Positions 1 to 64,000 of a DNA stretch of 64,000 bases are shown here, piece by piece. Both the position numbers and the translations under genes were made by a program. The stretch comes from Botryllus schlosseri (lineage: Eukaryota), in contig CM119376.1 in assembly GCA_051294905.1 (NCBI GenBank), positions 4,898,001-4,962,000 of the forward strand. The letters run 5' to 3'. Position 1 is the first letter of the stretch; each line of letters starts with the position of its first letter. A model generated the notes under the pieces. The model had not been told where the DNA came from, made no database searches, and saw nothing but the letters and a program-made list of their open reading frames with translations.

Positions 1-2499
1 CTATAGTAACTGCACAGTGCACACGGCGTAAAATTCATACGCAAAGACGTTTCATATAATAATCATAGGCAATGGCTTCCCTCAACAATCGGACAATCAA
101 CGAAATAGGCACGCTATAAGGTTCTGGTTTAAATCATTCTGCCCTTGATTAAAATCGATTTCAATCAATTAAATAATTCAAATCATGATGTTTTAGTCAT
201 TTTACTCATAATAATAACAACAACACGAATAATGGAAAATGGGATAAATTACGACATGTCAATCAAGGTGATGAAGGATGACGCTTGAACTTTAATAATG
301 TGGGGCCGTGAATCATCATCCAGATAGCTGAAAACGTTCTACCTATGTGGTATAATGATAGCTGACAACGTTTAACCTATGTGATAATGATGGGTCACCA
401 GAATTATTACTGATCTGTTCTAGTAGTGAGGAAACATGTTGTGTCAAATTGGGACCATCCATAATAGTTGCATCTTCATCATGATCGATGGAGTGGTTTC
501 TGCCAGCACACTGGATCAGAGCTGAGGGAATCCGGATCGTGCTTCGTTTGCGGTATCCCACTAGTGCCTTAAAAATAGCAGCAGCATGTCGCAGACAACA
601 ACTAGTATCCACAGCAAAACGCTAACATAGTGATTGACTATCGCTCTTTGCTCTTTTCCCGACTGTCTGTCAAATAGTTGAACTATACCGGTGCCGGTGA
701 CGAGATGCTATCTCCGGTTTACATAAAATGCACATGATTGTCCGATAATAAACCACAGTCACGCATCTCGTCCGAAAATTTGAAAAACCAAAATAATCAA
801 TAAAATCAAAATAATAAAATGAAAATGAAAATCAACGAAAAAAAAACTGATTTAAACCAGAACTCTAGGCACGCACCATTGCAGATCTAAATAGATCGAC
901 TTTTGACAAAATAAAAATGACAAAAGAAAACAGGAAACAGCAGAACATCAAGAGATTCAGTTTTGCGTTCGTGTTATGCGCCTCCAGAGTAATGCCTCCA
1001 GAGTAGGCGGCCGTGGGCGTCTCAAGCTATACAGCCCGCGTTGTGCTATATCCGTCTCCATTGTAGAGCGCATTGCAGGGCAATATAGCTTATCGATATA
1101 TTCTATAATCGTTGCGTCGCTCTACCGTACTAATTGGACACGACTTTCATTTCGCGATGATGATAATTCTACTTGCTACAATAGCCGCACTGTCTTTTAT
1201 CAGCAGTCGGCCGTTTCATTCAATAACATGACAACTGCCAGCTAATAACGCGTTTTCGCACTATGCTGCAGCAGATAACGTCCACACACCATCTTATTTG
1301 ATTGACAACTCGGAACTCCTCGGGTAATCATCGCTCGCAACCTTATCCGACTTTATGGGTCCTGATTAGCAGTTTTTAATCAGACGTGGCGCATCCTGTC
1401 GGATTAGCTAACTAACCATATGATCTCCGCCCAAAATGCGCCACGATTAGCGGTATTTAAGCACGCGATTAGCATTCTCCTGGATCAGCTCAGTTTATGA
1501 TCTCCGCCCTAAAAGTACCAAATCTACGATTTATAACTACTAGCTTGACTAATTGCCCGATTTGCTCGGTAAAGCAGACGACTATAGTCTTTGGGAATCG
1601 GTTACTATGCCGCGGACAATAAATTAAGATTACAATCACTTGTATAAACATCCTATGTATAGTTGGCTACTATTTGCATATGACGAAGTTTGCGATGGTG
1701 GGTGCTGAAATTTAAGACTTGAGGAGACTAACGAGGGTACATAGTGTATGAAAATCATGGTTGCGGTTCACGATATCGGATGAGTTGAAACTTATTTATT
1801 AAGGGACCGACTGATTGAAAATAGCACACTGGTACATCGGGCATTAACACTCATAAAACCAGTAGGCCAAAGCGGATATTGGATTGTTGGACTACTTCGT
1901 CGTAGTCTGGCCTAGTTATCCAGTACTGGTAATTGTAACATCTGATTTCTACACCAATTTACGCAGACATGGGGTTAATGGCAAGGATCTCAAACCGTTT
2001 TGTTAATTTCATGAGCTCGAATGGTGAAATTTCAATCCGATCTGGTTCCTAAATACAATTAGGGTTTCCATTGCAACACTATAGCCAGCTGTAACTGCCA
2101 GCGAAATGAAATCGCCGCAACTGCACCACGATCAGAACTGAATGGTACTTTATATTGCTAACACATATTTACCAGGCATAAACGCAAATGAACCTGAACA
2201 GCGATACCCAAAAAATAGTCCACATGCTCACTTTATGTCAAGGTAGTTTACATACACATAGCGAGCCATATGGTCGTATCATTTTACCGACAGTGAACAA
2301 ATAGACATGAGTATGCCTGCTAACACCTCTTTTTAAATATTATTGATATGTGATGTCACTAATCAGTATCGCTCGTCGGAGCACCCATATGGTCTGACAC
2401 TGTGAAGTCAGTGTCGCAGTGAGTTAGTGTCGTTAGGCAATGATTCGGAGCGGTATCGACATAGTTGTTATTGTATGAATGCAATTGTAGTGTGACGAG

Positions 2500-2625
2500 A
2501 TAGCGCAGTGGTATAATCCGCGGCTGCGACACCAATAGGTTGCGGGTTCGAGTCCGAGCGAGGTCGATTCGGTTCCAAACCTAGGTTTGGGAGGTTTGTC
2601 TAGGCTCCTCCTCACTATCTCATCC
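2500..2625 (+). mobile_element. tRNA-derived SINE, 5' fragment
   Basis: A-box-like AGCGCAGTGGTATAA and B-box GGTTCGAGTCC, followed by GGAGGTT..GGCTCCTC shared with the copy at 8873. Confidence 0.6.
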
Positions 2626-3924
2626 GCGTAAGCGGTGTCTTACAAAAAGCCTAGAAGGGGGACGTGCTATAAGTCGGCAGTTGCGGAATGAAAATGATGA
2701 ATATCGGCTTAGTGTAAATGACCATAGTGGTCGACAAACACCATAAATACCACAAAACAAACAAACGCAAAAATAATGACAGTCGGGTAGTAATATGAAT
2801 TCAAGGTCATCACTTTCGACGCAGCCCATAATCAATGTCTCGTTGTCAGATGAGATTGCTGTTATTGCGTAGTTGTTTGGTAATCATAATTAGACATATG
2901 TAGCTGTTTCACACTTGGCCGTTAATCGTTTTGGTTATTTATGAGCTACCGGATTTATGCACACCCCACTTTCGTGACAGCCTTTCATAATACACCTCTA
3001 ATGCGGATCGGATGGCTATGAGAGACATGGATAAGCAATTAAACATCCAACACATTAAAAGGAATAATGAAGTCGGCCTTTGCCGGACTCGGAACCGCAT
3101 CATATGGATGTTGAAAGGTGAAACATACCAGTAAGCTATTGGCACAGCAGTCAGTTGAAATGTGTGATTATGATGTTCATATCATCCATGTAGCATTGTA
3201 GCTACACTGATCTATTATGAAAATTGATGATGCATTGGACATACACGTCAAAATTATGGACTAGACTATGGAAAAATATCCTGTTCCGTTGAGAGTCTCG
3301 TCTGATGTATACATTAGGCCTACCACATTTTCAGAACGCAAGCAGAAGGCAATTTATCCCGCAAGTAAAACGAAAATAGAATTGCGACAGCGCCAGCACG
3401 TATCACCGATCTGCATCCAGGTAGGGTGCATGGATAGGAACGTCGATACTCATGTTTCTGGGTTCGTGGGAGCGAAGTTGACCATAACTTTTCCAGCCCT
3501 AAATATCTACAGTGTCATGCTCGATAACTCTTGAAGATCCTGATCAATTAAACCCCAACACAATCCAAGTAATCACAATTATGCTCGCCCAATACAATGT
3601 GTCATGCAAGGTCCGATATGTGAAATATATACGCCCGTGCCGGACTAATATAGGGTCCATATTTGATAAATGAAAAAATAATCGATTACGTCGCGGACTT
3701 TTGTGACTAACACAAAATGTAACAACACTCTAACTGTCCAACTAAGAATATTTGAATATCCCTACACAAACAAAACAAAAAATGAAATCCCGAATGCGCG
3801 CTGCCGTATAACAAAAGAACATTCTTTAGCAGACTTTTGACGATAACTTTTTACGCACCAAGCGTCATTGAGTATCAACGTGCTACTTATGTGGACAAAT
3901 GTTATATATAACAATTGATATAAA

Positions 3925-4745
3925 TTTCATCAAAATTTTGTCAAAATTGTAGCGTTAGGTCAAAAAATGTCAAAATTGTTGACAAACTAAAAAAAAATTT
4001 GCAAACTGCATTTCGTTTTTATTGTAGATTTTACATTGTCGGTGAACTTATCATTTAACATTTTGCAGCTTATAGTCTACTTTATAGGCCTACCGTTATA
4101 TACGGCCCATTGTCTAACCATTGCGAATCATAAACATTCAAATGAAACAAATAGGCTGATATGGTGTTATGCTCAACGTACCGCAATATCGCAACCGAAG
4201 CAAGACTGCGTGGGCATTGCATGGTTCTTATATCAAGAAGCGCATGATGAAAAATTGTGATGTAGACACCATTTTCAGAATGAAGCAACACGGTGTGTCA
4301 TCAGCAGTTTACGCCAACAACTGCTGCTGTTGAACGTTCTTTCTCCATTCTTGGCAAGCTACTTAGTACGGACAGGCACTTTCTACGCGAAAATGTAGGA
4401 AAGTATTTTTCGTTGTTGTCCTACAACAACAAATTTTCATTATTTCTACTACTGGAATTCTTCATAGGGCCAGAACTCGTTTAAATAAAGTTTTTTCATG
4501 TAAAAATTTGTCCGTTTTTGAGTCAAAGAAGTTTTTATCATGCCAAGCAACTTCGTAAGGAGAGACAGTTCCAACCAGAAATGAAGATAAGTAGTATAAT
4601 TCTAACAAAATGTGGGGAAACACCTAATTTTCATGCGTTAGGTCAAAATCTCGTCAAAATTAAGTTTTTTGAGGTAAAAAATGTCAACATTATGATTTAT
4701 TTAGGTCAAAATCTTCCGTGTTTAGGTCAAAACAAATCGCCCCAA
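3925..4745 (+). mobile_element. Deleted hAT element retaining the transposase C-terminal dimerisation motif
   Basis: ORF 4293-4484 contains PTTAAVERSFSILGKLL, the hAT dimerisation-domain signature. Subterminal (ggtcaaaat)n repeats; homologous to the TSD-bounded copy at 57969-58759. Confidence 0.75.
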
Positions 4746-4929
4746 TAATACGGTAATTAAAAATATGGCAGATCGTAAAAATGCCATATATAGTGTACAG
4801 CTTATTTTCGGAAAATATAAGGCATTACTACAATTGCTTTTATACTTCAACATGTATATCCTTAAGACAAAAGAACTGAAACTATAATTAGAACTCAACG
4901 TATAATACTAGGAATTGAAATAAAAATAC

Positions 4930-5533
4930 AAATGGTACTTCTAAATAGCGGAAGATATATTTCATGTCTTTTGTCCAGAAAGATTCAACGGCGGTCTGCT
5001 AAAACAGGTCTAACGTATAAAAAAAAATGTCAAATTTCACTTTTACAGATTAGGACACGTCATGGGCTGCTAGGTATAATAGGTGATTGCTGGAGTGCGA
5101 AACGGTATTTTCAAACGCTATGGGGGGCCATACTTACTGTGATAAAATACTTGATATAGGCGACAATGCGGTGTGAACGGAACCACGCAACCCAGTATCT
5201 AAATTATATCCAGCGATACTTTCGTTAAAAGATATTTGTCACTCCATATCTACGAAAATTCTGGGTATTACATGACTTTTATGAAAATTAAATGTTGGTA
5301 CTACGTGAAAACAGCCCTGAAATTCCTTATGCGATCTTTCTTATTGGGGTATTAAGCTACTTCTACTTGACAAACTGAAAATAGCGAAAAGTGAGTAAGT
5401 AGTTCACAAAATATTACGAAGTAGAAGTAGGAGTAGCGAAGAAAAAAGATCTACTCGAGTAAGTACTAGAAGTAGAGGGAAACTTCTAGAGTACTTCGAA
5501 AAAGTAGAAGTACTTCGTTACTGACCACCTCTG
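4930..5533 (-). mobile_element. MITE family with CAGAGGTGGTCAGTAACGAAGTAC terminus (copy 1)
   Basis: Reverse-complement similarity to 31218-31835, with repeated gtagaagta/tacttctac motifs. A fragment also occurs near 55290-55340. Confidence 0.7.
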
Positions 5534-6273
5534 GTGATATGTTCTTGGCGGGTTGGCCCTCCTATTATTTTCAAAGTGCACATCGCTACTTATAGTGGTC
5601 AGCAAAACCGGTGCAAGTCATGTCGTGTTCCACACAGTTAGGGGAGGCCTTTCCAGAATTATCGGCAGGTCGCATCACGTATTTGCGGACGCAGCGAATA
5701 TGGCACTTGCGGTATATCTCAAATGTGTCTCACCTCAAATTTCATTTCAGTGGCATTTCGTGTCACGACAAAATATAATGAGTGGTTATTATGACTACAA
5801 ACCTGGCCCCCGAGAACGATCATTGCGCAGAGCAATCTGTTTAGTTAAAATGTACGGCACGTCTTGTCTTGCTTTGAAATGAATGACATGACTCCTGCGT
5901 ATTATGAACGAGAAATATGATAATTGCCACTTAAAATATAGCTGACAAGAATGTATAGATATTCTGGTTCAATTGAACAATTTTAGGAATTAATGCAGGT
6001 TTAGCGACTTTTTCAGCGTTTTTTGTTTCAAGATTTAGCAACATGTAGCGATTTTCAATACCAGTTTTAGCGATTTTGGACGATCCGGAGTTGGCAACAC
6101 TGCTCATAAGAAATCTATTTCAGTCGCACGCATCAAGTCCACATATTCATCGCAAGATAGTAATCTACTGGGAAGATGCTACAGAGTCTTTCTGCGTCCT
6201 TTCGCTACATTTTCATACACTCAAGCACATGTAACATCCATACTTATACCGCGCAGATTCAGATAACGCAAAC

Positions 6274-8331
6274 ATGACTAAAATAGCAATTGTTCTGGGT
6301 GGCACCGGCACTGTCGGGTCAGCGACCGCGACGGCTTTCTTGAAGGAATCCAGCGTCTCCAAGGTAGTCGTGACGTCACGTTCTCAAGAGAAATTGGACG
6401 AACTCGCGAAAGAATTGAAGAGCGGCTTGGGCGACGATGTTGCGATCAGGGTAATTGGAATTGTTGGGAATCCGCATTGTGAAAATGGCGCAAAAGACAT
6501 GCAGGCAAAAGTATGTTCGACTAATTCAGAGATTCTAGAAATCCCAGTAATCTAATTCTAATCTAATTTTTGATGTTTATGTTATGCTATAATTATAATT
6601 ATAATGTAATTTGTAAAATGTTCCTACGTTCTTATCTTATTCTAATGTAATTTCTGGTTCGCCTGAAAATGCTACAGGAAAATTGTATAGTGCGATACGA
6701 GGCAAGTTTGATGAACAGACATTTGCAATTTGATATGAACTAACTTCATTAAATTTCCAGGTTTTCGAGGAATTTAGATTATATGATTGTAATCTAATTT
6801 GGGAAAAAAAAACTGTAGCTACTGTACCATAGGTAAAATTTTTGGATCAGTCCCGTCGTCTAGACCTCTGGATCCTTGTAAACTATACAAGCAACCAATA
6901 ATACAACCTTATTGTTGCTTTAGGTAATTGCGGCTGTGGGGGATAAAATAGACTTTGCTGTTTCCGCCATGGGATTCGGTTGGTTTAGTCACGATCCATT
7001 GGCAACAACCAGCGCAGCAAAGATCGATGAAGCATTGAAGATGCAGCTGTACCCTGCTTTTGAATGTTGGAAAGTAATAATGCCCCTTGTCAGAAATGCT
7101 AGTGGATCATACGTGTTTGTCACTGGTAAGGCGATTGATGCAGAGATTATTTAAACTGGGCATGCACTCTTTACTAAATACAAGATTTATCAGCGTATGA
7201 TATGTTATCGTATGGTAGGTTTGCAGCGGAGCAGTTGTTCCCCAGCTATATGGGTCTTCTGCACTCAGACTGGACGGGTACAGAAATATCGTAGAAAAAT
7301 TCAACCAGCAATACTTAAAATAAAAAATAAAATTAAAGAAAATGCTCTCTTCGTTCTCACATCGGCCATACTTGCTTTTCTGGTAAGGGGACTGCGTCAA
7401 CTGCCCGCCATATAGTCGTCACGTGGCGTCAAAATAATAGAAATTCTTTGGGACAGCAGGATCCTTCCAAATTAATTATTTCTTTCCAGTTTTGGGTTAA
7501 AAAGTTTAGGACCTACTGGGGCAAGCTACATTTGTCAAGAGCCTATCGTGCGAATTTAATTGCATGTTGCTACGTAGACGATATATTTCAATTAGTGACA
7601 AAATATTAACACCTTCATTTGTGTGCCTTGGAGTCGACTTCTCTCAAAATACACCAACCTATAGTTTGTGCCAAAAGAAGGAGTTCGTGTACCATATAAA
7701 AAAGTGCATTTAGCTGAAGCGATCTCTTCGCTTCGATTATTCGAAATTTTATGTCACTTTGACGTCGTATTTGGTTATACGATTGTTGATATACAATGTT
7801 CTTTCCAATTCTATAGCTGAGGATATTATCCCTGAAGAGTGTCAGTCGAAAATATTCGGGTTTATTTTAATATGAATATACTCTTCAATACCCTCAAAAA
7901 AGCTCTTCTAACGAAATATCATCGCAGGTGGTGGACCAGACATGTTTCTGGGGCCAGGAACAGGTGGTTTAACGATTGCTGGTTCAACCTCTACGGCATT
8001 CGCTAAAGTAGCCATGAAAGAAACGGCAGGTGACGGATTTACATGTACTGAGGTAATTGATTGATTTCGCAAATTTTCACCAGAAATCAGATTTAATATC
8101 CGCGTACAGGTCTCGTTTCAAGCACGTATCTGTCGTGATCCCAGTGTCAAGCCTCCCGGCCCGATTACCTGGTTGGTGTCCACGGATGCGGGAAGTGCAT
8201 TAGTAAGTGTAGCGCTGAAAAGAAAAGCCCACGTCCAGACCATAGTTATCAGTACTATAGAAGAGATGAATGAAGTAATTGCGAATGGGATAACTATACC
8301 ACTTGTTCCGGCGATTATTCACTATCTATAG
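6274..8331 (+). CDS. Atypical short-chain dehydrogenase/reductase (Rossmann fold), 4 exons, 261 aa
   Basis: Exons 6274-6510, 6924-7125, 7928-8052, 8110-8331. All introns are GT-AG with compatible phases (0,1,0) and the frame ends at TAG 8329-8331. N-terminus KIAIVLGGTGTVGSA is a dinucleotide-binding motif; VVVTSRSQEKLDEL and IDFAVSAMG match SDR beta2-alpha and beta4 regions. The canonical YxxxK is absent. Confidence 0.88.
7740..7906. mobile_element. Palindromic MITE family (GATTACCCCTGACGAGTGTCAGCCGAAAA), partial copy in SDR intron 2
   Basis: Similar to 19608-20125, 44580-44850 and 57483-57803; ends about 22 nt upstream of the exon-3 acceptor. Confidence 0.65.
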
Positions 8332-8872
8332 AAGATGAACACTCATGGGAACTAAGGATATCTGCAGTGAATAACGATTCCAATCATATCGACATTCAAC
8401 CATGTGGTTCTACCACTGACAATATTTTATGAATATTACATTATCCTTCATATTGACAATAATTGACTGGATACGTGACTATTTAGTATGACCCGTTTGC
8501 AGATACCTGTTTTAATTTCATCTTTAATTTTAATACATATTTACAGAATTTTTGAAAACGGCGTCATTGTTGATTAGAAACATCAATTTACCATCACGGG
8601 AAATGTCCACATGATTGTAGCATCACTATAATATTGGAACCGATCCTAAAATAGATAGAAAACGAGGAGAGCGCGACCGATATTGGATTTTTTGGCCGAT
8701 ACGATACAACCGATATCTATAACACCTTCACCGGTAACACCGATATCTTCAGCCCATATTCAAATTTGGTGGAATCTACCTCAATAGGCGCATTTTCAAA
8801 ACTTCGGAGTATTTATTTCAACAGCTTTACACTCATGTTCAATTGTTCATACTTGAAATAAGGGGAAGCGAG

Positions 8873-9243
8873 TGGCGCAATGATCTAAACGACACCGTCA
8901 CGACACCAATGGTTCTTGGTTCGAGTCTCGGCTCCACCATGTTTCTATGTGTCGGAGGTTATCTGGGCTCCTCGTCGCCGATCCCGCTGTACTAACAGTG
9001 TGTTGAAAAGCCCAGCAACAGAGTAAGCCACGCTCTCATGATGTCGGCAGCAGAGACCCGAAGACGGATGCATGCAAGTGAAAGAGGAATATGCGTGAAT
9101 GCGCGTGAATGAAAGTCGTCCAATCAGATACTGAACCGCCAGTCAATGAAACCGTTCTGTACAAATATCTGTGTCGTGACGCACAAGGCCTAAACGGCGA
9201 TAAGCGTCACTGTTAATACCTGTGTGTAATAATAATAATATTA
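8873..9243 (+). mobile_element. tRNA-derived SINE, full-length-looking, with (AAT)n tail
   Basis: A-box-like TGGCGCAATG and B-box GGTTCGAGTC, ~370-bp body ending in taataataataata. Head is similar to 2500-2625. Confidence 0.7.
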
Positions 9244-10262
9244 ATAATGCTAGCAATGGACACCTGACACCTGGACAACTTGAAAGTATAGCCTATATAT
9301 GAAATAAAGCAATTTTCCCAGTCTAGCGGTCAAGGATTATAGTTTTCTAAGTTCCTGTCATCATGTTGTGACGTCACGAAAATTGCCGATATTTTGTCAC
9401 CTCCAATGGCCCATTCCGATAATTCTTTCAAAGAGTAATATCGACTCAATGTTATCGACGAACCGATAAATAATCAGTCGGGCTATACTAACGAAACGAC
9501 GGTAAATATTGTGAAAATTGTGGTCGCGGCATCGCGAATACCGGGTGTGCTGGAACTTTATTAATGGTCCCATAAATGCCACAATAAAAAATAGTTGAAA
9601 CAATAAACAGTACAGTTATTCGGCAGCTGGAGTGTCAGCCACAGTAGGCTCCGGTTCGAAGTGTCAAGCGTTTTGTATAGGGATCCGACGAAAAATACGT
9701 CGAAGACAATAAAAGAGTGAGAAAAGCGTAAAAAGAAACATTGTCGAAATCGAAAATCAAGATTGAAATAGAACGCTCTTACATCGGACATTAACACTCA
9801 TAAAACCAGCAAGCCCAAAGCGGATGTCAGATTGATAGGCTATACTAGCACGTCATCGGTCTTTCGACATCCTCTTGTCTGTTCATTGCATCGCATTGTA
9901 TACCTTATGTATCTCGAACGGATGAAAATAATAGAACCGCTGAGATTTGTTTCCCGATTCATATATCATCTGCACGCCGTTTCAAACGGCGGGCATACTG
10001 AATGAAAAAGAAATAACATAAAATGGACAAACAATGAAAGTGAAGTAGCCTAGCCTGTTTCGGTTGACGAAATCAATATGACACCTTGTGAACCGCATTT
10101 CAAGGAGCAGATCAGCAGACATATGTACAGTTGTACACAGTTCAGCATGTCGCTCTGTAAAGCAAATTCTAAAATTTGGAGCTGCGAATCCATACCGATG
10201 ACAGACTAGTAGGTTATTGATTAAGTAGATATGGCTTGTATTTCGATTTGAATGTGAACTGG

Positions 10263-11003
10263 ACAGTGGACATGCTCGACGACTGTCCGATAGCTGTCTT
10301 CGTCGACCCCTTTTGGACCGCCACGGACCCTCGCGGACCCTCGAAGTTTTAGTTCAACTATAGTGCAATCGTCATCTGTCTTGTGCAAATGATATCTGTA
10401 GGCTAGTGAAACAGCAACAAAATGACTTTTCTTGAAAATAACATCACACTATTTATCAGGGATATGTAGAACTGTCTAGTTCTAAATATCCCTGCTATTT
10501 ATGTAGAAATTGGGTTGACTTTTATTATTTGAAAGTGAACTTCGCAACTGCATTTCTTGAAATACGTGTTCATGTCTTGAAATTCCACGCCATCGACTTG
10601 ATAGAAAATCCATTTCCACAGAGATAGGTGTTGGCTAATGTAATAATAACGCGTAACGTTGCGACGACACATTTGGGTATGATCGCAACAAATATGGCAC
10701 TAAAATTGGCAAACATATTACGTCAAGCCTGGTCATTTCTATTGAGCAGCTCATCTTGAAGTTATTGCGGAAAATGGTTATGAATATCACAGAAAGAAAC
10801 AGATCTTTGTAAACATTTCGAAGTCACCGTGATTACTAATCCAACTTTTTATTCTTTCCACAACCCCCAAGTTCGGGAGTTTTACTATAGTAAGGAAGCG
10901 AAACCACCTCGTGATGATCCCAATTAAAAATAAATACGATTTAGGTTATCCGCTATTTTGTAAATTTAGAGGCTTCGCGGACCCCCGGTTGAGAACCACT
11001 GCC
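10263..11003 (-). mobile_element. hAT-type MITE (CAGTGGTTCTCAACC terminus family)
   Basis: Terminus ggttgagaaccactg near 11000; internal segments match 46877-47230 and 49200-49347 in reverse. The left terminus is degenerate. Confidence 0.65.
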
Positions 11004-11236
11004 CTAATTTAATCATTTAGTGCAAAATCCGGATCTTGCATCCTTCTACTAGATGACGCTGTGGCGTGATCGATACGTAAGGGGAATCACCGGATAGCTC
11101 TCTCCAGCTTATTTTCAGCGTGCAGCTGTCTTGGTTGTTTTACCATTATTTATTTCTAAATATTGTTTAGTACAGAAGGTGAGGTGGTCACGTCTTGCTC
11201 ATCTAATGAAGAGCATAGAAAATAAATAAATTCACA

Positions 11237-14200
11237 ATGGGTAGAAAAAGCAGGTCAAAGCAGTCCACGAAACCTTTGAATATTCCCGCATACTCGAATA
11301 AGAAAGAGGTTGACCGGCTTGTGCAAAAACTCATCCACGGTAAGGTACAAATTCATTATGTAATGCGTATGTTGAACATGTTTTACAATACTCAACAGTT
11401 TGCATGGTCCCCACTTCCAGGAAAGATGAATGGGACACTTATCTCCAAGTGGACTTTTTGGTGCAAAGAATTCGGCAATGTCAGACCACTCCAAGTAGGT
11501 TGATCCATAATTCCATATCTTTATTGCACGCATATTTCGGGCGAGGTACCTCTCTCATTTATACATCTACATTGTGCAATTTTACATAACCTTATTAACC
11601 TATGTTCCAGTGTTTTCTCTAAGAACTGTAGATTATTTATTGCTAGGTGTATAAGGTCAGTGTTGGCGTATTGCCTCTTGTTTCTAAGAATTTAGAAACC
11701 ACCACTTTTTTAGATGCACCACTAGAACCATAACTAGAACTGCTCACTTTTAAAAATCTGAAACTAGAACTACTTGCTTTTAAAAATCCTAAACTAGAAC
11801 TACTTGATAAACCAGTATAGTTACTAAACCCATTAACCGTCAACATGAATATAGATCGATAGTTTTCTCAAGTTTGCTCACATGACCAAGTTGCTAATTT
11901 TCAATCCAAGATGTTTACAGACTAGTTACTTGAACTTTGGAGTAGGAGCAGTAAATTTTTCACTAAATGCTGTTACTGTATTTTTCTTGCTATTGGGTCA
12001 TCCTACATTGTCTTGTGTTGAATTCATCCACCAATTGGCAATTTGAAATTTGTTTGATCTTTGCTACAGCTACCAGCCACAAGGAGAGGGTAGACAATGT
12101 GGGTAAGTTCAAGGAATGGATGCAAGAAAACGGTGTGTGTTTGGAAAAGTTGCAATTGGAAGATTACGGAGTTGAATTGGGGATCGGTTTGAAGGCTGTC
12201 ACAGATATCAAAGTAATTTGTATGTAATTATCACAAAGTGTTTGGGTATGAGTGTGACAATGTACAATTCTGATTCAACCTGAACAGTACAAAACTATCA
12301 CTGTTAGTCCCCCGCATACAGTTGGCTATATCTAATAAGATGCCGAATGCACTTTGAAATACCATCTATCTACTGCAGTGATGGTCAACCCGTGACCCGA
12401 GAGAAGGCTTTGAGTAGCCCGTGATGTAATTATCAAAATGAGGTATAATATAAAAAAAATCAATTACCCAGGTAATTTATTGTGAACTTGCAAGACCAAC
12501 CGAAAATTTGGTTAGCCTGACTGCGAACTTTGGGATGTTGATGATTAAAATATCAGTTTCGACGCATTGGCGTAGCCGGGGGCCAACCACATTTTCGTAG
12601 ATCTTCATAATGACCACACAGTGTAATATTTCGTTGCAGATTTATTTGACTTGACATTTTTCTCAGCCCTTCGCGCGATTTATTGTCACTAGGTTTCTCG
12701 CTTTTAGTATCACTTCCCCTCCTGAAAATTAAAAATACGCCTTATTTACGGAATTGAGTCCGACTATATCAGCAATGATGAGAGAACTTGTCGTCGAACA
12801 TGCGACTTCGCGTCTGCACTCGCAGAAGGATCGTCGGCGACGAAACCTTTGCACAAAATGATGGACGCGTGTTCACTGAAATCTTCGATATTGATATGTC
12901 CAAGCGCCGATTAATCACGTCCTGGCCAAAAGAGCCTAGCGGTATCCAGAGGCAACCTACAATATGTGCAACTAATTGACCGAATTCATTCATTAACTTC
13001 AATGTAAAAAGTTTCATATGCACATGTTCAGGTAATCAAAACATGTACACAGAGTTTACGTGGCATAATTATTATCGATTTTGATGCATAGTAATATAAC
13101 TCTTACTTCTAACATTACCAAATCCAGTTCGCTGCTATCGGAAGTCTAAAATCGGACATCAACGTTTAAGTGGCCAATCTCGTGTGGCCCTTTGACGGAA
13201 AAGGTTGGCCACCCCTGATCTACTGTATGTTACTGTTGTGAGAACAAACCGCTATTTGTTGCGAGATATTACTGTAATCTATATACTTTCCCACAGAGAG
13301 CCGACACCCTCATCGAGATTCCGTACAGGATGATGATGACGGCGGAAAAATCGAAGAAGACCTACCTCGGTAAAAAGGTAGCGAATCGACGCGTGGAAGT
13401 GTATAATCGGTCCTCCTATTCCAGCGGATTTTATCGAATCGAAAAGGTTACTGCAGGAGATGCCGAATATATCGCTCGCTCTGTTCTTGCATTGTGAGAA
13501 ATTCAACCCGGATTCGTTCTACAAGCCTTATATCGGTATGCGGTGGTGTTTTGTGGTCGATAGGCTGGATGTGTGGATTTTCGTTGGTAGTTTAACGATG
13601 TACCAGGCCAATAGTTTGTTTTCTATGAATATGTGTCACTATAAGGCAGACTTGGACAGCTAGATAATTCTAGTTGTTTACATCAAGGGAAACACCGGTT
13701 ATTTAATCCCAATCTAGCTTGTTAGATGTTTATTTGCTCTAATTTTAATTTATCTTCTGGTTTTCTTCAAAATGCCACAGGAAAACTGTACAGTGCAAAA
13801 CGAACCGAGTTTGCTGTGGAGACATTCATCATTCTCATACTTGTAAGAACGGACTCTAATTCAAGATGATTTGAACTTTATATATTTTCCAAGATTTTGA
13901 AAATTCAGTAATTCCGGACTTATTTGGAGAAATTGTGTAGATATAATTCTAATCTGATCTGGGATAGCATAAGTCTTGGTCAAAATAGGCATCACTGTAC
14001 CTCATTTGCAATACGTCTATCAGCAATTACTCAATGTTATAATGACTAATTGAGTAAATAACGCAAATAGAGAGTAGGCCTACTCTTCGGTGGTGGCAAA
14101 TGCGTAAAATGATTCGGTTAGAATCCTAGCACGCGGTCTATTGATTTTCTAGATGCCCTGCCTGGCGAATACAACACGGCCTTGTATTTCACACCGACAG

Positions 14201-17200
14201 AGATGGAGCTGCTGAAGGGAACGCAAGCCTTCTGTAAGTAATCGTAGATATTTATAGTTACATCTGCTCCGGACACACAGTGTAAAATGTGGTGCTCCTG
14301 TCACGATATGATGGAATGAACATTGATCGAATAAGACGATGCCAAAACGACGGAGCATGGTCTGACGACCTGGCAGCCTCCTCGATCCTGGCTATTTGAG
14401 TAGTTCTGTTTCTAGCTGCGAATTTTGAAACGGGCGTAGCTCTAGTTCTAGTTTTGGATATTAAAAAGTGTGTAGTTCTAATTCCCAGTTGCGGATTTTC
14501 GAGTGAGTAATTCTAGTTACGCATTTACCAAAAATTAAGTTGCCGTGAAACTAGAAAACGCATGTCGTGTTCTGTTGTGCGATGTTCTTGCAGCCATTGC
14601 TAGTTCATAATCATCTCGCTAACGGCGCAGTAGTCATGGGCTGGGTTGTGCGGGGCGAAACCCCTCTCCTTTCAGCCTAGCCGATTCTGATTGAATAAAA
14701 AGTAACAAGCTCCTTCGAAATAGAATCTACTTGGCTGTGATTTGGCTAGTCGATAATTTTATTTTAGTTGCAAATTTTGAATAGTACTAGCTGTAGTTGT
14801 AGTTGGAGCATTTTGAAAATCCAGTAGTTTGAGTGATGAGTCTACCGCGACGCAATACGATTTTAAGGCATTCTCCTTCAGTTCACGCGATCACGCAATG
14901 CAAGAGCATCGCCCGGCAGTACGGGATATTCTATAACATGATGCACGGAGACAAGATGACAGCTGACGTTAAGAAAATACCCGAGTCTGCTCGCAATCAC
15001 TTTACCTTCGACGCTTATCGATGGGCCGTGTCTACGGTTTCGACTCGGCTTAACAAAGTGGCCATCAAAGCAAAGTAAGTGCAATGTTTTGATGTTGGAG
15101 ATACGCGTCCCTTCTGTTTCAAGCGATTTACAGCAGTGGCGCGGATCTTTCCTGTAGGGTGGGAAAACGTTGTTCCATCGCCTCACCAATCCCATACATG
15201 GCAAAGTCACTGTTTTCGATTCGTTTTAAAATTTATCTAGTTGGCTCTTCTTTTGTCCAACTCTTTTCATCTTCAAAGTCATCAAACCTTTCTCTTCCAG
15301 GGAGGACCCGTGTTCCTGCTGCCACCATGACGAAATGAGCAACTCGACCTTCGCTCTGATACCGTTGTGGGACATGATGAATCACAGCGCCGGCGAGGTG
15401 AGCTTCACAATCTCGTGTTTTAAAACCGAAATGAAACGTTACCATTGATTTTTTTATGTTAGCTGGGCACGAATTGCGATCCGGAAACCGAGACGTGCGT
15501 CTGCTATTCGATGAAGGACTTTCAGGCTGGCGAGCAAGTCACGATATTTTACGGCGCCAGGGACAACACGGCGTTTCTCATTTACAACGGCTTCGTGGCG
15601 GAGAACAACAGATACGACAAAGTCGAAATTCAGCTTGGTTAGTTTTTTTTTGCCTTTTCCGATTTTTAGAATTTCCTTTCAGGTGAAATCTATTTGGTGG
15701 TACGATTGTCGAGATGCGATGTTACAATAGTTGCTGTACAGAACCTCATAATAAATTCGAATTCATATTTATTCCCGAAGCTTGTCGAGCCGACGCTCAT
15801 CAGAGGCTACCGTCAGCTGTAATGCGAGCATTCATACAACAAACATAGTTTTTTGAACGCTCGCGTTATATCTCGCAGCAGGGTTGTAATGGCTCGACTT
15901 GGTCATTTTTTCAAATGCGTAAAATGGCTCGACTAGAGTCAATTTGTGTATTGACTCGAGTTGCACTGGAGTCATTGTGCACGACTTGAACCAAGTCGTA
16001 GAACTCGAGACTAGGACGACCAAGACAGACTCTCATTGTAACTTTGAAGTATAGTAAGGTCAACACATTATTAATATTCTGTCTATCAGTATCATGAATT
16101 CGAGTCATTCTATATCACCCACGCAGACTTGAAAAAAGTGGGTTGAACCGGATTGAACTCAAAACTGAACACTGAACACAACACAATGACTTGGACTCGG
16201 ACTCGAGTCACGATAATATGACTCGGACTCGGCCCTGTACTCACTGACTTGGAATCTACCCTTTACTCGGTGACTTGGACTCGGACTTGACTCGGTGGTG
16301 TATTGAAAATGGCTCGACTTGACTCGAGTCAATACTATAAAAGTGAGATTCACTGGTGACTCGGTTACAACCCCGGCTCACAGTGACTCCTGATGAGTGT
16401 CAGCTCAAAGCATCGGGAATAAATATGAATATATTATTCAATTGTGTACCGAAGTTCTGTACCTCCAAGTTCCTCTTGTTATGCTTAGTGATAAGGTCCT
16501 TGAAACCTAGGCGTGAGCACCAATGACAAGCTATACGCGAAGAAAGTCCAACTGTTGGAGAAGCTTAAAATTAAGCCGAGCGGATCGTTTCAAATTTACG
16601 TGATCGCCGAGAACTTGCCGATTACTCCGGAACTGCAAGCGTTCCTGAGGGTTTTCCATATGAACGAAGGTAAATTGAGGCTACACGTCGAACGATACTA
16701 GTCGCTGCAGCCTTTCATTTTCTTGGTGCGTGCAGAGGACCTCGATGCGTGGAACGGCAGAGAGTACTTTGGCCGCGATAGCCTGCGCGAGATCTTCCTG
16801 CCCGTCAATAGCAACTTGGAGACGGAAAAGAAGATTTGGAAATTTTTGGAGAATCGCGTTAACTTGCTGCTGACGGCATTCAAAAGCGATGAAGTAAGTG
16901 TTGGGAATGTCGCAACGTGGGTGATTGGGTGGCTCTCATTAAGATTTGTACAAACTGCTGAATTTTCCGAATGTGCAATTATGACTGGAATTACCGTACT
17001 CACTTTTCGCGGGGTGTCGAGTTGGTAATGGGAGAGGTGTCGACCCCGACGATCCACTCTCTGGCTACGCCATCGTTAGTTGTGAAGACTGAGTTGGCAA
17101 TGGCTGTCATATCACACCGGCGTCATGACCAATGTTCCCTCTAAGCTGCGCACGTGCGCAAATGCGCAGTGCTGAAACGGTCTCTGCGCACAGAAAATCT

Positions 17201-20200
17201 AGGCTGCGCACAAAAAATCCGAAGTGATGACTTTTTTTTAATCGTTGCGCACTCTTGTCCAAGGCACCGCGCAGGCGCTCTGACTCGAGAAAAATGAGAG
17301 GGAACATTGCCAGGGGTAAATACTGCTATCGCTGAAGTCTGAAACCGAGGTAGGCCTACAAGTGCGGATCGAAAAGGCAAATATTGCGCTCCGCGAAGCA
17401 ATGAGAATTTGCAATCGTGTGCGACTCATGAAAGAGATTTTTCTTTTACTATGGTATCGTACGCGTGAGCGATACTGATATCATATCAATAGCGCAATCC
17501 TTTGTGGGAATAGCAAAATAACGTGGTTTAACAAAATTATAAATAACAATGGGCTAGCTAGAAGTTAACTGCGAGAAACTAACGAATAGTCTTCTCCGCG
17601 TGTCATGAATATTGTGTAAGATTTACTGTACAATTACATGCCGCGAATTTTCGAAGTCATCACTTCCATCAGGCGAATCTGATCACGTATGGTGATATAG
17701 GATAATATGCAGAATGGCCTGTGCAAGTACAAGCACCAATATTGTTGAAAAAATCCATCCCTTTGCAAACGTTGATCGGGAAATGTAGCAACTATATGCA
17801 CTGTAGGGTGTTGCATTAGATCAGCTTCTCAGCACCACAAATTTGTGATTTCATTCTATTCGTTTGAACGGATATCTTCTGTCGGTAAGGTCACACGCTG
17901 ATCTTGTTCTTGCTTCAATCAGACTTGATTATTCGTATCAGTATATCTGACTGTATGTCTTGATAGTAATGAGTGCATTGCCGGTATTAAGACGTCACAT
18001 CAGTGTTTTAACGCGATAGGCCTACATCGATCGCATGTATTGATTTCAAGTGCGTTCTCGTGCGTGTATATGTCTGTCTTCTAGTAATCCATATTATGTT
18101 ACCATATCGTCGAAGTGGAATCAAAGTGACTAATGTCCAGATTTCAATATCTTTTGGCATAGCAGATAGGAGGTCACGAAATAGCGTGATGTAAGGAAGT
18201 CATTATACCAACGGGTACGCCCGAAGATGTTTGATTATATTTAGGGGTCCTACCTTTTCCAACACATCTCACTCGATCAGCTTTACCTGTTAATGTGATT
18301 ACGTGAGCAGAGACAGGATTAAAATTGATAGCAATATATGCAATTCCCGATGATATTGACCGATTTAATCATGAATTATGGACAATTTTCGCGCCTCGCA
18401 CGTTTTGGCGAAACGCCCACTAAACAAAGACCAGACATAGATGATTAGTAGCGGTGAAAAGCGTGTAGCCTGAGGGGGGTCTGGGGGGCGAAGCCCCCCA
18501 GAAGTTCGGTTTATCACCCTATGGGGGGCCTGGTTGCGCACTGTTGTCCAAGGGCCTGCGCAGTGAGTTGGCGTATTTGCGCAGACTCGTGAAGAATTAG
18601 AGGGAACATTGGTCATGACTCATACCTAGTTGTACTACAACTAAATTTTGTAAAATGCGCAACTAAAACTACTCGCTTCTCAACATCCGCAACTAGAAAT
18701 AGAACTGGAACTACTCGCTTTTTAAAGCCCAGAACTAGAACGAGTCAAAAAAAAGTAGTAGTGGTTTGTACAAGACTATTAAGTACATTCGGGTACTCGT
18801 AAAATTTCCATGCCGAGCCATAATTTCCATGTATGTATCAGTTGGCTACTTTGTTTTTGCCCGTAACAATGAACGTGCAACGTATTATATATTATTAATC
18901 ACAATGATCCAGGAAGATGCAGTTGTTTAATTCTGCTTGTTCATAGCCAAGAAAAATAATTTTACTCCTGGCAAATTCCCTATAAACGAGCCAACTTGTT
19001 GCTGCAGTAGTGCAAGTATTTAAAAGCCACTTGACTACTACTAGGGTTGTAATGAATCGAGTCTTGCCTAGACTCTAGTCACTTTATATATTGATTCGAT
19101 AGACTCTGTTCCTGTAATAGATTTAATAACGTTTCTTGGATGTAGGGTCTTCTACCTGTTTGAATAAACATGTTGAAAATGCAAAAAATATGTATATTAC
19201 GAATGTGAGCCGTTCGATATCACCCAAAAGTTCTAAAGTGAGTTGAACTAGAGACCGAACAGCGAACGCTATTATTTGGACTCGGACTGGACTCAAAACC
19301 ATAAAAGTGAAATTGACTTGTGACTCGGGAGTCGGAACCGAGTGACCTGATTATAACCCTGAGACGGGAGTGTCGTGAAAAAGAAGCACTTTGCACTGAC
19401 GAACTCTAGGCAGCAGTATCTGCAAACGCTTGTCATAACTTCATTTGAATGATTGTGGCAATGTGGGGAGAACGTCACAACGTTTGACCCTAGATTTATT
19501 GGATCGCGCTCGGAGAAAAGTTCACCCTCGACTGATCCCTTGAAGCTTGATTCTGAACCGCCGAAAGGCTGAGTTCTGCCATTGGCCAACATTTGATGGA
19601 TAATTCTGTTATTCAGCTTCTTGGAGGTACAGAACTTCAATATACAATTGAATAGTAAATTTATATTGAAATGAACCCAAATATTTTCGGCTGACACTCG
19701 TCAGGGGTAATCGTCAGCAACTAGTAGAGAATTCAAAAGAACAGCGATTGTTACGATTGTTGATATACGATGTTCTTTTGAATTCTCTACTACTTGCTGA
19801 CGATTACCCCTGACGAGTGTCAGCCGAAAACATTCGGGTTCATTTCAATATGAATATACTATACAATTCTTTTGGTACGAAACCTTACCGAGACGACGGA
19901 TCTCGCGTCACCTTGGAGTCGATTTTCATCAAAATACGCCAACTTGAAAAATTTCATGCCGGTGACGTCATATTTGCTGATACGATTGTCGATATACAAT
20001 TTTCTTTCCAATTGTCTACTTATCCGAATGTGACGATTACCCCTGACGAGTATTACCAAAAACATTCGGGTTCGTTTCGATATGATCTCAATAGTATATT
20101 GACGTTGTGTGCCTCCAAGAAGCTCGTCGTGATTTGTGAAATATTTCAGGAGCTGGAAAAAATGCTGTCCGATGCCGACAGCTCGCCCCGAGCGAAACTA

Positions 20201-20506
20201 GCGATCAAACTACAGATCGAGTCGAAAAAGATCTTGTCTTCCTGCCGCGATTTCTGCGTCGACTCTTACACCCGGGCGGAAGAGTACGTATGGCAGATCG
20301 CCCAGCAAATGGTGGGCGAAGCCGCGTCTGAGAGTCCGGCTCCGGACGTCGAAGGCGGGGAAGCTCTGCCGGTGCTGTCCGAGTCCGAAACTCTGCAGAC
20401 TTTGTCCGAGTTATCTGTCGCCGATCATGGAAGACACGAGCACGCCGGAAATGGTTGTTGCGGAGAGAATAAAACACTTGCTGCCCCCAATGCAGTTGAA
20501 TCTTGA
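11237..20506 (+). CDS. SETD3: SETD3 actin-histidine N-methyltransferase, 12 exons, 581 aa
   Basis: Exons 11237-11339, 11399-11494, 12070-12212, 13297-13369, 13425-13535, 14153-14233, 14882-15074, 15301-15397, 15463-15637, 16511-16669, 16736-16893, 20150-20506; all GT-AG and phase-consistent. Matches recalled human SETD3: MGRKSR start, EWDTYLQV, SFYKPYI, YRWAVSTVSTRLN, ALIPLWDMMNH, DFQAGEQVTIFYG, LQAFLRVF, KIWKFLENRVNLLL, RAKLAIKL. Confidence 0.95.
12376..13217. mobile_element. hAT MITE in SETD3 intron 3
   Basis: TIRs cagtgatggtcaacc / ggttggccacccctg with a perfect 8-bp TSD ATCTACTG (12368-12375, 13218-13225). Confidence 0.85.
14385..14830. repeat. MITE family rich in ACTAGAACTAC/GTAGTTCTAGT motifs
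   Basis: The same reiterated motif occurs at ~11690-11830, ~18620-18780 and ~23680-23792. Confidence 0.55.
15879..16375. mobile_element. MITE with CAGGGTTGTAA termini and GACTCGAGTC subterminal repeats (SETD3 intron 9)
   Basis: cagggttgtaat ... ttacaaccccg; flanks tctcgcag/gctcacag match 6/8. Relatives at 19042-19361, 51180-51420 and 61738-62686. Confidence 0.7.
17130..18611. mobile_element. hAT non-autonomous element in SETD3 intron 11
   Basis: TIR caatgttccctctaa / ttagagggaacattg with a perfect 8-bp TSD GTCATGAC (17122-17129, 18612-18619). Carries the satellite-like module also seen at 37100-37870, 47800-48760 and 63000-64000. Confidence 0.85.
19608..20125. mobile_element. Palindromic MITE family copy at the end of SETD3 intron 11
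   Basis: agcttcttggagg ... cctccaagaagct termini with an internal inverted pair of the GATTACCCCTGACGAGTGTCAGCCG module. Confidence 0.75.
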
Positions 20507-21499
20507 AGTCTATGACATTTTGCTCTCTGGCACTTATGAAATCTCCACGATATCCTAAGTGCCGGCGAAGAGTGCGGAGTTTTTCTTGTAAACGCAATAT
20601 TCCTATGCATGTGCAGTCTGATCCCCGGACATGAGTCGAAGCATGATTACGTCAACAGCTTTATTTTGCCTTTTCAGTTTGGCCGCGATACTCGGGGCTG
20701 TTCGTGTTCGTTTCAGAAAACGCATCATTCGTTCTTCATAGTCGGTAAATACACGCTGAGCACGAGTCGTGGTGTCATACGTTGCTACGTCTCTGATTCT
20801 GAATAACGGCTTGATTTGACTATGGGTTGGTTGTAGTTTGTGAGTTTGCAGCAGTTATGAATAGCAGTGAGCAGCGTAGGATACTGTGATTCCAATGATT
20901 GCTGACACGATGGCAGTAGTCGACTGGGTTCTTCATGCCAACATTCGATTAGTTATGAAACAACGCTGGGTGTGTTGTATTGAATGTACGGTACACCTTG
21001 AAAGATCCTATCGGTATCAGTTCATTAATAATTTCATCATTTGAAAACACCAGAAGACTGATACCGTGAACAGATTCTCGAAACGACTGATCCTATGGTA
21101 CGAGAACGCGCGTGCGTTGCACTGACGCGCTTTTGATTCCGAGGTGGAGTGGTTGAAATTTGTGGGTCAGTGACCGCAATGGAACTGATACATGTATGCT
21201 CGATTCTTTATACCAATTGACATTCAATTGCGTTGAAAGCAGCGCCGGGCATGTTCTATTCGCGGCACCGCGATGGAGCCAAGAAGCGCGCGCGTGTCCT
21301 GCAGTAAATCAGATACCGATTTGGTACGAAGGGTTTTGATGGCACCTTGTTAGATACTTCCTTGAGCGTATTGGACCCACGGGAAGTATGATTCGCTATT
21401 TCATCACACAACTTTCTGACACGGTGGCCTCTGGCTGAGTGTAAATGGAAATTAGGCGCTTTCAGCGACGACAGGAGAGCTTGAGATAACCAAGTGAGA

Positions 21500-21730
21500 G
21501 TATCTCGGAATCAAAAGCGCACAAGTAGTGGAACAGTATCCCGCAGGCCATCCGACAGTCGACGATCATGTCCAGTTTTGTCCACATTCATGTCAAAATA
21601 CAAGCAATCTCTACTAAGTGATTGCTGGACCACGACCTGACCTATAGACCCCGCCTTCCGTGACACGCCACCCCATTTTTTATCGCTTGCTTTTTTCTAT
21701 ACGATCTTCTTTTACTTTTCATTCAGGGTA
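21500..21730 (+). repeat. Dispersed repeat shared with 61235-61555
   Basis: ggaatcaaaagcgcacaagta..cagtcgacga..gtcaaaatacaagcaat..ggaccac occurs in both places. A 17-bp inverted copy gcgcttttgattccgag lies at ~21128. Confidence 0.6.
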
Positions 21731-21750
21731 CAGGACACTGTGTACGTACA

Positions 21751-22638
21751 TAGGGCACTTCAAAAATGACTTTTACTCAAATCCAACTGGCTACTTGATA
21801 AAATTGTTAGGTTCCCTAATTTAAGCCTACACACCAAATTTGGTTCAATTCCAACCATTAGTCGCATTGCTACAGGAGAAGAAAGTTTCTATTTATTATA
21901 TAAAAATAATTAACAAAAAATTTGAAAATTCTCTATTCACCTACCCATGAAAGCGTTAGTTTGTCTATAGAAACGATGTTCACCAAATTTGGTTGAATTC
22001 CAACCAGTACAGGCGGAGTTATTGCTGTCGAAAAATTTGGATTTGAATAAAATAGTATTTACGGTCACCGGCGATAACTCCGCTTTACGGTCACCGTAAT
22101 TACTATTTTATTCATAATCCAAATTTTTCGACGGCGAAAACTCGATCCGATTCCACTGGTTGGAATTGAACCAAATTTGGTGAACATCGTTTCTATAGAC
22201 AAACTAACGCTTTCGTGGGGTGAACAGAAAATTTCCAATTTTTTTTTTAGTTATTCATTTTTAAATAATAAAGTCTTCAGAGACGATGCAAAACAAATTT
22301 GACTCAATTCCAACGAGTAGAAGCGGAGTTATTCGTTGATAATCTCGGATTATCTACGAAAAACTTCAATAACTCCGCTTCTACTCGTTGGAATTGAGTC
22401 AAATTTGTTTTGCATCGTCTCTGAAGACAGCTCAACAATTTGATGGGGCGGACGGAAAAATTTGGAATTTTTTTTTTCAATTTTCCATTATAAATTAAAA
22501 ATTTTAATTGGATCTGCGGAGCCTTATACTTGATAGAATTGAACCAAATTTGGTGCGCAGAGTTTTTTAGGGTAACCTGACAATTTAATGCCTGAAGGGC
22601 TGGAATCCAGAAGAAAAAGTTATTTTTGAACAGCCCTA
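21751..22638. mobile_element. Multi-palindrome MITE with TAGGG..TTCAAAAAT termini
   Basis: tagggcacttcaaaaatgac / gttatttttgaacagcccta termini. Two internal hairpins: ~21925-22245 imperfect, and 22273-22428 with perfect 61-bp arms. No TSD found. Confidence 0.75.
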
Positions 22639-22777
22639 CCGACCCGTACATCCTGAATCAAAATAACAATGTTTATCAGCTTCAGTTTTATTGCATCGGT
22701 TTGAACATTCATTGGCCATATTCCACTTATAGTTGGCCTCTCTCGAGACAATTGCAATTCGCCGGCAAACGACCGCA

Positions 22778-25132
22778 TCAAAGCTCGTCTTTATCTTTGA
22801 TCTTCAACAACTCTACATCGAAGATGAGGGTGGCGCCACCTAAAATCCAACGGCATAGTGATTAGGGTTGGGCAAAATCGAGTTCCTGCGTTATTCGATA
22901 CTGAATCACGTATTTCGAGTCGAGTATCACTCATTATGACGTCACTGCAGAATGTACTATGTCAAAGTTCAAACATGTACATTTTATGCCACCACACAAA
23001 ACATGCCTGTCCTGTTATCCGTCGACCGTACTAACATTAAAGACGCTTTAGTATTTTCCGACCATACCAATTTCATTGCACTTCTTGACAACGTTGCGAA
23101 ATGATCATGACTTCGGAAATGTGTTATTTCCAGCAACGTTCGTAGCTTTGTACTATGTCTCGTATGCTACGACACGGCCAATCAAGGTTTCAAGGCTTCC
23201 TCAGCAGAAAATAGTATCAAGATGTCAGTGTAATACTATGGCATAGTCTTACATGGTCTTGCTACATGAAAACTAAGAAACAAGCATTGCACCAACCTGG
23301 TATCTTAGGCGGAGATCCACGATCACCGTATCCTGTCAATTCACAATGTTTGATGAAGATATTATTACAAAAACAAACAACGATACCAACCCATGTCGCT
23401 GGGAATCTTCAACTTTCTTCGCTCACCTTCGCACATTCTAATGGTAACAAAATATAGATAAGGTTTGGCTATATAAATAACGCAACTATGAGCCCACCAG
23501 TTGGAAAAACTCAATACTTTCCCGGAGCTGTTTGGACAGACTTGCATTACATGGCAATGTTAACAAGACGTGGCGTCAATATATGAAATCGTACGTTAAA
23601 TTTCAGTGGTATGAGCAATATGAAAGTATGTTAGACAAAAATGAGACGTTAAGTCTCAGTCGGCATACTTATAGAAACTACTGGAACTAGAACTAATCAC
23701 TTTACAAAAGCTGCAACTACAACTACTCGAAAAACTGTAATTTAGTTGACAGTCAACTAACTAAATTGGTAGTTAGTACAAGTCGCACCTCTGTTAATTA
23801 TTACCCAACTGACATCAGACTAGCTCAACAATCATTTGCTATGCTCCGGCATGAGCTCAACTTGAAAGGCTGATTCTGGAAGCCTGAAGACTAGAAGAAA
23901 TACATCAATATTCCCATTCTCCAACTCGCTACTACTGTGGCGTGACATCACAAAAATCACCGATATTTTTTGCCCTCAATGGCTGATACTGATATTTCTT
24001 TAAAAGTGTGATATTGACTCGACATTATTGGTGAACCGATGATCGGTCGGGCTATAATTATTACAGATCCCTTCCTGCTTACTCACCCGAGAAGACCTTT
24101 GTCCCATCCCTTGATGACCATTCCCTTGCCTAGAGTGAAGGTGAAAGGAGTATCACGGTCCCGTGAGCTGTCAAACTTGGACCCGTCCTCCAGTGTGCCC
24201 TGACAGGTAATGAAAATAACAATCGAGAGTATACTTTTGAAACCTAAACATGTACTATCAAAAAAGGACTCTTCTTACTAGCGATTATTCTGCAACAGTA
24301 TCACAATATGTCATGTTGTAGTTCTGCTTAAGAGGATAAAATTTCTAGTGAAGTGTGACTGGCTATATTTTATTTGTGGTCACATATAATGTTCACATTG
24401 CTCATGATGTTAAAATGAGCGATACTCCGTTTTTCCCAGTGCTAGCAGGTCAACAATTCCCAACAATGAATTACGGTAAGTAAAAATCGTTGGTGACAGT
24501 ATTCATGAATCATGATATATTCATGAATCATGATAACAGTTTTCCCCAGAAAACATTCTCGGATAAAATATTCCCCCGCCATACACTTTCAAGATATTGC
24601 AAGGAGTGTTATCGCAGTGTAACGCGGTTCGCAATGGTACAGCACTGACACTGAGGCATGGTTGGACAACTAGGAAATTTTCAGCTTTTCCAAATAAGAT
24701 TAGAATTATAGCTACACACCTTTTTCAAAATCAAAGTAGATTTAGATAGTTCTTTTCCAATAACATTAGAATTACTGAATTCGCGAAAACTAGGAACTTT
24801 AATAAGTTTCGTTCTTATCAAATCAGAGTTCATCTCATAAGCACCGGGCTTGGCTTTCTTCGCTCTATTCAGTTCTGTAGCCTTTTCAGGAAATTTCGTT
24901 CTTAGTAGAAAACTAGAATGATGTAGCTGTCTAAGTCAGCAGTAAGGCATAGTCCTAACATAAGTAGCTCCCACTTAATACTCACGGTATAATGCATATC
25001 GAGCACATCTCCGCTTCGGCTTTTACGTTCGCATTCCACCCGCTTCAACACTCCGATTTGCAGTTTATCCACTTTCGCATGCGCCGTCACACAGAAAACT
25101 GCGACGCACGCAACTAAAGGTAACAATCTCAT
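22778..25132 (-). CDS. FKBP2: ER-lumen FKBP-type peptidyl-prolyl isomerase (FKBP2/FKBP13), 5 exons, 134 aa
   Basis: Exons 25132-24986, 24199-24087, 23437-23391, 23332-23297, 22839-22778; GT-AG and phase-consistent. Signal peptide [19 protein letters not shown], then [87 protein letters not shown]. Ends in KDEL-stop. Confidence 0.95.
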
Positions 25133-25947
25133 GACTCTATAATCTCACTAGATCAACAAATAGAAATGGATTTACTCGATACGTAGAAATCAAATCACAG
25201 GCGACAGAATCGGTTAGGCAAAATGCGCCGTTAACAGTATGAACAAATTCTAATTGACAAGCCGTGCGGGGAATCAGAATGCTGCAAATTGACAACAGCA
25301 TTGTTGGAACTTACTGCAATGAAAAAATAGGGCATAAATCCAGGTAAAAGATTGGATGATTCGCATTGTATATTCCAAACAAAATTTATTTATTGGAGAC
25401 TTGAGACTAATGTGAGCACGGCACATTGTGTAATTTCTTACAGCAATTATTAATCTTTCCAAGTGACTAGTACACAGGATATTATATTGCGTTCATCACA
25501 AAATAACACGGTCACAAACAGTAATCAGGTAGGCTATTCAATTTCATATACGCTATGTCCATCTATGGCTCATTCAAAGGATATTCTGATCAGTTTGACC
25601 GATATTTGCCAGGGTAAATACAGATTGGAGAAAATACATTGCACTTGATGATAATCATAAAGTAAAATAATGAAGATACAAAAATTTGACTACAGCAGAG
25701 TCAGATATAATTGGTAACAAATATCACTGGCGCTACATTGCGCAGGAAGTCCAACGCCGTCATCTCCATGTTACCGCCGTGAATTCTATCATATATCGAT
25801 GTGATTGAAAATATAATCTATGGCAGAGTAATCATTGTTGGATTCAAATGTGTTAGGAATATAGAATGGGTCAAAATACACATACACCGTGAAATGATTC
25901 ATATGCAGCCTAGAATGGTCGAAATTTGTTATCAATAGTATAGGCGT

Positions 25948-26545
25948 TAGGGTTGTTCAAAAATAACTTTTTTCTTCAAATTTTACTGGGTACTTGATAA
26001 AATTGTTAAGCTTGTTACAAAAATGTTACACGCCAAATCTGGGTCAATTTCAAACTGTAGTATCTCAGGTATCAGAGTAAGAAAAATCTTTTCATTAAAA
26101 CTTAATTTTTTTCCAAATTTCGCTGGTTATGCCGTGAAATTGTTGAGTTGTTTGATTAAACGGTTCGTTGCAAATTTGGCTCAATCCCAATCGGCAGAAG
26201 TGAAGCTTTTGGAGTAGCAAAATTTGGATGTGACGCAACAGTATTTACGATGAGTGGTTCTAAAATTAATGAGTAAAGAATTTCCCGAAATCCAAAATTT
26301 TTCACTCCAATATCTTTGCTTCTACGGGTTGGAATGGAGCCAGATTTGTTACGAATTGTATTTTGATGCAACTTAACAATTTCATAGAGTAGCCAGTATA
26401 ATTTGAAAAAAAATATTTTCTTAATAAATTTGAAATTCTGTAACTCTAATAGCTACGCTTCTTAAGGATGGAATTGAGCCAAATCTCGTGCAAAGCGTTT
26501 TTCAGCAAACCTACCAATTAACCAAGTTATTTTTTAACAACCCGA
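25948..26545. mobile_element. Second copy of the multi-palindrome MITE between WASHC2 and FKBP2
   Basis: tagggttgttcaaaaataac / gttattttttaacaacccga termini and the shared ccaaatttgg..caattc module. Confidence 0.7.
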
Positions 26546-26616
26546 ATATTGCATAATGCATATTGCATAAGCATAACCATGCGGGTGTCTGTCTTTTTGT
26601 AGTCGATTTGGCAAGT

Positions 26617-29600
26617 TCACAGCATACTCAGTGGATCGTCCATTACTGCGGAAGGCTCCGATTTAGGTTCTTTAGCTGTGGTCGACTTCTTGCCAGATTT
26701 CGAAGGCGCCTTCTTTTTCTTCGACGAACTTGTGGCGAAGATGTCGTCCATGCCGTCGTCATCGTCAAAAATCGAAGCCCCCGCTTTTGGCTTTTTGTCG
26801 GCTTTCTTCGATTTCTTTTTACTCGGAGCTGCGCTCGCGAAAATATCATCGCCGAAAATATCGTCGTCAGCCTGCGGCTTAGTTTTCAATGGCTTTTTGG
26901 AATCCTTTGTCAAAGGCGCCTCGCCGAATATGTCAAGATCATCTGGAGACTTTGTAATCGACTTTGAGTTCGATTTTAAAGTGCTGCCTCCCCCCAAAAT
27001 ATCATCATCATCATCTTCCAGGAAATTGCTTTTGCTCGAAGACCGTTCCTTGTCGGTAGCCGGCACTGAAGTAACGTCATCTCCAAATAAATCATCGTCT
27101 GAAACAACGTTCGCAGCTGCTTTCTTTCTGTCATTTTTCTTCGGCACACTACCGATGGAGAGATCTCCGAAAATGTCATCATCCTCATCGATTGCGACTT
27201 TTGCCACTGTTTCAGTCTTTGTTTTTTTCTTCGAATCAAACCCAGACAGGAAATCATCATCGTCACCGAAAATATCATCGTCAAACAACTTTGGCGCTTT
27301 TGATTTGCTTTCATTCTTCGGTGTTTTAGCAAAAAGAGATGACCCAGAGAAGAGTTCGTCATCCAGATCTTCAGAATCGAGCAGACTTTTAGGCTTTTTG
27401 GTGAGTGACCCATCATCAAACAAATTGTCCACAAAGTCAGTATCTTTATTATTTGCAGACACCGGATCAGCTGGTTTTGACACATCCCCAGAATCAAACT
27501 TTGACGAGCCGTCTGCATCGGGAGTCTCATTCACGGGTGACGTTTCACCCACGGGACTTGGTTTAGAAGCAGGTCGGCCCTTCGAATGTCTCGTGGGCGG
27601 CCTCCGATTCCTCTGTCCCCTAGCCCTGGTCTTGTTGACGCTCTCCAGCGTGTTAACAGTGGGCGGTTTGTCGAAAGATATCTCAGTTTTCGTGACGGGT
27701 TTCGGCTTTGGCGCCGCGCCCGGTAACAGAGACGCGGGGTTTATCGATAATGCGTTACGGATATTACTGACAGACGAGCTCTGCGGAGATTTAACCCGAG
27801 GCTTGAACGGCTTCGCAGTCGTGTTCAGAGGCAGTTTCTGCAACGATTTGGGAGAATTTACAGACGCGACTTCCGGTGTTCTATCCGATTCTTCTTTCTT
27901 TTTTTTTTCCTCCGAAACATCACCTGATTTTTTGTCGCCCGAAGACTTCTGCGGCAGTTTAGGCAACAATTTCCGAGTATTCACAGGCGCCACATCTGAT
28001 TTTTTATCAGATTCCTCTTCATTCGCTGTTTTGTCCTCGGAAATATCGCTTAGTTTCTTGTCGGCCGATTTTTCCACGTCCGAAAAATCACTGTTGGAAG
28101 ACTTGGTGCTCGCGTCAGAAACGCCACGCCGTTTAAGTATAGCGGCGGACAGTTCTCCACCGGGGAAACCGCCCGCAAACATAGACACAGCCCCTGCCGG
28201 TTTTTTCCTAGCGGGAGGTGGGGTGTCCTGCTTTTCCTCTTGGTCTTCATCTGACGAGTCAAATAAATCATTGGATTTTTTCGCCTCTACCGATTTCGCA
28301 GACGTTGTCTTATCTTCATGATCAGATTCGTCAAAAAGAGCATCTGGTTTTGTGGTTACTTTTGCAGGAACACTTGCATCTTTCTTTGCGGATGTACCTG
28401 TACTTGAAAACAGATCATCTCCGCTGTCACTATCGAGAAAGCTCTTTGTTTTGGCGCTCGATTTCGGGGTCGACTTTACATCCGCGAAAAAATCATCGTC
28501 AGAGTCACTGTCGAAAAGGTCTTTCGCTTTTTTACCAGTGTCGGGTTGTTTTGATTTTGCGACTGGAGGCTTTCTTGAAAACATTCCCTCATCTGACGAT
28601 TCAGAGTCGAATATCGCTGGTTTCTTGGTCGAGCTTTTCTTTGGAGAATCTGTCTGTAGAGACTGTTTGGGGGTTGTTTTCTTCGCTGGCTTGCTGGGAG
28701 CGTCACCAAACAGCATACCATTATCATCATCACTAGAATCCCCGAATAAATCAGATACGGGTTTTCGTTCGGGCGTTTTTTTCTTGCCGGGAGGCAACTT
28801 GTCCTTTCCGAACTTCGATTTCTCTGCAGGTTTTTTAGAAAATTGATCATCCTCGTCGCTGTCAGCACTGAATAAACCAGAGACGGGTTTGCGTTCGGAC
28901 GTTTTTTTCTTCGCAGGCGGCGACTTGTCTTTCTTGGCCTCTAATTTCGGAGCCGGTTTCTCGGAAAATAGATCATCCTCGTCGCTGTCTGCAAATAGGT
29001 CGCCAGTCTTCTTAAACGGGGACTTTTCGGACACTTGAGAGTCGCTGTCAGAAGAGGTGCTGTCCTTTCTCGTCTTTTTGAGAAGTTCCTTGTTAAGAGC
29101 ACCGCCGAATAACGCGATTCCACCCATCGGTTTTGAAGACTTTTCCTCCTTGACTGGATGTTCGGTGGGTACGTTATCTTCCTCTTCGGAGGACAGTTTT
29201 TGACTCTCGTCGTCTCGACTGTCTACAGAATTTTGGGGAGAATCCTCATCGCTGACATCGGCGCCATCGAATAATCCCCCTTTTTTGGATTTCTTGTCAA
29301 ACAGGTTAGGCGCGTTGCCAAACAATCCTCCTGAATCTTCAAAAAGATCATTATCATCATCAGAATCGAAAAGATCTTCGTTTTTTGGCACGATTTTAGC
29401 CTTTTCCGCACGTTTCGATAGACTCTTTGATTTAGGTTTAGACGCGGCTTTATGCACAGGAAATTTTTCCTTTTCGTCCGAATCACTTTCGACAAATAAG
29501 TCCGCATCATCGCTAACTGAAGACGATGAAAACTTGGTCGCTGCCGGTTCATGATCTTCATCTTCCGAGAAATCAGAGTCGGAAACATCGGACACGTCAG

Positions 29601-30351
29601 ATTCAGATTCGGAAATAGAATCTTTGCGATACGACAATTTTTCAACGTCATCATCTGATTCACTGATACTGCCTTGATCATCTTGCGCCATTTCATCGTC
29701 ACTGGGCAAATCCCGAATTCCAACATCATCCGACTCCAGAAAACCTCTACTTCCGATCAAATGTGGAAGCGGTCTTGCAACGTAAGGATCTTTCGGTTCG
29801 TATATTACTTGCTCAGGGACGCCGTTACCCTGTTCTTCATCGGAATCGAGGTCCGAGTCTATATCCGAGTTGGCTGCGTCTGGATCTAGTATATCAAACG
29901 AGTCTTCCAACACTTTAAGGCCAATTTGAATAGCCGTTTTTAATTTTGGAAATGGATCTATATCACCTTCGGTACTTTCGTTTTCGTTTTTAACACCATC
30001 TGCACTGGCATCAGCTGAGATATCCTCGTCGTAGACGCGATTCTCGATAAACTGGGAATCGCTCAGGGTCATGAATTTTCCTGTTACATTCCGGACTTTC
30101 ACGTCGGCCATGTTAGTGTCGTGCATCAGGTCGTTGATCTGTTTGGTGGACTCCTGCGCCTTACGCATGAAGTCGATCGAAAACGCTTCGAGGTATTTCA
30201 GAAGGCCGGCGTCGGCGGCTAAATTCCATTTGGGCGCGTGCTCCCGAATTTCGCTCAATTCCCAGGGCCGCGTCCATGGTTTTTCATGTGCGGATGTAGA
30301 TGTTTTCACGCTGGAATCACCAGCAGTTGTCACTTCTCCGTCCTGCTGCAT
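26617..30351 (-). CDS. WASHC2: WASH complex subunit 2 (FAM21), single coding exon, ~1244 aa
   Basis: Uninterrupted 3.7-kb ORF; first ATG at 30351 (the ORF track starts at an upstream GTG). N-terminal WTRPWELSEIREHAPKWNLAADAGLLKYLEAFS and FMTLSDSQFIENRVYDED match the FAM21 head. About 20 LFa-type motifs (LFDSDDD, LFADSDEDD, DDIFGD), a capping-protein-interaction motif TLESVNKTRARGQRNRRPPTR (~27583-27650) and C-terminal DDPLSML. Confidence 0.93.
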   Translation of the reverse strand: MQQDGEVTTAGDSSVKTSTSAHEKPWTRPWELSEIREHAPKWNLAADAGLLKYLEAFSIDFMRKAQESTKQINDLMHDTNMADVKVRNVTGKFMTLSDSQFIENRVYDEDISADASADGVKNENESTEGDIDPFPKLKTAIQIGLKVLEDSFDILDPDAANSDIDSDLDSDEEQGNGVPEQVIYEPKDPYVARPLPHLIGSRGFLESDDVGIRDLPSDDEMAQDDQGSISESDDDVEKLSYRKDSISESESDVSDVSDSDFSEDEDHEPAATKFSSSSVSDDADLFVESDSDEKEKFPVHKAASKPKSKSLSKRAEKAKIVPKNEDLFDSDDDNDLFEDSGGLFGNAPNLFDKKSKKGGLFDGADVSDEDSPQNSVDSRDDESQKLSSEEEDNVPTEHPVKEEKSSKPMGGIALFGGALNKELLKKTRKDSTSSDSDSQVSEKSPFKKTGDLFADSDEDDLFSEKPAPKLEAKKDKSPPAKKKTSERKPVSGLFSADSDEDDQFSKKPAEKSKFGKDKLPPGKKKTPERKPVSDLFGDSSDDDNGMLFGDAPSKPAKKTTPKQSLQTDSPKKSSTKKPAIFDSESSDEGMFSRKPPVAKSKQPDTGKKAKDLFDSDSDDDFFADVKSTPKSSAKTKSFLDSDSGDDLFSSTGTSAKKDASVPAKVTTKPDALFDESDHEDKTTSAKSVEAKKSNDLFDSSDEDQEEKQDTPPPARKKPAGAVSMFAGGFPGGELSAAILKRRGVSDASTKSSNSDFSDVEKSADKKLSDISEDKTANEEESDKKSDVAPVNTRKLLPKLPQKSSGDKKSGDVSEEKKKKEESDRTPEVASVNSPKSLQKLPLNTTAKPFKPRVKSPQSSSVSNIRNALSINPASLLPGAAPKPKPVTKTEISFDKPPTVNTLESVNKTRARGQRNRRPPTRHSKGRPASKPSPVGETSPVNETPDADGSSKFDSGDVSKPADPVSANNKDTDFVDNLFDDGSLTKKPKSLLDSEDLDDELFSGSSLFAKTPKNESKSKAPKLFDDDIFGDDDDFLSGFDSKKKTKTETVAKVAIDEDDDIFGDLSIGSVPKKNDRKKAAANVVSDDDLFGDDVTSVPATDKERSSSKSNFLEDDDDDILGGGSTLKSNSKSITKSPDDLDIFGEAPLTKDSKKPLKTKPQADDDIFGDDIFASAAPSKKKSKKADKKPKAGASIFDDDDGMDDIFATSSSKKKKAPSKSGKKSTTAKEPKSEPSAVMDDPLSML

Positions 30352-30749
30352 GTCGAAGCTCACCTCAATGCATACGCAAAATCAAGTTACAACATAGAGG
30401 GTAAAGAGTACAACAACGATATGAAACAACACTGAAGTGGTCCTGGCGGAATTCTAGTGGAATCTTCGCTTTAACGTGAAACACCACGAATGATCATGTA
30501 AATCACTATTTCTGGGATTAACCCCGAGCGTATCGTGTAATCAGGAAATATCGACTACGGTTGAATTTTTTCTTTATTCGGGTCTAATTTGGAAAAAAAT
30601 CAGGATTTCGAGGCATAATTTAATGCAAAATCGTCATTAGCTCATTGCTATCTGAAATAAATCGAGGAATAATAGTCGACATGATTCGTAACATATTCTT
30701 CGCTATAGCGAAATTATTGAATGCAACCAGAAGCGTCGACTATAATATA

Positions 30750-31217
30750 TCGTACTTTCAACGTTGTATTTGAGAGTCGAGCGGACTTGCTAATAATACA
30801 ACCAATATACCACGGCAAAGTAATTAAATAGTTCTACAATATAAAAGCAATTTCAGAGTATAGCGGGTCTTAGTTTATTCAAAATAAGAGCGCAAAGTTG
30901 GTCTATAACGACGCATTTCAGGCATACGAATATACCAATTGACACGAAAATACGATACTTTCAGCGTTATATTTGAGAGTCGAGCGGACTTGTTAATGTT
31001 ACGACTAATATACCACGGCAAAGTGCTTAAATAGTTCTACAATATAAAAGTAATTTCAGAGTATAGCGGGTCTTAGTTTATTCAAAATAAGAGCGCAAAA
31101 TAGGTCCGTAACGTCGCATTTGAGGCATACGAATATACCAATTGACACGAAAATATGATACTTTCAGCGTTATATTTGGGAGTCGAGCGGACTTGCTAAT
31201 ATTACAACTCATATACC
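30750..31217 (+). repeat. 203-bp tandem repeat (~2.3 copies) upstream of WASHC2
   Basis: gagagtcgagcggacttg recurs at 30772, 30975 and 31178 (period 203). The third unit is truncated by the MITE starting at 31218. Confidence 0.9.
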
Positions 31218-31835
31218 CAGAGGTGGTCAGTAACGAAGTACTTCTACTTTTTGGAAGTACTCAAGTAGTTTTCCTCTACTTCTGGTACTTACTCAGGTAG
31301 ATCTGATTTTCTCTACTTCTACTTCTACTTCGTAATATCTTGTGATATACTTACCTACTTTTCGCTATATTTAGTTTGTCAAGTAGAAGTAGTTTAATCC
31401 CCCAATACGAAAGATAGTTTGATGAATTTCGGGGCTGTTTTCACGGAGTACCAACATTTATTATCAATAAAATTCAAGTGAAGCCCACATATTTTGTTGC
31501 GCTTCGCGCCCTATAGTTATGGAGTGACAAAGATGTTTTCAAGAAAGTATCAGTCAATATAATTTAGGTACCGGATTGCTTGGTTCCGCTCACATCATAT
31601 TGTCGCTCATATCAAATATTTCATCACTGTAAATATGGCCAGCCATAACGTTTGAAACTACCGCTTCGCAATCTAGGAATTACGTATTATCATATCGTAA
31701 TCTAGCAGCCCCTGAAAGTGTCCTGCTAATCTGGAAAATCCGGCTTTATTTATAACGATACCCCTGTTTTAGCAGATCAACTTTGAAGCTTCATCGACAA
31801 AAGACATGTCATATATTTTCCGCTTTTTAGCAGTG
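31218..31835 (+). mobile_element. MITE family with CAGAGGTGGTCAGTAACGAAGTAC terminus (copy 2)
   Basis: Reverse-complement similarity to 4930-5533. Confidence 0.7.
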
Positions 31836-32734
31836 GTATCTGTATTTCACTTTCAATTCCGAGTATCATACTTTGAGTTCTATAATTACTTTCACTTCTT
31901 TTGTCTGCAGAACATAAATGTTGAAGCATAAAAGCAAGTGTAGTAATGCCTCTATTATCCGAAAATAAAGCTACAGTAAATATAAATTTTACGATCCACA
32001 ATATCTGTTATTAACGAATACCTACAAATCGCGCAAAGTGTTGAAGCCGTATCCGATACAACTTCTCCGCATTGCTCGTCGTCTAAACTTGGGGCCTTAT
32101 AATATGGGGGAGGGCGCCATGCCACGATGTTCTCTTAAACGGGGTCTTCTAGTATACAACGGGTTGGTATAGCATTTTCATATCAGAAGAGCGTTCTGAA
32201 TTCAAGAGCGTTCTGCAAATGTATTTCAGACAACGAACACATCATTGGAAAAGGCCTTCAAAGTGCATATGCCTCAATTCCAATGTTGGTCAAGTTTCAC
32301 GCTGAATTCAAGAGCGTTCCGAGCCTGCATTTCGGACAATGAGCACCACTCTCTATTATTAGAGTAGTTTTTAAATTCGAATGTAAACTTTGCGTATTAT
32401 TCCGCTTTTGCCCAGTGCATGCTGCGTGTTTATTGATGACTCGTGTTTCAAGTGTTTATGTTTGTCGACTATCCCTTTGATTTGATATGTATGTAGTTTC
32501 CCGCTGATAGCATCATTTTCTTCGCTTGCTGTGTATACACGATCGGTGGTCATCCACCAGCAGTATTTCCCTAATTATACGCACTCCTGTATAATTTTGA
32601 GATTTTTCCATAATTGGCCTCGAATCTGATAAAATCTTACCCCTTTTGGCCAAATTCTTTCCGACTACTCACTATGCAGCTCATATTCGCTGAATAAAAT
32701 CGGTGTAACAGTGAGCGCGATTGCAAAGTATTAA

Positions 32735-33694
32735 GGCTGCTGCACACTGGCTTTGCGACACGACTAAAACAGGTAATTCCCCGATCGTGTCGCGCTCACG
32801 GTCGCGGTAGTTGCGTTCTGCTGCACACTGGGACACCGAGTTGTACACTCGTAACGTAGGCCTATCTGTTCTGTACCAGCTTAATGATTTCGTAACAGTA
32901 TAGGTTCTTGGTTATTACTTTTGAAGAACACATCAAGATACTTCCTACACATATGTGTTTTCTATGTGTACTGACAGCATTTTGCTGATGCTCCGAATTT
33001 TGATAAGGAATACACCATAATGCCACTAAGATCTCAAATTTGACAACTCAGTTTATTATTTCAAGTCAAGACGCAGATGCCCAATATACAGTACCCAAGA
33101 TACAAAGAATATAAACAAGAAGGTGTCTAATCGTGGATACGCCCCAACATACTCCATCAATCAGATATCTTTATAATACATGGGCCTACTCTTCTTGGCC
33201 TACCGGTACTTTCGTAATGTCAAGTATGTCAGTGGTATTGGCGGGATGGCGGTCATGTTCTCTGTTATTCATCTTGTATTGTGAACATATCGTAATTTAA
33301 TTATCAAATATATCTTCATTTCGTTCATCCATCTTCAAGTTATCAACTTGAGGTTGAATCATTCTTTTTCTGGGCTTGTTGGATATCATACAGCGCCCTG
33401 AGTCAATCCCAAGATAAATTACGCATCTGGTACACGAGTATCTTAAATTAGGAAGTTGAACGATTAGAAAAGATTGCAACAGCACCGTCGAAATAAGAGT
33501 GCGTGTTTATTTTCTACGGCGGCTGAGCCCGCAACTCGCGACAAAGTTGGATTTTTTCAACTTTGTCGGCGAGTTGCGTAGCCCGCTCGCCGACGCTTTG
33601 TTGCGTAATCTGGCGACGCGGTGTGCATGGTTTTGTCACAGACAGGCGCGATTCTCTCGTTTTGTCGTGTCGCGAGAGCCAGTGTGCAGCAGCC
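32735..33694. mobile_element. Non-autonomous DNA transposon with TTAA flanks (Kolobok- or Harbinger-like)
   Basis: Perfect TIR ggctgctgcacactggct / agccagtgtgcagcagcc with TTAA on both sides. GG..CC termini with TTAA fit Kolobok; the TIR also resembles Harbinger MITEs. Confidence 0.8.
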
Positions 33695-34121
33695 TTAAGT
33701 CGCATTTTGTATGTTAGCGTGAGATTGCACATCTAGCACAGTATCAGTCGCATGAGTTGAATCTATTGAAACTTTTATTGGATCAGTGATTTGTGTTTTT
33801 TTCAAGTTGTATAATTATGCCGTAATTGTGTAAATACTTTCGAAAAAACATGTAGAATGTATCTCCTGTTCTCGAGAAATTTCTGTGACCGTCATAAAGT
33901 TACATTTTCAAGTTGGAAATCGCCAGTGTGACGTCATGTCCAGAATAAAGTCGCGTGCAACCCTTGCCCCACCCCTCGATATTGTCACGAGCCACTGTAT
34001 GGTTTATAATTTTTAGATCATAATTTACGACGATCAAGAAGTCGTGGAAGGTATAGTATTGCAGGTAGTCCGATTTTACTTGTCAGTTGTCAGATAGCGC
34101 AGCAATCCGAAAGGTGTAATT

Positions 34122-34710
34122 ATAGAAATTAAACATGGAACGGCAACGACCGATTTTGCAGCTTCGATCCGCTTCGCCGAGGCTGGAGTGGAGAATTGTT
34201 TTGCTTCAGCGACTGTAGGATTTCTGGCAACCCAAAAGCTATCTTTCCGAGCGCAGAAATTACTGAATCTGGTCTTGATCGAAAGCTACTGTTGCACCGA
34301 TTCCGAAAATATAAATTAAAATATTGATCAGGCACTGATCCACCTAGAATCTGTCCTCCAAGTCTGAAATATCGGCATTGTTCAGAACAATCGGGTAGCC
34401 GCAACACATTGGCCACAACAATGACCCGTTGCGACTCTCCGATTGTTCGAACAATGCCGATATTTCAGACTTGGAGGACGGATTCTAGGTGGATCAGTGC
34501 CTGATCATTATTTTAATTTATATTTTCGGAATCGGTGCAACAGTAGCTTTCGATCAAGACCAGATTCAATAATTTCTGCGCTCGGGAAGATAGCTTTTGG
34601 GTTGCCAGAACTCCTACAGTCGCTTAAGCAAAACAATTCTCCACTCCAGCCTCGGCGAAGCGGAACGAAGCTGCAAAATCGATCGTTGCCGTTACATGTT
34701 TAATTTCTAT
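34122..34710. mobile_element. Foldback element (~270-bp inverted arms, ~45-bp spacer)
   Basis: ORFs 34129(-) and 34443(+) are mirror images. Flanks ggtgtaatt / agtgtaatt give a 9-bp TSD with one mismatch. Confidence 0.88.
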
Positions 34711-35089
34711 AGTGTAATTGTATGTGTTAAATATGGGAAGACTATATATAATGGTCGCTCAGGCAAATACAGTGGCAAGCCGCCGTCGCCTTATTTACAC
34801 CGTGCAGCCAAGCTCACAGCACACAGAGAGTCACTAAATATTCAAAAATGAAAAACTGGATATTTCGAGCAACCTTTTGTAACAAACCAACTAATATGTT
34901 TGAGATTGTCAAGGTGCATGTTCGTTTAGTGTTGATTTTATTATGCTGCCATCGTCATGCATAGAGTGGCCCGCAGTTGAAATGCAATAAATTTCAACCA
35001 AAGATGTTATAATGAAGTGAAAATTGTAATATATCAAACCCTCCCAGTAGAGGTTTCGTTGTTTTGACATATTTCAGGTGACTCTAATT

Positions 35090-36273
35090 CAGGGGTCGCC
35101 AACTCAAAATAGGTCGCGGGCCACTTTTCCAAATTCCTGGAGGCCGCGGGCCGCATGACATCAATTTCGATATAAAAGTAGGCAACGCAGTTCAACAACC
35201 ACGTCTGATAACTCTACGTTATTACAACGCTGTGCTTTCTAACATAGGCGACGGTTATAGTCACCACAAAAGAACTAATATTTTATTGAACAAACACATA
35301 TACAAGAAAAAGTATCATGATCATCAATGTCATTATATTTTGGACTATGAGCTGTACACGATACCTGACAATGACAACACTCTTTAGCCGCTAAAACAGG
35401 GGTGGCCAACATTTTTGTAATTCACGGCCGCATTTCGGGTACTCATGTAGCCTGCGGCCGCATACCGGTGGTTAGTCGTGATAAACTAGCTTGGGCCAAA
35501 TACCCACGTTATCATGTCCATGTCCATTGCCGGTACACTCCGAACTAATCTATATGTACATATCGGCTTACTATGCGCACCAAATCGTTAGTAGTTATGT
35601 TGTAAAGAGCCACAGAGAACCAATCCGTATTCGCGCGAAGCGCGAAAAATTTTCCATGTTCATGAGGGAATTTCGTCAATAAATATTAGTATAGTTTCAC
35701 ATATTACTATACAATATTTATCCTTTCTCGGCCAATGTGATCAGATTCCCAGATACAGCTGATGCAGGGGGTATCTGCGAAAACTTAGGGTTGTTATTAC
35801 AAGTGTCGACAGCCGCATAATTTTCCTTCCACTGCTGCAGATTGGCCCCCCATGGATTGAAGAATCAATATTGGGGTTAGCTATACACGGTAGGCCTACT
35901 TGCTAGACAACTATCTCCTCGTAAAGCATGGTCTTTTGGAGCGCCCGAAGTCGTTTTGCAGGCGTCTCGGTCTTGGCAGTGGTGGGCCATTGCACGTCAA
36001 GGCAATATGCCCATTCGTACCAGCAAATTCTTCATCCATGGAATGATATTACCATGCCGAAACCGTATCAACTAGTGAGTAATAGTGATAGTGGGCACAT
36101 AGAATGGCTCACTTTGAAAAACAACAACATTATGTTTCAACTGAAATCAATTTTAGCGTTTCAACATGATTTACTAAGCGTTTTTCTGAATTTTTTTCAA
36201 ATCAGGTCGCGGGCCGCAAAATAGGACCTCGCGGGCCACATGCGGCCCGCGGGCCGCGTGTTGGAGACCCCTG
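35090..36273. mobile_element. hAT MITE directly upstream of the transposase ATG
   Basis: TIRs caggggtcgccaac / gttggagacccctg; TSD ctctaatt / ctgtaatt (7/8); gcgggccgc subterminal motifs. A second caggggtggccaac end is nested at 35397. Confidence 0.8.
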
Positions 36274-36321
36274 CTGTAATTAAATGAGTATTATGCCCTA
36301 TAATACTAATATATATTCAAC

Positions 36322-39300
36322 ATGAAGCAGAAGAAGCCAAAGTTTGACATAAAAGCTGTAGCATTTTCTTTGGCGATTTCACTTGATGCTATTCCTTCTC
36401 CACAATCCCCTCTAAAGCGTGCAGTCGTCGCACAAGCATGGAAAATACGTCGTACAGTCGCATCTCCTAGAAATATAACGACGGTTTACGATTTGTGGAA
36501 TACTAGCTCTGACTTCAGGGCCATGGTATTGAAATATTTCCAGGAGCACCATCAGCTAAATACTGACGTACATGAATCTCGAGAGGAGTCTCTCCAAGTA
36601 CATACAGCGGAGAGTGGTCTAGAACAGTGATTCCCAACCGCGGCCCCCAGCTAGCCTTCTTGCGGCCCCCCAAGAAATATTGAGAAATCGATTTATGAAA
36701 AAATTATTGGGTACTCTTCGACCAAGATAAAATACGCAAGATTTATAGAAGTGGGCATATCGGCGTTGGCCAATACCGCGCCACGACGCGCGAAGACATA
36801 TAAAGTTTTAGGCCATGTAACATGCGACTCCAAGAAGTGTGCCAGAACAATCGGCAGCGAGAAAACCTTAACCGAAAAGGACTGCCCTTACGCTGACCGA
36901 AAACTTCGTTATGTATATTCAAAATACATATAGGTTTAATTGACCATAGGCGCCTAAATGACTGGCGCCGAATGTTCCTGTCTTGGCAATCTGAACGTCA
37001 CGAGACAAATAGGCTACCATCCCGCAGGGAAGAATTATATGCCAGTGAAGAACTACCAATTTGAAATCATGTGCATCTTTTAGTTTAGTATGTTTGGGCG
37101 ATTCTATAATTCTTGATATAGCAGACTGGAGGTCACGAAATAACAAATAACATCATGTAACGAAGTCGTACCAACGGGTCCACCCGTCCGAATATGCTTA
37201 ATTATTATTTACGGGCCCTACACTTTCCAAGACACCTCAGTCAGCTGTACCGGTAAATCTGACTACGTGAGCAGAGAGGACAAGTAATTGATAGCAATAT
37301 ATATGCAATTCCCGATCTTATTGACCTATTTTATTTTGAATTATCGAAAATTTTCGTGCTCCACGCTGGCTCACTAAACGGGGATCCTGATTTCGTGGCA
37401 GAAGCGAACAACGGCACGGGGGTCGGTTTATCACCCTATGGGTGCTCAATACCTAAGTGTTTTTTTTGGGGGGGGGGGCGACGAAGTGCTGTTTCGTTCT
37501 TGCCAACGGGTATACGCCCGAAGATGTTTAATTATTATTGAGTGGTCCTACTTTATCAAACACAACTCACTCGGCTCAACCGGTCAATCTGATTACGTGA
37601 GCAGAGAGAGGATAAAAACTGATACCAATATATATGCAATTCCCGATTATATTGACCGATTCAATCATGAATTATATAAATTTTTCGCGCTTCGCGCGAT
37701 TAGTCGAGAGAAGCTGCCTAAAACGGACACCCGATTTAGATGATAAATAAGGGTAAACAGCCATCTAGCCTGAGGGGGTCTGGGGGCTTCGAAGTTCTGT
37801 TCATCACCCTATGGGGGGCCCAAGAGAAACGTTTTTTTCGGGGGGGGGGGGGGCGACGAAGTGCTGTAACGGCACTGGTGCAACAAGTGACTCACGATTG
37901 AATACGCCGAGATGCGTACTGCTTATCCGGCAAAAAGCAGCATAATTGGTAGTCCTATAGCTCGCGACTCAAGCGTCCGAATAATTTGATATGTCGGTGT
38001 TCATCGAAAGCAAGTGTCGCACTGATTCCAAAAATACGAATCGGCAATAAAACTACACCGAAATAGCCAGCAAAGGTTGATTGTTCTGAACAACGGGAGC
38101 GCGGCAACACAATGGCCAATGGCGTCAAGCGAATGATCGGAAAAATGTCAATTTTCATATTTTGATGACAATTTTGGGTTCCTTACATTGCCTTGGTATT
38201 CGTGCGGCCCCGGCCGTACTCTGAAATTCTAAATTTGGCCCTGCCACCGAAAAAGGTTGGGAACCACTGGTCTAGAACTTTCGGAAGCGACACGAAATAC
38301 CCGCGTCGAGGAGAACTCCACGATTGACCAATCAAATCTTGAGCACTGTAAAGACACAGAAGCCGTATATTGTTACTGCAAACGACCGTATCGAGGTGAA
38401 TTCATGGTACAGTGTGAAGATTGCAAATTTTGGTTTCATCCTACATGCGCCTTTCGACCCGACAGTAAAGAATCGAAATTTGATCATAATCAATGGCGTA
38501 CTGTATCCTTGCACTGTAGGGTCGACCATAACACAAGCACACAGCGCCCGTTTTATACTCACGCACCTCAGATTGACAATCGTTATGTCGATAAAGAACC
38601 AACGCCGCCCACGCCTCTCCTCAATGAGTTCACGGGACAAGATGGAATGGTAAATGCTTGGGAAGCATGTGATCATACCAAATCGCTTCCACAGTCCCAG
38701 ATTACGTCGATTTCTAAACCTGCCGGGCACAGCGAAATTAATGAATCATGGGTGAGTGATTCCGCAATCGAATCTATTGGAGGAATGACAGCGAAGATCT
38801 CGGACAAGATCAAAGAACCTGATGAGGTGAACTTACGACAGTTAACTTCAATTACTGCAGAAGAATGGAAAAGAGCCATTCAAAATCGAGGCCAACATCA
38901 TTTTGCCAACAAATCTCCGTACGCAGCGACACTTATACGGGCGCTTCGGCAAGTATATGATTCATGTGTGCCGATGATAAAAAGTAATTATTTACGTGCT
39001 CAAGACAAAGTGACAGAGATTACGACGGAATGTGATCGATATTACGAAGGCAATGTTGTACTGTACTGCGGTCATAAAACATGTTGCGAATGTACAGTCA
39101 CTATCCATGCTCAATTGTACAGTATGGTAAATTCGGCGCAAATCGACTTTCATATAACCGGAAACAGGCATCATCGACATGAATGTACTAAATCAAGAAG
39201 AGTCAAAGGCGAACAGCGGCTTCATCTGAAAGAGGAGCTTGATTACAAAACCCCGACTCAAGTGCATCGACATTTATTTGATACATTGTCTGAAAATGAA

Positions 39301-42300
39301 CGATTTTTGGTTCACATACATTCGCACCTTCGACTGACGTTCTGAAAGACATCAAAAGAGATGGTTGTCCAGTGGTAAAATATTCCAAAAACTGGCTATT
39401 CTGCATGGAGAAATTGGTGAAAATATTCACGAATGAGAAGAAAACTAATTTTCTGCGTGCGTGGTCCGCGAATCCCCCAACCGTAACTACGTACAATGAC
39501 GGGCAGATCAATATCTATAAAGAGCTGTGCCGCGTGGATTTCCTTTTCATCGATGGCTCAGGGGGTGTTTTGCGCAGCAGTAAAGGCTTGGGAAATTTTC
39601 AAATCTATGTGCTTTTTGTGCGAAATCCAAGAAAGTGTCGACCGGGAATGCCGGTAGCAAGCTTTCTCACAAGCAAGCATGACGCAATCACAATTGGAAA
39701 CTTTCTGCGAGACTTCATACGCGATTCTTAGGGCAGAGAGCGATCCACGAAACCTCAAATCATTGTAATAGACGGTAGTAAAGCGGTATGGAATGCAGTT
39801 TTGGATGCATTTACCAGAGAAAATAGACTTCAGTATTATTACCGATGCTATCGCATTGTAACTGGCAATGCTACGCAAAATGACATGGAAAAGACATTCG
39901 TAATAAATTGCTACAGTCACAGCATGAAAGCTGCATCCATCCTGTGTCGGAAGCATTACAAAAAGGGATTTGTTGCCACTGCAATGTATTGGATCGGTCT
40001 GTTACTGTCGCAAGATATGCTATCAAAAATGGACGAGATAATGCGCCACATTTGTATTGTGTTGCTTTCTCCAAAATGTACGCCAGTTGTTAATACCAGC
40101 TTTGCGTCTCTGTTATCGCTGCAGAGCGAACAGGAGAATCCAACTGATGCTGCTGTAAATGATCTCAATGAGCCAAGCCACGACGAGGATTATTTTTCTG
40201 GAATAATTCCCGTCGATAAAAAGCAAGAGTTGCAGTCTCCATTTTATACTCGATATCGCAATCTTGAGAAAGAGTGGATGTCAGCAACAGCAACTCGTTC
40301 CAACCTGGAAAGTCAATGTGACGACAACGTCTATTACTCTCCGTCATTTTACACCAAGTTCGTCGAAGTAATCGCTAGTCGACTCGGCGTAACCTCGCGC
40401 CTTCTTCTGGGAGACTTATCAAGGCACAGTCGTCCTGAAATTCCTTCAAACCATTACATGAAATTTGCAAATTGGTGGAAACAATTGAAGAAATATCCTG
40501 GATGCTCAATCTGCGACGGTACAAGAACGCAAGGTGCAATTGAGCAATTTTTCCGACAGTTGAAGCGAAACTATCTAAACAACAAGCGTGCATCAAATGT
40601 ACCAAAGTTCGTATGGGACTACGAAGATGCAACGAGAGTAACTGGTAAATCGTTTGCTGATGATTTAGTGAAAGTCAAGTACGGCTCGCGGCCCGTACCG
40701 AAACGGAAACTCCAAATATATCATCAAGAAGAACATCCGGTACATAAAAAGCCAAAATTTCTTGAGTCGAAATTCAAGAGACGAAGCCAAAGAAAGGGAT
40801 ATTACGGAACTCCCACGGCCGCCGAAAAAATCAGGGATCGTAACTCAAAATCATTGACACCGGAGGGAAAATTCGCAGAAACGTACGTTGTGGAAGTCGA
40901 TACAAGAACACGCCTTGTCGACTGTCGGTACGAAATTGACAGACACAGCGATCAATTCGAAATTCGAAGTCGTTGTGACGTATGCTGATATAATGTCTGT
41001 TTGCCCCAACCCATCAGAGAAAATGATTCAAAATATTAATAAAATCATGGCAAATGACACTAAACCAGGATGGCTAACAGAAGGTATTGTTAATGCTTTT
41101 GTAATCCAGTGTGCGCTCAACGGAAATTCTCAGTTAAATGAAAGCCATTTTGGGTATCTGACAACGGACATGACTCATTTCATACTTTCTGGAAATAAGC
41201 CTCGAGCAGTTCCAGACACTATTCTTGATGACAATCGGCACTTACGCATGGTCATACTATTACCAATCCTTATTCGTCGGGATTTCAATCATTTTGCTCT
41301 TCTCTGTTTTCAAGAAAAGAATAAAATAATCACATTTTTCGATTCCTCTGGTGCCCGTGATACGGAGGAGCAACACGAGATTTTATCGTCATTTACCCAA
41401 TACCTTTCTGGTATTTCTAGGATAGATGTGAACAGCGTGAAGAAGGAATTTTGCGGCGACTTCCTTCAAACCGACTCTTCGTCGTGCGGTGTTTGTACAT
41501 GTATGGCGGCGTGGAGCATATGTTTGCAAGACAAGCACCGTACACATTTGCAAAATGACTTCCGTCATAAAATCATTTGGGACCTACGTCAAGATTATCT
41601 GACATCATCGCACATTGTGCGAAATGCGGAAGTTGAATGTGGCATTATATCCCAGATACCTGGACTCGAAAATCTTGGAAATACCTGCTGGTTCAATGCT
41701 GTTATGCAAACATACTCTCATGTCATACGGCAGGGATTGGGGCCACTGGATGAGAGTAGGCAAATTCTTGGGGAATTCGCGAATATACTTATCCCCTTGA
41801 CAACCTTGAAGGCGGTTGAACGTGACGTATTGCTGAATGCTGTTAAAATTGCATGTGAGAGAACTAAATTGGAGTACGGTGAGCAGCACGATTGTTCTGA
41901 GTTCTATCCAATATCTTCGCTGCCACAAGTATTGGGAGATCTTTGTTGGAAGAACGAATTGAGATACGAGAGGATCATCCACTGCGACGAATGCCAAACG
42001 AATGGAACAACACTCCATCAAGAAAAAATCTTCAACGTGAATTGCGGAGTTGCATCGGTAGCAGAAGCATTTCAGATTTCACAAATCATATGTGAAAAAT
42101 GTGGTTTCGCGATCAATACTAATGTCAAGTTCACTGAAGTTCCGAATCTAGTGACAGTGCGCCTCAATCGTGTGGACTCTATAGGTAGAAAGTTGGAAAA
42201 TACCGTCTTGGCCAACCGAAACCTCCACATTCAGGGACCTGATCAAGGTTGGATCGGATATTCGCTCAGGGCTGTGGTTGCACACATCGGATCGGACGGA

Positions 42301-43011
42301 GACTGACACAATATCGCATATTTAGTCGAGAAGAAATGCTCGGTACGGCTATGCAACGACAAAATTGTGGAATTTGTGGATTCGAAAGAAGCTTTCAATG
42401 CTATGTCAAGGAATGGATACCTCTTTATTTATCTCAAAACAATAAAGCGAAGATTACCTCTGCAAAACTCCCGCAATCGTGAATATTTCATGAAAAGTCT
42501 GCCATTAAAAATGATGGATATCAATGAAGAAGCTAAAGCAATCGGTGACACAATATTTCAGGACATTGTAAATGTTTGTCATCTTACATTACACGAGTCG
42601 CAAAAGGACGTCCGTAGTCAGCGACATGCCCTTTTTCTCCGAAGCAAACACACTGAATTGCAGAAAATGATCGTACCTGTTGGACAAAATGACCTTGAAG
42701 AAATCGAAGTCATATTCCAATATATCAAAAACAAGACCTGCATCTTACAAGCGAAATGGATCAGATATTTGAACACAGGATCAGGATACGTCGCATACAA
42801 CACATTTTCGCGAATAATTTTCAACAAGGCTGTGGTGCGTGAGGACAGTGAGCTCATGAAGAAATTAGAACCAACACACAGCAGCGACAAGTATTTCAAG
42901 TTGGTTGTGTTGCAAGAAGTTACTTTGATGTTTCTGTCCATTACTCAGAAGAGGACATACGAAGAAGTTTTGGAAAATCTGAAGGTGCCATATGAATGGC
43001 GAAAAAAATGA
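36322..43011 (+). pseudogene. Disrupted Mutator-superfamily (NOF-FB-like) transposase polyprotein with PHD, Ulp1 and USP domains
   Basis: ORF 36322-36624 joins in frame to 38278 when the hAT insertion 36625-38269 and one GTCTAGAA TSD are removed. Frameshifts at ~39305 (T-run) and ~40888; in-frame stops TAG 39729-31 and TGA 42304-06. Motifs: PHD YCYC..QCEDC..WFHPTC (38368-38448); Zn ribbon CGHKTC..HHRH (39067-39180); D in FIDGSGG (39552); D in IVIDGSK (39771); CxxH (39909-39920); E in GAIEQFF (40542); Ulp1 H 41290, D 41341, Q 41467, C 41485; USP GLENLGNTCWFN (C 41686), QHD (41884), His box H 42307, ND 42355-60. Confidence 0.88.
36625..38269. mobile_element. hAT (Charlie/Buster-like) non-autonomous element inserted in the transposase ORF
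   Basis: TIR cagtgattcccaacc / ggttgggaaccactg (14/15) with a perfect 8-bp TSD GTCTAGAA (36617-36624, 38270-38277), fitting the NTCTAGAN target preference of this hAT group. Confidence 0.92.
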
Positions 43012-43997
43012 ATTATAACTTACGTTTCTGCAGCTTTCGTCTCGTATTTTGAGTATACTTTTTTGTTGAATAACTATCCAATTCCATTTCATTGGTAGTT
43101 TTGTTAGTTTACTTTTGTTCTGAAATCGCGCAAGACTTTTAAATAGCATGTCGCATGAACGCGTAGGCCAGAAATAAGTATTTACCGGCAAATATTAGTT
43201 TCGTACTTTAAATACGCAATGACTCATTAGACCATACCTGGACATTTTAAGGTCCGCGAAAAGTTGATTGGAAAATGTGAATGCGTGGACTAACACTATA
43301 TAGTCTATACATTACATTACGTAGCCTACGTACATCGCATGCATATACTCCAGATTCAAAATAAAGCCAATATAAAAAGGTATGCCGTAACAAATAAAAT
43401 CGCAACTCACTCTTTCTATATAGTATAGTTCAAACCATGTTTTTTTTTTAATTTCCATTGTTACATTCAGAATTACACGCCGCGTGCTTTTATGTTTTGC
43501 GTCGTGCGAGAATTTCATGAAAACAGAAGCGGAGGCTGAAGACCGACATTTTGCAGAGATTTGTGCCACTAAATATTGTACTCAAGTCAGAGGTATAAAC
43601 GCATCCTTTTAGTTTGTGGTGAGCAAGTTGCCGTGGTTAAGGCATATAAGTTGAGTCGGCATTATGCGAAAAACTGCTAGTGAAATACAGACACTCGGGT
43701 GAGGCTTAGAGAGAGCGCGAATTTCGGATGACTTATTTTACCAAACTGCACACACCTCGGAATGCAGCGACCAAGACCAAGAATAATGACAATGAATATA
43801 TAGTATTTTTTGTAAATTAACCCTCACTTTTTATGACCTAATATTCAACGTTTGACTCAACAAAGTATTTTCTGCATCACATTTGACCCCTCGTGAAAAA
43901 TAATTTCACATCCCAGTTCTGACTGGAAGTACTTTTGTGCTAAAGAACTATCCAATACCGATTCCTTGGTGGTTTCATTGTGATATTTGAAGACGTG

Positions 43998-44324
43998 TGT
44001 AGCCGTTCGGTCGTAGTCTTCGCTATCTAACTGAATGCGGCTATATTACTTCAGGTTCGACTGGACCCAGAGACACATTGCAGATTCGACGGATATATTA
44101 CAACGAAGGCAGGCACAATAAACACATCAATACTTCCAATCCAATCCAAGACTTAACACAGCAACAACTCCATACATAGACCAATTCCAATCCCAATCCA
44201 ACTACATACACAAAGACTAACTCAAATCACTTCCTCTTTTCAATACCGCATGTTACCCTACGCATGACTGGTCTTACAACCAGATAGTCCGGAGTCATTA
44301 TGGCTCCGGAGCCGAGCGGTTACA
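43998..44324 (+). mobile_element. Solo LTR (327 bp), probably Gypsy/Ty3
   Basis: TG...CA ends, terminal inverted repeat tgtagccg / cggttaca, 4-bp TSD CGTG on both sides and AATAAA at ~44117. Confidence 0.75.
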
Positions 44325-44579
44325 CGTGCCAGACTTCTAAGTAAAATATTGAAAGTAAGCTACTAGTGATACTATTCCTATGGACGCGTAGGCCTGAAAT
44401 AATATGTATTTAGACCAAAAATATTGACGAGCTTTTTGTAGGCAGAGACGAGACGACAGATTTCGCATACTCGGAAAGGGTCGTTTACTCTTTCAATTAT
44501 CAAGATACACCAGTCAACGCTGTGTATCATCTAAAAATAGTACATTGAACGCTCTCGTATTCGACATTTCATGCTGTTG

Positions 44580-44850
44580 ACGTCTTACTTTGACGATACG
44601 ATACGATACGATGTGATACGATTGGTGATATACGATGCTCTAGTGAATTCTCTACTAGTTGATGACGATTACCCCTGACGAGTTTCGGCCGAAAATATTC
44701 GGGTACATTTCAATATGACTATTATGCTAATCAATTGTACATTGATGTACTTTACCTCCAAGGAGCTGTACAATCGAATAATATATTCATATTGAAATAT
44801 ATACCCGAATATTTCAGCTGACACTGGTCAGGGGTAATCATCAACAACTT
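44580..44850. mobile_element. Palindromic MITE family fragments
   Basis: gacgattacccctgacgagtttcggccgaaaatattcggg followed by an inverted partial copy; same family as 57483-57803. Confidence 0.65.
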
Positions 44851-45379
44851 TTCCAGATTAGATTAGAATTAGATTACTGGCATTTCGCTCTAATTTAATG
44901 AAATTAGACGACTATAATTATCTAGTTGTCCAAGTCTGGTTCACACTTTCATTTGTCATATTTGGTGATGCGTGTGTTGGTATACAATGTCCTTTCCAAT
45001 CCTCTGCTAGTTGTTAACGATTACCCAATACCGTTTGTGTGATAATTTTATGATTTATTAAAATAGCGAATAACGAGGAAATAACGCTGCATCAAATCTG
45101 TCTTCAAATTCAGTTTTACAATAAATTAGTCGTGATTAGTCAAAAATTCCGCCCGAGAAGTCGACATTTCCGACCACTTGATACGCAAGGGGTTAATATT
45201 GACTATTCGTTCGCCATAATGTTTCACGTGATCATTCGCCGTGTTTCACCTCAGTGCAAGCATTCCGCCGAAATTCCGCCAGGACCACTTCAGTTCTCAA
45301 GTCAACAGTGCACTTGAATGTTCATGGAGCACACGAATAATTTGAAGGACATCATAATATTTTCTAACATAAAAAATTC

Positions 45380-45748
45380 GGTTGCCAGTAAACTCGGCCC
45401 AAAGTAAATTCGGCCCAGGCAAATTCGGCCATTACATCAGTAAATTCGGCCCACCGAGAACATTGTATTAAAATGTATTACCAACCGTTAACATGAATTA
45501 ATTACATAATTATACTATTATTAAGTGATTTGGATGTCAGGGTGTGCGTAGATCGCGTAATCACGGGAGATAGCGCGGATATTCACTGGGACCGGATTTA
45601 CCGACGGCCGAATTCACCGGTCAATTCACTCTTTACTCGGTCAATTCTGCCCTCGGAGAATTTTTTATAAAAATGTATTACCAACTATTAATGTGAATTA
45701 ATTTCATAATTATATTATTATCAAGTGATTTGGAGAACAGGGTATGCG

Positions 45749-45779
<31 letters not shown>

Positions 45780-46398
45780 GCCGATGTTTACGGGGCCGAA
45801 TTTACCGACAGCCGAATTCAATCGGTATATTCGGCCCTCGGAGAACATTGTGTGAACTAAGAATGTGTATTATATTACATAATTATAATATTATCAAGTG
45901 ATTTGGAGGTTAGGGGTTAGGTTTAGGGTTAGGATTAGCGTTAGGGTTAGGATTAGGGTTAGGTTAGGGTTAGGATTAGGGTTAGGTTAGGTTAGGATTA
46001 GGTTAGGATAAGGGTTAGGTTAGGATTAGGGTTAGGGTTAGGTTAGGTTAGGATTAGGGTTAGGTTAGGATTAGGGTTAGGATTAGGGTTAGGTTAGGAT
46101 TAGGATTAGGGTTAGGGTTAGGTTAGGTTAGATTAGGGTTAGGTTAGGGTTAGGTTAGGTTAGGATTAGGGTTAGGATTAGGGTTAGGATTAGGGTTAGG
46201 ATTAGGGTTAGGGTTAGGTTAGGATTAGGGTTAGGTTTGGATTAGGGTTAGGGTTCAGGTTAGATAATGTTATTGTAACTGTTGTTGTTACTCTGGCCCT
46301 GGCCGAATTTACCGAGGGCCGAATTCACCGACGGCCGAAGTGACCGAGGGCCGAATTCGACGGGCCGAATTTACCTTGGGCCGAGTCTACTGGCAACC
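45380..46398. mobile_element. Foldback/MULE-type non-autonomous element carrying a telomere-like array
   Basis: TIR ggttgccagtaaactcggccc / gggccgagtctactggcaacc with reiterated AATTCGGCC subrepeats and a perfect 9-bp TSD AAAAAATTC (45371-45379, 46399-46407). Three ~190-bp internal direct repeats and an (AT)n tract. Confidence 0.9.
45908..46263 (+). repeat. Interstitial telomere-like array (mixed TTAGGG / TTAGG / TTAGGA)
   Basis: About 355 bp of ggttagggttaggattagg variants read directly from the sequence. Confidence 0.95.
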
Positions 46399-46539
46399 AA
46401 AAAATTCACCAACATTTTTAAAATTCTTGCCAGATTATGTGATAGTGTTTTATCAAGTTACTAGTTACCCGATTACTCCGAGTTAAATATCCGGCTCCAT
46501 CAGTGGACGCAAGGTTCTCGACAGCGTGACAGACTTACA

Positions 46540-46797
46540 AGAGAGAGAGAGAGAGATATGATATTCTTTCTCGCCTGCACCATCGAGATGCTTTGGCGAC
46601 GGAGTTGCGATACGGCCCCATGAGGTCATCTAGTCTGCGCACCCGTTTTTTTTTCTCCTCCATGCTATCCGTGATTGCTGAGCGCCTAGCAGGATAGCTG
46701 CGGATACCATTTTTCGAGTCTTTGGTATGACCCGGCCGGGGATCGAACCCACGACCTACCGCTCGAGAAGCCGGACGCATAACCATTACACTATCTC
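46540..46797 (-). mobile_element. tRNA-derived SINE with (CT)n tail, possibly MetaSINE-type
   Basis: Minus strand reads gagatagtgtaatgg (A box), gggttcgatccc (B box), then ggtcataccaaagact..aaaaatggta..ctgctaggcgctcagca, and ends in tctctctctc. The MetaSINE assignment is from recall of the consensus. Confidence 0.75.
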
Positions 46798-46876
46798 AAG
46801 AAATGAGGCTCGTAATAACTCAGGCATGTGGTCGAATTGAACTCGGTGGAATATTGCGTCATGCCATACGCATAGT

Positions 46877-49800
46877 CAGTGGCTCTCAACCGGGGGTCCG
46901 TGAAGCATTTTCAGGGGGTCCGCGAAGCCTCCAAGTTTGCAACATGATTGATCACTTAATTTTCTAAGCTAAGAATATCATGAGGCAGCTTGGCCTCGTA
47001 ACTGCTAAACCTTCAGGACTTACATAAGCAGAATGGTCGTCTGAAATGAAATATCCCACACCGGTGGTTCTTAACCGGGGGTCCACGAGACCTCTAAATT
47101 TGCAAAATCACTGATTAACAAATTGTAACTTTCTTTAAAATTAGGGAAATGACGAGGCAATTCGCTTCAAAACTGCTAAAGCTTCAGGACTCACATCAAT
47201 AGAATTGCCGTTTGAGATGAATCATTAGACCATGCAGACTAACTTTAATTGCCAATAGCATAGGCCTACTTATACAAACATCTTGCAGTTTAGAGATGTT
47301 TTGTTCAGGTTTGTTGAAAATTATGTTTTCCTACAAAAGGGGTTAAACCCACGTCATGGAATCCATTTTCTCCAGTGATATACATATGTGGCAGCCCTGA
47401 TCTATAATAGGCCTACTGTCTTATATCAGAAACGGTCAGGGGGCGATATGGGGGGCGCTGGGCTCAGGGGGCGGTATGGGGGGCGCTGGAGAAAAATGGC
47501 TTCGCAGTAGATGATGTGGTGATAGGACATATCCTTAATGAGTATTCAGAGCAAATTAACACCGAAAACTTCGTTACATATAGCCTTCAAAATACATATA
47601 GGTTTAATTGTCCATGGGCGCCTAAATGACTGACACCGAATGTTCCTGTCTTGGCAATCTGAACCCCAGAAGACGAATTCCATCTGACAGGGAAAAATTA
47701 TATGTCAGAGAAGAAATACCAATCTGAAATCGTGTGCGTCTTTTAGTTTAGTACGATTGAGCGACAGGGATATTCCTGTTGGGCGATATCGTCGTTGAGC
47801 GATTCTACATTTTTTGATATTGCAGACAGGGGGTCACGAAATAACATCATGCAACGTAGTCATACCAACGGGTTCGCCCGCCCGAATATGTTTAATTATC
47901 AGTTACGGGCCCTGCAGTTTCCAAGAAACCTCATAATGTTCGCTTTAAGTTTTGATGGGTCTGCGCACACTCAACAACTCACTGCGATGACCCCTGGACA
48001 ACAGTGCGTATCGACTAAAAAAAGGTAATAACTTCGGATTTGTTGTGCGCAACGTAGATTTTCTGTGCGCAGAGACCGTGTCAGCACTGCGCAAGTGCGC
48101 AGCTTAGAGGGAACATTGCCCCTCACTCAGCTCTACCGGTAAATGTGTTTACGTGAGCAGAGAGAGGATAAAAATTAATCTCAATTTTCATGCAATTCCC
48201 GATGATATTGACCAATTCAATCATTAATTAGTGAAATTTTTCGCGCTTCGCGCGACTTGGCGAAAATAGCTGCCTCAGTAAATGGACACCCAATGTAGAT
48301 ACCTAACAGGCTTTCAGCAAATAGAGGACAGCCTAATGGGGGTCTGGAAGTGAAGTCACCCGGGAAGCTTGGTTTATCACCCGATGGGGGCCCAGAACCA
48401 ACGTTTTTGGCTTGGGGGGGGGGGGGCTGACGAAGTGCTGTTACTGCCCTGGTAACGAATAATTGTACCTGCGGGCACGCCCGAATATGTTTAATTATTA
48501 ATTACGTGCCCTTTATCTTCCTATACAACAGCTCACTCAGTTTATCGCGACTTATATATGTAATTACCACCTATTCATTCATGCATTATAGAAAATTTTG
48601 GTACCTAGGGCGACCAGGCCACACAAACTTTGCTGACCATCGAAATCACGATAGGGGGTTCGTGGGGGCGAAGCCCTCAGAAGTTCGGTTTATCACGCTA
48701 TGGGTGCGCAAGGCAATCGTTTTTAGGGGGTTGACGAAGTGCTGTTACGGCCCTCCCTCTTACTCATTGTCTTTATTACATTCCTTACATTATGAAGTTG
48801 GGGGGGGGGGCGCTGGAGCACGATAATTTTTGAAAGGGGGCGCTGGAGGAAACAAGGTTAAGAACCACTGTGCTAGACAGAAACGACTAGTCTGCAGGAC
48901 GTGATAACTTCATAGAAATCTGTTTCACAATTTTGGTGCCAAATAATATGTTTCGATCACACACAAAGGTGCATGTCGTCAGAAGACTCGGGTGGTAATG
49001 TTACATGCGCCGGACCTATACCATTTTGGAAATGGATTTTCGGCAATCGTTCATATCACATCGAAATCCGTGAATTTTCAAGACACGACCACATAATTTA
49101 AGAAATGCATCTGCAGAATACACTTTGGAATAATGAAATTCCGGCCAACTTCTACATATCGTATGATATTATTGTCAGGAACGGTCATTTTGTCGCTGTT
49201 TATCACATGCCTATAGTTAATATTTGCACATGACAGATGTCAGTGGCACGATAATTGAGCTAAATTTGAACGAAAACTTGAGGGGGTCCGCGTGGTCCGT
49301 GACGGTTCAAAAGGGGTCCGCGAAGACAAAAAGGTTGAGAACCACTGGCAGTGGTTCTCAACCGGGGGTCCGCGAAGCATTTTCAGGGGGTCCGCGAGGC
49401 CTCTAAATTTTCAAAATAGTTGATAACCTGAATTTGTATTTGCAAACCGGGAAAATTGCGAGGCACTTTCAATTCATTACTAGTAAACCACCAGAACTCA
49501 CATCAAAACAATGGCCGTCTGAGTTGAAATATCCTGCTGTTCAGAATCATTTTAATGGTCAAATTACCAATAGATTTATGACAGTATTCCCTTTAATTTT
49601 TGACTAGTACGCGCACACTCACCAACTCACTGCGCAAACCCTTGGACAACAGTGCGTACCGACTAAAAAAAGGTCATCACCTCGGATTTTTTTTTTGGCG
49701 CAACTTAGATTTTCTGTGCGCAGAGACCGTGTCAGCACTGCGCATTTGCGCACGCGCGCAGCTTGAAGGGAGCATTGGTTACTGATACATATATTTTGCT

Positions 49801-50510
49801 ATTTCGCGATATTTTGTTGGGAGTTGTGAAAAAAATACAAAGTTTTATTAATAAGGTCAATCACGGTGACTTCGAAATGTTTACAAAAATCTATTTTCTT
49901 CTGTGATATACATAGCCATTTTACATGATAACTTCAGTTGGTATCAGTATCACTTTATTATTATTTGCATCATTTCAAAACACCACAAAACTGCGATACA
50001 ATGAAAAGATAGGAAGGTTTCGAAACGAATTGGAGTAGTCTTTGAAATCAGACACTCAAGATGAGCTGCTTGATAAAAATGACCAGACTCGACGTTATAT
50101 GTCCATTAAAAATTGTTTATCAATTTTGGTGCCATATTTTTTGCGATCATGCCCACATGTGCCGTGTATTACAATCACCATCACCTATCTTTGTGGAAAT
50201 GGATTTTCGGCACTCGTTCATATCAGGTCGACGGCGCAGATTTTCGAGACACGACCACGTATTTCAAGAAATGCAGTTGCAAAATAAAAATATTAAAAGT
50301 CAATCCAATTCCTACATAAATAGTATGATGTTATTTTTAAAAAAGTCATTTTGTTGCTGGGTATCACTATAGCCTACTGATATCATTGACACAAGACAGA
50401 GGACGATTGCACGATAATCGAGCTAAATTTGAACTAAAACTTTTGGGGGTCCGCGGTTTCCGTGACGGTCCAAAAGGGGTCCGCGAAGACAAAAAGGTTG
50501 AGAACCACTG
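46877..50510. mobile_element. Head-to-tail dimer of a hAT MITE (46877-49347 and 49349-50510)
   Basis: Junction ggttgagaaccactg-g-cagtggttctcaacc. 48880-49347 repeats as 50040-50510, and 46877-47050 repeats at 47062 and 49349. Confidence 0.75.
47430..48870. mobile_element. Left-truncated hAT element with satellite-like cargo, nested in the dimer
   Basis: Right TIR ggttaagaaccactg at 48856-48870. Body is collinear with the element starting at 61585. Confidence 0.7.
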
Positions 50511-50847
50511 GCCCTAGTGTCTAGTAGGCCTACAACTTATCCGCATCGCCAATCGTCTTGTTAACAACGGGCCTCGCAATACGAGGGAGGAAGTCATACC
50601 GTGACATTGTCTGAAAGGGTACACCCGGGTGAAAAAGGTATAGAACCATTGATCTACAGCAGGGGTTTTCAACTTTCTTTCGGCCGTGACCCTTATCTTC
50701 CGGGTTTAAAATGTTATGGGGTCTACCTATTAGAGTCATAGTCCTGCTCAATGCGAGATAACCGCCGGCGCCGATATGCCTATTTTTCTAAAATACGAAC
50801 CTTTTTCTTACAATCTATATAAAAATCCAAACCTCATGTGACATGAA

Positions 50848-51030
50848 ATCGCGCGAAGCGAAGGCGAATGAAGCGGACCAAAGTTCAATGAATCTACTCG
50901 AAAAAACGACTTACAAAATTATTTTGGCCACCTGCGAGCTCCGTATAAATTCGGGTGGGGGTGTCGTGTCGTTACCGACCTGGTAGCCCGTATAACTGTC
51001 GCGTACATTATGTCCCTCCGCTATTCCAAT
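50848..51030 (+). repeat. ~180-bp dispersed repeat shared with 55337-55520
   Basis: atcgcgcgaagcgaaggcgaatgaagcggaccaaagtt..gaatctactc..ttttggccacc occurs at both sites. Confidence 0.7.
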
Positions 51031-53010
51031 TCCTCAATTTTCTGGGAAAGGAGGACGATGGACATATTGGTAACCCTAACCACTAAGGTATCGCGCCACT
51101 CTTGATACTTGGAAATTAGGGCCAGAAACTGTAAAGACGGAGGAAAATTACGATATTATGAATACAAGCCATTCTATATCACTCGGGCAGAGTTGAAAAA
51201 GTGGGTTGAAACGGATTGAACTCAAACTGAACAGTGAACACAATGACATGGACTCTGACTCTAGTCACATCACTATGACTCGAACTCGACCCTCTACTCA
51301 TTGACTCGGACTCGGGCTTGACTCGATGGTGAATTGGAAATGACTCGACTTAACACGAGTCAAAATTATAAGAGAGATTAACTTGTGACTTGTGAATCGG
51401 TACCTTGTGACTCAGCCTGATATGTTGAAATTAAATTTTGATACCATCTTAGTCAACATAATCAGATTTACCGGTAAAACTGCTGGAGGTGGTGCCATTG
51501 AAAATATGGGCTCATGTGCGGCGGTCGAGACTATTGATGAGGTTTTTTCGCGTTTCCTGCGGTTTGTATTTACTTTATTGAAGCATTTAGTTATTTCGTT
51601 ACCTAAGCTAGAGATTGTCGCTCCTCAAAAATATTTGAAATGCCCACGCACCCACCAGACCAAATTAAAGAAAAAGCTCATATTCCTTACGTCGCACACT
51701 TTTTCCAATTCACAACTTTCACGGTGACAGCAGTAGTTCCCTCTACGGATCGCATTCGTCAAATCTGCCCCGGTCGGCCGAACCTATATCAGCCAACATG
51801 CTGCGGTCATTTTCGACGAACGTTTTTGCCAACACCGATCATTGAGACAGTACACTACGCGGGGTCGCATGTTGCCCAAACTTCACACGTCTTAGTGAGT
51901 CGTTGCATTCAATAGAATGGTACTAACTGTTGGTGTCTTATAGTCCCGCAACCGCATGCTATACATCCCTGGACTTAAGCGCCCTACCACCTCAAGTGAT
52001 CCTATAAAAATATACCAGTCTCTCCTAATTGAGAAAACAGGTTTAATCATTTCTGTAAATTATGCGTATTTTTAATTATTATTATTTTTGGATATCCATA
52101 TAAATAAGTCTAGTGACATTAGATCGTGCGAAGTGTGAGATAAATTTAAAAGCTGAATGGATACTACTCCAAAGTAGTTATGACTCCTTCCTATCTTGCA
52201 TCGTAGTCTTGCGATGTTTTGAAATGATAAAATTGTTAGTAAACTAAGACTGTTCCTGTCAAAAAATACTATTACTTTACTTTCATTACCGAAATATTTT
52301 GAACCCCTTCGAGCTGGGACGAAATAAGTAACCGAGTGTTCATTATTCAGAACAGTGTGGTTTATGGTGGCGAACCGATTTTCGATTTGAAAACGTCCCG
52401 CGACCCACCTACAAATTTGGTAACCTGATTTCGTTATTAAAAAAATGTCACCACCCCCATTCACGTCCGATTGTCGGATGCTAATTGATTAAAAAAGATC
52501 AGCACCTTCTTGACTCCAGGAAAAGGCTAAACGAAGCCATCGATGTCTAGATTCACGCATATTTTTCTGTATCAACGCTGCCTGACCTTGCTCTCTGTGG
52601 AGTTGTAATATCGCGCCACGAGAAGCCCATACTAGATGCCTTACTCGTTTTCGTTTGAATTCGTTTTCGTAGATGCTCGATTGCTCATGGGAAAGCTGAT
52701 AATTTAATCTAGTCTGACTTGAACTCAAATTAGTTCCCTATTATTGAGAGTCATTCCAGCGCGCATTCTAAACCTCAACTTTTCTCATGAATTCCAAGTA
52801 TGGCAGCAGTGAAGCGATTTCTAAAATATTTCGACCAGGTATGATTTATTGTTTTCGGCGACTTTTTCTCATGATGCGGATTTGAAACTAAGAGAAAAAG
52901 CAAAATTTTCCAATTCGTCTGGTCTTGTCGAGCTCTGTAATGCGAAGAGACACAGAACCCTTATTAGAACTCAGCTTCACCGAGAAACGTTCGTTTTCTT
53001 ACCTTGAAGA

Positions 53011-54139
53011 CTAGCATCTCGAACTGTATCGCAGTCTGTTGCTCTGTTGGAGGCTCGACCTTGTGGATTCTGTCAGGTAGAAATCGCCATGAGTTAAAAC
53101 GGTTGAGCATTTTGACACAAAAGAGACGACGAATCCAATTATTTTCCGAAAATAATGCTATACGTTGCCAATGTCATAGCGACCGTTGTGGGTACGAAAT
53201 TGAGCATCAAGGGGTACGAAGATCCTTGGGCCACAGAGCTACTTCTCATACAGATATCCCTGTACAGTTTTATGTTATGCTATAGAAATCTTTGCTTTAG
53301 AAAAAATAAACAAATATGTGTTGGTATTCAGTAAGAATCCTCCTTGTCTGATTATAACACGTTTACGCTGTTGTCAGTCAGGTGCTTGGCCAGCCAAAAA
53401 AAGAAAATGTGGCGTCGAATTATTAGAGTCAAGTTGCCTGCATGCACAAAGGCGTAAAATACCAGTTTAACGTTCAATTGAGCTATAAAAGCCATTTGAT
53501 TTAGCAAGATATATATATCTAAAAAAGTGAATCAGATTTTAGGGGTACACAAGATGCTCTGGCGACAAAGGAGTACGAGCAGCAAACACGGTTGGGAACC
53601 CCTAATGTATATAGGTAGCATTCGATGTTGCACGAGTCAAAAGCTGAAAAGCGATGTGTGCTGCAGTGAAAGTTATTGTGTCGCGCGAATATCGCGTTAC
53701 GGCCAAGGAAGTAAGTTTCCGACCCTAGATAATAGGGAATGGAATATGCACTTACTGGAGCAGTTCTTTCTATAGCTGTAAACCTTCTTTGGCTTTGCTG
53801 GCGTAACGCAAGGGGTTCTGCGAATATAGATCTGTTTGCTCACTGGCGCGATGTAGACACAGTCGTTCCTTTGGGCGGAAGCGCAGCTCACGACTGTTCT
53901 TGGAGGAGAACAGCGCGTAGCAGGAGCAGCTCGAGCAACGGCACAAGCTGACACCGCAGCTGGGGCGAAGGAGAATGTTCGAGCTGAAGAAAGCACGAAC
54001 AAAATGATCGTACATACAAAATTACTGACTTAGGCTACTTTGCTTATATCGATTTCTGAATAACATGCATCATACCCGGTAGGTAACAGTAGTAGGCCGA
54101 AGCCATACCGAGCATAGCGAGCATCAAGATGAAACGCAT
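53011..54139 (-). CDS. Predicted small secreted Cys-rich cationic protein, copy A (3 exons, 116 aa), unknown family
   Basis: Exons 54139-54076, 53983-53756, 53069-53011. Signal peptide MRFILMLAMLGMASA followed by YYCYLP. Donors GTATGA and GTAAGT; acceptors ttcttcag and ctgacag; phases 1,1. Exon 3 choice is the least certain part. Confidence 0.6.
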
Positions 54140-57011
54140 ATTTCTTCGTTGCTTAATATCCTGAAGGATGAATGTTCAACTGTAATGATCGACAGTGAAG
54201 TGATGAGATGTTACCAACCCAGTGCTTTTATGCATGGGCATAGTCGAGCAAGATAGAATCTCTCTGGTCGGAGTGTGTGTAGCTGCCACTTGAATGACTA
54301 TGAAAGAGAGAACGGTCTCTGCATTGAAGCGTAGTAAGAATCAACACTCCAATATGTAATTGAAAGATGAAAAAAGTCGACACAAAACCCACAACGGTAA
54401 TGTGCAACGCTTACTGACCATTTATTTAGAGACTAAACACGAATGACGCACGAGAGGTTAGATAGTGAGAGCTGAAATCATTCGACATCTCGGAAGCGCA
54501 TCTACTGGGAGATTCCGGTGTTTGTGTACTATATTCCGGCTCTGTATCAACATCGGAATCTTTTCACGATATAATTTCAGCGTTCAAGTGATTCAGCGTG
54601 TGCTCAAAGTACTGGAGTAGATATGGAGGATGAGATGTTGACGGAAATAGCTGCAACGAAGTGCAATGGCTTCCCGTCATTCACATCACCGATTCCCTGG
54701 AAATTATGTCTGGGATGACAAAAGTATAGGTTGTTTGTTAGATATGCAAAGATTAGCTTGCATCATTCACAGAACACGACGAAAACCGTTGTCATTACAT
54801 CCCTTTTTGTGTCAACATCGCGAATTCATTGGTATGATGGCAACCCACGCATTGTATTTTATACTATATGAACTTAGCGAAGTGCCGTGAAACTTTTATG
54901 CCAAATTACTTTCTCTCCAAATGTTCCGAGTTCAGCGTGCAGTTGAGTCTTTGGCGTCAGTTTCCATGCGCTACAACTAGAGCTGCATTTGAAACAAGGC
55001 CCTCGTTTTAAACATGTCTTTTAATGTTCTTTTTTCAACTTTTGAAATACCTCCTGTTTCAAATACAACCCTAGTCGCAAAATCTCTCTCTGTGTGATCA
55101 TCATCTTCCAATCTTCCCATTCATCTAATTTTTTTTCAGGATTCTATGATTCTTCAAAATCAAGTCTTCAATCAGTTGCTCCGTAGCCTCCATTTGTCTT
55201 CCTCTTATAGCCGTCAATCATCCTTGTTGCTTTGTGTGTCCTTTCATTTCCTTATATCCTGCCGACAACGCCATACAATGTAAGCAAAGGTGGTCACGGT
55301 CTGTAACGACTTACTTCTACTTTTTCGAAGTACTCATCGCGCGAAGCGAAGGCGAATGAAGCGGACCAAAGTTGAATGAATCTACTCCAAAAAATGATTT
55401 ACAAAGTAATTTTGGCCACCGGCTAGCTCCTTATAAATTCGGGTGGGGTTGTTGACCTTGTTGTGCCGTTACGGACCTGGTAGCACGTATAACTGTCGCG
55501 TACATTATGGCCGTCCGCTAATCCACGCACACTGCAAAACACAGTTATCTGGTCCGCGCATTTGCGATTTCAGTTTGCGATGTCAGAACATTAAATCCAA
55601 TGATTCATGTGCCTTTTACATTTTGTGCAGTGATTTCCAAAGGAAGTTGATAGATATAATGAATTGCAATTATGGTTATTTATATGTTACAATAATACAA
55701 CCTGACGAAGCACCTTAAATCTACATCAAATTCACTTCTGTCCGTGTTTAATGCACATCTCTTTGGACGACACACGACATAAATATGACCCTGCTGGAAT
55801 ACTTTCATCAACCTTTCAGTTAGGCTACTATATAATCATAATTATTTTATTTGCCGTAAGCCGTGGGTTGTTATAATAGGCGTAGCCGGGTGAGAAAAAA
55901 TGTCGTTTCCCCTTCGCATTGTCGACTTTTCGACTACATTGTGACCCCACGCGTGTCACTATTTCTCGTCAGAGTCGGTTGAAAAGCTTGGCGTATTAGG
56001 CTATGTACAATTCAATGTTATGAATATATGTTTTGAGAGTATAACATAACAGATATTACTGAATTCTCCCTAAATCTCCCATTTTCCCAATATATAGATC
56101 TGTGGCGCACCTCGAAATGCTTCTTGTGACCCACTGGTGGAAAACCCCTGATCTGATCAGCTCTTCGCACCGTATGCATATGTCAACTTTCAGGCTCCGA
56201 CGCTTCACGAAGCGTCCATATGAATAATGTTCAAAAGTACTGACTTATAGTTGAGTTGATTCAAAGACAGCAAATTGTATTTCTACTTGAAGTAGTTTTG
56301 GGCTGCTCCGAAAAGCACTGCTTTTACGTTTACTTGTGTATAATTATGTGTCGCCACTTCTACTTGAGAAGCTTTCTTTACTATTTTGACGATTTCTGCT
56401 TATCATTTTATTGATACAAATATAAGAGAAGGTCCATGCGTGGAGGGTCACTTAAAATTAATGACCACCATCGATTACTCGACGCAATCCAACACAAATT
56501 AGTAATTGCAATCAAGTAATCAAAATGTCGCGATCACGATACACATCAGTTTTCAAGGATATTTGACGCATGAGATCCTCGGCATTGCGCGAACTTCATT
56601 ATTTAGAACAATGCGTTGGGGTTCGAATGAGATGTCTACATATCAAAGACTTCGTAATGGGGTTTCGCAAAATGATGTAATGACAATGAACTGTCAATGA
56701 TGCTAGCTCCTCTTTGCATATCTCGCAAACAACCTGCTGCTATTATTCAAACATAATTTACAGAGAATCAGGGATGGGAATGACGGGAAGTGATCGCATT
56801 TCGTTAAAACTATTTCAGTCAACAATAAGTCATCCTCCATATCTACTCTAGTACTTTGAGCGTACGCTCAATCACTTAAGCGCTGAAATTATCCCACGCA
56901 AAGATTCCGGTGTTGATTCAGCACCGGAATATGCAACGCAAACACCGGTATCTCGCAAGTGATGCGCTTCCGAGATATCGGCTGATTTCAGCTCTCATTC
57001 CAGCCTCGCGT

Positions 57012-57950
57012 TAGTGTGGAGCGGATCGACAAATTCTCGGGTCCGGCTCCGATCCGGTTTGCCAATTCTCGGGTCCGGCTCCGATCCGGCTCCGGCTGTA
57101 TCAAGAAAAAGTACTGATTCGGCTCCGGCCAAAAATGAAAAAGTCCTGCCGGAAATCCGGCTCAATACGGTACGGTGGTTTCGTGAATTTAAAAATATGG
57201 CTCGTTTCTTTTCGAACTGGCTTGGCGGTTACTTGCGTGTTGTTGGTTGGCAGTTATTTAGTTTATAATTGAACGGTATATTCATATTGAAATGAACCCG
57301 AATAATTTCGGCTGACACTCGTCAGGGGTAATTGTCAGCAACTAGTAGAGAATTAGAAAGAACATTGTATATCAACAATCGTATCACAAAATATGACGTC
57401 ACCAGCATGAAATTTCGTGAATGAGAGAGCGTTCAATCTCGAAATTTCATGCTGGTGACGTCATATTTTGTGATACGATTGCTTGAAGAGCTTCTTGGAG
57501 GTACAGAACTTCAATATACAATTAAATAGTATATTCATATTGAAATGAACCCGAATATTTTCGGCTGACACTCGTCAGGGGTAATCGTCAGCAACTAGTG
57601 GAGAATTGGAAAGAACATTGTATATCAACAATCCTATCACCAGATATCATTCGATTGTTGATATACAATGTTCTTTCCAATTCTCTACTAGTTGCTGACG
57701 ATTACCCCTGACGAGTGTCAGCCGAAAATATTCGGGTTCATTTCAATATGAATATACTATTTAATTGTATATTGAAGTTCTGTACCCCCAAGAAGCTCTT
57801 CAAATAGTTATTTAGTTACAAACGTCATGCTTATCCATAAAGATTCTCGCCTTATCAAAAAAGTGCTGATCCGACTCCGATCCGGTCCGGCCAAAATTGA
57901 AAAAAATCCGGCCGGATATCAAATCTGGCTCCGGTCCATGCACCGCACTA
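57012..57950. mobile_element. hAT MITE with (GGCTCCGATCC)n subterminal repeats
   Basis: Termini tagtgtgg / ccgcacta; TSD cctcgcgt / cctctcgt (7/8). Contains nested palindromic MITEs. Confidence 0.8.
57483..57803. mobile_element. Near-perfect palindromic MITE (~150-bp arms)
   Basis: ttgaagagcttcttgg ... ccaagaagctcttcaa. An adjacent truncated copy (57280-57481) has a perfect 42-bp hairpin (57376-57417 / 57440-57481). Confidence 0.88.
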
Positions 57951-57968
57951 CCTCTCGTGTGTCATTAG

Positions 57969-58759
57969 TAGGGCGGTTTTTTTTGACATGTCATTATTTG
58001 TCAAAATTTTGTCAAAATTGTAGAGTTAGGTCAAAATTTGTCAAAATTTTTCATAAAGTCAAAATTTTTTGACGTCTGTATTTCGTTTGTATCGTAGATT
58101 TTGTACTGCCGGTGAACTTATTATTTGATATTTTACAGTTTGTAGCCTATTTTATAGGCCTACCGTTGTAAACAGCTAATTGTCTGCTCATTGTGAATCA
58201 TAAATGGTCAAATAAAATAAATAGGTAGACATGGTGTTATGGTCAACGTACCGCAATATCCTAACTAAAGACTTCTTGGGCATTGCATCATTCTTATGTT
58301 AAGAAGCGCTTGATGAAAAATTGTGATGTTGACAACATTGTCAGAATGAAGCAACACGGTGTCGGACTGTTGAACGTCCTTGGCAAGTTTCTTAGTAAGG
58401 ACATGCATTTTCTACCAGAGAATGTAGGAAAGTAGCCTATCTCTTGTTGCACTACAAAAAATCCTAATTATTTCTTCGTAATACATATTGCAACCACTGG
58501 AATTCTTCATAGGGCCAGATTCCGTTAAAATATTGGGTTTTTTATGTAAAAAGTTGGCTGTTTCTGAGCCAAAAACATTTTTTCCGGCCAAACTACTTCG
58601 TTAGGACAGCCAGTTCAAACCAGAAATGAAAATAAGTGGTACAATTTTGTGAGAAATGTGGGAAAATACCTAATTTGCATACGTTAGGTCAAAATTTGGT
58701 CAAAATTTTGTTTTTTAGGTCAAAATTTTCCTTTTTTTAGGTAAAAAAGAAACGCCCTA
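57969..58759. mobile_element. hAT deletion derivative (TAGGGCG termini)
   Basis: tagggcggtttttttt / aaaaaagaaacgcccta with a perfect 8-bp TSD GTCATTAG (57961-57968, 58760-58767). Collinear with 3925-4745. Confidence 0.9.
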
Positions 58760-58981
58760 GTCATTAGTAATCAGTGTCTAAGGAAACTGTGAGTACGTGT
58801 TTCGCATTGCCATTGTGGGCTTTGTGTAGACTTTTTATCTTTCCATTACATATTGGAGTGTTGATTATTACGGCAGTTCAATGACGAGACCGTTCTCTCT
58901 CTCTCTTTCATAGTCATTCAAGTGGCAGTTACACACACTCCTCCGACCAGAGAGATTCTATCTTGCTCGACTATGCCCATG

Positions 58982-59020
58982 CATAAAAGCACAGGGTTGG
59001 TAACATCTCAACACTTCACT
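58982..59020 (+). promoter_or_regulatory. Candidate core promoter (TATA-like CATAAAAG plus Inr-like TCACT) of the secreted-protein gene
   Basis: CATAAAAG at 58982, 93 nt upstream of ATG 59075, with CTTCACTG about 30 nt downstream. The CATAAAAG is conserved in the inverted copy near 54225-54232. Confidence 0.4.
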
Positions 59021-59074
59021 GTCGATCATTACAGTTGAACATTCATCCTTCAGGATATCAAGCAACGAAGAAAT

Positions 59075-60207
59075 ATGCGTTTCATCTTGATGCTCGCTAT
59101 GCTCGGTATGGCTTCGGCCTACTACTGTTACCTACCGGGTATGATGCATGTTATTCAGAAATCGATATAAGTAAAGTAGCCTAAGTCAGTAATTTTGTAT
59201 GTACGATCATTTTGCTTGTGCTTTCTTCAGCTCGAACATTTTCCTTCGCCCCAGCTGCGGTGTCAGCTTGTGCCGTTGCTCGAGCTGCTCCTGCTACGCG
59301 CTGTTCTCCTCCAAGAACAGTCGTGAGCTGCGCTTCCGCCCAAAGGAACGACTGTGTCTACATCGCGCCAGTGAGCAAACAGATCTATATCCGGAGATCC
59401 CCTTGCGTTACGCCAGCAAAGCCAAAGAAGGTTTACAGCTATAGAAAGAACTGCTCCAGTAAGTGCATATTCCATTCCCTATCATCTAGGGTCGGAAACT
59501 TACCTCCTTGGCCGTAACGCGATATTCGCGCGACACAATAACTTTCACTGCAACACACATCGCTTTTCAGCTTTTGAGTCGTGCAACACCGAATGCTACC
59601 TATATCAGGTGTTCCCAACCGTGTTTGCTGCTCGTGCACCTTTGTGGCTTCAGATCATTATGCGTACCTAAAAAAATGTGATGAAATATTTTAGATATAT
59701 ATTGCTAAAGTAAATGGCTTTAAAGCTCAATTGAACTGTTATTTTAGGCCATTGTCCATGTACTCTAATAAATTGATGTTAGCTTGGAAAATGTGAAAAA
59801 TAAAATTCAAAAGCCTTTCTTTTTATCGGCTGGCTACGCACTTGGCTAACAACAAGTGTAAGCGTGTTATAATCATACAAGGAGGATTCTTACTAAATAG
59901 CAACACTTATATGTTGATCCTTTTTCGAAGCAAAGATTGTAATGGCATAATATGTAACTGTGCTGGAATATCTGTCTGAAAAGCTGCTCTGTGGCCCAAG
60001 GATCTTCGTACCCCTTGATGCTCAATCTCGTACCCTCTACGGTCGTTATGACATTGGCAACGTAGCGTTCGGAAAATAATTGGATTCGTCGTTTCTTTTG
60101 TGTCAAAATGCTCAACCCTTTTAACTCATGGCGATTTCTACCTGACAGAATCCACAAGGTCGAGCCTCCAACAGAGCAACAGACTGCGATACAGTTCGAG
60201 ATGCTAG
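59075..60207 (+). CDS. Predicted small secreted Cys-rich cationic protein, copy B (3 exons, 116 aa), unknown family
   Basis: Exons 59075-59138, 59231-59458, 60149-60207. Protein MRFILMLAMLGMASA-YYCYLPARTFSFAPAAVSACAVARAAPATRCSPPRTVVSCASAQRNDCVYIAPVSKQIYIRRSPCVTPAKPKKVYSYRKNCSKSTRSSLQQSNRLRYSSRC. Versus copy A, exon 2 shows 3 synonymous and 1 replacement difference; the single exon-3 difference falls immediately after the TAG. Confidence 0.62.
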
Positions 60208-61584
60208 ACTTCAAGGTAAGAAAACGAGCGTTTCTTGATGAAGCCAAGTTCTAATGTGAGTTCTGCGTTTCTTCGCATTACAGAGCTCGACAAGACCAGA
60301 TGAATCGGAAAATTTTGTTCATTCTCCTGATTGCAAATCCGCATCATGAGAAAAAATCGTCGAAAACAATAAATCATACCTGGTCAAAATATCTCATGAG
60401 TGCATTTGCTGCAGCCATACCTGGAATTCATGAAAAAGTTGAAGTTCAGAATGCGTCCAGGACAGGGATATCTAGACTGTGACGGGATTGATAACTAGTC
60501 AATTGACCGCGTACTCAGTTGACGGTATAAGGGCATTGCTTACAACAGCAGTTGAGGCGGAAGAGTGTCGTTGCGCTAGATCTAGTCTAGATATCGCTGG
60601 TCCAGGAATATGGACACTCAGTACTATTATACAGTCTACACGGAACTAATTTGAGTTAAAGTCACACTCGATTCCATCCTGTAGGCATACGACTCATCTT
60701 CTTACACGTAAGTCAATACGAAAACGAATTCAAATGATTAAGGCGTAGCATACACTTTCTACGGCACGATAGTATTAAATCGCAGAGCCAGGCCGCGCTG
60801 TCAGAGGAAAGTATGTTGGAATCCAGTCACTCGTGGATTTTTAAGCTTGGCCTCGTTTAGCTTTTCTATGGAACTCGCCAAGTATATGTCTTAGGTCCAC
60901 TGTTATGTTCCTGATCTTGTTAGAACAAAAACTCAATACGACGAGGTTGCAATATGAAATCAGCATAATATCATAAGAACAACTTAAGACGGGTGACACG
61001 ATCCATAGTGCAGGTAAACGAAAGGCAATAGACAACAGAACACAGGGTGTAAATACGAAGCACGACACACGAAGAAATAATGATTGTCGGTAATTACTAA
61101 TTCTAGTGACAAATAAGAGACAAACGATACCAACGTAAAATGTACGAACATAACAGCTTTTATATGGCACTCGCCAATTTTATGTATCAGTTCCACTGCG
61201 GTCGTTGCCTCGAGTATTTCAATGACTTCTTTAAGTCGGAATCAAAAGCGCACAAGTACAACACACGCGCGTCCACGTCGTCCAAATATATTTTATGATC
61301 GACCGAAAAGATCATCGCTTTATTAAATATGCCGGACCTGATTTGTGGAACAGCATCCGGCCGGCCATTCGACAGTCGACGAGCATGTCCACATTCAAGT
61401 CAAAATACAAGCAATTAGTAGTAAATAAATACTAGTCCATCCTCAAGATTACTGGACCACACGACTGACCTATCGATCTCGCTTTCCATGACATGCCTCC
61501 CCATTTCTTTTCGCTTTATTTTTTCTATACTATTTTCTCTATTTTTCATTCAGTGTGCATGCCTCCTCTTTACATCGCCTAGAG

Positions 61585-64000
61585 CAGTGGTTCTTAACCT
61601 TGCCTCCAGCGCCCCCCAAGGGGCGTTGGCGATTTTGAAGGGAGAGGAAACGCTCAGGGGGCGATATGGGGGGCGCTGGGCTCAGGGGGGGCGGTAAGGG
61701 GGGCGCTGGAGAAAAATATCTTCGCAGTAGATGATGTCAGTGTTGGGATCAAGTCACTACCATCGAGTCACGAGTCATTTCGAGTCATTGCACATTTTGA
61801 CTCGAGTCAAGTCAAGTCAATAGATTTTCAAAGGTGACTCGAGTCAAGTCAAGTCACTCGATCTTTGGAGGTGACTCGAGTCAAGTCGAGTCAAGTCAAG
61901 TCAAGTCACGAGTCAAGTTGTCTTTTCGAAGTATGAGGCATGATTACGTCGTTGCAATTTGCAAGATGTCTGCAATACAGATTGAGTGGTCATTGATTCC
62001 GAACCGATGAACGAATATAGAGTTAAATACGCGCGCAAGAAGACGCTGCATCGCTCACATATACGTAAAACTATTAAACTACGTAAGTAATTGCATAACC
62101 TCAGTTTATAGTTACCAGCCAAAATAGAGAAGAGACAAACGAATTGATAAGATGCAATACATTACCCATTTACGAATAGATATGATACAATTCGAGTATG
62201 CGTTGAGGACAATATATAAACTATATTCGAATTCAATTCAAATAAAACAAGAGGTTTGGTACAGGTAAAAGAACAGAGAACAGAAATAGACATTTTGCTA
62301 TTTTATTACTACTAGAGTGAACGACAACGTAAGCTGTAAGCTTCGATCACTTCGTTTGCGGTCAATTTATTTATGAGAGAACAATCGCGGCTCGGTGAAA
62401 CGCTCGATCATTGAATGATTGATCGCTTTCAAGGGTTACACCAGCGTTTCGCGAACAATCCGAACATATGCAAGATACAGTGATTTTTATCGACACCGAT
62501 TACTTGATGACTTGAAATTGACCCGTGAATTTTGCTTCGAGTCACGAGTCAATCCACATTTCTGATACGTCGAGTCAAGTCAAGTGAAGTCATTTTAGCA
62601 AAGTGACTCGACTCAAGTCAAGTCTTACGAAATAGTGACTCGAGTCTGACTCGAGTCAAGTCATGAATCGAGTCATCCCAACACTGGATGATGTGGTGGT
62701 AGGACATATCCCTAATGAGTATTCAGAGTAAATTAACACCGAAAACTTCGTTATATATAGCCTACAAAATACATTTAGGTTTAATTGTCCATGGGCGCCT
62801 AAATGAGTGGCACCGAATGTTCCTGTCTTGGCAATCTGAACCCCAGAAGACGAATTCCATCTGGCAGGGGAAAATTATATGCAAGTGAAGAAATACCACT
62901 CTGAAATCGTGTGCGTCTTTTAGTTTAGTACGATTGGGCGACAGGGTTATCTAAAACTAGATATTCCTGTTGGGCGATATCCCTGTTGAGCGATTCTATA
63001 TTTTTTGATATAGCAGACAGGAGGTCACGAAATAACATCATGCAACGAAGTCATACCAGCGGGTTCGCCCGCCCGAATATGTTTAATTATCAGTTACGGG
63101 CCCTACAGCCCTACAAGACACCTCACAATGTTCGCTCTAAGTTTTGATGAGTCTGCGCACAGTCTGCGCTGACCCTTGGACAACAGTGCGTAATAGCTAA
63201 AATAAGGTCATAACTTCGGATTTGTTGTGCGCAACGTAGATTTTCTGTGCGCAGAGACCGTGCACTACGCACGTGCGTAGCTTAGAGGGAACATTGCACC
63301 TCACTCAGCTCTACTGGTAAATCTGGTAACGTGAGCAGAGAGGACAAGAAATTGACAGCAATATATATGCAATTCCCGATCTTACTGACCGATTATATTA
63401 TGAATTATCGAAAGTTTTCGCGCTTCGCACTGGCTCGCTAAACAGTACAGCTGATTCCTGACAAAAGCGAACGACGTGATGGGAGGCGGTCGGTTTATCA
63501 CCCTATGGGATCCCAAGACCCAAGTTTTTTTCGGGGGGCCTGACGAAGTGCCGTTTCGTTCCTGCCAACGGGTATACGCCCGAAGATGAATAATTATTAT
63601 TGAGGGGTCCTACCTTTTCAATCACACATCACTCAGCTTTACCGGTAAATCTGTTTACCCGAGCAGAGATAGGATGAAAATTGATCTCAACATACATGCA
63701 ATTCCCGATTATATTGACCAATTCAATTATTAATTAGTGAAATTTTTCTCGCTTCGCGCGTCTAGGCGAGAATAGCTGCCTCGGTAAACGGACACCCAAT
63801 GTAGATGACTATAGTTTCAGCAAAGAACGAATAGCCGAAAGGGGGTATGGGGGCGAAGCCCCCCGGAAGTTTGGTTTATCACCCGATGGGGGCCCAAGAC
63901 CAACGCTTTTTTGGGGGGGGCTGACGAAGTGCTGTTACGGCCCTGGTAACGAATTAATTGTACCTAAGGGCACGCCCAAATATGTTTAATTATTAATTAC
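61585..64000. mobile_element. hAT element with tandem satellite-like cargo, running off the window
   Basis: Left TIR cagtggttcttaacc preceded by gcctagag. The module start ggg..cgccc(g/a)aa.atg recurs at 63061, 63571 and 63970. Confidence 0.75.
61738..62686. mobile_element. hAT MITE with GACTCGAGTC repeats, nested insertion
   Basis: TIR cagtgttgggat / atcccaacactg with a perfect 8-bp TSD GATGATGT (61730-61737, 62687-62694). The uninterrupted empty site is visible at ~47505-47520. Confidence 0.92.

Follow-up and report, generated by a model that had tools for sequence, protein, structure and literature searches.

A degenerate transposon copy, very probably of the NOF/Rehavkus branch of Mutator, whose gene once coded for a transposase fused to a PHD finger, an Ulp1-type protease and a USP domain

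The window analyzed here is a 64,000-nucleotide stretch of Botryllus schlosseri DNA (contig CM119376.1, positions 4,898,001 to 4,962,000). It holds, at 36322-43011, a single intronless gene. This gene once coded for one fused protein, some 1,677 aa long, and is now broken by five lesions: a nested hAT-like miniature element (MITE), two frameshifts, and two stops. The analysis used the open reading frame (ORF) pieces of the window, together with natural intact relatives. The pieces and the four point lesions are as follows:

36322-36630, plus strand, frame 1: ORF piece
38257-39345, plus strand, frame 1: ORF piece
ending at 39731, plus strand, frame 3: ORF piece
39732-40988, plus strand, frame 3: ORF piece
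40888-42306, plus strand, frame 1: ORF piece
42307-43011, plus strand, frame 1: ORF piece
39304-39308, plus strand: frameshift 1, a run of five T; other copies have one T more
39729-39731, plus strand: in-frame TAG stop; other copies have C at 39730
40881-40888, plus strand: frameshift 2, sequence ACGTACGT; other copies are 4 nt shorter here
42304-42306, plus strand: in-frame TGA stop, cutting the USP domain at the Gly of GHY

An earlier note on this DNA proposed that the pieces form one frame once the hAT insertion is excised and two frameshifts and two stops are repaired, and the frames, terminal inverted repeats (TIRs), target-site duplication (TSD), and lesions, read directly, bear this out. 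It also placed the stop at 42304 where the USP glycine is expected, which is where the family alignment puts the Gly of GHY. In a tblastn search of the window with P0003, an uninterrupted 2,074-aa ORF on the Tara scaffold L001, the frame change of the match falls exactly at 39303. As this first frameshift lies in a homopolymer, it could be an assembly error. Introns were considered as the cause of the frame changes and rejected: the relatives are uninterrupted ORFs, the P0003 alignment is contiguous across 39303, and other copies differ by 1 nt at 39303 and by 4 nt at 40881-40888. Searching the window by tblastn with all pieces and 150 relatives revealed neither a second copy nor any coding homology upstream of 36322.

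The gene lies inside a larger element, with the following limits and internal features:

30431-45294, plus strand: whole transposon copy, as delimited here; 14,864 bp in all, about 11.4 kb once the nested insertions are subtracted
30431-30690, plus strand: left TIR, 23 nt perfect, then about 75% similar
30753-31217, no strand: tandem array of a 203-bp unit, 2.3 copies, just inside the left end
34121-34711, no strand: nested hairpin element, 263-nt arms, 97% complementary
35090-36265, no strand: nested hAT-like MITE 2, 57 bp upstream of the ATG (sequence inspection)
36625-38269, no strand: nested hAT-like MITE 1, splitting the ORF (TIR and TSD)
45020-45294, minus strand: right TIR, 23 nt perfect at the outer end

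The terminal 23 nt, ACTGAAGTGGTCCTGGCGGAATT, occur in the window only at 30431-30453 (plus) and 45272-45294 (minus), against a chance expectation of 0. Beyond them, imperfect inverted similarity runs for about 250 nt, which makes these ends long TIRs of the MULE (Mutator-like element) kind. An AT-rich 18-nt inverted match at 36302/43793 was also considered for the termini, and was rejected as a chance match beside the ATG. Target-site duplications of MULEs measure 8-11 bp; none is visible at 30431/45294, where the flanks TGAAACAAC and TCTCAAGTC agree at 3/9 positions. The element limits could thus be wrong or imperfect, or the copy could be rearranged.

Elements of the hAT type are recognized by an 8-bp TSD fitting nTnnnnAn and by short TIRs beginning with CAG. 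MITE 1 carries 15-nt TIRs, CAGTGATTCCCAACC and GGTTGGGAACCACTG, with one mismatch, and is flanked by the 8-bp duplication GTCTAGAA at 36617-36624 and 38270-38277, which fits this pattern. Since it contains no transposase, its hAT assignment is made from the TSD and TIRs alone. Excision of MITE 1 and one TSD copy removes 1,653 nt (3 x 551) and leaves the junction ...ESGLE|LSEATR... in frame. Its copy number is very high, the depth in public sequencing runs being 10^4-10^5 vs about 35-180 in the ORF. MITE 2 has the TIRs CAGGGGTCGCCAAC / GTTGGAGACCCCTG and the 8-bp TSD CTCTAATT / CTGTAATT.

Less damaged copies can be found in public DNA. In contigs from sequencing runs of the same and of a second organism, a junction skips directly from 36614 to 38268 (1,653 nt), and MITE-free copies therefore exist; part A of the ORF is joined to part B in DNA contigs. 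Public contigs also have one T more after 39303, are 4 nt shorter at 40882-40886, and show C at 39730, so that, among the matches listed, other natural copies are in frame at three of the four point lesions. The same genome thus holds other copies free of at least four of the five lesions of this gene. In-frame versions also appear in contigs presumed to come from RNA libraries, a label that is a guess, as the runs may hold DNA. The copy at 30431-45294 itself is dead and has no function of its own.

The locus could alternatively descend from a host gene, one in which a transposase-protease fusion was domesticated before it decayed to a pseudogene. The lack of a visible TSD would suit such an origin, as would the annotation of named relatives in Styela clava and Holothuria leucospilota as ordinary uncharacterized genes. 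Nevertheless, the gene is bracketed by the perfect 23-nt inverted termini, and the DNA contigs of two organisms contain several sequence variants of 90-99% identity, which together make a host-gene origin scarcely credible. The stretch from 30431 to 45294 is very probably a copy, now degenerate, of a cut-and-paste DNA transposon of the Mutator (MULE) superfamily, within its NOF/Rehavkus branch.

From its N- to its C-terminus, the repaired protein would comprise a variable region, a PHD finger, a WRKY/FAR1-like zinc ribbon, a DDE core, an Ulp1/SENP-type C48 domain, a USP-type C19 domain, and a tail:

36322-36624, plus strand: ORF part A, the 101 N-terminal codons, without conservation in relatives
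38368-38529, plus strand: PHD finger of the H3K4me3-reader sequence type (Pfam PF00628, 1.3e-6)
39067-39186, plus strand: CX4C...HXH zinc ribbon, WRKY/GCM1/FAR1-like, putative DNA-binding domain (motif, model)
39546-39566, plus strand: first catalytic Asp motif, FIDGSGG (DATG in the family; motif, family alignment)
39762-39782, plus strand: second catalytic Asp motif, IVIDGSK; D invariant in the family
39909-39920, plus strand: CxxH motif, CYSH; C nearly invariant and H invariant in the family
40536-40565, plus strand: AIEQFFRQLK, with the catalytic Glu; across the family, E and K are nearly invariant
41287-41490, plus strand: Ulp1/C48 catalytic core; H in NHFALL, D in FFDSSG, Q and C in QTDSSSCG
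41677-42369, plus strand: USP/C19 domain; Cys box GNTCWFN, QHD, CDEC and CEKC fingers, His box, ND
42370-43011, plus strand: C-terminal tail without recognizable relatives (Pfam, tblastn), ending with TGA

All the motifs read earlier by eye could be located (FIDGSGG, IVIDGSK, CYSH, AIEQFF, the H, D, Q, and C of C48, GNTCWFN, QHD, the two CxxC, and the His box). The domain order, claimed for one ORF, is seen both in the window and in the collinear intact relative P0003, and the profile searches suggested in the earlier note place PHD, UCH, and Peptidase_C48 all above the Pfam gathering scores.

The PHD finger scores 28.7 bits vs a cut-off of 24 for PF00628 in the window. It has the six canonical ligands and C7, the eighth ligand being non-canonical in the clade of the window protein according to the family alignment, and it retains the Y before C1 and the W before the His. 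Its best relatives in the PDB are EBS, SHL, Spp1, DIDO1, PHF2/8/13, and BPTF (4e-10 to 1e-4); by sequence comparison, the nearest solved PHD relatives are thus H3K4me3 readers. For the zinc ribbon, the family profile yields weak matches to WRKY structures (E 0.028-1.5), while residues 89-157 of the model include a beta sheet, in which the structural alignments with FAR1/FRS proteins start.

In the core alignment (A2, 48 family sequences), D286, D360, C406xxH409, E627, and K634 are invariant or nearly so. The AF2 model of the core (pLDDT 80.9, pTM 0.74) has an RNase-H-like DDE fold with a large helical insertion. When compared with Swiss-Prot using Foldseek, it first matches the NOF-FB 120.7 kDa protein (E 5e-23), followed by the MULE-derived alpha3 of K. 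lactis (5e-10), FAR1/FRS (about 1e-9), ZSWIM3/9, and then IS256 transposases; against the PDB, the IS256-family ISCth4 transposase comes on top (E 1.5e-5). Scores are far weaker for hAT (Hermes), RAG1, and P-element, and retroviral integrases match only via the shared RNase H core. IS256 is a recognized prokaryotic relative of Mutator. The D-D-CxxH-E signature conserved in 48 sequences and the NOF protein as best structural match agree with the designation "Mutator/NOF-like" proposed earlier. The matching AFDB clusters are named Transposase, MULE transposase domain, USP domain-containing, Ubiquitin-like protease, and NOF-FB.

No Pfam transposase model, PF10551 (MULE) included, matches the core pieces of the window, and PF10551 is touched by only 1/61 relatives (E 1.4e-3): the family is too divergent for the Pfam MULE model. 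A phmmer search of the core against PDB sequences gave nothing useful. This lack of a Pfam MULE domain in the window would be expected if the DDE core came from another superfamily bearing Ulp1, such as Zisupton/KDZ or Ginger; Zisupton was listed as an Ulp1 carrier in the earlier note, and Ginger1 combines Ulp1 with PHD (PMC2836005). Yet neither the window nor 73 relatives match any KDZ, CxC, or integrase model in Pfam, and the closest structures are those of NOF, FAR1/FRS, ZSWIM, and IS256 transposases. Membership of these superfamilies, to which we give next to no probability, was rejected on the MULE fold, and as the core is that of a MULE, a comparison with Zisupton is needless.

In the window, Peptidase_C48 (PF02902) is barely above its threshold (2.2e-4, 21.6 bits vs a cut-off of 20.7), and relatives reach up to 55 bits; its catalytic residues are kept in the family (H 31/31, D 24/30, Q 26/26, C 26/26). 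UCH (PF00443) reaches 38.3 bits in the window (1.5e-9, cut-off 23.9), the relatives match the whole 254-position model, and the catalytic-site residues are retained (C 29/30, W 30/30). The phmmer search of the USP and C48 pieces against the PDB was uninformative, giving a USP16 Cys-box match and an odd LRR match in the linker. Peptidases of clan CE can act on SUMO, NEDD8, or ubiquitin.

These proteases might also act in cis, cutting the fusion protein into reader, transposase, and deconjugases, in which case the term "polyprotein", used for it earlier, would be literally true. Self-processing of this kind is known from the clan-CE proteases of adenoviruses, poxviruses, and Polintons; the C48 region of the window is weakly similar to vaccinia I7 (PF03290, E 0.017), one relative is weakly similar to adenain (PF00770, E 0.0088), and the linkers between the domains are long and poorly conserved. 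However, these matches to viral processing proteases are below threshold and the Ulp1 model scores higher, while USP domains are not known to process polyproteins, apart from cleaving ubiquitin fusions. Self-processing is judged improbable: the single-ORF fusion stands, and nothing points to cleavage of the protein.

The fusion is shared by the family. HMMER, run over the whole library with the core piece as query, found 180 relatives, and a word-indexed protein search added few. P0003 is collinear with all parts of the window protein (a search for TIRs around it on L001 gave no clear termini), eight further long relatives combine core, UCH, and C48, and UCH and C48 recur among 61 more. Intact relatives, thus, hold transposase and proteases in one ORF, and not in the separate ORFs that the earlier note had named as the contrary case. 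Other relatives have the reversed protease order (core, USP, C48), and the C48-first and USP-first orders match sister clades of the core tree, with supports of 100/97 and 100/98. These sequence comparisons show that the fusion characterizes the family and is passed on along with the transposase.

Capture of host sequences is documented for MULEs (PMC6446971, PMC8277862), and PHD, C48, and USP could be host fragments carried passively, in the manner of Pack-MULEs, and of no use to the element; repeated capture might then explain why there are two protease orders. Such passive carriage appears very unlikely, as the catalytic residues of both proteases are kept at only 20-35% identity, the domains share the transposase ORF in many independent uninterrupted ORFs, and their order tracks the core phylogeny. 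These three observations argue instead for long vertical co-inheritance under constraint.

Functionally, the transposase core would excise and integrate the element, while the PHD finger may tether the protein to chromatin that is active and H3K4-methylated. So tethered, both deconjugases would strip SUMO and ubiquitin, be it from chromatin, silencing, or repair factors at the element or its target site, or from the transposase itself, which could favor expression, stability, or the completion of transposition. That PHD-tethered deconjugases aid transposition is a tentative proposal, which may well prove wrong. More specifically, and more doubtfully, the protein might be a counter-silencing kit, in which an H3K4me3-reading PHD finger places a deSUMOylase and a deubiquitinase on element or target chromatin to erase SUMO and ubiquitin marks. 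It is likewise only possible that these marks are those nucleating piRNA- or heterochromatin-dependent silencing, or those degrading the transposase. If true, the counter-silencing reading would describe a transposon-encoded anti-defense system in animals. Confidence is high in the identity of the transposon, and rather low in the proposed mechanism.

Ubiquitin-like proteases recur in unrelated DNA transposons: MULE, CACTA, and Ginger have Ulp1, while Helitron-like elements have OTU and UCH. We know of no test of their role there. The present family fuses two different deconjugases and a histone-mark reader to a transposase across deep divergence, with catalytic residues intact; as these domains are kept and less damaged copies exist in the same genome, it offers a defined system in which to study whether transposons manipulate SUMO and ubiquitin signaling. 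Annotation also gains, since automatic naming gives such ORFs, which belong to transposons, the labels "USP domain-containing protein" or "Ubiquitin carboxyl-terminal hydrolase 36".

Among known systems, IS256 transposases provide the best solved-structure match (ISCth4, PDB 6xg8), but are much shorter and have no PHD, WRKY-like, or protease domains. The NOF protein of Drosophila FB-NOF (UniProt P16320) is the best structural match of the core by a wide margin, with 668 aligned residues that extend from the zinc-ribbon region through the DDE core, at only 14% identity. FB-NOF and the window element are both large, with long inverted ends; the window family has PHD, C48, and USP in the same ORF. 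A cluster of the ESM Atlas automatically named NOF-FB has C48 in 45% of its members, PHD in 34%, and no UCH, and is taken as a lead only.

Rehavkus elements, grouped with MULEs by Yuan and Wessler, as summarized in PMC6446971, are catalogued with PHD, which the window element shares (PMC6446971). They are described as having TSDs of 9 bp and, ahead of the 3' TIR, a minisatellite (PMC6446971), whereas the window element has no visible TSD, carries its 203-bp array on the 5' side, and has only dispersed repeats near its 3' end. The descriptions of Rehavkus consulted here do not mention a USP.

Mutator transposases with a C48 Ulp1 domain, sometimes with PHD, are published in plants (KAONASHI-type MULEs) and in the MuDR elements of hydra and lancelet (PMC2836005 and references therein). 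In this they resemble the window element, but the reports of Ulp1-bearing Mutator elements describe no USP/C19, and the plant Ulp1-MULEs belong to the MuDR branch, in contrast to the NOF branch here. The novelty of the whole architecture, as first supposed, is thus reduced: Ulp1 and PHD in MULEs are already known (PMC2836005, PMC6446971), and only the added USP appears undescribed, no such MULE having been found in the literature searched for MULE, USP, and Ulp1 together.

Ginger1 (OTU or Ulp1, with PHD; PMC2836005) and Helitron-like elements (OTU, UCH, C48; PMC11417382) are unrelated DNA transposons that also carry ubiquitin or ubiquitin-like proteases, and the theme therefore recurs. Their transposases differ from that of the window, being an integrase-like DDE enzyme in Ginger1 and RepHel in Helitron-like elements. 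Both are described with single protease domains, with no mention of C48 and USP together on one transposase as in the family considered here (PMC2836005, PMC11417382).

The Mutator transposon copy in the window is of the NOF/Rehavkus type and is dead. Its open reading frame is broken, and the listed ORFs and their translations match exactly the layout described in an earlier note on this DNA, with these ORF pieces:

36322-36630, frame 1, ORF piece
38257-39345, frame 1, ORF piece
39372-39731, frame 3, ORF piece
39732-40988, frame 3, ORF piece
40888-42306, frame 1, ORF piece
42307-43011, frame 1, ORF piece

The two frameshifts and two in-frame stops claimed in that note can all be located. The first frameshift lies at the T-run 39304-39308, where the alignment with the protein relative P0003 switches frame at 39303 without a gap, and the second falls within ACGTACGT (40881-40888). 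The stops are a TAG at 39729 and a TGA at 42304; the family alignment puts the latter on the Gly of the GHY motif of the ubiquitin-type protease (USP), with the His and ND immediately downstream, just where a Gly-to-stop change had been proposed. The expected domains are also recognized in the window, as Pfam matches for PHD (1.3e-6), UCH (1.5e-9), and Peptidase_C48 (the Ulp1/SENP-type protease; 2.2e-4) all exceed their gathering scores.

The ORF is interrupted over 1.65 kb by a transposon insertion, a MITE at 36625-38269 with 15-nt inverted ends (CAGTGATTCCCAACC / GGTTGGGAACCACTG) and an 8-bp duplication, GTCTAGAA, that matches the hAT target pattern. Once it is excised with one duplicate, the sequence is 1,653 nt shorter and ...ESGLE runs on in frame into LSEATR..., in agreement with the hAT insertion read earlier. 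When contigs of public runs are mapped onto 36320-42319, DNA contigs from the same organism and from a second one skip exactly 1,653 nt (36614 to 38268) and, therefore, MITE-free copies exist. The MITE reaches a depth of 10^4-10^5 in these contigs, versus ~35-180 across the gene. It contains internal 330-bp direct repeats (37185-37366 vs 37515-37697, ~80%), and ranks among the most abundant sequences in this organism's DNA and RNA-library contigs.

The same mapping bears on the point lesions. Every contig spanning 39303 has an additional T behind it, 4 nt are missing from every one across 40882-40886, and every one reaching 39730 reads C where the window has A. Of the four point lesions, these three (all but the stop at 42304) are thus found in the window copy alone, although the T-run frameshift may instead be an assembly slip. 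In-frame versions also occur in contigs of libraries guessed to be RNA, which hints that better copies are transcribed.

The one-ORF fusion proposed earlier, with its order of domains, is found intact in P0003, a single uninterrupted ORF of 2,074 aa on a 13.6-kb Tara metagenome scaffold (L001), collinear with the window across the PHD finger, zinc ribbon, core, C48, and USP. Its C48-before-USP order is shared by P0153, P0154, P0158, and P0163. Nine other relatives (P0029, P0033, P0048, P0066, P0082, P0086, P0089, P0105, and P0155) have the core, then the USP, ~350 aa, and then the C48. In a maximum-likelihood core tree, the C48-first and USP-first forms make up sister clades (support 100/97 and 100/98), and domain-order labels are far more clustered than when shuffled. 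As domain order tracks the core tree, the proteases have long travelled with the transposase. The named members belong to Holothuria leucospilota and Styela clava. Across the family, the C48 catalytic residues are kept (H 31/31, D 24/30, Q 26/26, C 26/26), as are the USP Cys (29/30) and Trp (30/30), the zinc CxxC pairs, and GHY. This conservation pattern argues against the reading that the PHD, C48, and USP segments are captured fragments, passively carried, which is very improbable. Judged by sequence, the fusion of a transposase with two proteases is a real trait of the family.

On L001, the P0003 ORF (4495-10719) begins with a non-conserved N-terminus of ~490 aa ahead of the PHD finger, and its end is overlapped by a 200-aa ORF (10703-11305). 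The scaffold shows no clear TIRs. In the window, the linker preceding the C48 core (piece 40858-41628, residues 75-135) resembles PDB entries with leucine-rich repeats (a Toll/VLR chimera at E 3.6e-5 and internalin/VLR repebodies at ~0.01); the cause could be a short stretch of LRR type or simply its composition.

The core is recognized by no Pfam model or PDB sequence. With the piece 39732-40985 as query, 180 relatives were retrieved from 1.84 billion representatives, and a 48-sequence alignment (core ~700 aa) shows that D, D, CxxH, E, and one Lys are invariant or nearly so. A confident AlphaFold model of P0003:701-1450 (pLDDT 80.9, pTM 0.74) has as its best Swiss-Prot model match the Drosophila 120.7 kDa NOF-FB protein (E 5e-23, 668 residues), followed by K. 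lactis alpha3, FAR1/FRS proteins, ZSWIM3/9, and IS256-family transposases. Among solved structures, the IS256-family ISCth4 transposase comes first, with RAG1, Hermes, and P element ranking below. Cluster names assigned automatically in AlphaFold DB include Transposase, MULE transposase domain, USP domain-containing, Ubiquitin-like protease, PHD-type, and NOF-FB. Given these structural matches and the conserved D, D, CxxH, and E, the predicted fold identifies the core as Mutator/NOF-like, as the earlier note had it, and not as Zisupton/KDZ. Membership of the latter was rejected on the NOF/FAR1/IS256 matches, and Pfam gave no KDZ family match in the window or 73 relatives. The N-terminal CX4C...HXH ribbon weakly resembles a WRKY domain (E 0.028); WRKY/GCM1-type fingers are the DNA-binding type of MULE and FAR1 proteins.

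The solved structures closest to the window PHD finger are EBS, SHL, Spp1, DIDO1, PHF2, PHF8, PHF13, and BPTF (E 4e-10 to 1e-4), all known to read H3K4me3. A Tyr precedes C1 and a Trp precedes the His, as in such readers. The last ligand pair is one conserved Cys in the window clade and CxxC in more distant members.

The 23-mer ACTGAAGTGGTCCTGGCGGAATT has just two occurrences, at 30431-30453 (+) and 45272-45294 (-), against a chance expectation of none; the proposed TIR starts with ACTGAAGTGG, and inverted similarity extends ~250 nt inward. A decayed domesticated host gene is very improbable, as the TIRs and multiple copies argue against it. The flanks at the proposed termini match at 3/9 and show no target-site duplication; the window copy may be rearranged. 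Removing 36625-38269 and 35090-36265 (MITEs) and 34121-34711 (hairpin) leaves ~11.4 kb. The other repeats nested in or adjoining the element are:

30753-31217, tandem array just inside the left inverted repeat (203-bp unit, 2.3 copies, 91% matches)
34121-34711, near-perfect hairpin in the transposon 5' non-coding part (263-nt arms, 97% complementary, 65-nt loop)
35090-36265, second hAT-like MITE, 57 bp 5' of the transposase ATG (TIR CAGGGGTCGCCAAC... / ...GTTGGAGACCCCTG)
45377-46401, ~1-kb unit directly beyond the transposon right end (40-nt inverted arms, 45377-45416 / 46362-46401, 93%)

The array, here on the 5' side, recalls Rehavkus/foldback minisatellites, and the hairpin is probably a foldback-type MITE. 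The second hAT-like MITE has an 8-bp TSD (CTCTAATT / CTGTAATT) and shares GGCCGCGGGCC-type motifs with the ORF-internal one. The ~1-kb unit is also bounded by 16-nt GGCCGAATTTACCGAG repeats, and contains 200-bp repeats (45431-45915) and ~62 degenerate GGTTAG telomere-like hexamers (45908-46263).

Sequence and structure comparisons show a Mutator-type DDE transposase that shares one protein with a PHD finger and a pair of cysteine proteases, both with conserved catalytic residues. The PHD finger may guide the protein to active, H3K4-methylated chromatin, where the tethered C48 and USP would strip SUMO or ubiquitin from chromatin, silencing, or repair factors; alternatively, they might take these modifiers off the transposase itself. 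It is unlikely that the long fusion protein processes itself. The observation made earlier is confirmed, and its interpretation is supported.

In the literature searched, no paper describes a MULE that carries C48 together with USP. As far as searched, the dual-protease transposase varies a known theme in a way not described before. That theme includes Mutator transposases with Ulp1, or Ulp1 and PHD, in hydra, lancelet, and plants (PMC2836005), a Trichomonas IS5-like transposase with a C19 domain (PMC2836005), PHD-finger Rehavkus elements (summarized in PMC6446971), and Helitron-like elements with UCH and C48 (PMC11417382).

Follow-up and report, generated by a model that had tools for sequence, protein, structure and literature searches.

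The Drosophila vitelline-membrane proteins (VM26A, VM32E and VM34C type) are secreted and ~115-170 aa long; they have a few conserved Cys and much Ala, Pro, Ser and Tyr. Their genes are clustered and give a huge output from one cell type, and the proteins are fixed by disulfides first and by tyrosine cross-links later. In the chorion gene pairs of the silkmoth, the two genes come from different families and flank a common promoter of ~300 bp. Vanabins, the metal-binding proteins of ascidians, have 18 Cys in a conserved pattern, and ferreascidin of stolidobranch blood cells is a strongly basic protein of ~10 kDa in which Tyr and DOPA make up about half of the residues. Mussel foot protein 6, a thiol-rich basic protein of the byssal plaque (~11 kDa), has ~20% Tyr and ~14% Gly and is secreted into a material that cross-links through DOPA. 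The ascidian tunic has a comparable chemistry of phenol oxidase and DOPA (PMC9395347; PMC13079984). Blood cells of stolidobranch ascidians release the matrix of the tunic together with a phenol oxidase, for which a part in sclerotising that matrix has been proposed (PMC9395347). Ferreascidin is cited in PMC3039461, and the morula cells of ascidians are known to produce antimicrobial peptides such as botryllin (PMC9966394).

Structure and transcription of the inverted gene pair

The window used here is the whole stretch of 64,000 nucleotides of Botryllus schlosseri DNA, in which the original prediction had placed a divergent pair of near-identical spliced genes for a secreted, Cys-rich and highly cationic protein. 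The features of the locus, in window positions, are as follows.

52762-54772: left arm of the inverted duplication, its limits set by BLAST of its reverse complement to the right arm
52805-52934, minus strand: left copy exon 4, 3′UTR; AATAAA at 52850-52845 of the minus strand; end approximate
53003-53069, minus strand: left copy exon 3; stop at 53011-53013
53756-53983, minus strand: left copy exon 2; 4 nt apart from the right copy, changing 1 amino acid (Ser to Thr)
54076-54201, minus strand: left copy exon 1; coding part 54076-54139; start placed at ~54201 by symmetry
~54224-54231, minus strand: left copy TATA-like box
54773-56690: unique spacer separating the arms, without match in the arm-versus-arm BLAST
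56691-60455: right arm of the inverted duplication (BLAST), holding a 1.76-kb insertion that the left arm is without
56998-58759: MITE-like or foldback insertions upstream of the right-copy promoter, with inverted repeats I3, I6 and I11
58983-58990, plus strand: right copy TATA-like box CATAAAAG, 93 nt before the ATG and 30 nt before the mapped start
59013-59138, plus strand: right copy exon 1; 62-nt 5′UTR, ATG at 59075, signal peptide and first mature residues; phase 1
59139-59230, plus strand: right copy intron 1, 92 nt, GT..AG; spanned by ~17,350 junction reads of X23 and also by contigs from X2 and X8
59231-59458, plus strand: right copy exon 2 with 75 whole codons for the core of the mature chain (read depth and translation)
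59459-60148, plus strand: right copy intron 2, 690 nt, GT..AG; spanned by ~22,450 junction reads of X23 and also by contigs from X1 and X2
60149-60215, plus strand: right copy exon 3; codes for the basic C-terminal tail with Arg-Cys at its end, TAG stop at 60205-60207
60216-60283, plus strand: right copy intron 3, 68 nt, GT..AG, in the 3′UTR; ~10,750 junction reads in X23, one contig in X1
60284-60416, plus strand: right copy exon 4, non-coding 3′UTR; AATAAA at 60368-60373; depth zero past ~60416

The predicted inverted duplication is present: self-comparison of the window gave inverted arms at 53609-54273 and 58941-59605 (665 nt, 98% identity), and BLAST extended them to the limits listed above. 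On aligning the extended arms, left 54447-52762 (reverse complement) pairs with right 58760-60455 at 87%, and left 54772-54466 (reverse complement) pairs with right 56691-56997 at 80%. The counterpart of 56998-58759 in the left arm is 18 nt only, and inside this region lies one ~790-nt element having the repeated word GTCATTAGTA on its flanks. The coding parts of the two arms are 98-100% identical. Exon 1 was said to be the same in both arms and is so at 100% identity, with 1 of 62 positions different in the 5′UTR, and a recount of the differences between the two copies again gave 3 synonymous against 1 replacement change.

Each arm holds one gene of four exons, and the spliced coding sequence of 351 nt gives a protein of 116 aa. 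The two junctions predicted from the letters, 59138/59231 and 59458/60149, were matched to the base by the RNA reads, and the strand was also called correctly, the introns being GT..AG on the gene strand with the template-switch oligo at its 5′ end. The TATA-like box is likewise found at the predicted distance from the ATG. It may be noted that this earlier model, right in its exons and junctions as far as it went, was missing the 3′UTR intron (60216-60283) and exon 4. Other readings of the same letters were also considered. An exon 2 running on to the stop at 59517, which would give an ORF of 101 aa, was rejected on the intron depth of ~1-5 against >10,000 in the exons. The opposite-strand ORFs over exon 3 (53004-53285 on the plus strand and 59873-60247 on the minus strand) were discarded because the introns have their GT..AG on the gene strand, whose 5′ end also carries the cap-site oligo, and the junction reads ruled out exon 3 as part of a different gene.

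In one bulk RNA-seq run, 244,718 of the 12.9 million sampled reads (1.9%) fall on this gene type. Transcription starts at 59013 on the plus strand, 15,569 reads having the template-switch oligo directly before this position. The depth over exon 2 is 10,000-18,000 per orientation against ~1-5 in the introns, and exon depth as a whole is >1,000-fold above intron depth. Letters private to the left copy (59391T, 59394C and 59398A in right-copy coordinates) were found in 27-28% of the reads, and left-type letters in exon 4 (60301 and 60306, again in right-copy coordinates) in 22-27%. These copy-specific letters indicate that both copies of the window are transcribed, at ~28% each. The right copy is transcribed about as much as the left although the 1.76-kb insertion sits 254 nt before its start, and this equal output speaks for a promoter that is compact and very strong. 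The k-mer depth of exon 2, which is a poor gauge of level, runs from ~6 (X8) up to ~2x10^5 (X2), a range across samples that suggests strongly sample-specific expression. That these genes are real, four-exon, TATA-driven, polyadenylated and expressed is hardly in doubt.

The encoded protein and its gene family

The translation supports the signal-peptide-like N-terminus claimed at the outset, which is of the classical kind (Met-Arg, a 10-residue hydrophobic core and Ala-Ser-Ala). The mature chain has a mass of 11.2 kDa, a pI of 10.2 and a net charge of +17. Its earlier residue counts were borne out (101 aa with 8 Cys, 12 Arg, 6 Lys, 1 Asp and Glu 0); Cys and Tyr (8 residues) are each at 7.9%, Ser, Ala, Pro and Arg are abundant, and besides Glu the chain is without Gly, His, Met and Trp. 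The Cys residues are evenly spaced, 8-20 residues apart, and include residue 3 and the final residue; sequence comparison places Cys close to both ends in every branch of the family. Right after the predicted signal cleavage site the main branches have an aromatic YY or YS, whereas SCFY stands there in the L008-type copy. The AlphaFold model from the family alignment had a pLDDT of 40 with no secondary structure and no confident fold, a result from a five-row alignment that cannot prove disorder.

Seven intact copies lie within 90 kb (C6:4.95-5.04 Mb), and the pair in the window is one unit of this cluster. The description of the genes as a divergent, near-identical pair therefore stands for the window and does not stand for the whole set. 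The same applies to the dosage said to be doubled by duplication: the duplication is there, and doubling understates a seven-copy cluster within a family of at least 43 copies (core-exon matches) in three tandem arrays, two of them on the other contigs C12 and C31. The array periods are 6.14 kb and 9.29 kb, and a search of the genome found copies in local arrays only, with none dispersed. Exon 1 is 100% identical across all seven genomic copies, and the open frame and splice sites are kept in 7 of 7. Between the arms, identity is 98-100% in the coding exons and falls to ~74% in the mid-intron, and because of this difference we read the arms as old and the near-identity of their exons as maintained rather than recent. 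From the sequence comparison, it is purifying selection that keeps the coding exons alike, probably with help from gene conversion. The pN/pS between array types is 0.38, and for copy L007 against the remaining copies it is ~0.75. The replacement changes cluster, residue 78 being Ser, Thr, Ala or Pro and residue 85 being Lys or Gln.

A second gene type lies at C6:6.08-6.16 Mb, where repeat-rich paralogues have cores of (GYGCSYGS)n and (EPCAPAPVV)n. They have the same promoter, 5′UTR and signal-peptide exon (72-82% DNA identity to the genes here), the same three coding exons in phase 1, an aromatic N-terminus and a basic last exon ending Arg-Cys, but differ in that the repeats replace the 75-residue non-repetitive core. 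The promoter and exon 1 common to both gene types, compared at the DNA level, show common descent and suggest that the two may be co-expressed. The only outside relative of the repeat paralogues is P0005 (64% identity), from the Logan assembly of SRR25569784.

For the genes of the window, word-indexed protein searches with the core exon and with the five-member family alignment gave no match, and the gene type is absent, with no detectable relatives, from a collection of 5.8 billion protein clusters. An exhaustive HMMER search against 1.84 billion representatives returned four hits with no homologue among them; the best of these (P0001, a repeat protein of 2,368 aa) was rejected as compositional, the alignment covering a repeated Ala/Pro/Ser-rich junction with no Cys aligned. 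Pfam at E up to 1 gave no family, the defensin, WAP, vanabin, VM and chorion domains all being without match. The ESM Atlas features held no usable match for the core, and a 'keratin high-sulfur' look-alike of a repeat paralogue (score 0.75) was under the useful range. The family is not described in the literature searched on the ascidian tunic, Cys/Tyr proteins, orphan genes and egg coats, where exact peptide strings were likewise not found, nor in the literature on run SRR25569784.

Possible roles of the product and their weighing

The defence or matrix function proposed in the original prediction stays a candidate role, the searches for a homologue, a domain or a confident fold having given none. 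The product may be a bulk extracellular, cross-linkable structural matrix protein, our preferred but tentative reading, which we place just short of an even balance. As a cationic and mostly unstructured component, it would act as matrix or 'linker' in the tunic or in a different secreted coat, e.g. the egg envelope. Its positive charge would serve for binding to polyanionic matrix components, intermolecular disulfides would then lock the protein into a network, for which the terminal Cys are well placed, and Tyr- or DOPA-based cross-links by the phenol oxidases of the animal may contribute. Copy number and expression level are typical of proteins made in bulk and were therefore counted for this reading, as was the composition of the repeat cores of the paralogues, which is typical of cross-linked structural proteins. 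The genome also carries the tunicate cellulose synthase-GH6 arrangement. It counts against a matrix role that most known sclerotised or adhesive proteins are unlike this product, with Tyr at 7.9% and Gly absent. Moreover, the signal peptide, high charge, even Cys count, arrays and high expression fit antimicrobial effectors equally well. The protein could then be a host-defence effector, i.e. a cationic, disulfide-containing antimicrobial protein of blood cells or epithelia released into the tunic or blood, with the copies giving dose and some variety. The charge of +17 with 8 Cys, the multi-copy tandem arrays with very high expression, the clustered replacement changes (residues 78 and 85, and the pN/pS of L007) and the known production of such peptides, e.g. 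botryllin, by ascidian morula cells all agree with this possibility. We nevertheless consider it unlikely, since 101 residues is large for the class, there is no compact Cys motif, no Pfam domain of defensin, WAP or other type and no confident fold, no acidic pro-piece of the type that often shields cationic peptides is present, and the sister genes encode repeat-type, structural-looking proteins.

A chemical role as granule cargo of blood cells is improbable in our view. Here the polycation would pack polyanions or metals, act as a thiol-rich redox buffer, or be a ribosomal precursor or substrate of DOPA/TOPA peptides and proteins. The mass and pI recall ferreascidin, the basic DOPA protein, eight thiols are present in each chain, and YY or YS follows the predicted cleavage site in the main branches; yet the Tyr content is far under that of ferreascidin, the Cys pattern is unlike that of vanabins with no vanabin match in Pfam, and neither short peptide units flanked by dibasic sites nor acidic spacers are seen. 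As for the view that this is not a host protein-coding gene at all (a transposable element, a non-coding RNA or an assembly artefact), the unit is repeated, has MITE-like elements on its flanks and is without a homologue in the protein collections searched, but the restriction of copies to local arrays, the three canonical introns, capped start, poly(A) signal and ~10^4-fold coverage, the frame and splice sites kept in every one of the seven copies, and exons conserved far above introns (with the pN/pS of 0.38 between array types) leave it almost no room. A high-copy non-coding transposable element, which the original prediction had named among the outcomes that would overturn it, is refuted by the local arrays, the conserved frame and the abundant spliced mRNA. 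A more speculative proposal, which we rate as quite improbable, is that the stolidobranch DOPA/TOPA chemistry has its missing gene-encoded protein substrate in this family and its Tyr/Gly/Cys-repeat paralogues. These proteins would be the main protein partner cross-linked by phenol oxidases and tunichrome-type quinones, hardening the cellulose tunic, or alternatively the ribosomal source of aromatic N-terminal peptides, and they would have been overlooked so far for want of annotation and of homologues, the genes being short and spliced.

In one library, about 2% of the reads come from a gene type absent from the collection of 5.8 billion clusters. Expression and single-cell studies built on such annotations would therefore miss one of the most abundant messages of the animal and with it, probably, a product by which one cell type is defined. 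If the matrix reading holds and the protein belongs to the tunic or to a coat, it would be a concrete candidate for the protein binding of a cellulose-based animal matrix, and biomaterials research could take it as a model of a simple 11-kDa polycation with terminal thiols. In the contrast of its exons with the mid-intron, the locus shows concerted evolution clearly, and the promoter, if it is as strong and compact as its output suggests, could serve as a transgene driver.

Comparison with described systems

Vanabins differ from the protein described here in their Cys number (8 here) and in their domain, which Pfam does not find in our chain. Ferreascidin is alike in size and basicity, though the Tyr content here falls short of it. 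The cationic Cys-containing antimicrobials of invertebrates (big defensins, crustins and mytilins), along with styelins and botryllin, are alike in signal peptide, charge and even Cys count as well as in multigene arrays and high constitutive expression; the chain here is longer than theirs, with no pro-piece and no recognised Cys scaffold or domain. Mussel foot protein 6 resembles it in size, in basic pI and in having, besides Tyr, many Cys able to be free thiols, but there is no homology, and Tyr is 7.9% and Gly 0% here. With the vitelline-membrane proteins of Drosophila there is no sequence similarity and no VM-domain match in Pfam, and the tunicate protein is far more basic, yet both are small, secreted, rich in Ala, Pro, Ser and Tyr and encoded by clustered genes. 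As opposed to the silkmoth chorion pairs, both genes here are of one kind with a separate TATA box each, the starts (~54201 and 59013) are ~4.8 kb apart, and the protein has no chorion domain in Pfam and no Gly. The likeness to these chorion pairs lies in the tandem arrays of divergent pairs, the small secreted and partly Cys-rich proteins, the signal peptide on a short first exon and the concerted evolution by gene conversion, the last being probable for the genes here.

Transcription and product of the gene pair

Four RNA runs of the same species were aligned to window 58700-61700, of which the raw-read bulk RNA-seq run X23 was sampled at about 6%. In X23, 244,718 of 12.9 million reads (1.9%) fall on this region, with a depth per orientation of 10,000-18,000 in exons and about 1-5 in introns. 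The following features of the right copy were located:

58983-58990, TATA-like box CATAAAAG, 30 nt upstream of the start
59013, + strand, capped start
59138/59231, + strand, first junction, about 17,350 reads
59458/60149, + strand, second junction, about 22,450 reads
60215/60284, + strand, third junction, about 10,750 reads, taking a 68-nt intron out of the 3′UTR
60368, AATAAA; depth stops past it, near 60416

The first two junctions are reproduced exactly as predicted, and all three introns are GT..AG on the + strand. The template-switch oligo sits directly before 59013 in 15,569 reads, which fixes both the capped start and the strand, the latter agreeing, like the introns, with the one predicted. 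Given these junctions and the intron depth against that of the exons, the read-through frame in the ORF list is therefore rejected as the main product. The same joints are present in contigs of the other three runs, which come from three studies. Word depth over exon 2 in these contig runs, a poor measure of level, ranges from about 6 (run X8) to about 2x10^5 (run X2), which suggests that expression is strongly sample-specific.

Copy shares were obtained by matching the private letters of each copy to X23 read fractions. Since these shares are nearly equal for the right (about 28%) and left (27-28%) window copies, the two genes seem to be about equally transcribed, with the caveat that some letters of the sequenced animal may not be those of the reference. 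Among genomic stretches with family copies, L005 with L006 take about 27%, L002 with L003 about 17% and L007 at most 3%. It may be noted that window 61000-61700 is matched by contigs of runs X1 and X2 (word depths 200-6,000) that differ from it at many fixed positions, and by only about 5-50 X23 reads; these transcripts probably belong to a transcribed repeat or paralogue located elsewhere.

When the exons are joined as first predicted, each arm yields a coding sequence of 351 nt that translates into 116 aa; the original prediction was also right on the composition, the TATA-like box and the tally of 3 synonymous changes against 1 replacement. The encoded pre-protein is small, begins with what resembles a signal peptide, carries a charge of +17 without an acidic pro-piece and is rich in Ser, Ala, Pro, Arg and Tyr; fold prediction gives it no fold. 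The Cys spacing is even; every family branch has one Cys near each end and the final residue is always Cys.

The inverted duplication and its age

The repeat finder places inverted arms at 53609-54273 and 58941-59605 (665 nt, 98%) with additional flanking arm pieces, and arm-versus-arm BLAST lengthens them to 52762-54772 and 56691-60455, bearing out the predicted duplication. The right arm carries the following insertions:

56998-58759, MITE-like/foldback insertions, 1.76 kb, with 18 nt at the corresponding left-arm place
about 57972-58759, element of about 790 nt with an abundance of GTCAAAATTT words, ends of GGGCGG...CCGCCC type and flanking repeat GTCATTAGTA
57257-57803, foldback elements with 151-nt arms, 99% complementary

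The MITE-like insertions are nested. The 1.76-kb stretch lies 254 nt upstream of the right copy's start, with no evident effect on the output of this highly active promoter. A sequence of about 180 nt is repeated in direct orientation (90-91% identity) at 50848-51028 and 55336-55525, one copy being in the spacer that separates the two genes. The pair-bearing unit (window 51034-59579) recurs at C6:4963664-4972000 with 93-97% identity, on the contig of which the window occupies 4898001-4962000, and more pieces of it are present at 4.982 and 5.03 Mb. Elsewhere in the window, 26617-30363 (- strand) is a 1,248-codon open exon. Its predicted protein is acidic, rich in Ser, Asp and Lys, and contains numerous short motifs that combine Leu-Phe or Ile-Phe with acidic residues; it may resemble FAM21 of the WASH complex.

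Identity between the two window copies
5′UTR: 98%
Exon 1: 100%
Intron 1: 97%
Exon 2: 98%
Intron 2, first 150 nt: 95%
Intron 2, middle: 74.5%
Intron 2, last 80 nt: 97.5%
Exon 3: 98.5%
Intron 3: 85%
3′UTR exon 4: 83%

The description of the genes as near-identical holds for the exons and fails beyond them, as in the middle of intron 2. About 20 synonymous differences are expected from this background divergence and only 1-3 are observed; therefore, the duplication is old. Most simply, gene conversion together with selection would have kept the coding blocks and their edges alike.

The family in the genome

A six-frame search of the 495.5-Mb genome with the core exon (exon 2), and then with the family profile, yielded at least 43 core exons. 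Both window genes stand, but the family is not restricted to a pair: seven copies lie in C6:4.95-5.04 Mb (three + and four -), all seven with frame and splice sites intact, and one further core exon is at C6:6.03 Mb. Contig C12 has 12 core exons, 11 in an array of about 9.3-kb period (C12:25218845-25316391) and one apart at 25.457 Mb; contig C31 has at least 23, its 6.14-kb-period array filling much of the 199-kb contig (e.g. L041:6616-7392).

The C31 and C12 genes match the window gene in plan, with their own TATA box, a 5′UTR ending in the common word AAGCAACGAAGA, and three coding exons, namely a signal-peptide exon 1 in phase 1, a core of 73 residues and a short final exon that closes with Thr-Arg-Cys-stop. 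Their basic, predicted secreted product of 115-117 aa has 12 Cys, and the blocks ACA-x-AR, VVSCA, C-x-YI, (I/V)RRP-C and PK-x-x-SYR are conserved with the window protein in the alignment. The C31 and C12 types share 90-95% identity in exons and 64-75% in introns, and their pN/pS of 0.38 indicates purifying selection on the protein. Further relatives are present on C6:

C6:6076589-6077249 (L009), 6103068-6103718 (L010) and 6155241-6155891, repeat-type paralogues
C6:6025216-6032100 (L008 / L018), copy with the common exon 1 and an exon 2 start resembling the window gene

The three repeat-type genes (6.08-6.16 Mb) share promoter, 5′UTR and exon 1 with the window genes at 72-82% identity, have cores of GYGCSYGS and EPCAPAPVV repeats, and end Arg-Cys in an Arg-rich last exon. 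Further on, exon 2 of L008 loses this resemblance or is interrupted, and 6.5 kb downstream there is a matching core fragment that contains a TGA; the copy may have been split or have decayed. Since X2 contigs starting in the common signal exon run on into L008-paralogue-like sequence, other family members also appear to be transcribed.

On contig C9, at 15.03 Mb, a cellulose-synthase match is followed on its own strand, 3.3 kb downstream, by a GH6 match (C9:15025585-15029521); another GH6 match is found 43 kb from there (C9:15068570-15068854). The arrangement is that of the tunicate-type enzyme, of which there may be two copies, and it points independently to a tunicate genome: among animals, the cellulose synthase-GH6 fusion is not known outside tunicates.

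Likely function and known coat proteins

Neither the core exon nor the family alignment matched any of 5.8 billion protein clusters, and since even the protein itself was unmatched, the collection does not contain it. A HMMER search of 1.84 billion representatives returned only compositional matches with no aligned Cys, Pfam had no match for the family and Atlas features gave nothing usable for it. The sole outside relative, P0005 (Logan assembly of SRR25569784, 64% identity), matches the repeat-type paralogue only. AlphaFold on a five-row alignment gave pLDDT 40 and no secondary structure, which would fit disorder but does not prove it.

The Cys layout, charge, composition, lack of a predicted fold, repeat sisters and amplification together fit a protein made in bulk and fixed extracellularly. 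The mRNA is extremely abundant, and the many tandem copies are under protein-level constraint; by analogy, the amplification may be termed histone-like, and the sister repeats look structural in type. We give a little under an even chance to a bulk-made extracellular matrix protein acting as a disulfide-polymerised polycationic linker, the tunic being a likelier predicted site than the egg coat. Ascidian tunics contain cellulose and highly sulfated glycans. The linker would attach to such a polyanionic matrix and be polymerised through disulfides, to which Tyr-derived cross-links may contribute. In stolidobranch ascidians, morula cells bring matrix and phenol oxidase to the tunic (PMC9395347), and tunic holdfasts contain DOPA proteins (PMC13079984).

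An antimicrobial effector would also agree with the charge, the Cys, the number of copies and the small set of variable sites, but we consider this role rather unlikely. A part in granule chemistry, be it polyanion or metal packing, a thiol buffer or a DOPA-peptide precursor, is more doubtful still, and a non-coding or TE origin is hardly credible. For the matrix linker, the closest systems in working mode are small, clustered, mass-produced, cross-linked coat proteins, and we compared Drosophila vitelline-membrane proteins, silkmoth chorion pairs and mussel foot protein 6. The protein is a member of none of the three, since each testable domain or composition criterion failed. It is unusual in its expression scale, its three separate arrays, the joining of a common 5′ module to very different cores and the lack of any trace in public protein sets (5.8 billion clusters; 1.84 billion representatives). 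It is a new family, apparently confined to tunicates, within a general kind that is already familiar.
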